Source: Psammoneis japonica (Eukaryota). Taken from it: a stretch of DNA of 48,011 nucleotides. The notes under the pieces were generated by a model. It was not told where the DNA came from, searched no databases, and saw only the letters and a list, made by a program, of their open reading frames with translations. Below, piece after piece: positions 1-48,011 of this stretch. A program made the position numbers and the translations under genes. The stretch lies in NCBI GenBank assembly GCA_008632985.1, contig QPGO01000011.1:806001-854011 (forward strand). The letters run 5' to 3'. How positions within the stretch are numbered: position 1 is the stretch's first letter; each line of letters begins with the position of its first letter.

Positions 1-3000
1 AAACGCTTACGAATCAATGACAGATCGGCGTGGATCGAAAGACGTTGATACCGGAGGTACACCCAAGGGTTCCATTGGTGGAAAACTAATGAATTTGGCC
101 GGTAGGGCTATGGTAACGGCGGGGATTGGTTCTTCGGATCCCAACGATGATGAAACAGCCGCCGATGTGAATACGGAAGAGATCACGATACCTGTCGACC
201 AACGAACCAGAAACAGTTTCTTTGACAATTGCAGGCATGATTTCGCGAAAAGAATGAGCGCGAGCATGCGTACAACCAACAATGACGTATTTCAACAACT
301 TCCGTTCGCGCTCATTGCTCTAACTGATACGGCAATGTCGAATGTTTTTCGGTTCGATTCCTGTGGCATGCTGGTATCAAGACATTTATGTTCAATGGCG
401 GACTTGTCGCCGGCGATCCGGTCTTATTCCATGGACACGTTGGTGTTGTTAGTCACCTCTCAAATCGCGAAAGTGAGCAGCATCCCCTCTCGATCGTCAG
501 GCCCTCGCGTAATCGTTGGTAAAGATCCTCCTAGCAGTGGTTTGTGGGTAGTGAAAGAGACAGATGAGTCGCGTCCGGCTGGTAGCGAGATCGAAGGAGC
601 TGAAGCGCGTCCCTCACAACATGAGGATCTTCTTTCACCGCTATGTGATTCCATTTCACAAACGAAACGAGCCGACGTTGCGGAAGCTGGTATATCAGCT
701 CTCCACTCCGTTGTAGAGGGTGTCGGTCATCATTTAGATGGCTTGGCGTGGACTACTGTTATCGATGCAGTTGCGTCCCTCTCGGGCAGCTCACCAAGCA
801 GTCGATCGGCACCAGAATGGTCAACTTGTTGTACGCTTGCGTTTCGCTGCGTGAAATTGATAGTTGACGATTTTCTGAACAATTTGCCCCCTCCATCTGA
901 TTCATCATCCTCCATGGGAGCTCGTGCAGCCCTTCTTGATTGCTGCTCTTCGTTTGGAAGTTCACGGCACGACGTGAACACTTCCTTGACCGCTATTGGA
1001 ATGTTGTGGACAATCGCAGACCAGGATCCGGATCCGAAATCAATCGACGTAAGTGCCAGCAAATCTCGGGACATCGTTTCGCGTACGTCGTTCCGTCATC
1101 TAACGTGTATTCTTTGTTTCGCTATCCTAGCACGCTTTTTCAAGATTGGTTCTTCTTTCTTGCGACAGTCGCCCAGAGGTACGTTATTTTCGTAGTACCT
1201 TACACTCTTGATGCTTGATACTGGTTCTCTTATAGTTCACCTGGCTGCTTGACTTCTCTACAGGTCCGCAACTGCGCTGTGAATACACTCTTTTCTTGTA
1301 TTGTTGGTCGAGGGCAATTCTCTGCAGAACGATGGAAGTCAATATTATCCGAGACAATATTTGGTGTCTTTGATCAGATTCTTTTGCGAGGTGAAGGCGG
1401 AGTTATCGGAACCGACGACGATGCACAACATGAATCTGAGCAAAAATCACGATACAAAGTCTCCGTTCACCACTCCAGGGATTCTGCTGACAAACAGTGG
1501 GCTACAACACAGGTAATGGCTTTGCGAGGTCTGAGTCGAGTAATTCGAAGTTTCTTCCTGCAGCTGCTGGTTACAACGGAAAGCGCGAATACAATCAATA
1601 TCGATGCGAAAGATCCTTGGTTTTGGTTTGCTTGGTTGCGAATCTTAGAGTTTGGTTCTTCATCAACAGCACAAGTAGGAGGTAGAGAAACGCTCGAGGT
1701 ACGCAAAGCTGGTGTCGACTTACTCATACTCTGCAGCCAATTGTCTTGCAAAGGGGGGATCGCGGCAGCGACAACACCTGCTCGTGTGGGGACCAATATG
1801 GAAGTGGTGAATGGTGCGCTTCGAAGTGTGCGGGCTACAAATGCACCTACAACACAAGATCGAGAGAGCCATAGCATACAAACGTCTGAAGTCGTTTTGG
1901 AATGGCGTAGGAAGCTCTTTCAGGCGAGCTTCGAGTCTCTCGAGAGACTTGCAGAGCAGTTAAGAAATGCTGCTGCCCATGCCGATGAAGACGAAAGTTC
2001 CTATATTGAGTCCACTCATTTGCAGGTAATGCACAGTTTCTCCGTAGGACTTGCAAAGCTCTATGACTGTTGCAAGGATGAAGAGCTTCTCCCGAATAGC
2101 TCGCTTGACGTGAACAGAACGGTAGAAGATCGCTTTGTTGCAGTTGTAGCCACGGTTGCAAAAAATGCAGTGGGCGAGGAAGACTCTAATTTTCTAACCC
2201 AGGCGCAGCGATCATCCATCGATTTACTTCGAAGAATGGCTGCTAATTTGTCTTCAGAAGCGTTGAAAGCCCTTGCCAAGATTGCAGGGGACTCCTTTCT
2301 TTGGTAAGTTTGTTTGTCAACCAGACGAGCTTATCCAATATAACCTCATTTTTGCTGATTAATACACAGGGCGTCTGGCGAAGATAGCGAGGACGACGAG
2401 GCCTTAGGCGGAGAACTACTTGGCCGGGAAGCTGCAAGGGTGGTTTCTGGAGAAATCGGTAACGATTCTCTGTCTCATCAATCTAAGTCAGAAGTTCTCA
2501 CTGTCGTCCTTCGGGTAGCGATAGATGACACCACGAATTCTGATGGAAAAAGAAGATGCTACCGCACGCTTGTGCCTATTGTACAGGTAGGATTGAAGTC
2601 GGCCACCATTGTTGAGGACAATAATGACGCAGCTCCTGCTCCAGAAGGTTTGTGGGATGATTTGCTTCAGGTGATTTCAGCGATGCTAGGGTCAGAGCAG
2701 ATTGCTTCTGCTAGTCACGACACGAAGAGCTCAGCCACGTTATGTGAAATCCTAGTAACCATCGGTGCTACTGTTCCCGCAAGATTTGGAGAGGATTTCT
2801 GTGCGCTATTGAGTGCAGGAGCATCGAATGCGTTAGGGCTTCTTGATAGAAACCGGGAAGCTAGTCAGGAATTCGAATCTTTGGAAGTACTGAACATACT
2901 CAAAGCATGCTTGGAAGCAGCGTGCGAACTCTGTCCCCGCAGCACGTACCTCCGAGCGGCTTGCGATCTGGCTTTGCGGGATGCATTGAGACGAATCGAA

Positions 3001-3354
3001 GATACAGAAGCCGCTCCGACGTACGCCGATCTTGGAGTTCGGATAGTGCAAACAGTTTGCGGGGTTCTTCGTCGGAGTGAGAGTTTGGTTATTGACCTAC
3101 TTCCAATATTGTGTCAATTCACAGGGGTGGATCACAACGATTTACGACGAGATGTGGGTGGTCTTTTAGGTCGAACGGATTTGCCTGGAATCCTTGCAAG
3201 AACTGAGGCGAGAGCACGAGCAGCCGAGGAGCGACTGGAGCGTGCAGAAACACAAGTTTCTGACTTACAAACAGAACTAAAACAACTGCAAGATGAGAAT
3301 GAAGCGCTGCAGCGACAAGTTACAGTACTGTCAGCGGCATCGGTACTAACGTAA
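1..3354 (+). CDS. MON2: MON2-like Arf-GEF-related trafficking scaffold (C-terminal part; 5' end lies outside the window); exons <1-1048, 1131-1178, 1264-2303, 2370-3354
   Basis: Three long ORFs join in frame through GT-AG introns (GTAAGT 1049, GTACG 1179, GTAAGT 2304). Splicing rebuilds the Mon2-type motifs 'LAFRCVKLIVDDFL', 'DVNTSLTAIGMLWTIAD', 'DSRPEVRNCA' and 'HHSRDSADKQWATT'. The C-terminus is a coiled coil. Confidence 0.85.
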
Positions 3355-3625
3355 AGGAGCTGGGGCTATGTCGAATAAAAGTCTTGGAAAAAAGATCTAC
3401 CAACTTGGGCATTGTTGTGCTTGCGAGCTCTTTCGAGATGGGATGCACATCATTTCGACTGAAGTTCACAACTCGCACCTTTTCCAAACCACGGAACTCG
3501 ATGAAATTTTGCTGTCAAATGCGATTAGTTCTAAAATTAGGTCAACACTTTACAACCGTTTCGCATCGTGTCTAAGAATTGTAAATGAAAATATGAACGT
3601 CTCCCCTCCCGCTACTAATCCTGAC

Positions 3626-6600
3626 CTAACTATCACAAATTCCTGTGGTGCCATCACAGCACCGCGTACAGCATCCTGGAGGACAGAACATCTTTGGATC
3701 ACCAAACACTCCTTCCTCGTTTATAGTTTCCAAACAGTCCGCATCGACCATGTAGAGGCCAACAGCTTGCGACGTCGTCCGAAGCGCGCAGAGTTCCGTT
3801 GGAACAGACCCGGTCAAATCGTTTCGGTGAACCCAAACCTCTTTCAGGTTGCGCAACACACCTATTTCTGTCGGGATTGTACCAACAAAGTTATTGCTAC
3901 GAACACGGTACTTTTCCATCGACCTCATTTTTGCAATTTCGGTCGGAATCGTTCCAGTGAGCTCGCAATTGTACACATCTAACCTCGTCAGTTTTGCAAG
4001 ATCATAAAACTCGAAAGGAATCGTGCCGTTGAGGGGGTTGAAGTGGAGCCGGAGGTCGCCTGCAGAACAGCAGCAACAAAATTTCTGTGAGTTACCAGCA
4101 CTTCGACACCACTAGAGTATAGAAGGAAACGCGAAGCTCGTTACTGACCCAAGCCCTCGATTTGCCCTATTTCCGAAGGAATTGTCCCCTCCACTTTGTT
4201 TCGATGCAGCCACATCTCCTGCATATTGACGAGTTTTCCTAGCTCCGATGGAAGCGTCCCTTCAATGAAATTTCTACCCAATCGAGTAAATGCTAAAAGA
4301 ATTTAATGTCCACAGAAGCATCGATTAGAAAGGAACAATGCGTCACGAAGAACGAAGAAGCAAAACATTTGCACATACATAAAAATTCAACGTTGCCAAG
4401 CTCGGTCGGAAATGTGCCGGTCATTTGGTTCTCAAATGAGAAGAAACCTTTGAGGCCATTCAGCTTCCCAATCTCTGTTGGAATTGTTCCAGAGAATTGA
4501 TTTGCAGCAATATTGAGCCGTTGCATTGCCCAACGAGAGGTCTTCCACCATTCGACAGGAACCTCTCCCTCGAGCCAATTGTAGTGAACTTCGATATTCA
4601 ACAAATGCTGCATTTCGGCCCACTCTTTCGGTAGTGTTCCATGGAAGTTGTTCCACTGAAGTGCAATTGACTGAAGGTACGTTAGCTCCTTGAACGAAGC
4701 CGGGAGGGTCCCGGATATCTCTTGCCCCCCTACAACAAACAGCAAGAGCGATCACATATGAGACGAGACACGTTCGGAAAGGTCAACTCAAGACATGCTG
4801 CATACTACTTACAGAGTTCAACGGCTCGGACAACTTCCGTCTCGTCACAGAACAAGCCAGCCCAGTCACATTCGTGTTCTTCGCTGAGCCAACGATACCA
4901 CTCCACTTGTTCATACACGATAAAAGGAAAGACCTCTGTCAACAGTTTGTAAAGACACTCTGACTCTTGTCCAACTTCAGGACGGTTGCAAGAGAGCCAC
5001 TCGGTTTCCTGTGTGGTTGATATATAAAAGGTAGCAAGAACGTATCTTTGGATAAGGTTGGGGGAATCTGCTGTGAGCTGCAACGGGTCCTCGTTGATGA
5101 TCCAGTGAGCAGCTTTTGCCTCGGGCGTAGTGGGGTCGGCGAGCTTGTCTTCGCCGACAACAATTTGAAGTTGGTTACGAATGGCAACCTCGGCAACTGA
5201 CGTGGGACTGGGAGTAGGAGTGTAATCCGAACCGTCATCAGATATCATGAACTTTGTTACAAGCGTAACAACAAGGGCCATCAGCAGGACAGCGAGGCAT
5301 CCGTACAACTTGAATCGGCGGCTCTGAAGAATCTTGGGCTTATCGTCCGGATCGCACTCGACGGCGTGAATCGGCGGGATCAATGCGCCTTCCTCGTCTT
5401 CGTTGCCAGATACGAGAACTGCCACGGGAGTATCTCCGGCGCCTTCGCCTTCCATCTGTCCATATGCCACATCTGGCTCGTTCACAATACCCCGATCGGC
5501 AGCGAGAGCAGCGGGATCCTTTTCTATATGGTCGTCAATGTGCGGCAACGCATACTCGGCCTTCTCGTATTCCCACTCGTTGTCGTCAAATTCGCCACGT
5601 TCGATAATCTCACCGTCGTCGCGTTCAAAAACCACACCAGGTTTTTCAGACGGGGGCAGGTGTAGATGACTCTTCTTGTCAGAACCGCTCTGTGCGTTTG
5701 CCATCACTTCACCCTCGAGTTCATTCAAGCCCGTGCGTTCACCCTTCCTCTGGCGACGTGCTTTGCGGGTGTCTGATTTTGCAGCAACATCAGACTCTAG
5801 GTTCTGAAGTTGAGTCGTTTCGGTCCTACTACTAGATCTGCGAGCACGGCTCTTGGCAACAACGTCGGTTTCAAGCTGGGCAAGCTCGTTGCTGGCACGA
5901 GCCGCTCTGCGAGCCCGGTGCTTGGCCTTGGCGTCACTGTCCGAGCTTGCCGCAGAAGCTGCACTCGAGATGCCACTTGTGGATCTCCGAGCGCGGTTCT
6001 TAGCAATCATGTCGCTGTCAAACCTATCGGAACTGGTGGAGTCAAGGTTCATCCGGGAGGAACCTCTGTCGTGCGACGATGGCTCTCGCACAACATCGGG
6101 TGAGATCCTCCTAGGCCTTCGGGCGCGGTTCTTCGCCATGGCATCCGCGTCAGCAGTGGACATGGCTCTGCGGGAACCCCTGTCGTGCGATGACGGTTCC
6201 CGTACGGCTTCGGGAATTACGGGGCGGCGTGCACGTTCCTTTGCCATTGCGTCGCTATCCATAGTGCTCATAGAGGCTGCAGCCATCTCTCTTGTAGAGC
6301 CTCTATTATGAGATGATGGTTCCCGTACAACATCGGGTGTCAAGGAGCCAGCATCAACCTTAGATGACCTGCCAGCACGGTTTTTGGCCGCGGCGTCCAT
6401 CTCTTCCTGAGACATTTTTTGATCAAGACCTCCCGACTCTGATCTCGGAGCTGTCTTGCGTCGTGCACGGTTCTTAGCGAGAGCATCTTGCTCCTCGGTA
6501 GAAAGGCCTCCTGCAGCTGCAGAAGCCGTTATGGGAGCAGTCTTGCGACGAGCGCGTTGCTTGGCGAGAGCATCCTGCTCCTCAACAGTGGACTTTCTCT

Positions 6601-7411
6601 TTTTCTTTGACGTGGTAAGGGCGAGAGCTTCTCCAGCCCTCTTATTCTCAGGCGCTACATTTTCAAAGGCTTCAGAGACAGAGTCGCTCTTGATGCGAGT
6701 TAGCTGAGCTTCGGCTGACCGAAGGAGCAGCGTGTAGTGTTCGCCCGAGGAACAAATCAAGAAACAGATTTGATTAGCCAGTGATTTGATCGTCTCAGCA
6801 TCACGGCTATCACCACTTGAAGTCTCGCGAAAAAGCGCGGTTGCCAACACAGTAAGAACCCTTTCGTAAGAGTCGAAGCTATCGCATTCGTTGACTGGAC
6901 AAGCGAAAAAGAGGGAAATGGTGAGACGCAGTGCTTCCAAAAGAAGGAACGTTGAGGGAGTTCGTACAAAATGACCAAATCATAGCAAGAGTCATTACAA
7001 AACGTCATCATCCATAAATAAAGGGCAAAGATCTTTGATATAATCGTATACAAGTCGGTATATTCAGATTTCAATTACATGGGGATCAACAAGAAAGGCC
7101 TCGGCAACCATGAGGTGCAGCGGCGACGACCGCCATGGCATTAGAACAAACACAAGCAACGCAGCAAAGACAAAAGAAAGTTGCATTTGACCCGAATATG
7201 AAGAATTGGAATCATACGGACAACGCAATCATCATGAGCGACGCTTCGTCTTACCTGCCATGGCCGACACTTGTGGCAGCTGTCTCCGCACGGCAGCGTC
7301 GCGAATGAGATCTTTTGCTTTGCTCATTTCATTATCCCTCTCAGATGTAGCATCGGAAGCGTCCAAGTCGACGGATGCGAGCCGCAATACGGCGGCTTGA
7401 ATGCCCGACAT
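3626..7411 (-). CDS. Single-pass membrane leucine-rich-repeat protein (diatom-type LRR receptor-like); probable exons 7411-7255, 6933-4813, 4729-4379, 4292-4149, 4059-3626
   Basis: Plant-type LRRs (e.g. 'NQFSGTIPTEIGKL'), a TM helix 'LYGCLAVLLMALVVTLV', the N-cap 'PEAKAAHWI...LIQRYVLATFY' and the C-cap 'CPPGCCTRC'. All four introns are phase-compatible GT-AG. The first exon and its 321-nt intron are the least certain part. Confidence 0.85.
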
Positions 7412-7764
7412 GTTGAATGTTGTTCGTGCTAAAAGTGGCTGCCGCCAGCAGAAGTGGATGCGGTGTGCGTTGTTGCGTTCACGAATCATCATCCCAGAGC
7501 GTCCCAACTGATTCCAAAAATCGGTTTTACGTACTCTCTGGTACAAAATGTACATACGACAATTTTGTGGGACAAATCAGACAGTCATTCCTGTATCGGA
7601 AGGGGTTATGGTTGTATCAAATCTACACGTAAAATAGGCAGGAAAGACATTATTAGTCATAAATTTTTATATAGTAACGAAGCATGATGATATGCAATTC
7701 AAAATGGTCATGTTGAATTTGTCACGTGCAACTCATCCCAGAGCGCCCTTGCGCCCAGCAGGTT

Positions 7765-7970
7765 CTCCTCTACTCTCACCGGTAGCTAGCTAGAGCTCTA
7801 CTCTCTATTCTCTCTATACCGGTAGGAGAGAGTAGCTAGAGAGTAGAAGTAGCTAGACTAGCTAGAGGCATCTCTCGAATGATATCTCTAGAGCCAGAGG
7901 CGAGAGTCTAGACGGACTATCCTTGCTGTACATACATGTTGCTCACTACTCTCTCGAACTCTAGTAGATA
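7765..7970. repeat. TAG/CTA/AGAG-rich low-complexity intergenic island
   Basis: Built almost entirely from tagc, ctag, agag, ctct and gtag words (e.g. ggtagctagctagagctctactctct). Confidence 0.75.
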
Positions 7971-8436
7971 TCCTTGAAGGTGCCAATTCAAACAATAGAG
8001 TAGCTGTAAGAGAGACTATGCTACGGTTTCTTTTTCTCTCGAGAGGCTACGTCGAGAGTAGTTGTGACGTAGGGGGTCGCTCGCTCGAAGGTAATGCGAT
8101 CGTTTGGCAGAAAAGTGCTTGGCCCCCACCAACTAGTTGTAACTTTATCTTGACACGAACTCTCAAGTCCTCAGCTACATACTGCGTGAAATTGCAAACT
8201 CTAGTAGCTAGTTGCTTTCCTAAAGTGTGGCCTAAAAGGAGCACTAAAGCCACAGCGAGCAATAAAAACATTCTACATGTAGAGAGAGAATAAATCACAA
8301 TCTCTACTGTTGACTAATGCCTAAATGTTTTGCATACAGCACTTGCTCTCAGCATTACGGCTAGACTAATTGGACCATTGTCCTCATCCCCCGTGCACTC
8401 ATTCAATACACACACACACGCACACATGATTTCCAT

Positions 8437-10234
8437 TTATGGCGCAACCGAAACCAGCATGGGCGTAATGCGTTTCTTCTTTTTCGAAGGCCGCTGCTGC
8501 TCGTCAATGGTGAGCTTGGTGACGGCCGTTTCCACCAAGCACGATTCTTCCGCCACGCGCTTGTGGCTACTAGGATTCGAAACAAGCGTCGGTGTGACAC
8601 GCTTGACCTTTTTGGCGGGTGGAGCCACAAGGGTGGCCGCTTGACCGGGTTCACAGGGAGGAATCAACGTCGTCATGGTGGGACGAGGAGCTGCGACAGT
8701 CGTCGTCGTCGTCGCCATGGTCTCTTGCTTGCTGGCTTGTTCTTCGTCAACAATGGCACTCGTCGCAGCATTTGGATTGACATAGACTTGTCCCAATTCT
8801 CCTTCGGCAAAGGAAAGGATGGAAATGTACCCATCCGTCGACGACACGAGCAAATGGTGTCCATCGGCCGACCACGTGGCATCCGTCAGACTCGAATAAT
8901 GCAATCCACGGGCAATGCACAGGGGAGCCGTGTGGTGCGTGTCATAAATCAAAACGGTATCCAAGGTCAAGACACAAAAGACCGAGCGATAGTCCATGCC
9001 GTTTTCCTTGTTTTCCGAATTGTCGTTGGGGAGTGTAAAGAGAACGGGATTGGGGCGAATGGCGACCGATGGCTGTGAGTAGAAAAAGGAGTAGGAGAAA
9101 GGTTTGGGTTTAGGGAATTTAGACATGCTGAGACAAAGCTATTCACAAGAATCAAATTTCTCAACTCACCTTTTCAAGTCCAAAAAGTACCTTGTAGGGA
9201 ACATCAAACTTGTGACGCGCAAAGAGATAGGTTGCAAACGACGGTTGCGCCTGGTTATCGCCCGTCGTGTTGGCATGCCACAGAGCGGCCGGCGTGACGA
9301 GAAAGTTCCCATCCTGCGTCCACGCGAGGCGTCGAAAGAACGACTCCACCGTGGACTCGTCGGCAAACAAGTATTGCTTCGATGATGTAGTATTGTTGTT
9401 GCTTTCGGCCAAAGACGTATTGGTCGTGGTTGGTACTTGTCGGTACTTGAGTGTTTTGGTTCTCGTCAATTCCAGCTTGTCCGTAAAGGACGGCTTGTTG
9501 TTATTGGTGGTAGACGCAACAATGTTGTTATTGTCTTGCACCAACGCTGCTGCTGTTGCTTTTGACTTTTTCTTTTTTGCCTTTTTGACTTTACGTTGAT
9601 AGATTCGCACCGTCCGATCACTCCCCATGCTGGCCACATACAATCCGTGCGGATCGTACGCAACACCCTGCACATAGGACGCATGATCGCGATTGTTGCG
9701 ATAGGCGCAATTCCAATTTCCAGCAGCGTTCCGTTCGTACACCATGACGGCATGATCAATCGTGCCCACGACGATGGAATTGGAATCGGCGCTCCACTGC
9801 AAATCGCAAATGCCCTGACTGCACGCGGATACAATTTTCAATTGCAAATCATTTTCCTTTTTCAAAACGGCCCACTCTTGCTTGTGAGCGACGCTCCATA
9901 ACAGGATCGATCCGCCGTCACCGGCCGTGGCCAAGTGCAGGCCGTTGGGAGAAAACTTGACGACATTGACCGATAAGTCATGACGGACCAAGGAGAGCGA
10001 GTGCGTAATCAAATCGTTCTTGGAGGGCTGCAGAATGCGCTTGTTTTCAGAGTTGCTGCTAGAAGCAAATCCGTGCAAGTTCCAGAGATGCACTTCGCTC
10101 GTATTGCCGGCCGTGGCGAGAACGTGAGACTTGTCAGACAGTGACAAGAGTGACAGCGAGTACAGTGGAGCGTTCTTGCCATTGTCATTGTCGGCGCCAT
10201 TGTGCCATAGGATTTGCGGCGTTTCAATCTTCAT
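8437..10234 (-). CDS. CHAF1B: Chromatin assembly factor 1 subunit B (p60/Cac2/FAS2), WD40 repeat; exons 10234-9170, 9072-8437
   Basis: Motifs 'ETPQILWH', 'VNVVKFSPNG..LATAGDGG', 'YVQGVAYDP', 'SFFRRLAW..DG.FLVTPA', 'LHYSSLTD..WS.DG..L.VSSTDGY', and C-terminal 'KKRITP' boxes. In-frame GTGAGT...CAG intron at 9169-9073. Confidence 0.92.
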
Positions 10235-11532
10235 GGTGATGCTCGCTGTCGCTGTTTTTGTGTGTCGCGTGTCGCAAAGTTTTTCAGTGTCGAGGCGTTC
10301 GCGCGCCATTGCAGGTTGCGTAGAAAGCTACGTAATTTTGTACTATGTACTTTCTACGAATTGTCCGGTAGTGCAATGCCATGGGAGACCCGGAGGAAAT
10401 GATGTAGTGCTTGCAGCTGTGGGAGGGGACGCCGCACTTGTAGAAATCACGAAGAGACGAATTTTCTTGGATCGAAACGAGAGTTATCTCAGTCGATAGA
10501 GGGTGTTACGGCGGTCTTAAAATGGGGGGGTAACTTTTTCATTTGCCTTGCATTCATCGTTGACGAGATCGATGAAGTGACCGCCATTTTCCCGTGCTTT
10601 GCCGTGTAGATTCTTTGCAGCTTCTGACGTTGGCATCGGCAGAGGCGGTTCGATGGCAGGTTTGGAGATGACTTTGTCACATGAGAATGCAAGGCATGGC
10701 TTGTTTACAGTTTTGCCATGGGGCTTCCAAGGCAGAGGCAAGCCCTTCTTTCTGGCATCAACGCGCGCTCTTTTGCACGCTGTTTGCTTTGGCATCTCGT
10801 CTGTCTCATCCCCGGTCTTGTTGAGCACGAGATTCTTGCATGGCACCCTTGTGTTGTCATCTGATTCATCGACAGCAAGCATTTCCTTCACATTTGTGAC
10901 ACCAAAATCCATTCCAGACTCAAGGATTGTGTGATTCAAGAACACGGCATGAATTGATTCGCGGATTTTCACCACTCCTCGGAATCCAAACAAAAGGTTC
11001 GAACTGCCACCGACAACCTTTGTGTGCAGACACTGTTCCTTGATGGTCTTTGTTGTGTCAACACATTGGGATCACACACAACATCTCGCCCACTTCGTGA
11101 ATGTCGTGCGAGCGCTTGCATGTCCAAACCTTGTCCTCCTCGGTCGCTGCTTGTCCTTGTGTTCGTCAAACGCCATGACTGCTGCTGCAGCACTGTGTTT
11201 CTCCAACCATGTCCAACAACCCATTGCTCTCCACAACATGCCTCTCAGTGGCGCTCTTCCTGTTGATGTGGCTGAAAATGCAGTGTTGGAATGCTCGCTG
11301 CTTGTCGTGAACTTGGAGTCGATCGCTCTCAATGTCTCAGAGTCCAAGAGCCCAAAAATCCTTTTCTCAGAGCTTTCGTCATGATGGCAAGTTGTTTGCT
11401 GACAGACCAGCAAGTCTCTGTGGTCTTTGTTTCCAGCATGCGATGAAACCATTTCTCGTGAAGGTGCCATTTGGATGACGGCATGATGTTCAGACGAGAT
11501 GTGAGGTCATTCGCAGACGTTTCAAAACCCAT

Positions 11533-12935
11533 TTTGGTTTTGCCGTGTAATTTCTCAAAATTCCCCGGGGTTGCCACCTTTCACCCTGTTTTTCCACGGG
11601 AAGGGTGAATTCCTGGGGAATCACCACGAATTGCCATTCGTCACATGTGTGCTCAACACATGAATGAAAAACAATGCATTGGCAATTCCCCGTGCTTCCC
11701 TTCTCGTGCATTTCTGCGCGTTCTACGTGCTGGCATGTGTGGAGCCACACACCAGAGCAGATGCACAACAATCTGGGGGGCATCTTTGGAAGTGAGATCG
11801 ATGAAGGCAGTCTGATCACCAGTGCGTTTGGGGGTTTTCCCAGCAGTGCAATTTGTGCACACAAAAAAACACCCAGGATCTGTCCAGCGATCCCAAATGC
11901 CCCAATCGCGCTGATTGACAGACTGTTTCAGTGCAAATTCTGTGCAACTTTCTTCGACAGTCTCACTTCCGAAGACGTCTCCCAAATCTGAAATCAACCA
12001 TCAACCGACTGCAGCCAAAAATGGGCAACATGCCATGGAGCGTTTGCGCCCCATTTGTGACGGCTCTTGTCAAACAAAAATGACACCAGTCAATCTGGTG
12101 AATGAGGTTGCAATCAACAGTGTAAAACAAAAAATGAATGGAAGTGTGACAGATGATGTTGAGCAGAAAACCAGTGCGCTGATCGTCGCACTTGTTTTTC
12201 TTTCCTGCAGTCACAAATGTGAGCCATGCGGCGTTTGTGGCAAAGTTCAAGGCAAAAGCAGAGCTGTGTGCAGCTGACAAAAATGTGGCGGATTGAATGG
12301 TCATGGTTTTTAATTCAATTGACACATCTCATGTGCAGAATGAAGTGGGTCGTTTGGAATCACTCTGTTGTCATGCAGCCACAAATGCAAACCATGAGGC
12401 ATCCAGAGCGAAGGCCAAGGCAAAAGCAGAGCCTGCAAGGTCAATGAAAATGTGGTGGATGATTGACAATGTTTGTTCTTCCCTTTGACCTGTCTCATGT
12501 GCAGAACGCAGTGTGTCATTTTTTCCTTCTTGTGTCGTGTGGTCACAAATGCAAACCACAATGGCTCTGGAGCAAAGGCTGGGGCAAAAATGGAGCCACA
12601 TGTGAGCAATGTCAATGTGTGTGATTTAATGGCAAAGTTTGTTCTTCCCTTGCTCTGCCATGAGGGGCCGCTTTGTGTCGATTTGTCGATGGATCCGTCA
12701 TGGTCGTGCATCGTTTTTTTCGCACACCGGTCGCCATGAGGACAAAAGCACACCCGCCTGTCTGCAATTGATGCACATTGCCGTGCTCCATTCATTTTTT
12801 GTTCCCCTCCCCTGAGCCCTTTCAGTCATTCCTTCCCACTCAATTGCCCTCATTTCCCAGGAATTCCCCAAAAGGGCAAGGCAATTCCCCCTTGCCCTTG
12901 CCATTTTGGGGAATCCCCAAACGGGCAAAACCAAA
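11533..12935. mobile_element. Nested ~1.4-kb element with degenerate inverted termini
   Basis: Perfect 12-bp IR tttggttttgcc (11533-11544) / ggcaaaaccaaa (12924-12935). A second IR, gaattcctggg (11607-11617) / cccaggaattc (12856-12866), sits at a near-symmetric offset. No TSD seen. Confidence 0.5.
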
Positions 12936-13090
12936 CTGCGCCAAAAATTGTGCTTCGGAGCCCCTCGCTTAATTCGATGATGGCAGACATGACAGCATCA
13001 AATGTGCATCTTTTTGTGTTGATCCTGAGGGTGCGAAAGCGACATGGTGCAAAACAGCATGTTTGTTGGTGTCGGGTGTCGACATTGTTT

Positions 13091-13596
13091 TTAACACTTC
13101 AACCACCAGGGGAGCAAATCTCCGCGGGGTGGAGAATTGCTCTGCTTGAGGATGTGTGGCGTGTCATGCACTTTTATGATGACACAATGAACACAGCAAA
13201 AAAATGTCACATCATGCACAATCTGCGTAAAGTGCGCCACGTGCATTTGCTTGTTGGGAGCAAATCTCCACTGGCGGAGATTTGCTCCCAGGGTGTGGTG
13301 TCATTGCTCTGTTTGTGATGGTGATTCATGACAAACTTCATTGTCAGAGGTTGAGATTCAGTTGCTCTCTGTCCACAGATGAAGCTTGCAAAAAACCCGG
13401 TGTTAAAAGTCGACATTGAACTTTCTAAATTACAAAAAGGGTGCCTCCAGATTTCGGCGAATGCGCGCTCCAGAACAAAATCGCGCGAATGAAGTGTTGT
13501 GTGTGTCTGAAATTACTTCATTTGCCACATTTGTGACGCAAGCGAGCAAATCTCCACCCACGGAGATTTGCTCAAGTCTGGTGGTTGAAGGGTTGA
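13091..13596. mobile_element. piggyBac-like non-autonomous element (MITE) of ~498 bp with three internal GAGCAAATCTCC-n-GGAGATTTGCTC hairpins
   Basis: Ends read TTAA|cacttcaaccaccag ... ctggtggttgaaggg|TTGA, with a perfect 13-bp IR at 13097-13109 / 13578-13590. Hairpins lie at ~13112-13142, 13255-13290 (15-bp perfect stem) and ~13544-13573. Confidence 0.55.
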
Positions 13597-15009
13597 GTGG
13601 GCGCACCACAGTTCTTGGCCCGTTCATTTTCTGCGTGGCCTGGCACAACCCAAATCTGTGTAGATTCAGCACATTTTGCCCTGTGGAACGACTTTTGGGA
13701 CTGTTTTCTGGCTCGCGGCTCAAAATGACACACAAAATGACACGGACAATGGCGTTTTTCCAATTTCAAAAATGCGGTTGTTTCTGAGGTGTTTTGCAGT
13801 GTGCTCTCAACAGAATGTCTTGCGTCACAGCATGAGGCATGTGACAAGCTCGAGAGCACACAGGTTCACATGGGCAGCTGATGGTGGAAATTCTCACTGA
13901 AGGTTCGCGTTGACAGCGTCGCTTCTGTTGCATCACGACCAACCTTGTGCACTGCCATTCATGCTGTGTGTTTTGTTGAGGCTTTGCACATTGACACCCA
14001 TTTGACTTGCATGTGTTGTCTCTTTCTACATTGTTCTTTTGTTCTGCAGGGTCTCCATCATCGCAAGGTGTCCCAGAAACACTTTTTCTCATCAAGGATG
14101 TCATTTCTGCAATGTGATGGCTGCGGCAATTCCAAAACGAGGCAAAGTCACAGACACAGCATCAGGCTGGCTTCACAGCAAATGTGGTGACTTGGAGCCA
14201 TGGTGTCAAAAGCTGGGTGAGCTCTCAAGAGCTCAGATCCGTCACAGCGCATTTTTGAAAACAGCTCTCCCCACCTCCACTTGGTGATGCGGAGTTTGAT
14301 TCGGCAAACCAGCACATCATGGCTCTTCTGAAGGTTTAGATTGCTTCTTTTGGCTGCAAGGCAGTTCACAAGCTAGAAATGTGTTGCTTGCTTGCCCAAT
14401 TTGTCAGCCAATGCAACAAACTCAGAGGGTGACAGCCGGGGCAGATGATCATTGTGTCAAGTCTAAAAAGCAGCTAAAGATTGCAAGCCAACAAGAAGAG
14501 CTGGCTTTAAAATTCATCAGGGGGGCACAGACTTTGTTTTGTTGGGGCATCACTTCTTTGTTGTTGTTCTAGAGTGAACATCAACTGGTGTTGTTGCCGC
14601 CAATGTGTGAGCTCGCCTTGACAATCGGTCGCACTGCATTCTGAGATTTTGGAGTGAAGAACAACTTTTGTTTGCATTGCTCTGTCATGAGAGAAAGCTC
14701 ACTGGCTTCCCCTGGCCCTTTTGGAGCAATCAGGCAAGCGAAAGAGGAGCTGCAGAAAGATGCGGACCACGCCATTTTGATGCATTGTCGTCAGGTGGTG
14801 TCATCGTGTGTCGCGTGATGGAGTGCCATGCTTTCTCTTTTGCACTGCGTCTGTGCAGGAATGTACGTGATTGGCTCTCTGGTGGTTTCTATGCAAAAAG
14901 TGCACCAGGCGATCTTTGGACCGCCCTCTTGATATCTCAACCAAATCGTTGCTCGAGACAGCCCCTCGCAGCATTCCACCTGACAAGATGATGGCGGATG
15001 CAATGCTTC

Positions 15010-15156
15010 GAAGGGGCTGTCTGAAACAGTGATTCTGAGGGTGCGAAAGTGATTTGGTGAGAAACGCAGGTTGACTTGGTGGAAGGGGCTGTCTGAAACA
15101 GTGATTCTGAGGGTGCGAAAGCGATTTGGTGAGAAACGGTGGGTTGACTTGGTGGA
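15010..15156. repeat. Tandem duplication, 72-bp unit x2 (partial third copy at 13025-13042)
   Basis: gaaggggctgtctgaaacagtgattctgagggtgcgaaag... starts at 15010 and at 15082. Confidence 0.9.
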
Positions 15157-15542
15157 CGTTGTGGCGGGAGTTGGAAGCCCGGCCTTGCGCGTTGTGACCG
15201 CACGTTGAGTCTTATGAATCGTGATGATGACACTTTTTTTTGTCACGACGTCGACGACCGCCATGGTCCATTTGGGCAGAGAGGTTGATTTTACTAAAAA
15301 AACAGCACCTACGTGATTTCTACGGCGTCCCCACCCATAGCAGCGCACGACGCGATGCGAGACTGATGACTCGGGACTCCGATGTAGTTCCATGTGTTAT
15401 TGAATAGACTAGGTAGTAGAATTACAATATACCGCAAGAGAGATGACTGCCAAGGTATTATAGTAGTATCATTTTCATAAACTTCAAACTTCAGTTCCTC
15501 TCTCTCTCTCTTGAGCTGTCCGACAAGTAGAAGTTTGCTTGT

Positions 15543-16572
15543 TCAATTGTTGTCTGATCCACCTAGAAGCCTCAAAATGTACAGAAACAAATTGATAAGG
15601 TCCAAGTAGAGCTCAATAGCGGCAATGACATAATCTTCCGGATCGAGTCGTTCGGCAATCATGTAGGTATCGTAAATGATGAATAGCGAAAACACAATCG
15701 ACCCCAACAGGGCATAGACGGAACCCGTCTGCAGACCAAAAATGATTCCAAAGAAACCCCACAAAATCATAATCCACAGACACATGCCCAGTCCGGCACC
15801 CAAAAAGGAAAAGTCCCAGCGTGATTGGAGTGTAAAGAGGGACAACACGACAAACACCGTGGCGGTAATAAACACGGCTTCCAGGACGAGTCCTCCTGCG
15901 CCTTGCTCGGCGTAGATGGATGTGACGACGCCAACCAGATACGACATGGAGAGTGTGAAGAATCCCAATAGAATAAAGTTGGTAGGGTAGGTTCTCTGTC
16001 CGTCAAAGAAACGGAGAGAGAGAGTGAGATCTTCACAGCATACAGAAACTGTTAAGCATTCTCAACAAACAATACTAACTTACCTTGTAGGCATGTAAAG
16101 CACAAACAAGACAAAATATAGCCACCATATTGACATAATACAGCCAAAACCCAGATCCCAAACAAAAGCTTCGCGTTGATTCATTCAAGGCCATGAGTCC
16201 GCACACGGCAAAGGTGAGTGCCATTTGCGCCGACAAGATGAGATAGACCTTGCGAATAAAGGCATGACGAATCTGACGATCATCGGGCATGGCCACCACG
16301 ACGGGTCCGTCGCTTGGATTGTATTGAGAGGGAAGAGCCGTCACTTGAGGATCGTTGAAACGACCCCAATACGACTGGTTACGCGAGTCTACAGGCGGAC
16401 TGAATTGAAAGCCGCCTTTCGTCTGTGACGACGGCGTTTCTTTATCGTTGTTGTTGTTGTTTTCGGCAGGCAAGAGCCCTTCATGTTGATAGGATTCAAT
16501 ATCATGGTCTTCCGCCAAGATGGGGGTTGCCACTGGCAAGTTCTTGTCGTTCACGTTGCTGCTGATGGTCAT
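15543..16572 (-). CDS. Bax inhibitor-1 / Lifeguard (TMBIM) family membrane protein; exons 16572-16084, 15995-15543
   Basis: 'IRHAFIRKVYLILSAQMALT', 'YPTNFILLGFFTL', 'FIIYDTYMI...PEDYVIAAIELYLDLINLFLYILRLL'. In-frame GT-AG intron. Confidence 0.93.
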
Positions 16573-16962
16573 CGTGGATGCTTTTTGAGGAAGGATTTTC
16601 GCAATGCTTCGCAATTCGCGCGACATCAATCACGCTTGCAGATCGGAAACACGACTCACGGACCGCGAACGAACGGCGAAGTGCGCGCCCATTTTTTTTT
16701 GTCATTGGCCACAGTCCGGCTGAGCTGAACGGAGAACAAAGCCATGCTACGTGCCACCATGGGATTTGGCAAAAGCGTCACGCTGACAGAGCCAAATGGA
16801 GTCACAAAAATGATTTACCGCATTTTGCACACTCAAAGCAAAGTGTGGTTCACTGATCGCAGGCGCCTTGATGTGCTGTGCAGTGAAAGTGCAGACACAA
16901 AACACACAACCACGATTGAGAAACATCCTGCAAAACCAAACTAAACAAAAAAAAGAAACAAA

Positions 16963-17388
16963 ATGAAATGGAAATCGATGACAGGTGCCTTGCTGTTCTC
17001 CCACTTGACATCATTGGTTGGATTCGCCAAAGGCACCGGGACTTGCAAAGCATTTTGGCACATCAATTCGATCATCATCCACCACAATCCCCCGCCAATG
17101 GTCTCTGTGTTTTGATGCACAAAGCAGAACAGGACTTCAGTGCTGATTGCTTGAGGGATTGGCACTTGACTTGCCAGGGAAATCGGAAAGCAAAGGTGGT
17201 GCCCTTCAGAACACACCATGCACTCCTGTGACTGCAAAGACGACGAGCCAGTTTGCAGTGGTGGCGGCGGCGGCGGCAGCGAGACAGATGACACCAACGA
17301 CGGCCCCAATTGGGCTGCAATTGGTGCCTGTGCAGGCATTGCCAGCGTCATTGTTGCATTTCTCATAGCATGGTGCTGCAACGCATAA
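16963..17388 (+). pseudogene. Putative decayed small secreted/single-pass membrane protein gene in a TpA-depleted patch
   Basis: Signal-peptide-like start (MKWKSMTGALLFSHLTSLVGFAKG). The C-terminal frame reads '...WCPSEHTMHSCDCKDDEPVCSGGGGGGSETDDTNDGPNWAAIGACAGIASVIVAFLIAWCCNA*', and two TGA codons lie upstream in that frame. Confidence 0.45.
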
Positions 17389-18018
17389 ATGGGAGAAACC
17401 CAAAAAGATGACCAGTGTGAATCAAACCTCTGGAGATGTCCTCTCTTGGCTGTAATTGTTTGTTCTAGTAGAGAAGAGAATATGACCTTGCTTCGCTTTA
17501 TAAGAAGTGTAAGCACATAACATCAAAGGTTGTCAAGAGAACATCGCTCTAGAATGTACCACACAGTAAAGAAAAGTAGTTTGGAGCGCATGGTTGCGAA
17601 ATCCTCGCCGTATGGCGACAGCATTGAGAGGACGAGAAGGAATGGGAGTAGCTTAATCAAACGCGAGAAAGGGATAGATGTGGTGGCTTTCCGACTACGT
17701 TGGTAAGGTTTATGGAGTCTATGTACTAGACTTTTCGTGTATGGTACTGTGATTATGTTTGTCTTCTATTTCTGTTGACGCTTGCTTTGAATGACGAGCT
17801 GTTACTGAGAACAACCACGGCAAGGACTGCTCATCCAATCCAAATACTATTTTCCGAGACGTTTGGTCCCTCCTGTACGGATAATAGAGTGTGCACCAAC
17901 AATGCAATACAGACAAGAGAATGCTTCTGTTTTCAGAGTGTCTGGCCCGCCAACGACTCCAAGCTGCTTCTCGTTCAACCCGTCTACAGATGTTCAACCC
18001 ATCCAGCCCTTTCTCTCA

Positions 18019-18783
18019 TCAATTTAACTCGTACAATGTTTTAATGGCCGCATCAAAGTCTCGACACGCCTTGTCGAGGTCGTTGTTGACCACAATCACA
18101 TCAAAGTTGCCTTCTTGCAGTCCGTATTCGACTTCGGCCTTGGCGTTGGCCGTGCGTCGTTGCAAGCTTTCGGCAGACTCGGTTCCTCGTCGAGACAGTC
18201 GTTCTTGTAAAATTTCCAAGGACGGTGGAGCAATAAAGAGATACTTAGGTTTGAATTCTGGAGACTCTTGTAAGCGCTTGAGTTGCTTGACGCCTTGCAC
18301 ATCAATATCCAACAGACAGTGTTTGCCACCGTCTTGCACATCCCGCAACGAGGACCAACTCGTGCCATAGTAATTGCCGTGCACTTGAGCGTGTTCCAAA
18401 AAGTAACCACCCTCCGTAATTTGAGCTTGCATGGTTTCTTTCGAAGTAAAGTGATAATGAACGCCATGGACTTCGCCTGGCCGGGGATCACGAGTGGTGT
18501 GCGACACTGTAAAGCCAAACCGGTCCATGCCACCAAACTCCGTCATGTACTTTTCGATAATGGTGCCCTTGCCCACACCGCTTGGACCACACACCACCAG
18601 CGGTTGTAATAACGTTGCTTTCTTGCTGTCTTGAAGAGCCTCCATGCTTGCCACAGCACTGCACTGACGAGTCTCGCTGCTGTTGTTGCTGCTGCCACGA
18701 AGGGATCTTCCAGAGAAGAAGGACACGACCACCAAGGGCTGCAGCAACAGCAAAGAGATTTTCAAAGCAATCGTCACTCTCAT
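18019..18783 (-). CDS. GUK1: Guanylate kinase with N-terminal signal/transit-like extension
   Basis: P-loop 'VCGPSGVGKGT', 'VSHTTRDPRPGEVHGVHYHF', 'HGNYYGTS', 'LDIDVQGV', 'RLSRRGTES'. Start chosen at ATG 18783 because a hydrophobic signal-like segment follows. Confidence 0.93.
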   Translation of the reverse strand: MRVTIALKISLLLLQPLVVVSFFSGRSLRGSSNNSSETRQCSAVASMEALQDSKKATLLQPLVVCGPSGVGKGTIIEKYMTEFGGMDRFGFTVSHTTRDPRPGEVHGVHYHFTSKETMQAQITEGGYFLEHAQVHGNYYGTSWSSLRDVQDGGKHCLLDIDVQGVKQLKRLQESPEFKPKYLFIAPPSLEILQERLSRRGTESAESLQRRTANAKAEVEYGLQEGNFDVIVVNNDLDKACRDFDAAIKTLYELN

Positions 18784-19071
18784 TTCGACCTTGAGTATTT
18801 GAGACAGATAGAGAATTGGATCGATGATGAGGACAGAGGCAAAACGCATAGACAGCACCACCACCTCACTTTCTGCTTTGTCATTTCCTCTTGGTGGTGC
18901 CAGCAGTCGCGGGTTTCTGATTCCGACATGTAGAAATGAACGTGGCTTCAGTACTTCACGGAATGACTCGTGACTCAGTCGCGTCTGACGCAGGACGTGG
19001 ATGTCGCGGCTTTCTTGTCGAGTGTCCACACAAGATTGGCGTCACCCTTGGGAGTGGGCGTCACCTACAAC

Positions 19072-19110
19072 AGTACTCTCTCTCTAGAGAGTAGAGCTAG
19101 CACTAAGTTA
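19072..19110. repeat. Short TAG/CTA-rich island
   Basis: agtactctctctctagagagtagagctagcactaagtta, about 290 bp upstream of the guanylate kinase start. Confidence 0.5.
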
Positions 19111-20173
19111 AGATCGATGCTGCGGCATTGGACGGCAAGGCTACCGGTACTCTGACACTAGCGTTGAGATTCTCGGCCATTGATGTACAGTTATAGTCGC
19201 AGAAGAACAACCAGACTATTGAAACAGAATCACAGTTATGCCACTCCTTAGATGTTGCGGCTACTTGCTATGAAGCGTCTGCGACTTTGATATCTATCAT
19301 TGCGGTTCTCTTGCTTGAACATCTAGTGAGCCATATCAAAACAACGAGACAACGGGACAATTCGATTACCATTTGCCTGCTTTCATCGTAAAGATTTGGC
19401 GTAGTTTCTTGTGTGCACTCCTAATTTACATTTTACCGTATAAACTATGCGCACCGAATAAATCTTATGCAATACGACAGCGACATCTTTCTGCCTGTTC
19501 TTGAAAGTCCCTGTACCATGAAATATGTATGCGAAGACTCAACCATCATCTCCATCGGCTTGAGCTCAACTTGTTCTTCCCGAGCTTCCTGTCTTAGTTC
19601 ATACCGATGCTCTTCCTCATCTTCTCCTGCTTCCTCTTTGCCTTCCAGGCCTTGATTGCTGTCTTCATCTTCTTGATTGGGCCCATGGTGTATTGGATTC
19701 AAGTGTTTTCGTCAATTTTCAATTTGCAAATTTGTGAGATTGTGTGTGGAAAAAGCGAACCGATGATTGACACCTTCGATTTTTCATTGTTATTCAGTAT
19801 CGAATACATTCAGTTGAAGTATTTTCTGATATTCAAAATGTGATATATTGTGATTAAGTACTATTCGAGCGTTTCAATGTTGGATATTTATTCAGTTATA
19901 AATAAAACATATTTCGCGAACAGGTCCGTTGGACAGTTTCAAAGTGTTGGTGGCCTCAAACTGAAGAAGGACAGAATGCTGACTCATTGGCGGCTGGCGG
20001 CATTTTTTTTGTTTTGGTGTCGTCTCATCTCGAGTTCCAAACCTTCGCAATAATCAATAACACCGTGGCGTTGTGAGAGACGATGGACATGCATCACCAG
20101 CAGCACTCATTCAAAGCCTAAGACGAGCTTGGACAAGAACTAAATCGACATCCCACAATTCAAAGCAAAAACC

Positions 20174-21568
20174 ATGACGATGTCTTCAAGAATTCTCTTC
20201 CTTATATTTGTTTTAACGAAAATTCATCGAGACTATTCCTTTTCGACCAATCGTCCGTTCAAGGTTCCTACAACACGTTTTCTTGGTCTTTCTGCTACGA
20301 CAATGTATCTCGAACATGAGGAACTAGATGAGAAACAAACTGACTCATTTGATCCAGATTGCACATTGGAAGAACGCCAAAAATGGGCGGCTGCGATTGC
20401 AACGTCATTTCAGCCAAACGAATTCAAACCCGTCCCGTTATTCCGAAACAAACACGTGCAAACAATAGCAAGTGCCTTTCTGCGAGACGTTCCAGAATGC
20501 AGATATGTAGCATCAAATGACAGTCTGCTTGCCACAATTTCTGCGGCTTTTCAGCGTCTCATGTCGCCTCGGTATCCGGCCACTTCCTTTTGGGACAAGC
20601 GTGAGCGAATCGAAACTCCCGATGGAGACTGGTTTCACGTGGACTATAAATATGCCAACGAGACTTCGAAAGGCCTAGTCATTGTTTTGCATGGATTAGA
20701 GGCAAATTCTGAGTCAATGCTCACAATCGACATTGGCCAAGCCTATCACGAGATCGGCATGGATGTGGCCTGCATCAACTTTCGCGGTTGTACGGGGGTC
20801 CCCAACAACAAGCCGGGTAGTTATCACTTGGGCTTTACGGACGATTTGATTCTTTTTCTGAAACTCGTACAATCAAGGTACGACCAAGGAGACATCCCGC
20901 CAATTTACTTGTCTGGGTATTCTCTCGGAGGCAACGTTGTGATGAATGCACTAGGCGAACTTGGCATTGAAGCAAAGAACGAGTACAACATTCATGGAGC
21001 ATCGCTATTGTGTGTTCCAATCGATTGTGAACGGAACGCACCTTTCTTTGGAAGTCCAGGCTTTAACCAACTGGTGTACTGTGAAAACTTGCTCCAGACA
21101 ATGCGACAGAAAGGAAACACCCAGCTGGAGCAATTCTGCGACGGCGATGTTGACACGACATTGTTTGATTATAAAGGTGTCTTGGAAGCGAAAACAGTAT
21201 CTGAATTCGATGCTGCCTTCGTTGCACCACTCTATGGCTTTGAAGATGAGATTGATTACTACCGCAACGTTTCATCAATCTACCACATGGACAATGTCGC
21301 TGTCCCTACCATGATGCTCAACGCAAGGGACGATCCATTTATGGATCCGAGCCACTTCCCCGTTGAAAAGAGTCGTGAGTTTGGAGGGAAGGCTCCCATC
21401 AAGATGGTATTATCAAATCATGGCGGTCACATTGGTTTCACGTTCCATCAAACGTCCGACGAGGATAAGGATGGAAACAGACCGAGCTGGGCCTCCACCG
21501 AGCTCGCTCGATTTGTTCACCACGTCCATACCCACCTAATGATGCAAGCAACCGAAACACAGAATTAG
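20174..21568 (+). CDS. Alpha/beta hydrolase, YheT/ABHD1-3 family, with N-terminal targeting peptide
   Basis: 'NKHVQTI', 'ETPDGDWFHVD', 'LHGLE', 'NFRGC', nucleophile elbow 'GYSLGG', 'NARDDPF', 'HGGHIGF'. Single-exon ORF of 464 aa. Confidence 0.9.
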   Translation: MTMSSRILFLIFVLTKIHRDYSFSTNRPFKVPTTRFLGLSATTMYLEHEELDEKQTDSFDPDCTLEERQKWAAAIATSFQPNEFKPVPLFRNKHVQTIASAFLRDVPECRYVASNDSLLATISAAFQRLMSPRYPATSFWDKRERIETPDGDWFHVDYKYANETSKGLVIVLHGLEANSESMLTIDIGQAYHEIGMDVACINFRGCTGVPNNKPGSYHLGFTDDLILFLKLVQSRYDQGDIPPIYLSGYSLGGNVVMNALGELGIEAKNEYNIHGASLLCVPIDCERNAPFFGSPGFNQLVYCENLLQTMRQKGNTQLEQFCDGDVDTTLFDYKGVLEAKTVSEFDAAFVAPLYGFEDEIDYYRNVSSIYHMDNVAVPTMMLNARDDPFMDPSHFPVEKSREFGGKAPIKMVLSNHGGHIGFTFHQTSDEDKDGNRPSWASTELARFVHHVHTHLMMQATETQN

Positions 21569-21637
21569 AAGCCAGTGATCCTACATTTGAATAGAGTAAC
21601 GATTACATTTCGAAGAATGCTTCCTGTTGCGCTTAGC

Positions 21638-22806
21638 TCAGCTTTTACGCAGCTCCAATGTACGGCATTGTCGTAGATACTCAAAGAGAATCACACTCCC
21701 ACAAACCGCTGCGTTCAGACTTTCAATACCAGCCTCCATGGGGACGTGAACAGCTCGTATTCTATTTGAAAAGACGGCATCTCGGACTACCTTACTTAAC
21801 CCGGTTCCTTCGCTTCCAATAACAAGAGCCGTGGGCGATTCCGTCCAATCGATGAGATAGTGCTCTGTGGAAGGGTCGGTACTGGACTTTTCATCATTTT
21901 TACTCTCGTCCTTTTCAATCATTGTAGCCGCATATATGTTCTTCACACCCCAAGCTTCCAATACCTTTTGCCCTTCCTCGAACGAATCCACCGAAAGAAT
22001 CGGTACTTGAAACGAGCATCCCATGGCACTTCGGACTGCCTTTGGGTTCCAAACATCACAGCAGTGAGGCAGAAGGAGAACGACAGAGACACCAACTGCT
22101 ACAGACGATCGTAGCAAAGTTCCAACATTTCCAGGATCGGACACACCATCCAATACCAAATAAAGTGGGGTTCTATTGTTCTGTACTGATCGAGGCGCTG
22201 CTTCTGAAGGAGGAGCTGGTATTGCAATTGTTGCTACAATTCCCTGAGGTGTGACTGTGTCACTGCAAGCAGCTACAATCTCATCGGTTGCTACACAGAC
22301 TTGTATATGTGGATGAATTTGTTGCAGTCTTTGTGGCTCAAACTCGTTTGCTTTGGATTCTGCAATCATGACGTTTTCCACCAAGCGTGTTGTCTTGGGA
22401 TTGTTTAACAAATCGAGCACCATTCTAGGACCTTCAATGACGGTGGCATTGAATTCGGTTCGCTTCTTTCGTTTCTGAAGCAGAGCTTGCCATTTCTTGA
22501 CTGTATTTGACTTTTTCGATGTAATGTAGACAGGTTCGCTCAGTCTGTTGCTGCTGCTGCTGCTGAGTAGAGCCGTAAAGCTGCTCTCGAGTAGCTACGA
22601 GTTCTAGAACAGACTCTAGTGGCGCCTTTGAGAAAATCTGGACAAAAGTAAAACTTTGATGCCGATGAACCTCCCCGGCATTTCGCTTGCCTAACTGCAG
22701 AAGTTCGTATGAAAGATGGGGCCGCAGCAATCATGGAGCTTTTTGCGGTCGTTGAAGAAAGTCGGTGCACAATACTTAAAACCATCAGAGAAGCCAGACG
22801 AACCAT
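21638..22806 (-). CDS. SpoU/TrmH-family RNA 2'-O-ribose methyltransferase; probable intron ~22695-22595
   Basis: 'ITSKKSNTVKK', 'IEGPRMV', 'TPQGIVA', 'LDGVSDPGNVGTLLRS', 'KAVRSAMG', 'IGSEGTGLS', 'ESLNAAVCGS'. The 5' exon needs a splice to reach the main frame, and the junction is uncertain. Confidence 0.85.
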
Positions 22807-23148
22807 TTGTCTTCTATTTTTTCTCGGATACACGTAGTACGCTTTACCTGCTTATATGTGTCAAAGGTGGAACGGCACTGTACAGCAGGACTAAGCTTTT
22901 CGATAGACAGCAGGTTGATGTCGCCATTGGCATGTTGTGAGTTTTGAAGTGCGTGATGTGCTGATGTTGCGTGGTGCGCGCGATGATGTGTGATTGTGAA
23001 TCGGAGCGACGGGAAGGCGGAGAATTGCTCGGCTTGATCCTACCTCGGAGTACAACTCTTTCATTACCGTGTAGAGAGACGAGAATAGAACGATTTCCTT
23101 GTCTGGTCCAGCTCAAGAACCGATACTATAGAGCAAGAGGATAACGTT

Positions 23149-24201
23149 TCATACCCTAGTAGCAACAAGAAGTCTATCTTCTGTTGACCGCGTAGTATAA
23201 CGCAACAGCCTGACTTCAAACCCATACTCTTGCATTTTCGCAGCACGACAGAGATCCAACAGTATCTTGATTCGAGTTCCAAGAGCAACCTTTTCGTCTC
23301 TTGAAAAAGAGCGCTCAAACTCTTCGCTCGACATGCGTGGAGACACGGGTGATGTTTCGGAACTAAGCGCATGGAAAGCTTCATCGGTTGCTTTGCCAAG
23401 GTCGGGCAGCACAAAACTCTCGGAATCATCATCCTCTCTGGTATCTGTTGCATTTTCTTGACACTTCCGTTTCTTATTGCTGTTGAGACTGGCCCACTGG
23501 CTCACGGCCACGGCGACTTGGAACTCATCTGAGGACAAACCGAGTCGCAACCAGCAGTCTTGACCTACAAAACTATCCCAGGTACACAAATAATGACAAC
23601 AGGTTGCCACTGCACACGGTGGCCGCATAGATGGTCGGAGACGACCAAGGGCAGCAATTGACAGATCACATGCTGGACCACACAAGTGTTTCGACATGCA
23701 CAGCACAGGCGGTCCACAACAATACTTGGAAAGATCCAAGGTTGCAATATCTCTCGTCTCTCGTTGAACGGCATCTTCTGGACGGTTGCGTTGTCGTGCT
23801 CGGGTACGCATTGCCCCATCTCTTGTTTGATTCAGTTGAAAGTCACATCGATATACCAAAACATGGGTGAACTGGGCGTCCGTGACGCGTTGCAACCGTT
23901 CCGACAATCGTCCTGTGCCGGCACCCAATTCAATCGCAACCACAGGTGGATCGACAAGCGCTTGAATTCGACGCAAATGACCCAAAATAGACGCTTCTTG
24001 CATGACGTGTTTCCCCCCAGACGCTTCTCCCGATGTATAGTCGGCGGGGGAGAGTAATTCTTGCAGAGGAAGACTAGTAGGAAGATGAGGCCATAGCAGG
24101 TCGAGCTTGCGGATGAGAGATTGCACTTGTGTGCCTCTCACGTTTCGAATACGCGTTCTGGCCTTGTTCCCTAATCCTTCCTGGTGACTCATTTCACACA
24201 T
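23149..24201 (-). CDS. TRM13: TRM13-like tRNA position-4 2'-O-methyltransferase
   Basis: 'KHVMQEASILGHL', 'IELGAGTGRLS', 'DIATLDL', 'SKHLCGPACDL', 'ATCCHYLC', 'LGTRIKILLD..R'. Confidence 0.85.
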   Translation of the reverse strand: MCEMSHQEGLGNKARTRIRNVRGTQVQSLIRKLDLLWPHLPTSLPLQELLSPADYTSGEASGGKHVMQEASILGHLRRIQALVDPPVVAIELGAGTGRLSERLQRVTDAQFTHVLVYRCDFQLNQTRDGAMRTRARQRNRPEDAVQRETRDIATLDLSKYCCGPPVLCMSKHLCGPACDLSIAALGRLRPSMRPPCAVATCCHYLCTWDSFVGQDCWLRLGLSSDEFQVAVAVSQWASLNSNKKRKCQENATDTREDDDSESFVLPDLGKATDEAFHALSSETSPVSPRMSSEEFERSFSRDEKVALGTRIKILLDLCRAAKMQEYGFEVRLLRYTTRSTEDRLLVATRV

Positions 24202-24346
24202 TGACGAAGAGTCGTCGTCGGCTTTTGTTTTGGCAGCTCCGTATTTTGTGTCTGATGTCTCATGGTCGCGGGTGTGCTATTTTTGATTTTTGGTCAAAAC
24301 TCAAAACCTTCCAAATTGGATCGGTGGACAGACAGACTCCGCAGCA

Positions 24347-24534
24347 TTAGCTAGCGATAGCTACTACCGTTAGTAGCTAGAAGTAGTAGATAGATAGAGT
24401 CTACTCTAGCTATGAGCTACTAGAGCTCTCTACGGTGGCTAGAGAGCTAGAGAGTAGCTCTCCCTCTACTCTCTAGAGTAGAGATAGTTAGTAGTAGTAG
24501 GTAGAAGTAGGTACTTCTACTAGCTACCGTAGCT
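24347..24534. repeat. TAG/CTA/AGAG-rich low-complexity intergenic island
   Basis: About 190 bp of tagctag/agtag/ctact/ctct words, beginning about 145 bp upstream of the TRM13-like start. Confidence 0.8.
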
Positions 24535-24945
24535 TTCGGCATGTGAGAGATCAGCTAGAAATAGACAGTTGTAACCCGCTTCAAGCCTATATCCCGCTTC
24601 CAACAGTACAGCTTATTCGAAATTCTCGCTCACAAAAGCTGTTCAGCATTGTAGATTTGTCGGGCAATGTGCGTGTCTCCAAAAGTCGTACAGGTAAAGT
24701 CCTGCGATTTGCATCTAAGCATCTGTCAGCAGCAACTGGCTAGGGGTGAAGCTAACAGCAAATGATGATGACAAGTTTCAAATTTACAAATTGGACAATT
24801 CATGTTGCCAATGCCAGAATGGTTTATTCAATAAAGAACTTGTCAAATCACACGAATAAGAGTGAACGCAGCTGCAACCGCACCTAGATAAGATTTCCTT
24901 ACTGTCGAAAGTTGTAAGCCGCTCTTGCTTTCATATAAGAATCAT

Positions 24946-25290
24946 CTATCCAACTCTGGGGCATTTGACGACCTTGTCCTGCTCGTCCACAAAGATACGA
25001 ACCCGATCTTCACGATAATCCATCGATACCATTGCATCCTTGGGGACAACTTGAACCATGGCAAGATTTGGGTTCTCCCTCGCAATCGTTTCTTTAGCTT
25101 CTTGACCCGACAATCCCATTAGTTCTTTCCACGCAGTCTTGGGTTCTGCCATTTTCTCCTTGCTTTCTTGTTCAATTTCTGGATCGGGGCAGTCGCCTTG
25201 CGGTGATGGTGATGAACTCGCGGTCACTTGGAACGCGCAAAGCAGCGAGAGAAAAAGTACAGACAACTGGATGAGCTTTGACAGCTTCAT
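24946..25290 (-). CDS. Secreted serine protease inhibitor, potato inhibitor I (I13) family
   Basis: Signal peptide followed by 'KTAWKELMG...EAKETI..ENP...VVPKDAMVSMDYREDRVRIFVD...VVKCPRVG'. Confidence 0.92.
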   Translation of the reverse strand: MKLSKLIQLSVLFLSLLCAFQVTASSSPSPQGDCPDPEIEQESKEKMAEPKTAWKELMGLSGQEAKETIARENPNLAMVQVVPKDAMVSMDYREDRVRIFVDEQDKVVKCPRVG

Positions 25291-25777
25291 ACAATTTATT
25301 CAATCGCAGAGATGGCAGCCAAAGTAAAAGTGACGAGTTGTATCGACACTGAATGTAGTTTATCGCTTCTCCTATTGCGGGACTTGATGACCCGTTTCGA
25401 CGGCGCTATTGTGAAATGTGAGTGGCGGAACAGCGGTCATGGCATGGGTCATGGCTCCTACTTTACCTGCGGGTTGATGACTCGTGACTGCAAGTCTTGG
25501 ATACGATCATGAAGATGCATTCCTTTTATTCAGACACAAGGAATGAATATTTATTCCTTGGTGCACTACGAGAGGACCAACAACGACTGAAGCGGGGGTG
25601 TTACCGTAGCTATCAGAAGCCGCTAAAATGTCAGAACTTTTCAGGCACGATTGCTGAATCCATCACTGAGTGTCACGTTATGAACCTCGAGGAGAAACTC
25701 GAATCAATTTCAGCCAAGTTCAAGTCACAAAATTGATGGTGATAGGAAGCATGTCTACCCTGTCTACTTGAAATAGA

Positions 25778-26421
25778 ATGTGGATTGGTGCTCTTATTGT
25801 TTTGGTCCTCGCGCTCATGCAATCGGCTCGCGGCCAAGAAGATCAGCCTTGTGAAGACCCGTTGGAAGCCATTCTTGCGACCCTTACTGTATTGAGGAGG
25901 AGAATCCCGTGTGCGCATCGGCAGGATACAATTCTGCAGAATTCAAAAAATTGCACAATGAAGTTGACACCAACACGGTGATTGATCAAGGCGGAGCGTT
26001 CTGGATAGGAACATTTGCTTTGGTCGACTTGTCTCTCGATTACAATCACATGATGAATATTGGACCAAACCAAGCTAGTATTCGGTATGTCGAGTTTGTG
26101 AACACTACTTCAGGAGCCGAGTTTGGCTTGCCTCCGTCCACGCAATACCCATTTGGCCAGTCGTTTCGGCAACACGAGCATGCGCTAGTGACGGTGGACA
26201 ATAACTGCAAAATCACACGATGGGATCAATATGGTGATAACCAAGATCAGTTTGCCGTGGAAGATGCAGTTGGGGCATTGTTGAGTGAACCGGCCATCCA
26301 GTGTCGTTTTGATCCAACGTCTTGCACCAACGACAGTGATTCGCCGGCAGTCCATAGCAAGACCATCAAATCCGCAGGTCGTCTAGCAACGATTTGGGCT
26401 CTTATCGGGGCTCTTGTTTGA
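25778..26421 (+). pseudogene. Secreted, possibly GPI-anchored protein with a 1-nt frameshift near 25886 (pseudogene or consensus error)
   Basis: The signal-peptide ORF 'MWIGALIVLVLALMQSARGQEDQPCEDPLEAILATL' continues in a shifted frame as 'CIEEENPVCASAGYN...' to a hydrophobic C-terminal tail. Confidence 0.65.
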
Positions 26422-26552
26422 TAATCTTAAATTAGATTCCACAGTCTACATGCTATTTACAATTATCATCGAAGCAGCCTCAAGGCCGAAGGGCCCTGGT
26501 TCCACTTGGGTTGCAATCGTTGCGTCCCAAACTCTCTTGTGTATATCTATCA

Positions 26553-27798
26553 TTACGTCGATACCGCCCATCGAGTTCCCATGGTCATCCACAGAGCTGC
26601 CAAAGAATAGAAGATCACCTTGATCAATCTGTCAACCCGACTTGCTTCTTTCACACGTGGGTGAGATAGTGCCAAATCTAGAAACTTGAGCATTGCCAAG
26701 CAACCCAAAGTAGCCACGACCCATAATCGTACACGAGTGGCGCCACCATTGCTTCCATTGGCATTCTCATTCGTCGGAGGGTATGGCATGTAGTCTAGCA
26801 TCCAACAACCAAACAAGCCGAGAGCAATACTTGAATAGAAAGCAGCATCGGTAGCAATTACACTAAACATGGAAACTTTCATTGCCTTTTCATAGGAACT
26901 ATTGCTTCGAATCACCTGCTGGTACGAATCACGAGTGTGACCAGACTTGACGCACCAACGCGCAATCACAGCATAAACGAGTACCGTGCTGCCGTAACAA
27001 ATGTATGTAATTGCCAAGACAGAAGCTTCCTTTGTGTCGCTGCTCCACCGCTGTACTGGCTTTATCACAAAGACAGCGGTACCGATAGTAACGGTGAGTA
27101 GAATCGCGGCCAAAACGTCGGTAACCCAGTGGACGCAAAGGGTGATTCTGGATGCGGCTACCGTCACGGACGCAAGGCCGAATGTAAACCACAAGGCAGG
27201 AATCGTGGGGTGCTGCAACGCAATCAGATAGAAAACACTGGAAATAAAGGTCGTATGACCGCTCGGAAAGCTGTAGCACCATTCTTTTCTGGGCACAGCG
27301 TTTGGGAAATGCCAACGCCATTTGGGTCTGGAAATTCGGGTGGTATCCTTGAGTATCTTCACAACAACTTGGAGAATATGAATCGTAAGAATTGTATCAG
27401 GACAACAAACGCATTTGAATTGGTCATGTATAATAAAAAGCAACAAATGAGCATCTTGATGGGTCTTTTGGTGCTGAAGTGTACGACATTCGCAAGTATG
27501 TTCAAGAAAGCGAATCGCCTGCTGCACACGTCAAGAATGGATGCTTGTCGGTCCTCCATGGAACAGGCATGGACCAAACGAGCGAATCCTCTACGATGTC
27601 ATCAATCGGTATTGTTGAGAGTCGTCTTAGCTTCGTATCCGTATCTTGCGACCCAACAACAGAATCCGTCGAGGCGGTACTAGAGGCATTCAATTGCGAT
27701 TCCACATCGTCCTGCGATTCGAAAGGGGTAGAATCGCCATCTTGGAAATCCACAGGAGTTGGTCTTTCTTGCGCTTGCAGTGTCATCAATGCTTTCAT
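26553..27798 (-). CDS. PAP2-superfamily multi-pass membrane phosphatase; 5' region disrupted (frameshifts or unresolved intron at ~27530-27365)
   Basis: Intact C1 'KDTTRISRP', C2 'FPSGH' and C3 'SRITLCVHWVTD', plus several TM segments. The N-terminal ORF 27798-27502 is out of frame with the catalytic ORF. Confidence 0.75.
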
Positions 27799-28229
27799 GT
27801 TGGAGTGTTTGAAAGAAAAAATGAAGGTGTTCCAATCGGCGTTTTAGCGCGCACCAAAAATCCGAATTCTCCGAAGGAAAAAGGCCTGTCTTGAATCTTT
27901 CTCGTCACACAAACATCAGCACTTTCGCACAGCATTGACAAATGGCGCCATGCATGTCGATTGGAGCAACCAGTGTCTGAGCTGGCAACAGAGTTTGCTC
28001 CTACGCCATTTGGACTCGTGAGATCGTTCAGCACAACCGTCTACATGGTTCAATGGTCAATGGCCTTCGCTTATCTGGATATCATCGTGATGTCAGCGGC
28101 AAATCCGCGATGCTTCCTTGCGCGATTATGCGCGCATGGGTGTTTTACTCGACTCATTCGACTGACGTAGATTATGGTGCCGACGGACGGGCAGACAATT
28201 GGCAAAAAAAAATCGAATCGAAATCAAAA

Positions 28230-29431
28230 ATNGTTTCACAACACTGAAAGGCCTTCGTGTAGCCTACGTGATACTTGCCTTTCTTTTTTGTCTCCTTGCT
28301 TTCGTTGGCTTTATATGGCTGTGAAGGTCGCCACTGCTCATAATAATAAAGTGACGAGTGACATGGAATCACCACCGACCGGGCACCGATGCATTTGCGT
28401 CGACTGCGATCAAGATTCTGAATGAGGAATGCGGAGGCCTCTGGAAAGGAGATGCTGTCGGGGGCGATCCACACTACTTTGAAACGGTCGATATTGTCTT
28501 GTCGCACTGTATCAAACCATCGGGTTGGTTAGCCAATTTAACAGAAGGCGTTCCTGTTTCAGACATTACAATCATTTCTATGTGTGGCCAACCTGTTGTT
28601 GGCGCTTCAAAAGGGTCGACCATACTTCGACTTCCAAATAGGGGTCGGTGTGATCAAAGCTACGCACAATGGCTATCCGAACGGAGCGCAAAGATGCCTT
28701 CTTCTGTCCAGGAAAAGGGTATCGTGTTGTTTCTGAAAGACGATCTTAGTGACGCTAGTAGCTATCGACAGGGAGTTTTGAGGATCGATACATGACAACA
28801 TGCTAAGGGTTGCTTCGACAACTGCTGGCTTTGCGTGTGGCATGGAGCCAACAAAGTCGCCACTTTTATCGTTTCCCACTGCTTTGCGATCGAGCCATCA
28901 TGAGTTGGATAAGTTTGTTCAGTTTGATATGAAGGAGTACTCAAGTCAAAACGGCAAATACAACAAAGTCAAACCTGTGAAGCTCCGTTCGTCTCTCCTT
29001 ACAAGAATCTTAGCGATTGGGCATTGTCACTCGGGATAACGTTTGAAAAAGATCTAGTTAGCGTTTGCTATGGTGGAACGTTTGCAGTGTCTTCAAAACA
29101 AATACAAAATGTCAAGGCGGATTTATGGGAAAAGATATCCACGAGTCTGATGCGGGGCGATAACATCCAGAAGGGACACTTTGCCGAGCGCGATTGTGCA
29201 GGCTTGCTTTCTCAGCCACTCAAGGAATACAAATATCAGCATTTCGTCAACACCAGATGGAGAAATGGACACGAGTTCGGTGGTGCCAGGATCGCTTCTC
29301 CGCCAAAAAAGCGTTGTCGACTCTCTCAAGTCATGATGTTTTTCTTAGCTGTGCATAAATCGTCTTTCCCACCTATGATGCAACAACCAGGATCGAATGT
29401 GTATAATCCTTGGTGCAACCAGAGAGTTTAA
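28230..29431 (+). pseudogene. Fragmented DUF3431-like (diatom-expanded) gene with several frameshifts
   Basis: Successive frames carry 'VDIVLSHC', 'RLPNRGRCDQSYAQWL', 'GIVLFLKD', 'GFACG', 'YKNLSDW', 'VCYGGTFAVS' and 'LMRGDNIQKGHFAER'. Shifts occur near 28790 and 28995, and there is an N base at 28232. Confidence 0.65.
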
Positions 29432-29830
29432 AAAGGTAGCCCATGAACTGCGATGGCAAACGCGGCACCCGAGTCCGTGCCAAAACAACAAAAATTTTGA
29501 AGTTGTAGATACATCCGTTGGAGCAATGTTTTCTACTTCGTCGGCTCGCTGTTAACTCGCATCGCGGAGTGCAGTTCTCGCTCAACTGGAACGTCGCCGA
29601 AATGGTCGCAACACCCTACTCGTACATGTACGCGGTTCGTCTAATATCATTAAAGCAAGGTTGCAACGGTCCTCTTTGGTTCACCATGGGAACTGAATCA
29701 CGCAAGACTACTCCAAGAAGTGCTAATACCGTACGAAAATAGATGTTGACAGGTGAAACTGATGGAAATAATCTGAATACGTCTTTTTCTTCCCTAATCG
29801 TCGCTGACTCCCTTGCTTTACACGTAGGCT

Positions 29831-31908
29831 TTAGGGCCCGGTTGAGCAAGTGCCATCGCCAGGAGGTCGAACGTTGACATATCTTGTGCAAGATGAAGAT
29901 GCTCCCTTGCTATCTGTGACAGTGAGTGTCACTGTTCTATTTCCAATGCCATACGGAGGCGGAGGGTCCAGGACATGCGTCAACGTATCACCGTTGGGAT
30001 CAAACGAATCGAAGTCAATCGTCGTCCACACCTTGCAAAGTGGGGAAGGTCGGGATCTTTTGTCCCTGTTCTTGCAGCGCATAACTGGTGGCTTGTTTAC
30101 ATGACAGACACCACGCTTAGGTTGACGAACCGTCACAGTCCTTGTGCAGGTATTTGTGCGGCCTTCACTGTCCGTAGCTGTGAGAGTTACACCGTAACAC
30201 CGACGTTGTAGGGCGGAGGAGGGACTTGCGTCAAGACAACAGGCTTGGAGTCAAAAGATTTGGACCCGTCGTCAATCGTAGTCCAAACATAGCACTTTGA
30301 AGACGATATGGCTTTCTTATCTCGTTCCTTGCAGCGCATTCTTGGTAGCTTTGCCGTCTTGCAGCCAGACACTATGACCAGTAGCTTCTTCTTGGTAACA
30401 GCTCCCTTGCTGTCTTTGGCTTTGAAGAACAGTTTGTATCGCGCATTATCCGTCGGCGTCATATCGAGACGAACAGTTGCTGCATGACCAGATTTGTTTG
30501 TCACCTTCATTCCAACGGGAGCGCCCCAAACTTTAACGGTGGTAGTTTGATCTGGCTCTGGACTGAGGAAGGTTATCACGGCATCAAGGTTTTCACATGA
30601 GGCCAGCTTGATCTTTCCTGACGAGGGAAAGTCAACCGCAGCTGGCGGGGTGTTGCTCTCACCAGAAGACTGGCACCGAAGGGTTGGATAGGGGTACTCG
30701 CTGTTTTGTAGATGGGTCCAAACATTGCTGTCCCAGCTGGAGTATGGCGGATTAGTGGGATCACGAAAGTATTGACTGCTTTCCACGACCTTTACTTCAG
30801 TGTCTCCTGCTTCATATTCTTCATCGCGATAACCTCCAACTGCAGGGTCCATCACGCAGTAGTTACCCTCTAGCAAACTGGAATCATCATAACTGCCAAT
30901 AAATCCACCTACGGCACCATAATCATCAAATATGGTGACCTCACCTGTGGCGAAGCTGCTCTTAATCGAAGAATTATCAGAATATCCAACGAGACCACCG
31001 GCTGCACCACTTCCTTTCACATCACCCAGAACATAGCTATTTGAAATGTAAGTTTCAATTGCGTCTCCCACGAGGCCACCCACGCTCAAACTACCCAAAA
31101 CAGCTAAATCACCAACTACGAAGCAGTTGCGGATGGCTCCGCCCCTGAATCCGCCCCAGAAATAGCCAACCAAACCGCCAAAACTTTTTGAATAGTCATA
31201 CCACGGTTCATAACCGTAATCTGACACAGTGACATTATGCACACTGCATTCTTCAATATCAACACCGTAATCAGCATATCCCACAAGACCGCCAGCTGCG
31301 TCACCGTATACTTCCCCACCGAGGACCTGGCAGCACGTGATATTAACATCATCTGCATATCCAACAAGCCCGCCAGAACGGACATCTCCACCTACGTACG
31401 AATCTCTCACGGTGACATTATGGATAGTTCCACCATACGTATATCCAACGAGCGATCCGAAATAGTTAGGATAGTCGCCGCATCTACCTTGGTCGACGGT
31501 GGTGTTAACGAGGATTAGATTTCGGATCTCGGCATGGTCAGTAACACCAAACAGACCAAAGCCGGCAATGCAAGCTGTGTCCGGTTCAACGATGTGCAAA
31601 TCGCGAATCGTATGCCCTCCACCATCAAACGATCCAGTGAACTCAGTATCTTCATAATCATCATAAGAGAAATCAATGCCAATGGGATGGAACTTATCTC
31701 CAATGACGGCTTGAATGTCATTGACCAGCACATAATTTCTATCGAGTCCATTAGCTTGAACACCCTTCAGGTCATCGTAAGTAGCAATCTTGCAGGGATC
31801 TGTGTTAGGCTTCCCACAATTTGATTGAAACCCCGAGATCGTGGGGAGTACGATGAAACTGCCTACGATGGTACGTAAACGGAAAGTCTTCCAGTATCCT
31901 GTCACCAT
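29831..31908 (-). CDS. Secreted-type GLUG-motif repeat protein with Ig-like and two HYR-like C-terminal modules; 1-nt frameshift near 30192
   Basis: 'FTGSFDGGGHTIRDL', 'GLFG' and about seven 'GGLVGY'-type repeats. After the stop at 30187 the shifted frame continues 'VTLTATDSEGRTNTCTRTVTV' and a second 'PPPPYGIGNRTVTLTVTDSKGASSSC' module, ending at 29831. No introns. Confidence 0.75.
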
Positions 31909-32443
31909 GAGCTTTTTTCTTTTCTCGAGTGTTCTTCATATGGAGTGTCACAGGGAGAAAACAACATAGGTTTACAATGATGTGTAAGATTGACAGTCGT
32001 GGCTGAGCAGAATTCCTACAGCGTAGATGGTGGCAATAACAAAACAGTAAACGGCCAATCGTCAAGCCCATCTCCGGGTGGCTAGAACATGAGATGTATG
32101 TGAACATAATAACAACGCACAATATTACATGGAGCTCCTTTCATCGTAAGTGTGACTGACGCAACAAGAAATGATGGCAAACGGGCGCTCTTCATTTTGG
32201 TTAACAGATGCACCGTTCACAACCACCACAACAGAAAAAGCACGATACATCATGCATGCTGCAGGTTCAAGCAAAGGCCAATGGCGATGGGGCAATTTTC
32301 GCCATGGCTCACAGCCCAACACTGAGGAATGACTCACATTCTTATTGGTTCAAAGCACTGGTTTTGTTCTTATCGTTGTTTTGTTTTTGTGAGTGCAAAG
32401 TACGTACCGTAGCTGAAAGTTCGCGGATCGCGGATCATCACAG

Positions 32444-32547
32444 TGCCGGTGTTCGTTTTATGATCTCTCTCATAAATGTTTTTAGGGACATTCTTTATGA
32501 CCTCTCTCCTAAATGTTTAGGAATATTTATGGTGACTAATGTCCAGT
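32444..32547 (+). repeat. Dispersed repeat copy A (TA-rich form; two internal ~38-bp units ATGAyCTCTCTC.TAAATGTTT..AGG)
   Basis: Aligns with 37012-37108. Confidence 0.85.
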
Positions 32548-33969
32548 TCTCTCGGTCCGTTGGCTGCGCTTCTGTGGGTCATCCGTGTGACAGGTCGACG
32601 TCTGAAATCTAATGGCAACTCTTTTATTACATGCCGGAATGGCGGGTTCATGAACACCTGTCCCTAAACGAAAAACAGGGTTTTTCGAATGTAAAAAAAG
32701 ATGAGCCAGGAACTCATTGTGATGCTCTTTGTTTTTGTTGCAAATGGTCCGTGGGGCGGTTTGTTCGGCGAAGAGAAAACCACACCTTCATCATCTCGTT
32801 TTCGAGGTGTGTGGTCATGTTGGGGAATTTTGGGGTTTTTTACAGTTGCAATTTGACGTCACTGTGGTCGCATGAATCGTTGGGGTGTTCGGGTTTCATA
32901 AAATGGCCGAACACATCTCACCACTTCAGGTGCTTTTGATTCTGACATTGAAGACCGAGCGACTCTGGGTCGCTGTTTTTAAGTCGTTCCCATTGTGGAT
33001 GGCAATGTCGCATGTGAGTGACGAGTCGAGAACAGAAGTGGTGTGTGAGCAATGGTGGATGATGCAAAGTAACCCCAGCAGAGGTGTGCCGATTTTTCCA
33101 CGAGTGCGAAATTTGTTTTGGCAGAGTCCGACAAATGACCGATTGTCGACACTCAACTGCCAGATGAAGTGAGAGCTGACCAGTTCTGATGGCATTGCAT
33201 TGGTCAATTGGGGGGATCATCAGAGCATCTTTGCCAGTGAGTTGCAAACACAAACCCATGTCCACATGTCTTCCGATGCGAATGAGATTCACAAAAAATC
33301 ATCATTTTCGGTGGATCGCAAACACAGTTTTTGCACTGACAACCCTTTTTGGATTTGCAATTCATGGAAATGAATCACAAATAAATCAGGCCTTGGATGC
33401 AATCCACCTTCCAAAATTGCAAACAAAAATTTTAAATTTCTGGCACAAAAAGGATGCAGAAATCCTGCAGCCCTGATCTCCTCAGCAAGTCTCTCGCGTC
33501 AGTTGTCCTGCAGTGTGAAAGCTTGTGGGACCGATTGAGCTCCACAAACTCAGGACAGCATTGCCTTTGAAAAAGTGAATGCTTGTCGTGATGTCTGCTG
33601 AGCTTAAAGTCATTTGAATGAGAACAATGCATTGTAGAATCTTCGTCAACCCTCAACCACCGGACTTGAGCAGCCGCCGAGCCACTGGGAAGAGTTTGTC
33701 AGGACCAATCTGTGTGAACTGCAATGCAAACAGAGGGAGCTGGCTTGAACTGCTCACACCTGCACTGATTTCAAACCACCTCCTGGCCCTGACATCCATT
33801 GAAGCACCGACACACTGACCTCCAGTCTGCCTACTGCAGAACTGCCACCAGCATCACAACCGCCACCTGCCTTCACTCCTCCTGAACCTGCTCCTCCGAC
33901 GATGCTGGTGATGCCAGAACCTCCTCCCAACACTTCTCCAGAGGGAGCTCTTCCACTGCACCACTCAAG

Positions 33970-35800
33970 TTGATCACAAACAAGGGACAGTCACTGTCCA
34001 AAAGGTTTGTGCATGAAGTCTTTTTCACTCCTGTTGACCCAAAAGACGAGCTGCATGGGGCTGCAGCACAGTTGGCATGCTGTCTCGTGACTCTGGACAC
34101 CTGCACAGATTTGCAGACCTGCAACATTGATGATCCCAGGGTTTGTGCAACTGCAAAGAAACAAAAGGACCCTGACACGCCATCCCTGCATGAAGCCATG
34201 TGCAGTCACAAGGCCGATGAATGGATCAAGGCTGTGAAAATCAAGATGAGTGCACTGCTCCACCATCATGCATGGGAGATGGCACCACCAAGGACCAATG
34301 GTGTGAATGTGTCACCAGGTGCATGGGCTCAAGAGACTCCCTGATGGTGCACCCTTGAAGCATGAAGCCCGGTGTTGTGTTTGTGGCAATTTGCAGCCAA
34401 AAACAAGGTGTTGATTTTTTTGAGACCTGTGCACTGGTCATGCAATGGTCATCAACTTGGCTTCTCCTCACAACGGCACTCAAAGAAGGTTGGACCACTC
34501 ATCAAGTTGACTGTGCCACTGCCTTTTGCCAAGCCGACATCTCAAGGAGAAAGTCTGTGTGTGTGGAGCCTCCCAAGGGTTTTCAGCCAAAATCAGGTGC
34601 CGACTTGGCACTGAAATTGTTGAAAGCCCGTGTGGACTCTGCCAGTCTCCCAAGTGCTTCTGTGGAAAGCTGTGTGATGGATTGATCAAATGAGGATGGA
34701 TTCAGTCCACCATTGACCCTCCTTGTCTTTGTTTTAAGTGCATCAGCTGAAGAACTTCAAGCTGAGGCCCAGATTGCCAAATTGGGTGTCTCCAATGATG
34801 AGCAATGCCATGTCTTTGACCTGCATGATGAAGGCAAAGTTGGCAACTTTTTGGGCATCAAGATCCAGAAACTCAAGGACAGCTGATTCCCACACTGACC
34901 CAACCTGGCCTGACAGAAAACTGCAATGGAGCTCCCACTCCTGCACTTCCTGCACCTGTTGGCAGCAATTCTGAAGGCCTGTTGTTCGACAAACCTTGTG
35001 ACTGTCACTCCATGGTTGGCATGTTGTTGATGCATCTAGCATCCAACAGTCATCTGGACATTGCCTGCACTGCCCACCAAGTTGCTCAGTTCTCCTTTGC
35101 TCCAAGCCTCCTGTGCTGTTGCTGTCAAGTGCGCTCTTTGGCACTTGAAGGACACTGCTGACAAGGGCTTCATCCCAGCACCCACCATGGATCATCGGCC
35201 AGATTGTTGTGTTTGATGCTGAGTTTACAGGACTCTTCAGTGTTGAAGATGGACAAAACCCCACTTCTGTCAATTCACACACCGGTTGTGCTGCTCATCA
35301 TGCCAGATGTCCCGTCATCTGGTTGTCCAAGCTGCAGACCCTGGCACCAGCACTTTCTGTGATGTCTCACCCTCCTTTGCAAGATCTTGAAGGAAATCAA
35401 CATGCGCATGTCTTCATGCAGCTGGACACTCACAACGAGGCAGCTGCCCACTCCAAAGCCTTCCTGTCGGCTGATGACAGAACCGATGCCTCCCCCATCA
35501 ATGCTGTCAACCTGCCAGCATCTGTTGTGCATGAAGACAATGCTGCTTGCCTCCAATTTGCTTTTGTGGCCTAAATTGTCCCCACAAATCAAGCACATTG
35601 CACTCCACACCGCTGGTTTCGCATGAGGGTTGAGGCTTTGCAGATCAAGATTGAGCCTGTCAGCTCTGCTGCACAGCTTGCCAACCAGTTTGCTGAAGGA
35701 TTGACTGCTGATCTGTTCTGAATTGGTCGTAAAGCCCTCATGGGCTGGCGGCCATTTTTCCTCCTCATCTCAGCAGTTGAGAGGGAGAGAGTTGTCACGA
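33970..35800 (+). mobile_element. Ty1/copia LTR-retrotransposon relic (RT + RNase H, polypurine tract, start of 3' LTR)
   Basis: Frameshifted motifs 'DPDTPSLHEAM', 'QGVDFFETCALVMQWSS', 'QVDCATAF', 'VCVEPPKGF', 'CPVIWLSKLQT', 'VHEDNAAC', 'IKHIAL', 'QLANQF..GL...RKALMGW'. PPT gagagggagagag at 35779-35791, then TGTCAC at 35793. Confidence 0.88.
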
Positions 35801-37011
35801 GTCAAATGCCAAGTCTGGTTCATGGATGATGCTTCCGGTCATCAATCTCTGCTTCCAGAAGAAATGTCCATTGAGCCTTCTGGCATCAGAGTGACACACA
35901 TGACCATCAGGTCAAAATGTCATCTCCGGTCCGGTCAACCATGAGATCTTCTCACAATTTGCATCTTTGGCACACCTCATTGTCTTTTGCTGAATTGTCA
36001 TCCTCTGTGCTGCACTGCACAACCTCAAGAGAGGCATCTCCCTTTTGCTGTCTGTTTGGTCAATGCATCCTGAGTCATGACACATGTCTTGAGAAGGAAA
36101 TGGTGAAAAGTGTTGCAGTGCGCACTTCTTGCCATGGCAGACCTGCTGCATTCAAAAGATTGTTCTTTCTTTTCACCTCACATGAAGTCAAAGCACAAGG
36201 CACTGGCTGAGTCAAATCAGCATGAAATGTCACAAAGCAGCCAGGCAGATTGACTTAAATTTGCTGGATTCAGTGTCACTGTTTGTGGGCAGATTGTTTT
36301 AGACTGGGAAGCAAAAGTGGCCCCAAAGTGAGGGTGCAAAACTTTGCACTCAAAAGTTGCTGAAATCACCCACAAAAGCATGAACACATTTGTGCTGAAC
36401 AAAAAGAGAAATGGCACCCCTGCAGACCAAACAAAATGCTGCTGTTCCAGTGGCACCATTTTTGCAGTCACAATGCAAAAATTTGACACTGCCACACAGG
36501 CAGTCCTCATTTTCATTCTCCACACCATTTGTCACATTGGTCATTTGCTTCTCTGTGCTGTTTTGTCATGACAAAACCCAGGACATGGGTGGTGCTGCGA
36601 TGTGAGACTCAACAAATTTTGAGCTTTTCTTGCACTTGGCAGAAGACAGGGGAGCCTCAGAGAGACAATGTGAAAATGTTCCCCATGTGCTTCACCTGAT
36701 GCTGTGAGCAAATCCACAACTTCAAAAGGTTGCCATGCCTCTGTGTGAAAGCTGTTGCAGCCCACTCTGCAGAAATTTTTCAAGAGTGCCTCAGCAGCCA
36801 TCACAGCTGATTTTTGCACAAGGAAAACCCCAGGGTTGTGCAGGGGTGCACTTGGCATCACACAAGATGATGGTGCAAGTTGGAGCCAACAACTTTGCAA
36901 AAAATCAGCTCAGTGCACCACCCAATCAAATGCACCTTAGCTTGCTTGTGCTGATCAAGAAACAATGCCTTTGAACAAACAGCACCCAAGCTCTTCAGGA
37001 ACATTGTTCAT

Positions 37012-37108
37012 TGCCGGTGTTGCATGATCTCTCTCACAAATGTCAGGGACATTGTTCAATGACCTCTCTCACAAATGTTGAGGAACACTCATGGCACCTT
37101 TGTCCAGT
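37012..37108 (+). repeat. Dispersed repeat copy B (TA-free form)
   Basis: Homologous to 32444-32547 but contains no TA dinucleotide. Confidence 0.85.
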
Positions 37109-39216
37109 CAACCATTTTTGTCATGAATCATCACATCTGCATGTCACCACAAGACTCTTTTTTTGTCATCTCCAAACTCTTGTTTGTTTGATTGAAGCTC
37201 ACTTTTCTGATCAATCACAACCACAATTGCAACATTCACTGTCACAATTTCTTTTCAGACCTCTGTCATTGACCACGTCCATCTCACTCAGCACTGCATC
37301 CACCCTGTCATGGCTGGAGACTTTTCAGGGAGAGGCTGTTGTGCCCTGACCTGCCTGTGTGGCCCCTGCCTTTGCTTGTCAAGCCTGGCTGCTTGTTGGC
37401 ATGGGCCTGCTCTGTGCATGACAGTCAGACACCTGCAGGCAGCTGAGCAGATCTCTCTGAGATCTGCCTCTCTTGCTCTTTCTTGTTGGCATGCATGCGG
37501 TTGATGCTGCTGGCTTGCAGGGGTCTGCAAGCTCTGTTGGCTGCTTTGAACAACACTTTTCAAGCAAACTCAGAAAACAAACAAGCTTCACTGCCACTCT
37601 TCCTTTTTTCTTGTTGCCAAGGCACCCTGCTGCCATGACATCAGGGGGGGGGCACAAAGCAGACAAGGGTGCTGGCTGGAAAAACCTTCTTCTTCAGAGC
37701 AGCAGCTGGTGGTGGCAATGGCCTTGCCTGTGTCAGCTCCACAAACTCTGCAAGGCCCAGCATGCTGAAAAGGAAGAAGAAGGAGCCCACACACCTTGTG
37801 GCACTGGCATGCTGTTGGCAGCTCTAGACTAGATGACAGCCTCAATGAAAGCCAATGACCTCTTTGCACCTGCTGTGCCCCACAGAGGGCAGTGCTGCAG
37901 TGCCAGCACCACCACACACTCAAGTGCACTGTGCCCTTGACTCTTTTGTTTGAAATCAACAAGCTTCTTTGGTGACTTCAAAGCTCGACAATTGACTTGA
38001 GACATCAAAAGATCTTTTCAACAAGCCAGGCAAGGGCTGGGACTTGTTTGCGCAGAAGCTTGCAAACAAGAAACGTGTTTCACGGTGTCTCAAGAGTTGG
38101 GGTGGCAAGGCTCACATTCATTTGTCTTGTGTGCCAAATTTGGTGACAGACAAACAAACAGGCAGGCTGCAAGGATTGCTGTTGATGACAGCTGCAGGGC
38201 TGTTTCCAGGTTGGCAGATTTTGAACAAAACAAAAGGGTTTTCACTTTGAGTGTGTTCAGGGAGTGACTTGGCAAAGGTGCTGGCACACATGACACACAT
38301 CTTTGCATGTGCAGTCTTTGCACACTTGGCATGTCTTTGAGTGTGCTGTCAGATGTGTGCTGCAATCTCCTCTGGTGATGCCATGGTTCACTTTCAGAAG
38401 TTGACATGCAGCTCATGTCAACGCACATCTGCTGAGCAGAGTGAGTGCAAGATGCAGCATGTGGGCATGCAAGAAACTGTGTGCACCCCTGCACCTTGCA
38501 CTTTCTGTGTCCCAAGGCACCAGCTGACATCAAAAGACACTCTCTGAGACATTTGCCAGCTGTCAATGGCTGTGGTGCATGCTGTGGAGCAGCTCCAAGA
38601 GTCTGATGTTGCTGACCCACAAGCCAATCACCAAACCCAGTTGGCAGCAAGCAGAGTGACTCCAGATGCAAGAAGATGCTGAGTTTGGCAGCACTGGGTC
38701 ATCTCATCTGTTGGCTTGCCAAGTCATTTTGGGGCAAGACCAAGCAAGAGTTCCCCTGGCTCTCCTCAATGATTTTTTATGATGTCAACCAATGTGCAGC
38801 AGCCAAGTGACAAATGGCATTGTTGACATTGAGAGCACCAAAAAGGCAGCAGATGCTGCTCTTGTTGCATGGAGCCCACCCTGCTCTAGAAAAGACTGTG
38901 CAGGAGTTGATGCAGAAGCTCTCTGACTTACAAAAATGATGACAACAATGTGATGGTGCTGGACTTCCCATTGCTGGCAAGCATTGGCTCCAAGATTTTG
39001 TCCAAGTTCTTGAGTGGGCTCTTCCACCAACCAATCCACAAGCTGCTCTGTGCTGCACTCAAAATGATTGTCCTCAGGGTGCAAGTGTTGCCACCCAAAG
39101 GACCTGGCTGAGGTCAAGTTGTGCTGGCTGTCATCTAGCTGGCTCATTGACCAGCAGCAAAAAAATTCCTTGGGGACAAGGGGTGACAACCAGCACCCAT
39201 TCCAAGCTCCCCCCAA

Positions 39217-39316
39217 ACCCATGACAAACCCAGCTGGTGTGAATGTCTTCATCACCAGGCCTGTTCCAGCTCCAGGTGCTCCGCGTGGGTTCGATTCCCA
39301 TCATTGGCCCATTTTT
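39217..39316 (+). pseudogene. tRNA-like relic (intact T-arm/B-box and oligo-T; degenerate 5' half)
   Basis: T-arm gtggg-TTCGATT-cccat at 39285-39301, a 7-nt 3' acceptor strand cattggc, then TTTTT at 39312-39316. The 5' acccatg pairs only 5/7, cagctggt resembles a D-loop, and no anticodon arm was resolved. Confidence 0.35.
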
Positions 39317-39572
39317 AGGTTTGGCGCAAATAACTTTTTCAAAATCCGTTTTTCGCCAAATCGAGAAGGGCAAGTGTACACTTTACATGTGTTTTCGGGT
39401 GTACACTCACCTTTCGATTTTCGAAATGATCAAAAATGAAGGAGTCAATTGTGCCAAAAATGTGATTTTCGGCTGGTGTCCCATTCCACGTGAAAAATGC
39501 TCGTGATCACTCACTTTTTCATTTTTCGGAGCTCGTGTGTTTGGTCTTCTTCAACTCAACTGACGTCCAAAC

Positions 39573-42500
39573 ATGCCTCATTCCTACAGACACAATGCAG
39601 TTAATTTGATTGAGCGTGCCAAAAAAATGTGTCCTCTCGACTTGCCATCCGTCTCATCCACCAGCCCTCTCGATGCGCACTTTCAATCAAATTTCCAGTG
39701 CATCGTGGGCAACAAGAGGAAGAAGCAAAATGGAGTTGGCCGTCGACACAAGTCAGGGACTGGCAACAGCAAAAACAAGAAGCCTCACAGTGAACTTGAA
39801 ACACACTCCACGGTCTCCGACCATGTCGTTGCTGCAGCTGAAGCAGCTGCAGCCACTCCCTTCAATCCGAGCAACCCGAGCTCTGCTGCCTCCATCGCTC
39901 CCTCCGTTGCTCCCACCAACCTGGCTGCTTTCAACCCGAACCCCTCCACAGAACACACCTCACTCATTGTCCAGTGTTGTCCTTGCCAAGACCGCCAGGC
40001 CCCTCCCAAATGCACACTGCAGGAGCGGCCGCCACTCCCTCCAACCCTGACTCTGACAATGCCGCCGTCACTCCCTCCGTTGCTCCCGCCGACCTGGCTG
40101 CTTTCAACCCGAACCCCTCCAAGGAACACCCCACTCATTGTCCAGGGTCGTCCTTGCCAAGACCGCCAGGCTCCTCCCAAACGCAAACTGCAGGAGCGGC
40201 CGCCACTCCCTCCAACCCTGACTCTGACAATGCCGCCGTCACTCCCTCTGTCGCTTCGGCCAACCCAACTGCTGTCAACCTCACCGCCTCCCAAGGTTGC
40301 CCCACTTTTAATCCTCATGCATTTGAAGCAACCCACAAAGATCCCCAACAGGCACTTTGTCGTGCAGCGGTCAAAATGAGAGAAGGAGTGTTGTCTTGCG
40401 CCGCCACTCAAGAACAACAAATCTGTGCGTTTGTGCGTGCTTTGCATTTTCCCGAAATGGCCCCATTTCTTCAGGCTTGTAATTTGACATTGCCGAAAAC
40501 AAATGCTGCGGCTTTGCAAATTGCCAAACAGTTGGGCAAAATGTGGGCACGTGCCAACGACACCAGCAATGGTCAACACCTCACCGATGACAAAAAATCG
40601 TTTGTCCGTGCTCTTGCAACTGGAGTCTCCGGTTCACCAGAAAAATCTGCTGAAGAGGAAAAGTTGTCTTCCCATGACTGCGCCAAGGCACTTGGCCTGA
40701 GATGGAGCACTGTTTGTTGCCAAATGAAGAAGGGAAAGATTGCCAGAGAGGCACTGCTTTCAAACACTGACGATGTCATGTGGTCTTCAGTGCAACCCCG
40801 TCGGCGTCCTCACAAAGTTTCCCCTGAGATCCGAAAGGCATTTGTGCACTGGTTGTCAAATCATCCCGACACAGCGCAGTCTCCCAACACACAAGACATG
40901 ATTCTCATTAAAGATGAAGATGGAAACAAGAAACGAGTGAACAAATGGTTGCGCAATGTGTCCATGCGTGAGCTGCACAACGACATGTTGAAGCCTGTGT
41001 CTGTTGGCGGATTCGAACATGCACGTGATGCCAATGGCAAGACCCTCATTGGTGGCACGATGTTTCAATTTTTGATTCCCACGCAGTGTCGAAAAATGAG
41101 CGCCAGTCAATGCAGCATGTGTCAATGCAGCGATTGCACCAACGCCAATTTTGCACAAGATGCATTGAACAGGTTTCGAAGGAAGCTTTTAAAAGAGATG
41201 GAGGTGGAGCAAAATCGGTTGAAGCTTGCGAGCGAGGATCCTGAGAACTTGGAGAACCATGACAGTGCCCTTGGCAAATTGGAGGAAACAGTGCGTGTCT
41301 GTCAAGAGGAAGCGTTTGGCCCCAACGGCCATCACCTTCATCCTAAAGCCCGAGATGCAGTTGCAACCATCACTTGTGGCAATGTCAATGGTCAGGATCA
41401 TCCTCATTGGAAATGCGTTTTGGGTGAATGCGAGCATTGCCCATCCCATCCAACTCCATTGTTGGAACAGAATGAAAGTCCCAGTGCGCCCCAAGTTTTG
41501 TTTCAACGTCACTTGACTGTAAAAAGTTGTTCCAAGCATGGTGTGCACATGGAAGCATGTCCTGTTTGTGAGGCAGATCCAGATGGGAACAAGGACGCAA
41601 AGGTGAAACGCAGGACCTTGTTGACAAGGTTCCGAAAACCAGTCGGTGTCTTTGCAAAAGAGCACTGCATTCCAAGTTTAGAGAAGCTCCACTGCCACCT
41701 TCCCCACGTGGTCATTCTTGGGAAAAATCATTGCATGGAAATGCGTTGCAAAGCATTTGAGTCAACACCCAACAGCCTGTTCACGTCTCATGACTGCTCC
41801 AAGCATCAGAAGGCAGAGTTCAACAAACAAATCAGGGTGACCATTGTGGCAACAACCAAACATTGTCAATCGAAGGAAGAGTTTGCAATGCAATGGTTGA
41901 CAACGAGCTTCAGAAAACACATCATGTGCATCTCTCTGACTCTTCCAAGCAAGATGCCACCACCACCAATGCTCACTTGGAAAAGTTTGTCACCTGGTTA
42001 AAAAACCGCAACCTGTGTGAGGCGTGGCTTGTGATTTGGGATCACACTGATGGTTGTGCTAAACAATGCCAATGTGCTTTGGCACTGTGCTTGTTGTCTG
42101 TCTTTGCGCACAAATGCAACATTGTGTTTGACCATGCCATTGGAGCACCTGGACATGGCAAAGGAGAGGTTGATGGCATTGGAGCCTGCGTTGGATCACT
42201 CACACATTGAGAAATGCAGTCCACAACTGTTGCAGGAGTCAATGACAAGGATGGGAAAATTAGACCTGAAGCTTTGGTCATGGATGACAACAGTGTTGTA
42301 GCCACACACAGTCATGCAAAGGAATGTCACAAAATGCTCACAAAGAACAAGAATGCTTTCGGCGCAGTTGGTGACAGAAATCATGCCAAGAGGGAATCCC
42401 TTCGAAAGTTGACACAAAGGGTGTGTCATCTGCAGGAAGCTGACAAAGTTCTTGGCTCTTCAATCAAAGTCAAGTTGATTGGATTGGTGCAAGTGCACAC

Positions 42501-43371
42501 ACGCCATTGTGGCATTGGAGCCTTGCACCATTTCTGATTTGAACCTCTTTTCCCCATTGGTTGGGTTGCGATGTGAAGAATTCCTTGTGCTTGTGAAGCC
42601 TGCCTGGATCAGCTGAAATGGCCTTGGGTTAAAAATGTCAAGCCAACAGAGCAGCCACGACATGCAGGTGGCAACCGAGCTTGCAAACTGTGGCCCATCT
42701 TTGAGGGACTGAACGATTGGCAAGTGTGCCAGGTGATTCAAACAGATGAGAGTGACGCTGACGAGGTGCAGTTGGTTCACAAATCTGTGTTGGACTTCCT
42801 GACTGAGGAAATGGCCAAGGAAATTGTTCCAAACAGCCACGTTGCATTGTCTTGTGAATCTGAGGAGGGACTCTATCTGCGGCAATGGGATGAACTCCCC
42901 CACAAAGCACAGGAGGACAAGGTTTGGAAAGAGTTTGACCCACCCATGACTGTTGAGGCCGGTGAATGGGTTTGCAAGGGAACGCATCTTAACCCTGTTC
43001 CATGGGCCAGAGGATGGCACACTCCTGGTGATGCTGAGGAATGTGAGACAAGAGTGTTGCTCAAGCAAATTGCAACTGCCAACATTGAGCTCAATGAACC
43101 ATCAGCCAATCTGGAACTGCCAAGTGCGTGCAACAGGAATGAGGCTTCACTTCTTCATCCACGTCATTTGAGTGATGACGAGCATGAAGGAATTCTGGAT
43201 GCCATCCGACAGCGGGAGGCAATGGATTGTTTTGAGGACTGTTTGGATGAGGTGGAGGAACAAGACATCGAAGCTGGTGAGTGGGGGGGAGAGAATGACG
43301 ACATGGAAGACACTGTGGAGGATGATGAGAGCACGGCAGGGGACAGTGACAGTGACAATTCGGACAAATAA
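39573..43371 (+). mobile_element. Decayed Sola2-like DDD transposase gene (frameshifts ~39960 and ~41834; in-frame TGA at 42208, 42535 and ~42574)
   Basis: Catalytic-type motifs 'HDCSKH....FNKQI(Q)GDH', 'WDHTDGCAKQCQC' and 'GAPGHGKGEVDGIG' resemble the Sola2 pattern DF.ENY..EIQS.HW / SDG...QY / HGKG..DG.G. Cys-rich segments and 'RIPCACEAC' are present. A putative terminal region lies at ~39317-39560. Confidence 0.7.
39898..40265 (+). repeat. Coding tandem repeat, ~171-173-bp unit x2 plus partial
   Basis: Units start at 39898, 40071 and 40242. Several differences are CG vs TG/CA, and 2 extra nt in unit 1 cause the frameshift. Confidence 0.9.
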
Positions 43372-43394
43372 AATGGCAATGTTGTGCAACTAGA

Positions 43395-46300
43395 TCAACC
43401 ATCCAACACAAAAGCTTTCCTTTTTGCGTGCAACTTCTGCTGCACCGCCCCAGGAAGTTCGAACTGGTGCACCATGAACACTTGTTGCAGACGCTTTTTC
43501 GCCACGTATTTCACCTCATGTTCCTTGTTCCCAAGACACCAATTGAAACACTCAATGTCCTTTGCTGGCAATGCAAAAGGGTGGTTGGAATCAAAGATCC
43601 ATCCACGGTGCAAGGCAATGCAATGGTTGTTCACAAGACGGCACAAAGTTGTGAAGTCATCATTGCAGGTCGTCACGTCAAATTCACCACCTGCTGCAAG
43701 GGAAATCGTTTGATCCACACCGCAAAACTTCATGTTTGAGTTCTTGGGTGGGAATTTTCCCTTCAAACGACCGTTCAACATGTTCTTTGCAAACAACGTG
43801 CGCTTGTTGTCAGTGTCAGCACAGTTGGCAGATGTTTGAATGTGAGAAGCAATGTAGTCTCTCATTTCCACATCGCCAGCACAATCAAGAACACTGGCCA
43901 GGGAGGAAAAAACACATGTGTCGTTTTGTCCTTGCAGGAATTTCACGGGTGGACTGCTCGTCGGCAAGTTGCTGTTCAATGGCATCAACACGTTTCCTTC
44001 CAGCAAGGAGCAACAACCATCTGATGGCTTCAATTCTTTCAAATCTTTCCACACATCTGGAAACCAAAACTTAAAATTGCACTCAGCCCAATCCAGGGTC
44101 ACACACATGGGACGGTTCCCCTCCAAGCTGCAGCCAATGAAATCAGCTCCCCGCCCAACAGGTGGAAGTTTTTGAATCTCCACTTCAGCCAATCTCTTCA
44201 GTTTGGCAATCTGTGGTGGGTTGCAAATCGATTCCACCTTGTTCTTAATCTCGTCCCTGCATTTTTGATTGAGTTGCTGGGGAACATTTGGTTTGTGTTT
44301 GGCATGCACAATGAGGCCCGCACACATGTTCATGGGATGGCCGTTCATTTCATTGTGCCACACGTCAAACCATGGTTCCCACAACATGACGCCCTTGTTT
44401 TTCCCTTCAAAGCAACCAAACAAGTGAGGAACGGCTCCTTTGGAATCGCCAGGACGCTGACGCCTGCTGTTCCATTTGCTTGGATCAATCCAAATGAGTT
44501 TTTTAGCCTGCAACATCACTTGAGCATCTTCGCACTCACACTCGAGTCGATCCCTTTCTTCTTGGTGTCGCTGGGCTTTGGTCAACCGACGCCATGAAGT
44601 GTCTCCTTTTGCCCTTGGTTTCGGGACAGAGCTGTGAAGGCCAATGAGATCCTCATCCTTGTGCACTCCAGTTGTTAATTTCAAGGTCTCATGCGAACGT
44701 CTGCGTCCAGCGTCTCCCACTGTCTCCCACTTCTCTTCTGCAGCCGGGGCTTTCTTCCTCTTGTCTCTTGCAGCCTTGGCTTTCTCCCTCTTCTCTTGAG
44801 CTGCCTTGGCTTTCTCCCTCTTCTCTTCTGCAGCCGCAGAAACTTCTTCCTTGCATTCATCGTCCTCCTCGTCCTCAGTTGCCTCTGGATCTTGCTCCTC
44901 CTGGATTTCATCTTGCACACCGTCATCTTCCTCCTCTTCCTCCTCTGGCTCAGTCGATTGATCCATCGCCTCATCTTCCTCCTCTTCCTCAGCCGATTGA
45001 TCCATGGCCCCATCTTCCTCCTCTTCCTCAGCCAATTGATCCATGGCCCCATCTTCCTCCTCCTGGTTTTTGTCTCGCAGTTGCAACCTTGCAGTGCCAG
45101 CCTCGGCCTTTTGCAGGTCATCCGTCTCTTCAGTGCCCTCCTTCCCCTCTTCCTCCTCCTCCTCCTCCACCTCTTCCTTCAACACTGCATCACGGGCACC
45201 AGCGTGATGCATGCAACGATGGTGACGAATCCTTCTGCAAAACTTGCACCATGCAAGTCCAGGAGCTGCCTTGCACCAATCAGCAAGGTGAGCAAGTGGC
45301 TCTTTGAAACAATCCTTCCTGCTTGGTCTGGCAGGGAAGTGAACTTCAACCATTTGTTTGTCTTCGGTGACGGCCTCCACTAACTTGGAGTGTCGTTGCG
45401 GCTTGAAAGGCCTGCACCACTGGTCCGGTGGACAAGTGCTGCCTCTGCATTCACCACCAGAGGTAATCCGCAACACATGGTTGTGCCACCAACCTGCAAT
45501 GATGTCAAACAAGGCCTCAGATGGCAGTCTGTCATCGGGGTCGAATGGCCCAAATGAGAAAATCCTCCAGCAGCCACTCGTGCAACTCATGAGCACTTTG
45601 CATGGTGCGTTGGTGGGAAGTTCGGCAATGTGGGGATCTTCCTGCATGTCATCATCCGACTGTTCAAGCTTCTCCCTTTTGCAATGCTCGTCATGAAAAA
45701 CACAATTGTTGCTGTGATCCACAATGGGCTTCTTCAACTTCTCACAGCTGATGCGTGGTTTTCGATGCAGCTTTTCATCCACCTGCTTCCTCTGAGCGAT
45801 TTCGTTTGGAACAGAGTGATGTTGGTTGCAGATTGAACCCCAGTGCTGTTTTGCGGATAGAACGGGAGATCTTGTTTCACATTTGAACTTGATGTCCAAC
45901 CCCTTCAAAGCCAACATTTCAAAATTGTTCTTCACCCCCTTTGGAGACTTAATTCGCCACCAACTTTGAAACACGACCTCGCCAAAAGGCAGCCACACAT
46001 GCATCTTTAAATCTTGGGTCAGCTTTTCATCATCGTGCGATTCTAGGTTTTGAATGTTGACCAAAGATGCCAAGTGGAATCGGCACTTGGCAATGCATGA
46101 ATGATCAGCAATGCATCCTCCTTCAACAAGCGGCTCCTCCCAACAGTCTTCATCCTTGCGGATCTCTGTTGCAACGTTCTGATGCTCGGTGCTGGAACGA
46201 GGCAATGCCAAAACAATTGCAGAGCTCATTGGAGTAATCCTCTCCTTTGCACACAGGGCAACAGTGTTGCCTTGATCATTCATCATGAGATCATCCCAGT

Positions 46301-47114
46301 CCCAGTGCTTGCGGACGTCCGCCAGATCCAAACGATCACTCATGGTGTCCGTGATGTCCTCAAAACCCATCACTCCCATGCAACGAGACTTCAAAGTCTT
46401 CTGACAATGAAGACATGCATCCATCTTCTTGACAACACCACAGCAAATGGCTTGGGCAAGTCCAATCAAAAAAGGACATGCACCTCGACTTGACGGTGTG
46501 ATCGATTGACTCTCATCGCCCGTCCCAGCTGACACAACTGGAGACTCTGTCACACGGACGTAATCAACAAGCAGGCCAATGTTTGTCTTGACACGGCACA
46601 TCAAAACAGCAGCAATGTTTTGCTTGTCCTTCACGGCACCCCTCATCGACATTCCTGATGGCACCACAACCAACATCAAGAGGTGCTGGTTCTTGTCCTT
46701 GATGCACTGGTTCAGTTGCGGTCGATTCTCGGAGTTAAATTTTTCACAAAACCAATCGACAACAGTGTTGCGGAACATGTTCCATGTTTTGGCACTGTTG
46801 AACCCATCCAAACCATTCTTGTGATGAAGAACATGAAAGAGAGGGCTCATCTTCTTTGTTCCACGATCTTCTGTGGTCAAGATGCTCAAATCTACAAGAC
46901 CTTGAGGGCACTCAAGGGGATCAACTGCATCTTGGAGAGGCACAGTGTGCCAAGTTTTGGCTTTGCCCTGCGGTGGGCAATGTTCCGCGAGTGCCTTGAC
47001 GCAACGCTGGACGCAAAAGGAAACCTTCAACGTGCTGGAAGAGTCATCGTCAGCTTGAGGAGAACTGCCACCAACGGGACGCTGCTGGGAGGCTACTTTG
47101 GCCAACGTGTCCAT
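43395..47114 (-). CDS. Large transposon-associated ORF: GNAT-like N-terminal region, acidic repeat linker, C-terminal papain-like (C39-type) cysteine-protease-like domain; probably hypermutated
   Basis: Uninterrupted 1331-codon frame, likely start MDTLAK at 47114. GNAT-like 'LLVDYVRV...GACPFLIGLAQ...CLHC...MGF'; protease-like 'QGQNDTCVFSSLAS...NHCIAL..WIFDSN'; EEEEEDGAMDQ and EKREKAKAA repeats. Only 4 Tyr in the whole frame. Confidence 0.55.
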   Translation of the reverse strand: MDTLAKVASQQRPVGGSSPQADDDSSSTLKVSFCVQRCVKALAEHCPPQGKAKTWHTVPLQDAVDPLECPQGLVDLSILTTEDRGTKKMSPLFHVLHHKNGLDGFNSAKTWNMFRNTVVDWFCEKFNSENRPQLNQCIKDKNQHLLMLVVVPSGMSMRGAVKDKQNIAAVLMCRVKTNIGLLVDYVRVTESPVVSAGTGDESQSITPSSRGACPFLIGLAQAICCGVVKKMDACLHCQKTLKSRCMGVMGFEDITDTMSDRLDLADVRKHWDWDDLMMNDQGNTVALCAKERITPMSSAIVLALPRSSTEHQNVATEIRKDEDCWEEPLVEGGCIADHSCIAKCRFHLASLVNIQNLESHDDEKLTQDLKMHVWLPFGEVVFQSWWRIKSPKGVKNNFEMLALKGLDIKFKCETRSPVLSAKQHWGSICNQHHSVPNEIAQRKQVDEKLHRKPRISCEKLKKPIVDHSNNCVFHDEHCKREKLEQSDDDMQEDPHIAELPTNAPCKVLMSCTSGCWRIFSFGPFDPDDRLPSEALFDIIAGWWHNHVLRITSGGECRGSTCPPDQWCRPFKPQRHSKLVEAVTEDKQMVEVHFPARPSRKDCFKEPLAHLADWCKAAPGLAWCKFCRRIRHHRCMHHAGARDAVLKEEVEEEEEEEGKEGTEETDDLQKAEAGTARLQLRDKNQEEEDGAMDQLAEEEEEDGAMDQSAEEEEEDEAMDQSTEPEEEEEEDDGVQDEIQEEQDPEATEDEEDDECKEEVSAAAEEKREKAKAAQEKREKAKAARDKRKKAPAAEEKWETVGDAGRRRSHETLKLTTGVHKDEDLIGLHSSVPKPRAKGDTSWRRLTKAQRHQEERDRLECECEDAQVMLQAKKLIWIDPSKWNSRRQRPGDSKGAVPHLFGCFEGKNKGVMLWEPWFDVWHNEMNGHPMNMCAGLIVHAKHKPNVPQQLNQKCRDEIKNKVESICNPPQIAKLKRLAEVEIQKLPPVGRGADFIGCSLEGNRPMCVTLDWAECNFKFWFPDVWKDLKELKPSDGCCSLLEGNVLMPLNSNLPTSSPPVKFLQGQNDTCVFSSLASVLDCAGDVEMRDYIASHIQTSANCADTDNKRTLFAKNMLNGRLKGKFPPKNSNMKFCGVDQTISLAAGGEFDVTTCNDDFTTLCRLVNNHCIALHRGWIFDSNHPFALPAKDIECFNWCLGNKEHEVKYVAKKRLQQVFMVHQFELPGAVQQKLHAKRKAFVLDG

Positions 47115-47148
47115 GGCGAATGCACTGCTTTTGCACTCCTGTTTGTAT

Positions 47149-47378
47149 GACAAATGCACTCCAGAGAGGGGGCCAACGTCAGCCACCGCGAAAGTGATGC
47201 AGATGAACAGAGGCAGCCTCTGAGGCAGTTCCAGATGCTGAAAACAAAGCATCAAACAGCAAGCTGCACTCCCGCTTGTGCGACAAATGCACTCCAGAGA
47301 GGGGGGCAATGTCAGTTGCCGCGAAAGTGATGCGGATGAACAGAGGCAGCCTCCAAGGCAGTTCCAGATGCTGAAAAG
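47149..47378. repeat. Direct duplication (~96 bp, 133-bp period) upstream of the large ORF
   Basis: gacaaatgcactccagagaggggg...ccagatgctgaaaa occurs at 47149 and 47282. At one site the copies read TG vs CA (cctctgagg / cctccaagg). Confidence 0.9.
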
Positions 47379-48011
47379 TGCAAACAGCAAGCGTCACAGT
47401 GAAAACAAACCAAGACAAGTTTGTTCCAGTAGAAACTGTCACTCGGAGAACGCTCGGGCGAATGCTTGAGTTTTGCAGAAGTTCCGAAGGCCCTGGTGCA
47501 AAACAACCATAAAACGATGCATGAGAAGCAACCAGAAAAATACAGGTGCGCGGTGACGCGTGAAAAAAAACATGATAGAATGACTTGCCAAATTCGAAAT
47601 GAGAGAACACAAAGAGATGGTGTCATCCGCAATGACAGCAAACTCTTTAGAGCCACAATCGCACTGCGACAACAATGATGTGACTTTGAAATGAAAGGAA
47701 CAGGCGGTTCCATACAACCACAAGGGCAAAGAGGGGGTTGTGGAGTGGTGACAGCGGTGTGCTGCGTCATGGCTGGTGTGTGTTGGGTGGACGGCACATG
47801 TTCGTAGAAGTCAGTGTTGTTCTGCGCATCGCCAGAAAAACATTAAATGCCAACTGACATGATTCTTCCTGTGACGCATCATGCACCTTGGTTGTTGCAC
47901 ATGAGCGTTGACATCACAAATGTGTTGCGTCATTGGAACAATCAATGTTTGCACAAAGCCAAAAAGTGCGAGCTCTGCGGGTGGAGACAAAAATGTCTGG
48001 CACTGAAAACT

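Follow-up and report, generated by a model that had tools for sequence, protein, structure and literature searches.

Depletion of TpA in repeat blocks of a diatom nuclear genome and its bearing on a diverged repeat pair

Introduction

Within 48,011 nucleotides of the Psammoneis japonica assembly GCA_008632985.1 (contig QPGO01000011.1, positions 806,001 to 854,011; hereafter the window), a short repeat occurs in two copies, one with nine TA dinucleotides and one with none. Does this pair preserve the before and after of a single, processive event on one DNA strand, as the original prediction held, or is it one local outcome of something slower and broader? The window is diatom nuclear DNA, in which ordinary genes alternate with blocks of transposons and repeats: the best matches of its TRM13 ORF share 45-61% identity, the named ones being diatom proteins, and its other ORFs belong to eukaryotic housekeeping genes. 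To our knowledge, essentially a single form of repeat-directed hypermutation has been described, the C>T change of fungi (RIP), and we met no account of repeats depleted of TpA, in diatoms or in any other eukaryote, in the literature searched.

Results

Two repeat copies and the edge of a TA-poor block

Copy A (32441..32547, forward strand) lies just outside TA-poor DNA, with a GLUG-motif ORF 530-640 bp downstream, and copy B (37009..37108, forward strand) lies within the oldest, single-copy part of a TA-poor block. Self-blastn of the window aligns the two at 76% identity over 108 columns (E 9e-13), the sole dispersed pair among six hits. Copy A is built of units of ~36 nt (A1, 32460-32496; A2, 32497-32528), to which B1 (37024-37058) and B2 (37059-37090) correspond in copy B. 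A 20-nt degenerate motif drawn from the repeat matches four times, twice per copy, against a chance expectation of 0.06, and no further copies were found in the window by blastn, by a transition-tolerant k-mer scan in a purine/pyrimidine alphabet or by motif search.

Listing the TA positions confirms the counts first reported: copy A has TA at 32459, 32473, 32483, 32496, 32510, 32518, 32524, 32528 and 32537, and copy B falls in a stretch, 36938-37825, without any. The accompanying claim of seven TA->CA replacements stands for six clean alignment columns (MAFFT alignment A1), the seventh being obtained only across an indel (TTTATG in A, TTCAATG in B); one of the remaining two TA lies over GA, one (CTAATG) is unalignable, and none lies over TG. 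In total, 122 aligned columns hold 11 T>C, three C>T, one A>G and one G>A differences from A to B together with 14 transversions, and several indels also separate the copies.

Both loci are spanned by contigs of one sequencing run, X1 (30844-33070, 6 letters differing from the window; 36811-37986, 1 letter differing), at a depth of ~53, so that copy A is bridged at single-copy depth; the single-copy call refers to contigs at 85% likeness or more, below which copies at 76% identity fall, and X1 is non-independent support in that it is possibly the source sample of the assembly. Two other runs (X2, X3) give almost no coverage of the stretch.

Past copy A, TA thins through a transition zone (32548..33100) in which all nine remaining TA (32610-33070) have a TTA or TAA half-site, and read depth rises from ~66 to ~331 at the bin starting at 32748. 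Within copy A, eight of the nine TA likewise carry one of these half-sites, which are resistant to loss (see below), as compared with ~35% in normal DNA. Because copy A belongs to the transition zone, it is not an untouched control. Since copy B lies deep in the block and copy A on its shallow edge, most of the differences between them plausibly stem from the TpA-removing process of the block. The before/after reading thus survives insofar as copy B sits in TpA-stripped DNA; clean polarity and an untouched copy A are not supported.

TA-poor blocks exchange TpA for CpA and TpG

The block that holds copy B (32700..48011, running past the window end) is poor in TA and CpG and rich in CpA/TpG, with 0-7 TA in each 500 bp where normal DNA has 8-46. 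Another TA-poor block (10610..15210), between a HIRA/CAF1B-like gene and a Bax-inhibitor gene, holds a 166-nt tandem array (12196-12695), and a small TA-poor stretch upstream of the Bax-inhibitor gene (16501..17365) has three TA in 865 bp and normal CpG. In the oldest part of the large block (36000..38700) there are 0-3 TA and 0-4 CG per 500 bp, the longest ORF is at most 202 aa from stop to stop, and depth is mostly that of single-copy DNA (~53-75 at 36068-37395 and 38060-38723; 647 in the bin 37396-38059). The repeat nature of the blocks is seen in depth, which goes from ~55-75 to 330-4400 from the bin at 32748 onward; Rfam found no family in the window.

TpA observed/expected per 1-kb bin is 0.02-0.17 in the TA-poor blocks and 0.35-0.95 elsewhere, CG observed/expected is 0.04-0.70 against 0.69-1.23, and CA+TG rises to 1.44-1.96 of expectation in the blocks with G+C unaltered. 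Per 1000 dinucleotides, the blocks have 35.7 fewer TA, 31.2 fewer CG and 61.4 more CA/TG than normal genic DNA, itself an imperfect stand-in for their ancestral composition. The process acting here replaces TpA by CpA or TpG, an A:T to G:C change.

Differences among copies of the repeats fall at 574 transition and 164 transversion places (X1). TA loss in the high-copy element is mostly common to its copies, and the best-supported 20 differences private to the window (among the best 40 of 760) comprise 11 at CpG and two at TpA. Ten CA<->TG swaps among the three units of the 166-nt array speak for mutation in place; as these could all descend from CpG, direct evidence of TA loss in place is thin.

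Two further candidates were ruled out, namely mutation at the WA motif of Pol-eta, as AA/TT is not depleted (ratio 1.07), and RNA-level selection against UpA, as both strands and decayed relics are affected.

Strand polarity of the changes

Taken alone, the A/B locus remains most simply described as an all-one-strand change. It would follow if a processive enzyme had converted every T of TA on one strand in a single event, with copy A as the untouched ancestor, and this explanation covers all seven TA>CA sites against no TA>TG, as well as the 11 T>C against one A>G. Neither of two flank-to-product rules does as much: if the base adjacent to the deciding flank changes, TTAT>TCAT (three sites) and TTAG>TCAG are forbidden, and if instead it is the distal base that changes, the forbidden cases become ATAA>ACAA and CTAA>(A)CAA. 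However, the seven sites occupy four paralogous positions of the two-unit repeat (four-unit alignment A6), and the 7:0 split that had been taken as a sign against independent drift (nominal two-sided p = 0.016) becomes 4:0, with p = 0.125. The apparent one-strand signature derives from paralogous positions in a small tandem repeat, a cautionary lesson. The 14 transversions and several indels, moreover, speak for a long history and not one event, and copy A is itself biased towards resistant TA contexts.

Two positions in alignment A6 can be polarised by parsimony, the other five sites being unpolarisable. At one, T is ancestral (A1 T, A2 T, B1 C, B2 G); at the other, C is ancestral and TA was gained in A2 (A1, B1 and B2 C, A2 T), against the direction that a one-strand event demands. 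This second position raises the converse explanation, in which copy B preserves the ancestral CA and the TA of copy A arose through one-strand C>T change at CpA, as in fungal RIP. Direction, CpA context and one-strand appearance would all match RIP, and DNMT4 enzymes related to fungal RID are present in diatoms, according to the accessible part of PMC9998398. Yet T is ancestral at the first position, both copies, at a likeness of 85% or above, have the depth of single-copy DNA, and the repeats are stripped of TA, not enriched in it: high TpA/ApT and low (CpA+TpG)/(ApC+GpT) mark RIP, and the blocks have ~0.09 (0.64 in normal DNA) and ~1.8 (1.2 in normal DNA), respectively, opposite on both indices. 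We regard this reversal of polarity as highly unlikely.

Beyond the pair, strand tracts were sought over 19 kb of TA-poor DNA. CA and TG show no clustered order in the TA-poor blocks (runs z of -1.1, +1.5, +0.7 and +0.33, with -2.3 and -2.7 in normal DNA), where simulation gives an expected z of -4 to -5 if all derived sites lie in tracts and a median of about -1.2, hence modest power, if only the TA-derived fifth of CA/TG does so. In 100-bp bins, CA-TG has 0.81-1.10 times the variance expected from a binomial, and the rise of CA equals that of TG (655/674, 954/892 and 427/477 in TA-poor DNA). With His taken as the product of TAY>CAY and Cys as that of TAY>TGY, no clustering appears along the two transposon ORFs described below either (runs z +0.34 and +1.2), and polarity alternates inside each unit of the 166-nt array. 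Same-strand runs over hundreds of bases, of the kind seen in kataegis, are therefore missing from both blocks and ORFs in these runs tests, and a processive single-strand event, at the heart of the original prediction, finds no backing. As an account of the seven sites it is distinctly improbable, and the A/B pair is neither a clean before/after pair nor evidence of such an event. The further suggestion that position within the block, and not repetition as such, decides targeting is consistent with the data; its basis was a single pair of ~100 bp.

A one-base flank rule spares TTAA

Which TA remain in the blocks depends on context. TTAA makes up 25 of 95 there and 23 of 1022 in normal DNA (Fisher p = 5e-16, odds ratio 15.5). 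Uniform depletion of TA fits poorly (chi2 281, 15 df), and a model with two independent half-sites fits well (chi2 12.8, 12 df, p = 0.38), its half-site constant k by 3' base being 0.0 for A, 1.02 for G, 1.53 for C and 2.46 for T. The rate of loss follows the order T > C > G >> A in the 3' flank, equivalently A > G > C >> T in the 5' flank; by this rule TTAA is immune and ATAT is the first to be lost. Which product each half-site yields is less clear-cut: the block-wide product test correlates at +0.5 with the model in which the adjacent base changes, with effects far below its prediction, and a 50:50 split fits best, while His and Cys codon contexts do not discriminate between CA and TG as the product of a half-site.

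Site-by-site action with a strict dinucleotide and a flank hierarchy, independent on the two strands and leaving no long tracts, is also what context-biased mismatch repair might produce. Here, a T:G-specific glycosylase or endonuclease in silenced chromatin, and not a base-modifying enzyme, would always remove T at T:G mispairs within TpA, much like very-short-patch repair in E. coli, and so fix replication errors as TA>CA/TG. Against it, CpG decays in the same DNA, which would be odd if repair of T:G to C:G were hyperactive, and TA is fully gone where half the CpG is kept, which demands a very high rate. We consider such a repair bias unlikely.

A high-copy mobile element with tyrosine-poor proteins

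The distal part of the large block (38724..48011) is a high-copy mobile element, with a summed depth of 1800-4400 against ~55 for single-copy DNA; TA is nearly absent from it and about half the CpG is kept. Its two long ORFs have 0-0.3% Tyr, compared with 2.5% in host genes. P0001 (1332 aa, 43395..47393, reverse strand) has four Tyr (0.3%), all TAC, with 3.6% His and 4.9% Cys, and P0002 (719 aa, 39842..42001, forward strand), whose N-terminus is made of 171-nt repeats, has none, with 5.4% His and 4.9% Cys. Removal of TAA and TAG, it may be noted, swells the number of spurious ORFs in every one of the six reading frames of the TA-poor blocks. The P0001 frame has no TGA before its stop, although nine CGA codons remain in it, as compared with 12-62 TGA in the other five frames, a sign of selection in the course of long action.

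Neither ORF had matches in Pfam, PHROGs or PDB sequence searches, no word-indexed homologues of P0001 were found at near or shorter lengths, Pfam found no reverse transcriptase or integrase in the window, and P0002 falls only in unnamed eukaryotic clusters of the Atlas, which gave no informative taxonomy for the HIRA-like ORF either. A C-terminal Cys/His domain of P0001 (43395..44420, reverse strand) is nevertheless conserved, with 27 HMMER hits (alignment A5); it retains every invariant residue (Q, C, S, H and WIF) and also the D-S-N just after them, itself nearly invariant. Its structural model (pLDDT 67) has cysteine proteases and deubiquitinases as its best Foldseek matches, all weak (E >= 0.085), and the domain is probably a papain-like protease. 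At four alignment columns where relatives have Tyr (five to six relatives at three columns, three at one), P0001 carries W, F, F and H instead; as changes from Tyr to W or F need transversions, selection is implied.

Such selection in a functional-looking ORF, and the TA-free state that copies of the element mostly share, would also fit a TA-poverty inherited by or selected in the elements themselves, whether to evade a TA- or UpA-directed nuclease or through foreign origin. But loss of TA and CG is fullest in the decayed, mostly single-copy DNA at 36.0-38.7 kb, where selection is unlikely; the pattern is common to all distinct repeat blocks, with both strands and non-coding parts equally affected; and TA loss down to an observed/expected of 0.02-0.1 with an exemption for TTAA is an enzyme-like signature. 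Furthermore, TA is present in relatives elsewhere: the 12 metagenomic loci encoding them have TA observed/expected of 0.25-0.76, the lowest (L007) without the TTAA signature, and, judged from these sequences, the protein family as such is not marked by TA depletion. We therefore see little chance, slightly less than for reversed polarity, that the composition was inherited.

A sequencing or assembly artefact, such as a misread base modification, has in its favour that the assembly may derive from the sole run containing the stretch. Normal-depth contigs nonetheless match the window over copies A and B alike, copy number rises at the block boundaries, and misreading cannot yield Tyr>Phe/Trp, CA<->TG swaps between units or an intact frame of 1332 codons. 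We hold an artefact to be extremely improbable.

Discussion

We have described blocks of diatom DNA in which TA other than TTAA is almost entirely lost, and we lean, somewhat beyond even odds, towards a process that is directed at repeats and has acted for a long time, changing A:T to G:C at TpA, with CpG decaying more slowly alongside. Each TA presents two independent half-sites, with the flanking base setting the rate on each side, and both strands are struck independently and locally; ordinary CpG -> TpG/CpA decay, proceeding in parallel and more slowly, keeps G+C constant. The agent would be enzymatic, the simplest candidate being either an activity like a DNA adenine deaminase, reading T-A-N, or one that modifies thymine and reads N-T-A. 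Silenced or repeated chromatin, as opposed to sequence homology, may be the target, and the process would have gone on for so long that resident transposon proteins, which probably function to this day, have nearly lost tyrosine.

More tentatively, and at a little under even chances, these features could be joined as a chromatin- or repeat-directed DNA editing system of this diatom that mirrors fungal RIP: A:T->G:C change at TpA on either strand, with one flank read and TTAA exempt, outpacing CpG decay, with transposons adapted to it through near-Tyr-free proteins and a DNA adenine deaminase or thymine-modifying enzyme new to eukaryotic genome defence as likeliest agent. If true, this would be a second form of hypermutation, of opposite chemistry, strict in its target dinucleotide and governed by one flanking base, in ecologically dominant algae, and would point to an undescribed activity of DNA editing or repair, possibly adenine-directed. 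TA-free blocks that retain TTAA would then serve as a sequence-only marker of silenced DNA in diatom genomes, and functional-looking transposon proteins without tyrosine would illustrate the reach of mutational pressure on protein composition.

Comparison with known systems

The likeness to RIP lies in dinucleotide-specific transitions limited to repeated, transposon-derived DNA, in sharply bounded blocks of skewed dinucleotides beside normal genes, and in the wholesale alteration of coding capacity. Direction and host differ: RIP, in ascomycete fungi, makes TpA from CpA (C:G>T:A) and lowers G+C, whereas the diatom blocks lose TpA (A:T>G:C) with G+C unchanged, and, unlike under RIP, transposon ORFs here remain open, since TAA and TAG are among the words that the change destroys. 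The strand coordination of RIP is not seen in the blocks, the 7:0 split at the A/B pair being the exception. RIP also finds duplicates through homology, with thresholds of length and identity, and here it is position that the A/B pair follows; the blocks fall where copy number is raised, yet their single-copy parts are the most depleted. RIP further depends on a cytosine methyltransferase homologue of the RID/DNMT type and takes place before meiosis. The diatom DNMT4 enzymes related to fungal RID are, in the accessible part of PMC9998398, of unknown function.

Methylation-driven decay of CpG offers a match for one half of the pattern. Repeats lose CpG and gain matching TpG/CpA, graded with apparent age, and the blocks indeed have a CpG deficit, with the 11 CpG cases in the best 20 copy differences (among the best 40 of 760) being CG<->TG/CA; diatom transposons are CpG-methylated, as stated in the same part of PMC9998398. 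Such decay explains the CpG half only: it leaves TpA untouched, and TpA loss here is faster and fuller.

ADAR hyper-editing, fossilised in animal retroelements, likewise leaves A>G changes. ADAR prefers 5' U or T, and 3' G, as compared with the 3' order of T > C > G >> A in the blocks. It acts on RNA, on the sense strand and in retroelements only; here CA and TG are equal, so that the strands are alike, non-coding relics are included, and neither reverse transcriptase nor integrase is detected by Pfam.

Very-short-patch repair in E. coli is held responsible for the rarity of CTAG; its context-specific T:G>C:G correction depletes a TA word and enriches the CA/TG derivatives. That system is bacterial, tied to Dcm sites, genome-wide and modest, and the effect described here is block-confined and near-total.

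For the near-total loss of one amino acid, Tyr, we know of nothing comparable. Motif depletion in viruses and transposons exposed to APOBEC3 or ZAP is alike in principle, in that a host reader of a short motif shapes the sequence and protein of mobile elements and the survivors are those without the motif; the motifs in those cases (TC/CC and CpG) and the chemistry differ from the loss of TpA in the diatom blocks.

TA loss in repeat-rich blocks

The window is diatom nuclear DNA, with open reading frames (ORFs) for Mon2, prefoldin, a HIRA/CAF1B propeller, guanylate kinase, a SpoU methylase, TRM13, PAP2 and a Bax inhibitor; the best matches of the TRM13 ORF are 45-61% identical to it, those named being from Skeletonema, Cyclotella, Chaetoceros and Cylindrotheca, and none is identical. 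Three stretches of this DNA, at roughly 10.6-15.2 kb, 16.5-17.4 kb and 32.7-48.0 kb, are TA-poor: 500 bp of them hold 0-7 TA, and 500 bp of the remaining DNA 8-46. The two large blocks are also short of CG (0-26 against 15-43 per 500 bp elsewhere), and CA+TG is raised in the blocks at an unchanged G+C of ~0.48-0.50. Subtracting normal DNA from blocks gives, per 1000 dinucleotides, -35.7 for TA, -31.2 for CG and +61.4 for CA/TG, a balance that assigns ~92% of the block change to transitions at two YpR palindromes; CA and TG increase equally.

Read depth identifies the blocks as repeats: it is 50-150 up to 32747, 331 from 32748, and 1800-4400 from 38724 onwards, corresponding to some 40-80 copies. 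Differences among copies are dominated by transitions (A>G at 129, C>T at 161, G>A at 151 and T>C at 133 places, with 13-30 for each transversion class). TA loss in the blocks is faster than CpG decay, and the fullest loss of both TA and CG is found in pockets of single-copy depth at 36068-37395 and 38060-38723, as expected for old, diverged relics. Block edges lie within a few hundred bases of gene starts. Directly upstream of the Bax-inhibitor gene, 16501-17365 is TA-poor with normal CpG, possibly a TA-free insertion of very recent origin. Long spurious ORFs run in all six frames of 10700-14900 and 32850-48011 (49 of at least 100 aa in 15.5 kb) because TAA and TAG are gone, and gene callers would over-predict in such blocks.

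In normal DNA, a single N stands at 28232, beside which public-run contigs depart markedly from the window, for example by 12 other letters plus 26 gap positions across 28634-29226 and by 74 other letters across 29826-30593; the mismatch over 28233-30600 suggests a divergent haplotype or a paralogue. An internal direct repeat of ~240 nt and 61% identity (29861-30351) occupies the 3' end of, and the DNA just downstream of, a GLUG-motif ORF (30187-31908, minus strand). The HIRA/CAF1B-like gene (8437-10309) falls into two minus-strand ORFs, 9161-10309 and 8437-9126, and is presumably interrupted by a short intron; elsewhere in the window's genes, few introns can be seen.

A flank rule for TA loss

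The TA sites that survive in the blocks are a non-random subset. TTAA makes up 25 of the 95 TA left there and 23 of the 1022 TA of normal DNA (odds ratio 15.5, Fisher p = 5e-16), and its density is unreduced (ratio 1.41) with the other NTAN words at 0.00-0.23 of normal. It is the sole TA word retained in the repeat blocks. Normal DNA also holds little TTAA (23 in the 25.2 kb of 1-10400 and 17600-32400), intergenic stretches included (7 of 362 TA, ~2%), so codon effects do not cause its retention. We modeled TA as lost via either of two independent half-sites, with the adjoining flank setting the rate of each: k is 0.0 for a 3' A, 1.02 for G, 1.53 for C and 2.46 for T, and the 5' flank takes the complementary values. 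This model fits all 16 contexts (chi2 12.8, 12 df, p = 0.38). Uniform TA depletion is rejected (chi2 281 on 15 df), as is a multiplicative, dimer-like rule, since ATAA and TTAT are strongly depleted despite one immune flank. TpA erasure now has a defined sequence rule, and this flank rule is new.

Such a flank pattern would be expected of an activity that is strand-specific and reads a trinucleotide separately on each strand. In the repeat blocks TA is lost to CA/TG, with the two strands acted on independently and TTAA immune, and we favor, with modest confidence, a context-specific process behind this loss. The agent may be an enzymatic activity aimed at silenced or repeated chromatin, for which a putative DNA adenine deaminase-like or thymine-modifying enzyme is our candidate. 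Context-biased T:G repair seems an unlikely substitute.

A high-copy mobile element nearly free of tyrosine

The high-copy mobile element (38724-48011) encodes P0001, a minus-strand ORF of 1332 codons (43395-47393), and P0002, a plus-strand ORF of 719 aa. The P0001 frame contains no in-frame TGA, compared with 12-62 in the other five frames; nine CGA codons remain and none has turned into TGA, the only route to a new stop because TA>CA/TG removes TAA and TAG and makes none. In an exhaustive HMMER search, 27 proteins matched the C-terminal ~300 residues of P0001 (best E 2e-19), and this region keeps every family invariant (Q, C, S, H, W-I-F) as well as the near-invariant D-S-N that follows. Its fold model is mediocre (pLDDT 67); the best structural matches are papain-like proteases and deubiquitinases, none of them significant (E at least 0.085). 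Coding tandem units occur in both ORFs, as Pro/Ser-rich units of 171 nt in the P0002 N-terminus (39838-40306) and as Glu-rich units of 39 nt in P0001 (44816-45062), where read contigs break or skip.

Tyrosine falls to 0.3% in P0001 (four codons, all TAC) and 0% in P0002, versus 2.5% in twelve host ORFs, and His and Cys are raised in both proteins. At four columns where relatives carry Tyr (5-6 of them in three columns and 3 in one), the window reads W, F, F and H; because Tyr to W or F needs transversions, this points to selection that favored an aromatic replacement. From 40 of the 760 differences that set the window copy apart from the others, the 20 best supported include 11 of the CG<->TG/CA type and just 2 at TA; in this family TA loss therefore mostly predates the present element copies, and CpG decay is ongoing. 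Together, these sequence patterns suggest that a long-standing pressure made a probably still functional element TA-free, and a TA-free element would be immune to the TA-loss process.

That the element simply inherited, or was selected for, its composition appears distinctly improbable, given that the 12 metagenomic loci encoding relatives are not TA-free: their observed/expected TA of 0.25-0.76 indicates that TA depletion is not a protein-family trait. Even the lowest of them (L007, 1-2636; TA 0.25, CG 0.29) is moderately depleted and lacks the flank signature, because ATAT, TTAT and ATAA are kept. Three of 11 aligned relatives are Tyr-poor (P0126 at 0.8%, P0130 at 0.4% and P0139 at 0.9%) and bear H, C, W or F where Tyr is conserved; at the protein level, these three offer hints that the same pressure may extend to other elements or other organisms.

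A repeat pair with and without TA

Self-blastn of the window gave six matches, of which the sole dispersed repeat pairs 32441-32547 (copy A) with 37009-37108 (copy B) at 76% identity over 108 columns (E 9e-13); a k-mer scan of the window in a purine/pyrimidine alphabet, blind to transitions, found no further copy. Searching for a 20-nt motif of the repeat gives exactly four hits, two in each copy, where 0.06 would be expected. A public run that may be the assembly's own source has contigs matching the window across 30844-33070 (6 other letters) and 36811-37986 (1), covering both copies at a single-copy depth of ~53; that the pattern is an artefact we regard as highly improbable. Both copies are built from two ~36-nt units, and the features that tell the units apart (GATC vs GACC; GGGACATT vs GGAAYAYT) are common to A and B, so the unit duplication is older than the A/B split. 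Copy A has nine TA and copy B none, as 36938-37825 has no TA at all. Six of the nine align with CA and one more does so across an indel, one lies over GA, one is unalignable and none lies over TG, confirming the TA-to-CA difference described in the original prediction. Over 122 aligned columns, the A-to-B differences are 11 T>C, 3 C>T, 1 A>G, 1 G>A and 14 transversions.

The further claim that A and B form a before/after pair holds in part. Within the units, the seven TA/CA sites reduce to four positions: three sites lie at the junction between units (TTATG/TCATG), two at NTAAATG/ACAAATG, and one each at TTAGG and ATATT. Parsimony on the tree ((A1,B1),(A2,B2)), where A1 and A2 are the units of copy A and B1 and B2 those of copy B, resolves only two of them. 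The TTAGG position is T in A1 and A2, C in B1 and G in B2, making T ancestral; the ATATT position is C in A1, B1 and B2 and T in A2, making it a TA gain in A2. Such a gain is what reversed polarity, as in classical RIP, would predict, but the ancestral T at TTAGG argues against it, and we judge that reading improbable. Copy A, for its part, is not clearly "normal DNA": 8 of its 9 TA (4 of 5 distinct positions) contain the resistant TTA/TAA half-site, as do 9 of 9 TA in 32610-33070, where the normal-DNA share is ~35% (0.35^9 = 8e-5), and it looks like the shallow end of a gradient.

A processive event on a single strand, the proposed cause of the one-sided changes, finds less favor. Block-wide, product choice correlates at +0.5 with a model in which the base adjoining the deciding flank changes, with effects far below prediction and a 50:50 split fitting best; His/Cys codons of P0001 and P0002 gave no discrimination of which TA base changes. 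Because neither flank-to-product rule covers all seven A/B sites, each covering roughly half, "all on one strand" is still the simplest description of this locus, a point that weighs against our reading. Scored by unit positions, however, the polarity is 4:0 (p = 0.125), and runs tests of CA/TG order across the blocks revealed no strand tracts (z = -1.11, +1.52, +0.70 and +0.33; -2.3 and -2.67 in normal, largely coding DNA). Nor did CA-TG variance in 100-bp bins of the blocks (0.81-1.10 x binomial), and His and Cys, taken as products of TAY>CAY and TAY>TGY though CGY also yields them, are unclustered along P0001 (z +0.34) and P0002 (+1.2). In a 166-nt array (12196-12695), 10 aligned sites vary between CA and TG from unit to unit, with polarity alternating inside every unit. 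The runs test is strong against simulated tracts comprising all derived sites (z -4 to -5) and of moderate power where only the TA-derived fifth is in tracts (z ~-1.2; 5-95%: -2.8 to +0.5). Strand coordination is thus unsupported, and we hold a processive event to be quite unlikely.

Comparison with known systems

TpA-erased repeats are a real and apparently undescribed phenomenon; no description of them was found in the literature searched. ADAR-type fossils do not fit the block CA/TG data, and neither does kataegis; Pol-eta WA mutagenesis does not fit the dinucleotide data. The CpG half of the pattern is ordinary methylation decay. RIP offers a likeness in that the window pattern is also repeat-confined and dinucleotide-specific. 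PMC9998398 describes diatom DNMT4 as related to fungal RID and of unknown function. The two RIP indices, however, shift opposite to RIP in the blocks, so the pattern fails RIP's defining direction.

Follow-up and report, generated by a model that had tools for sequence, protein, structure and literature searches.

A TpA-directed A:T-to-G:C signature in transposon DNA of Psammoneis japonica

Why should a single dinucleotide almost vanish from transposons when the genes beside them keep it? The question is raised by a 48,011-nucleotide stretch of the Psammoneis japonica assembly (hereafter the window; GCA_008632985.1, contig QPGO01000011.1, positions 806,001 to 854,011), for which a sequence-only reading had proposed a repeat-targeted conversion of TpA to TpG or CpA. 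Our analysis makes it likely that a host mutational process turns A:T into G:C specifically at 5′-TA-3′ in transposable-element (TE) DNA. What we observe directly is the signature itself, the direction of the change, its dependence on the neighbouring base and its confinement to TE DNA.

TA is lost from TE blocks beside normal genes

TA-poor DNA lies in two parts of the window, at about 10.8–15.2 kb and 32.7–48.0 kb. TA density is 4.8 per kb in the TE blocks versus 40.2 per kb in the intervening host genes, and the 19,409 bp of TE blocks, pooled, hold 93 TA against 780 expected from host density (Poisson P = 2e-214). Every one of the 19 1-kb windows across 11001–15000 and 33001–48000 has a TA observed/expected ratio (o/e) of 0.02–0.17; the remaining 29, in which the host open reading frames (ORFs) with Pfam families sit, range from 0.35 to 0.95. 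Block edges are sharp, with the transition falling within about 200–400 bp, and the depletion is common to a copia relic, a DNA transposon and two relics without a Pfam match. The loss of TA is thereby confirmed as real and as confined to TE DNA beside normal host genes. Earlier counts proved accurate, with 44 TA in 39560–48011 (8,452 bp, 5.2 per kb) where about 45 had been read and exactly 22 in bases 1–600. The TA loss described in that reading stands, but its extent had been understated: CG is depleted too, and the block at about 10.8–15.2 kb lies outside the coordinates given there.

Compared with host DNA, the TE blocks have lost 35.4 TA and 30.5 CG per kb and gained 60.1 TG plus CA per kb; the gain approximates the two losses summed, and the dinucleotide mass balance fits. 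AA, AT, AC and AG show no depletion comparable to that of TA. TG and CA occur in similar numbers in each block (408 versus 412 at 39.3–43.4 kb; 350 versus 326 in the copia relic). Because CG depletion varies between blocks (o/e 0.04–0.70) whereas TA depletion is uniform, the two losses reflect separate processes of differing rate.

Two familiar processes do not explain this pattern, as had been argued from the letters alone. Fungal RIP, described in ascomycetes as changing C to T mainly at CpA, raising TpA and AT content and needing duplicated sequence and a sexual phase, is ruled out: here TpA is 8-fold lower and CpA higher, and GC has stayed level or increased slightly (0.491 in TE blocks versus 0.478 in host DNA). 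Methylated-CpG decay, which turns CG into TG or CA and lowers CG o/e, would account for the CG half of the pattern; it is rejected as the sole cause, as it cannot remove TA.

Elements of the TA-poor blocks

The TA-poor DNA contains the following features.

10800..15200, no strand assigned: TA-poor block A, a relic of a repeat or TE flanked by host genes, whose 4.4 kb contain 24 TA
12203..12651, no strand assigned: diverged tandem repeat inside block A, period about 168 bp, 69.5% identity
32700..36100, forward strand: degenerate copia-like LTR retroelement relic, with an RVT_2 match
36100..39250, no strand assigned: old relic whose 3,150 bp retain just 9 TA and 10 CG, in part single-copy in run X1
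39300..48011, no strand assigned: large DNA transposon copy, cut by the window end, from X1 depth and composition
39842..43371, forward strand: transposase pseudogene, which tblastn maps in two frames
43395..47390, reverse strand: second ORF of the DNA transposon, 1331 aa and open, from frame analysis

Block A has no Pfam family at E ≤ 0.01 in any of its 13 ORFs of at least 120 aa. The copies of its tandem repeat disagree as CA versus TG at 11 sites, compared with 0–1 for each of the other seven double-transition classes, which is the prediction for independent change of TA (or CG) to TG or CA after duplication and points to such change; part of these discordances could derive from ancestral CG, not TA. 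Elsewhere, a repeat at 47132–47377 has two CA/TG pairs and one TA/TG pair, and a 179-bp duplication at 39838–40296 has one CA/TG discordance versus nine that are CG-related.

The copia assignment of the earlier reading is supported by an RVT_2 (PF07727) match at 34359–34682 (E = 4.1e-10; 40.1 bits versus a cut-off of 31.6), beyond which no further copia domain or LTR was recovered at 33–36 kb. The motifs ETC, QVDC and VCVE, singled out in the same reading, occur in the frame that begins at 33003; we take their normal forms to carry Tyr (ETY, QVDY and VYVE). The relic has a TA o/e of 0.02–0.09 and a CG o/e of 0.16–0.43, and is present in roughly 5–15 copy-equivalents (summed depth in X1 of 279–854 versus about 55 for single copy).

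No family was found by the Pfam search of the neighbouring relic at 36100–39250, which is matched by X1 contigs of 682, 1,179 and 1,188 bp with 0, 1 and 5 other letters, respectively. Its parts at 36.2–36.9 and 37.5–38.8 kb are fully depleted, though X1 contains them in one or a few copies at ≥80% likeness. The description of the process as repeat-targeted is not supported by this result, nor by the hit on a single-copy viral insert in Bigelowiella natans discussed below.

The DNA transposon (TA o/e 0.05–0.17; CG o/e 0.31–0.70) belongs to a family of about 40–55 copy-equivalents (summed X1 depth 1,916–3,200 versus about 55 for single copy), and loose ends in X1 cluster at 39258–39305. Its 1331-aa ORF, for which a search found no relatives, is free of internal stops, whereas the two alternative frames contain 50 and 67. 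The four Tyr reported for it are confirmed (0.3%, with Cys at 4.9% and His at 3.6%), versus 2.62% Tyr over the 4,155 codons of ten host ORFs in the window.

Tyrosine columns give the direction of change

The transposase allows the direction of change to be read against relatives. A homologue search found 560, and conserved columns were defined on 17 that are full length (≥900 aa). At 16 conserved Tyr columns the pseudogene reads Cys (TGY) eight times, His (CAY) six times, Leu once and Tyr once, so that 14 of the 16 show TAY to TGY or CAY; every conserved Trp (6/6), Cys (16/16), His (6/6) and Gln (6/6) is kept. Where three intact homologues have Tyr (81 positions), 3 Tyr, 19 Cys and 27 His stand in the window; a metagenomic relative of normal composition (L004) reads 49 Tyr, 1 Cys and 4 His at the same positions. 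The stop-to-stop frame 39842–41998 (719 aa) has no Tyr at all, in agreement with the Tyr-free transposase ORF first noticed, whereas the 45 homologues listed mostly have about 1.8–3.9% (full range 0–4.4%). Together with the mass balance and the sharp block edges, these columns bear out the proposal of A:T-to-G:C change at TpA within transposon DNA whose neighbours are normal.

Thirteen conserved Arg columns are also changed, and 9 of the 13 read His, Gln, Cys or TGA; such changes would be accounted for by methylated-CpG decay. The reading frame shifts once, near 41836, and is interrupted by three TGA codons (42208, 42535 and 42574), two of which align to conserved Arg. Given the frameshift, the three TGA codons and the replacement of Tyr at 15 of 16 conserved columns, this copy is not functional. 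The family consensus carries DGC.KQYR and APGHGK..D motifs, and the KQY-to-KQC change pointed out earlier is visible in the tblastn alignment. Neither the window's transposase frames nor nine homologues matched a Pfam model; the Sola2 superfamily label is presumed, following the sequence-only reading.

Intrinsic TA-poverty of the transposase family was looked for. TA is normal in 26 of 30 metagenomic relatives (o/e 0.49–0.70), and the family as a whole is therefore not TA-poor; the remaining four (L009, L013, L018 and L020) show a like TA loss. Among the 15 best-supported differences private to the window at 39.3–48 kb (40 of 1,654 variant places being listed), not one shows TA in the remaining copies, five have CG in the others versus TG or CA here, and three are the reverse. 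Other copies of the transposon seem to share the TA-free state. As no private difference involves TA and 831 of 3,710 X1 contigs are at least 99% alike, much of the TA loss may predate amplification of the family and have been inherited at this locus, the evidence weighing little in either direction.

A next-base rule spares TTAA

TTAA makes up 24 of the 93 residual TA in TE blocks versus 25 of 1,119 TA in host DNA (Fisher P = 1.3e-15), and ATAT is removed about 50-fold in TE blocks while TTAA is spared. An additive fit by the base after A (A 0.04, G 1.00, C 1.54 and T 2.39) reproduces all 16 contexts, and its target is T-A-B, in which the base following A is not A. The sparing of TTAA and the next-base rule are a new feature here; the main text of the B. 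natans preprint contains no occurrence of ‘TTAA’ or ‘trinucleotide’ (10.64898/2026.01.13.699255). Three strongly depleted metagenomic loci are without TTAA sparing (3 TTAA of 50 TA).

In notation, the context rule can be written equally as V-T-A, with T-T-A spared.

Comparison with known systems

TpA hypermutation has so far been described in one unrelated alga only, B. natans. The sequence-only reading had left open that the phenomenon might be unreported, but a 2026 preprint demonstrates experimentally in this chlorarachniophyte TpA-to-TpG/CpA hypermutation of integrated viral and foreign DNA (Mettrop et al., bioRxiv 10.64898/2026.01.13.699255). By that account, two viral inserts acquired 231 mutations in mutation-accumulation lines, of which 230 were A to G or T to C; every such change in viral inserts lay at TpA, a single-copy viral insert was hit, and some lines mutated at about 1e-7 to 1e-6 per site per generation. 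TpA-poor coding sequences of B. natans are enriched in reverse transcriptase (RT) and DDE domains; the preprint proposes a candidate ADAT2-like deaminase and describes ADAR and tRNA adenosine deaminases as preferring a 5′ U before the target A (10.64898/2026.01.13.699255).

As in B. natans, the change seen here is A:T to G:C only, at TpA only, with both TG and CA outcomes; it is restricted to foreign or mobile DNA adjoining normal host sequence, and it forms clusters of 1-kb windows that are TpA-poor and CpA- and TpG-rich, with RT and DDE elements among the targets. The cut-offs of the preprint are passed by 16 of the 48 1-kb windows, which form uninterrupted runs of 4, 6, 3 and 3. The two cases also differ. 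B. natans is a rhizarian, whereas the host here is a diatom-like stramenopile; an active NCLDV insert there is given a TA o/e of 0.45 and a virophage insert no depletion at all, whereas the blocks here are heavily depleted and near saturation. The targets here are transposons, with CpG decay superimposed, and de novo events were seen in the B. natans lines, whereas the window is known from sequence alone. We regard the window as a new case of B. natans-type TpA hypermutation, in a diatom and close to saturation.

Like fungal RIP, such a process leaves transposon DNA permanently hypermutated by transitions at a given dinucleotide, next to normal genes, and would work as genome defence. Deaminase-driven hypermutation would also resemble TadA-derived adenine base editors and the ADAR and APOBEC hyperediting of viral and retroelement nucleic acids by which animals defend themselves. 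ADARs, however, are described as confined to animals; editing of sense RNA would mark one strand, whereas both are marked here, and DNA transposons are affected as well as a retroelement.

Alternative explanations

TA-poverty could instead be a standing property of the element lineages, arising through selection against TA, for example in evading a nuclease or silencing directed at TA or UA, or from a mutated master copy that was later amplified, the composition being inherited at this locus. The apparent TA-free state of other copies, the private differences (none of 15 involving TA), the near-identity of many contigs, the 40–55 copy-equivalents and the second ORF, still open over 1331 codons, all speak for it. 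The open frame, however, is no sign of selection, because TA to TG or CA cannot turn a sense codon into a stop; only TAA to TGA gives a stop. The copy is also non-functional, and the depletion is common to four unrelated sequence blocks. A next-base rule is unexpected from selection against TA itself, the CA/TG disagreements within the tandem repeat indicate change in place, and a TA-directed host pressure would still be required. We consider this explanation unlikely.

Also improbable, and slightly more so, is that the thymine at TpA is oxidized by a TET/JBP-type enzyme to 5-hydroxymethyl- or 5-formyl-uracil and read as C. 5-Formyluracil mispairs with G, and dinoflagellate 5-hydroxymethyluracil favours TpA. 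The signature would be the same: it is strand-symmetric, so the damaged base is not assignable (T to C being A to G on the opposite strand), and the context rule fits V-T-A equally. Against this chemistry, the sole experimental precedent proposes a candidate ADAT2-like deaminase instead.

Error-prone patch repair by a Pol-eta-like polymerase (A to G at WA), a mechanism offered by the sequence-only reading, and GC-biased gene conversion in heterochromatin both yield A:T-to-G:C change. We consider them very unlikely: Pol-eta activity should lower AA and raise AG, whereas AA goes from 75.6 per kb in host to 83.0 in TE DNA and AG from 61.0 to 56.1, and biased gene conversion is specific neither for TpA nor for the next base and should not remove ATAT yet leave TTAA. 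A sequencing or assembly artefact, such as a modified base miscalled in repeats, is barely credible even though the platforms of the assembly and of X1 are not on record and X1 may be the window's source sample, because X1 contigs (exact 31-letter words, depth about 55) reproduce 36.1–39.2 kb with 0–5 other letters each, the signature recurs in the four contigs of other metagenome assemblies, the changes obey the codon logic of real mutation (Cys or His in place of Tyr; His, Gln, Cys or a stop in place of Arg) and B. natans Illumina reads gave like changes (10.64898/2026.01.13.699255).

Proposed process and implications

In the TpA-directed host process that we favour, a change of A on one strand would give TG and a change of A on the other CA, both strands being acted on about equally. 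Activity would be best when T or C follows the A, weaker for G and nearly nil for A, leaving TTAA to survive. In TE DNA the process would be faster than methylated-CpG decay, running in parallel and likewise feeding TG and CA, and it would halt within a few hundred bases of neighbouring genes. Proteins would be inactivated by Tyr-to-Cys or Tyr-to-His change and by loss of ATA, TTA, CTA and GTA codons; because this makes no new stops, long open frames would persist in dead elements. The process is presumably identical to the TpA hypermutation measured in B. natans. Its chemistry may be deamination of adenine to inosine by a candidate ADAT/TadA-like enzyme acting on DNA, and silent chromatin or small RNAs may direct it. 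Among the 12 host ORFs of the window scanned against Pfam, of which two have no family at all, none matched a deaminase family.

Such a mutator would serve as a RIP-like genome defence against transposons. Tentatively, and with some doubt, diatoms and chlorarachniophytes, perhaps the wider SAR, might share a T-A-B DNA adenine-editing defence, engaged in an arms race in which TA-free lineages amplify. If so, the erasure of TA from silenced mobile DNA would outpace methyl-CpG decay, and TTAA would be exempt through enzyme specificity or a protecting modification. Element proteins would be killed through Tyr-to-Cys or Tyr-to-His change with no stop codons made, and the roughly 40–55 copies that seemingly share the TA-free state would suggest the arms race itself.

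TA loss in the transposon blocks

TA is scarce in block A (~10.8–15.2 kb) and in 32.7–48.0 kb, which we refer to together as the TE blocks; the gene-bearing remainder is referred to as host DNA. The TE blocks retain 93 TA dinucleotides in 19,409 bp, compared with 780 expected at host density (P = 2e-214). The sequence-only reading, in which transposon DNA was described as poor in both TA and Tyr, is thereby confirmed and extended, and its TA counts proved exact when recounted (22 in 1–600 and 44 in 39560–48011). In 1-kb windows, TA observed/expected (o/e) is 0.02–0.17, CG o/e is 0.04–0.70 and the mean of TG and CA o/e is 1.44–1.96 in the 19 windows of 11001–15000 and 33001–48000; the remaining 29 have a TA o/e of 0.35–0.95 and TG/CA of 1.00–1.38. 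Resolved to 200 bp, the TA-poor blocks have edges at about 10.7, 15.2 and 32.7 kb.

Relative to host DNA, the TE blocks have lost 35.4 TA and 30.5 CG per kb and gained 60.1 TG+CA per kb, with shifts of no more than 13 per kb in each other dinucleotide and a similar GC content (0.491 versus 0.478). Because the losses of TA and CG accompany a gain of TG+CA, the TE sequence resembles the product of transitions from both TA and CG to TG/CA. The depletion is common to four unrelated sequence blocks within the window. Host windows in 16001–19000 have a lowish TA o/e (0.36–0.53) with TG/CA raised to 1.31–1.38 and, in 17001–18000, a CG o/e of 0.69; this composition could be a faint or old remnant of that process, or simply normal variation. 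The window contains one N, at position 28232.

Identity of the blocks and of the host

Three features of the TE blocks are used below:

33–36 kb: copia stretch, with an RVT_2 (copia) match at 34359–34682
39842–43371 (39.8–43.4 kb), plus strand: large transposase gene, with 560 relatives in a representative library
43395–47390, minus strand: ORF2, 1331 codons, with 0 internal stops versus 50 and 67 in the other two frames

The transposase is a pseudogene. In tblastn alignments, full-length relatives match it in two frames that switch near 41836, and in-frame TGA codons lie at 42208, 42535 and 42574. Neither its frames nor nine homologues match a Pfam family, and a cluster look-up of seven homologues returned neither names nor taxa. 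ORF2, which lies in the same DNA transposon copy (39300–48011), encodes 1331 aa with long acidic repeats and a C-terminal part bearing Cys and His. It has no relatives in a word-indexed protein search, no Pfam family and no counterpart at any of the 30 related loci described below; its C-terminal third retrieved only unnamed clusters in the Atlas, at 0.90 or less. The same word-indexed search, which is weak evidence here, found no relatives of the copia reverse transcriptase fragment among longer proteins, and no Pfam family was found in block A or in the relic at 36.1–39.25 kb. At the right edge of block A, a 72-bp unit occurs twice (15010–15156, 94% identity).

The genes between the TE blocks are ordinary eukaryotic ones, encoding Mon2, prefoldin, HIRA, guanylate kinase, SpoU and TRM13 methyltransferases and PAP2. 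The guanylate kinase has its best named relatives in diatoms, among them Cylindrotheca, Fistulifera, Fragilaria, Asterionellopsis, Staurosira and Attheya, and the host is, as judged from its genes, diatom-like; the Atlas placed the TRM13 gene only in ‘Eukaryota’. The HIRA/CAF1B-type histone chaperone gene (8437–10309, minus strand) extends over two ORFs, 9161–10309 and 8437–9126, presumably split by an intron. It ends ~400 bp from block A, and we claim no link between it and hypermutation.

Single-copy depth in the contigs of a public sequencing run, X1, is near 55, and summed depth over 39.5–48 kb is 1,916–3,200, or ~40–55 copy-equivalents at a likeness of at least 80%. Loose contig ends from X1 cluster at 39258–39305, which we take as the left end of the DNA transposon. 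In two other runs, X2 and X3, the TE part is nearly absent.

Direction and strand of the changes

To read the direction of change, we aligned the read-through transposase, with X at stops, to 17 relatives of at least 900 aa; of the 249 columns with at least 60% conservation, 162 are identical in the window copy. At 16 conserved Tyr columns, the window has Cys (TGT/TGC) at 8, His (CAT/CAC) at 6, and Leu and Tyr at 1 each. Conserved Trp (6/6), Cys (16/16), His (6/6) and Gln (6/6) columns are all kept. This pattern indicates ancestral TAY codons that now read TGY or CAY. A cruder count over 81 Tyr positions of three intact relatives gives 3 Tyr, 19 Cys and 27 His in the window, compared with, for example, 49, 1 and 4 in a normal relative (metagenome locus L004). 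Arg columns are kept at 11 of 24, and 9 of the 13 changed ones (His 4, Gln 2, Cys 1, TGA 2) carry the signature of CpG decay. Together with the dinucleotide balance, the TAY to TGY/CAY changes support the core of the sequence-only reading, that A:T was converted to G:C at TpA in transposon DNA; repeat targeting and a particular enzyme are proposals beyond that core.

Under the genetic code, TA to TG/CA changes never make a stop from a sense codon; only TAA to TGA ends as a stop. Long open frames such as these are therefore a by-product of the process and no evidence of function.

The two strands were marked about equally, as seen in the 8 Cys versus 6 His outcomes; TG and CA counts in three blocks are 408/412, 350/326 and 364/375. 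Marks on both strands exclude editing of the sense transcript as the route. A base-calling artefact is countered by the X1 contigs of 682, 1,179 and 1,188 bp, which differ from the window at 0, 1 and 5 letters over 36.1–39.2 kb, X1 being possibly the source sample of the assembly and its platform not on record. In the host region 28634–30000, X1 contigs show many differences from the window (in one 569-bp stretch, for instance, 12 other letters and 26 gaps), so that X1 at this locus probably represents a haplotype or strain different from that of the assembly.

A context rule that spares TTAA

The TA that remains in the TE blocks is concentrated in TTAA (24 of 93, compared with 25 of 1,119 in host DNA; odds ratio 15, P = 1.3e-15; the 24 sites counted within 10800–15200 and 33000–48011). 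TTAA is kept in all five sub-blocks (6, 3, 1, 7 and 7 sites) and, normalised for length, stands at 1.38 times host density, with the other 15 contexts at 0.02–0.25. We modelled TA loss as the loss of either of its two adenines, each at a rate that depends on the base following it. The fit reproduced all 16 counts, with rate-times-time values of 0.04 for A, 1.00 for G, 1.54 for C and 2.39 for T. The target is 5'-T-A-B, or equally V-T-A on the opposite strand.

Such a rule is predicted by enzyme specificity and not by selection against TA as such, and the sparing of TTAA could reflect either the specificity of the enzyme or a protecting modification. Error-prone repair by a Pol-eta-like polymerase acting at WA, which the sequence-only reading had offered as an alternative, is disfavoured: AA is not depleted (75.6 per kb in host DNA, 83.0 in the TE blocks) and AG does not rise. 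Biased gene conversion, which has no such context rule, and fungal RIP, a functional analogue that runs in the opposite direction, were rejected as well.

TA depletion is uniform between blocks, whereas CG o/e is 0.04–0.07 at 36–39 kb and 0.31–0.70 at 39–48 kb. At least 90% of susceptible TA is gone where about half of CG survives, and TA loss therefore outpaces CpG decay in this DNA, the two being separate processes with their own rates.

Related loci in other assemblies

The transposase family as a whole is not poor in TA. We scored TA o/e at 30 JGI/ENA metagenome contig loci encoding relatives of the transposase, and 26 have values of 0.49–0.70. Three (L009, L013 and L020) have a TA o/e of 0.14–0.20 with low CG and high TG/CA, and a fourth, L018, is only half depleted (0.39), also with CG loss, and may represent an intermediate stage. 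Tyr positions read 16 Tyr, 7 Cys and 18 His of 73 in L018, and 1, 3 and 4 of 21 in L009. The four depleted loci have 26–33% identity to the window copy, no nearer than the normal loci, which indicates that different family lineages, in other organisms and other assemblies, have met the same fate. L018 comes from a microbial-mat metagenome, and L009, L013 and L020 from sediment and other metagenome contigs.

Change in place or inheritance

Whether the window copies were changed where they now lie or inherited their TA loss is a question on which the evidence is mixed. Two repeats favour change in place. A diverged tandem repeat at 12203–12651 has 11 CA/TG discordances, compared with 0–1 in each of seven other double-transition classes, although by our own estimate ancestral CG could lie behind up to ~4 of the 11; a repeat at 47132–47377 has two CA/TG pairs and one TA/TG pair.

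Three observations favour inheritance. Among the 40 listed of 1,654 variant places, 15 differences in 39.3–48 kb are private to the window; other copies have TA at none of these, and 8 of the 15 set CG against TG/CA. At least 99% likeness is seen in 831 of 3,710 contigs. A 179-bp tandem duplication (39838–40296, 83% identity) falls in the Pro/Ala-rich N terminus of the transposase; its copies differ at 1 CA/TG and 9 CG-related positions, and the duplication hence probably arose after TA loss. At least some of the family's amplification probably came after its TA loss.

Relation to a reported system

One experimental study has described A:T to G:C hypermutation at TpA as a defence against mobile DNA; it concerns a single chlorarachniophyte, Bigelowiella natans, identified no enzyme and proposed an ADAT2-like protein as a candidate only (bioRxiv 10.64898/2026.01.13.699255). 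According to that preprint, 15 mutation-accumulation lines yielded 302 nuclear mutations, of which 231 fell in two viral inserts, and 230 of the 231 were A to G or T to C, all of these at TpA. Rates were ~6e-7 per site per generation, with activity in some lines only. It also describes 124 clusters of TpA-poor, CpA+TpG-rich windows, and TpA-poor coding sequences enriched in RT and DDE domains (bioRxiv 10.64898/2026.01.13.699255).

The window resembles B. natans in all of the sequence-level criteria of the preprint, and 16 of 48 windows pass its cut-offs (bioRxiv 10.64898/2026.01.13.699255). It differs in its host lineage, which is diatom-like, in a TA loss that is near saturation, in having transposons as targets and in the CpG decay superimposed on them. 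The T-A-B rule with TTAA spared is new here; the main text of the preprint makes no mention of it. The suggestion in the sequence-only reading that the signature might be unreported has been overtaken by this one preprint in another lineage (bioRxiv 10.64898/2026.01.13.699255). Our literature search, the coverage of which largely excludes subscription journals, found the TpA signature in the B. natans preprint only and none for diatoms; one ‘TpA’ match, in a paper on Phaeodactylum, turned out to be ‘Tpase’.

Implications

The data sharpen the target rule to T-A-B with TTAA spared, a preference that a candidate deaminase or thymine oxidase would have to show in vitro, and they supply a ranking of rates, with TA loss ahead of CpG decay in the same DNA. 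Dead genes can hide behind long open frames in such genomes. ‘Orphan’ proteins that lack Tyr and are rich in Cys and His are likely to be hypermutated TE genes, on which homology searches fail. Transgenes rich in TA might risk mutation in such hosts. The saturated footprint in a diatom-like genome, with four environmental contigs, suggests its widespread occurrence among ecologically dominant algae. The finding is of high interest because it carries over to diatoms a genome defence that has hardly been described, and offers a specificity rule that can be tested.
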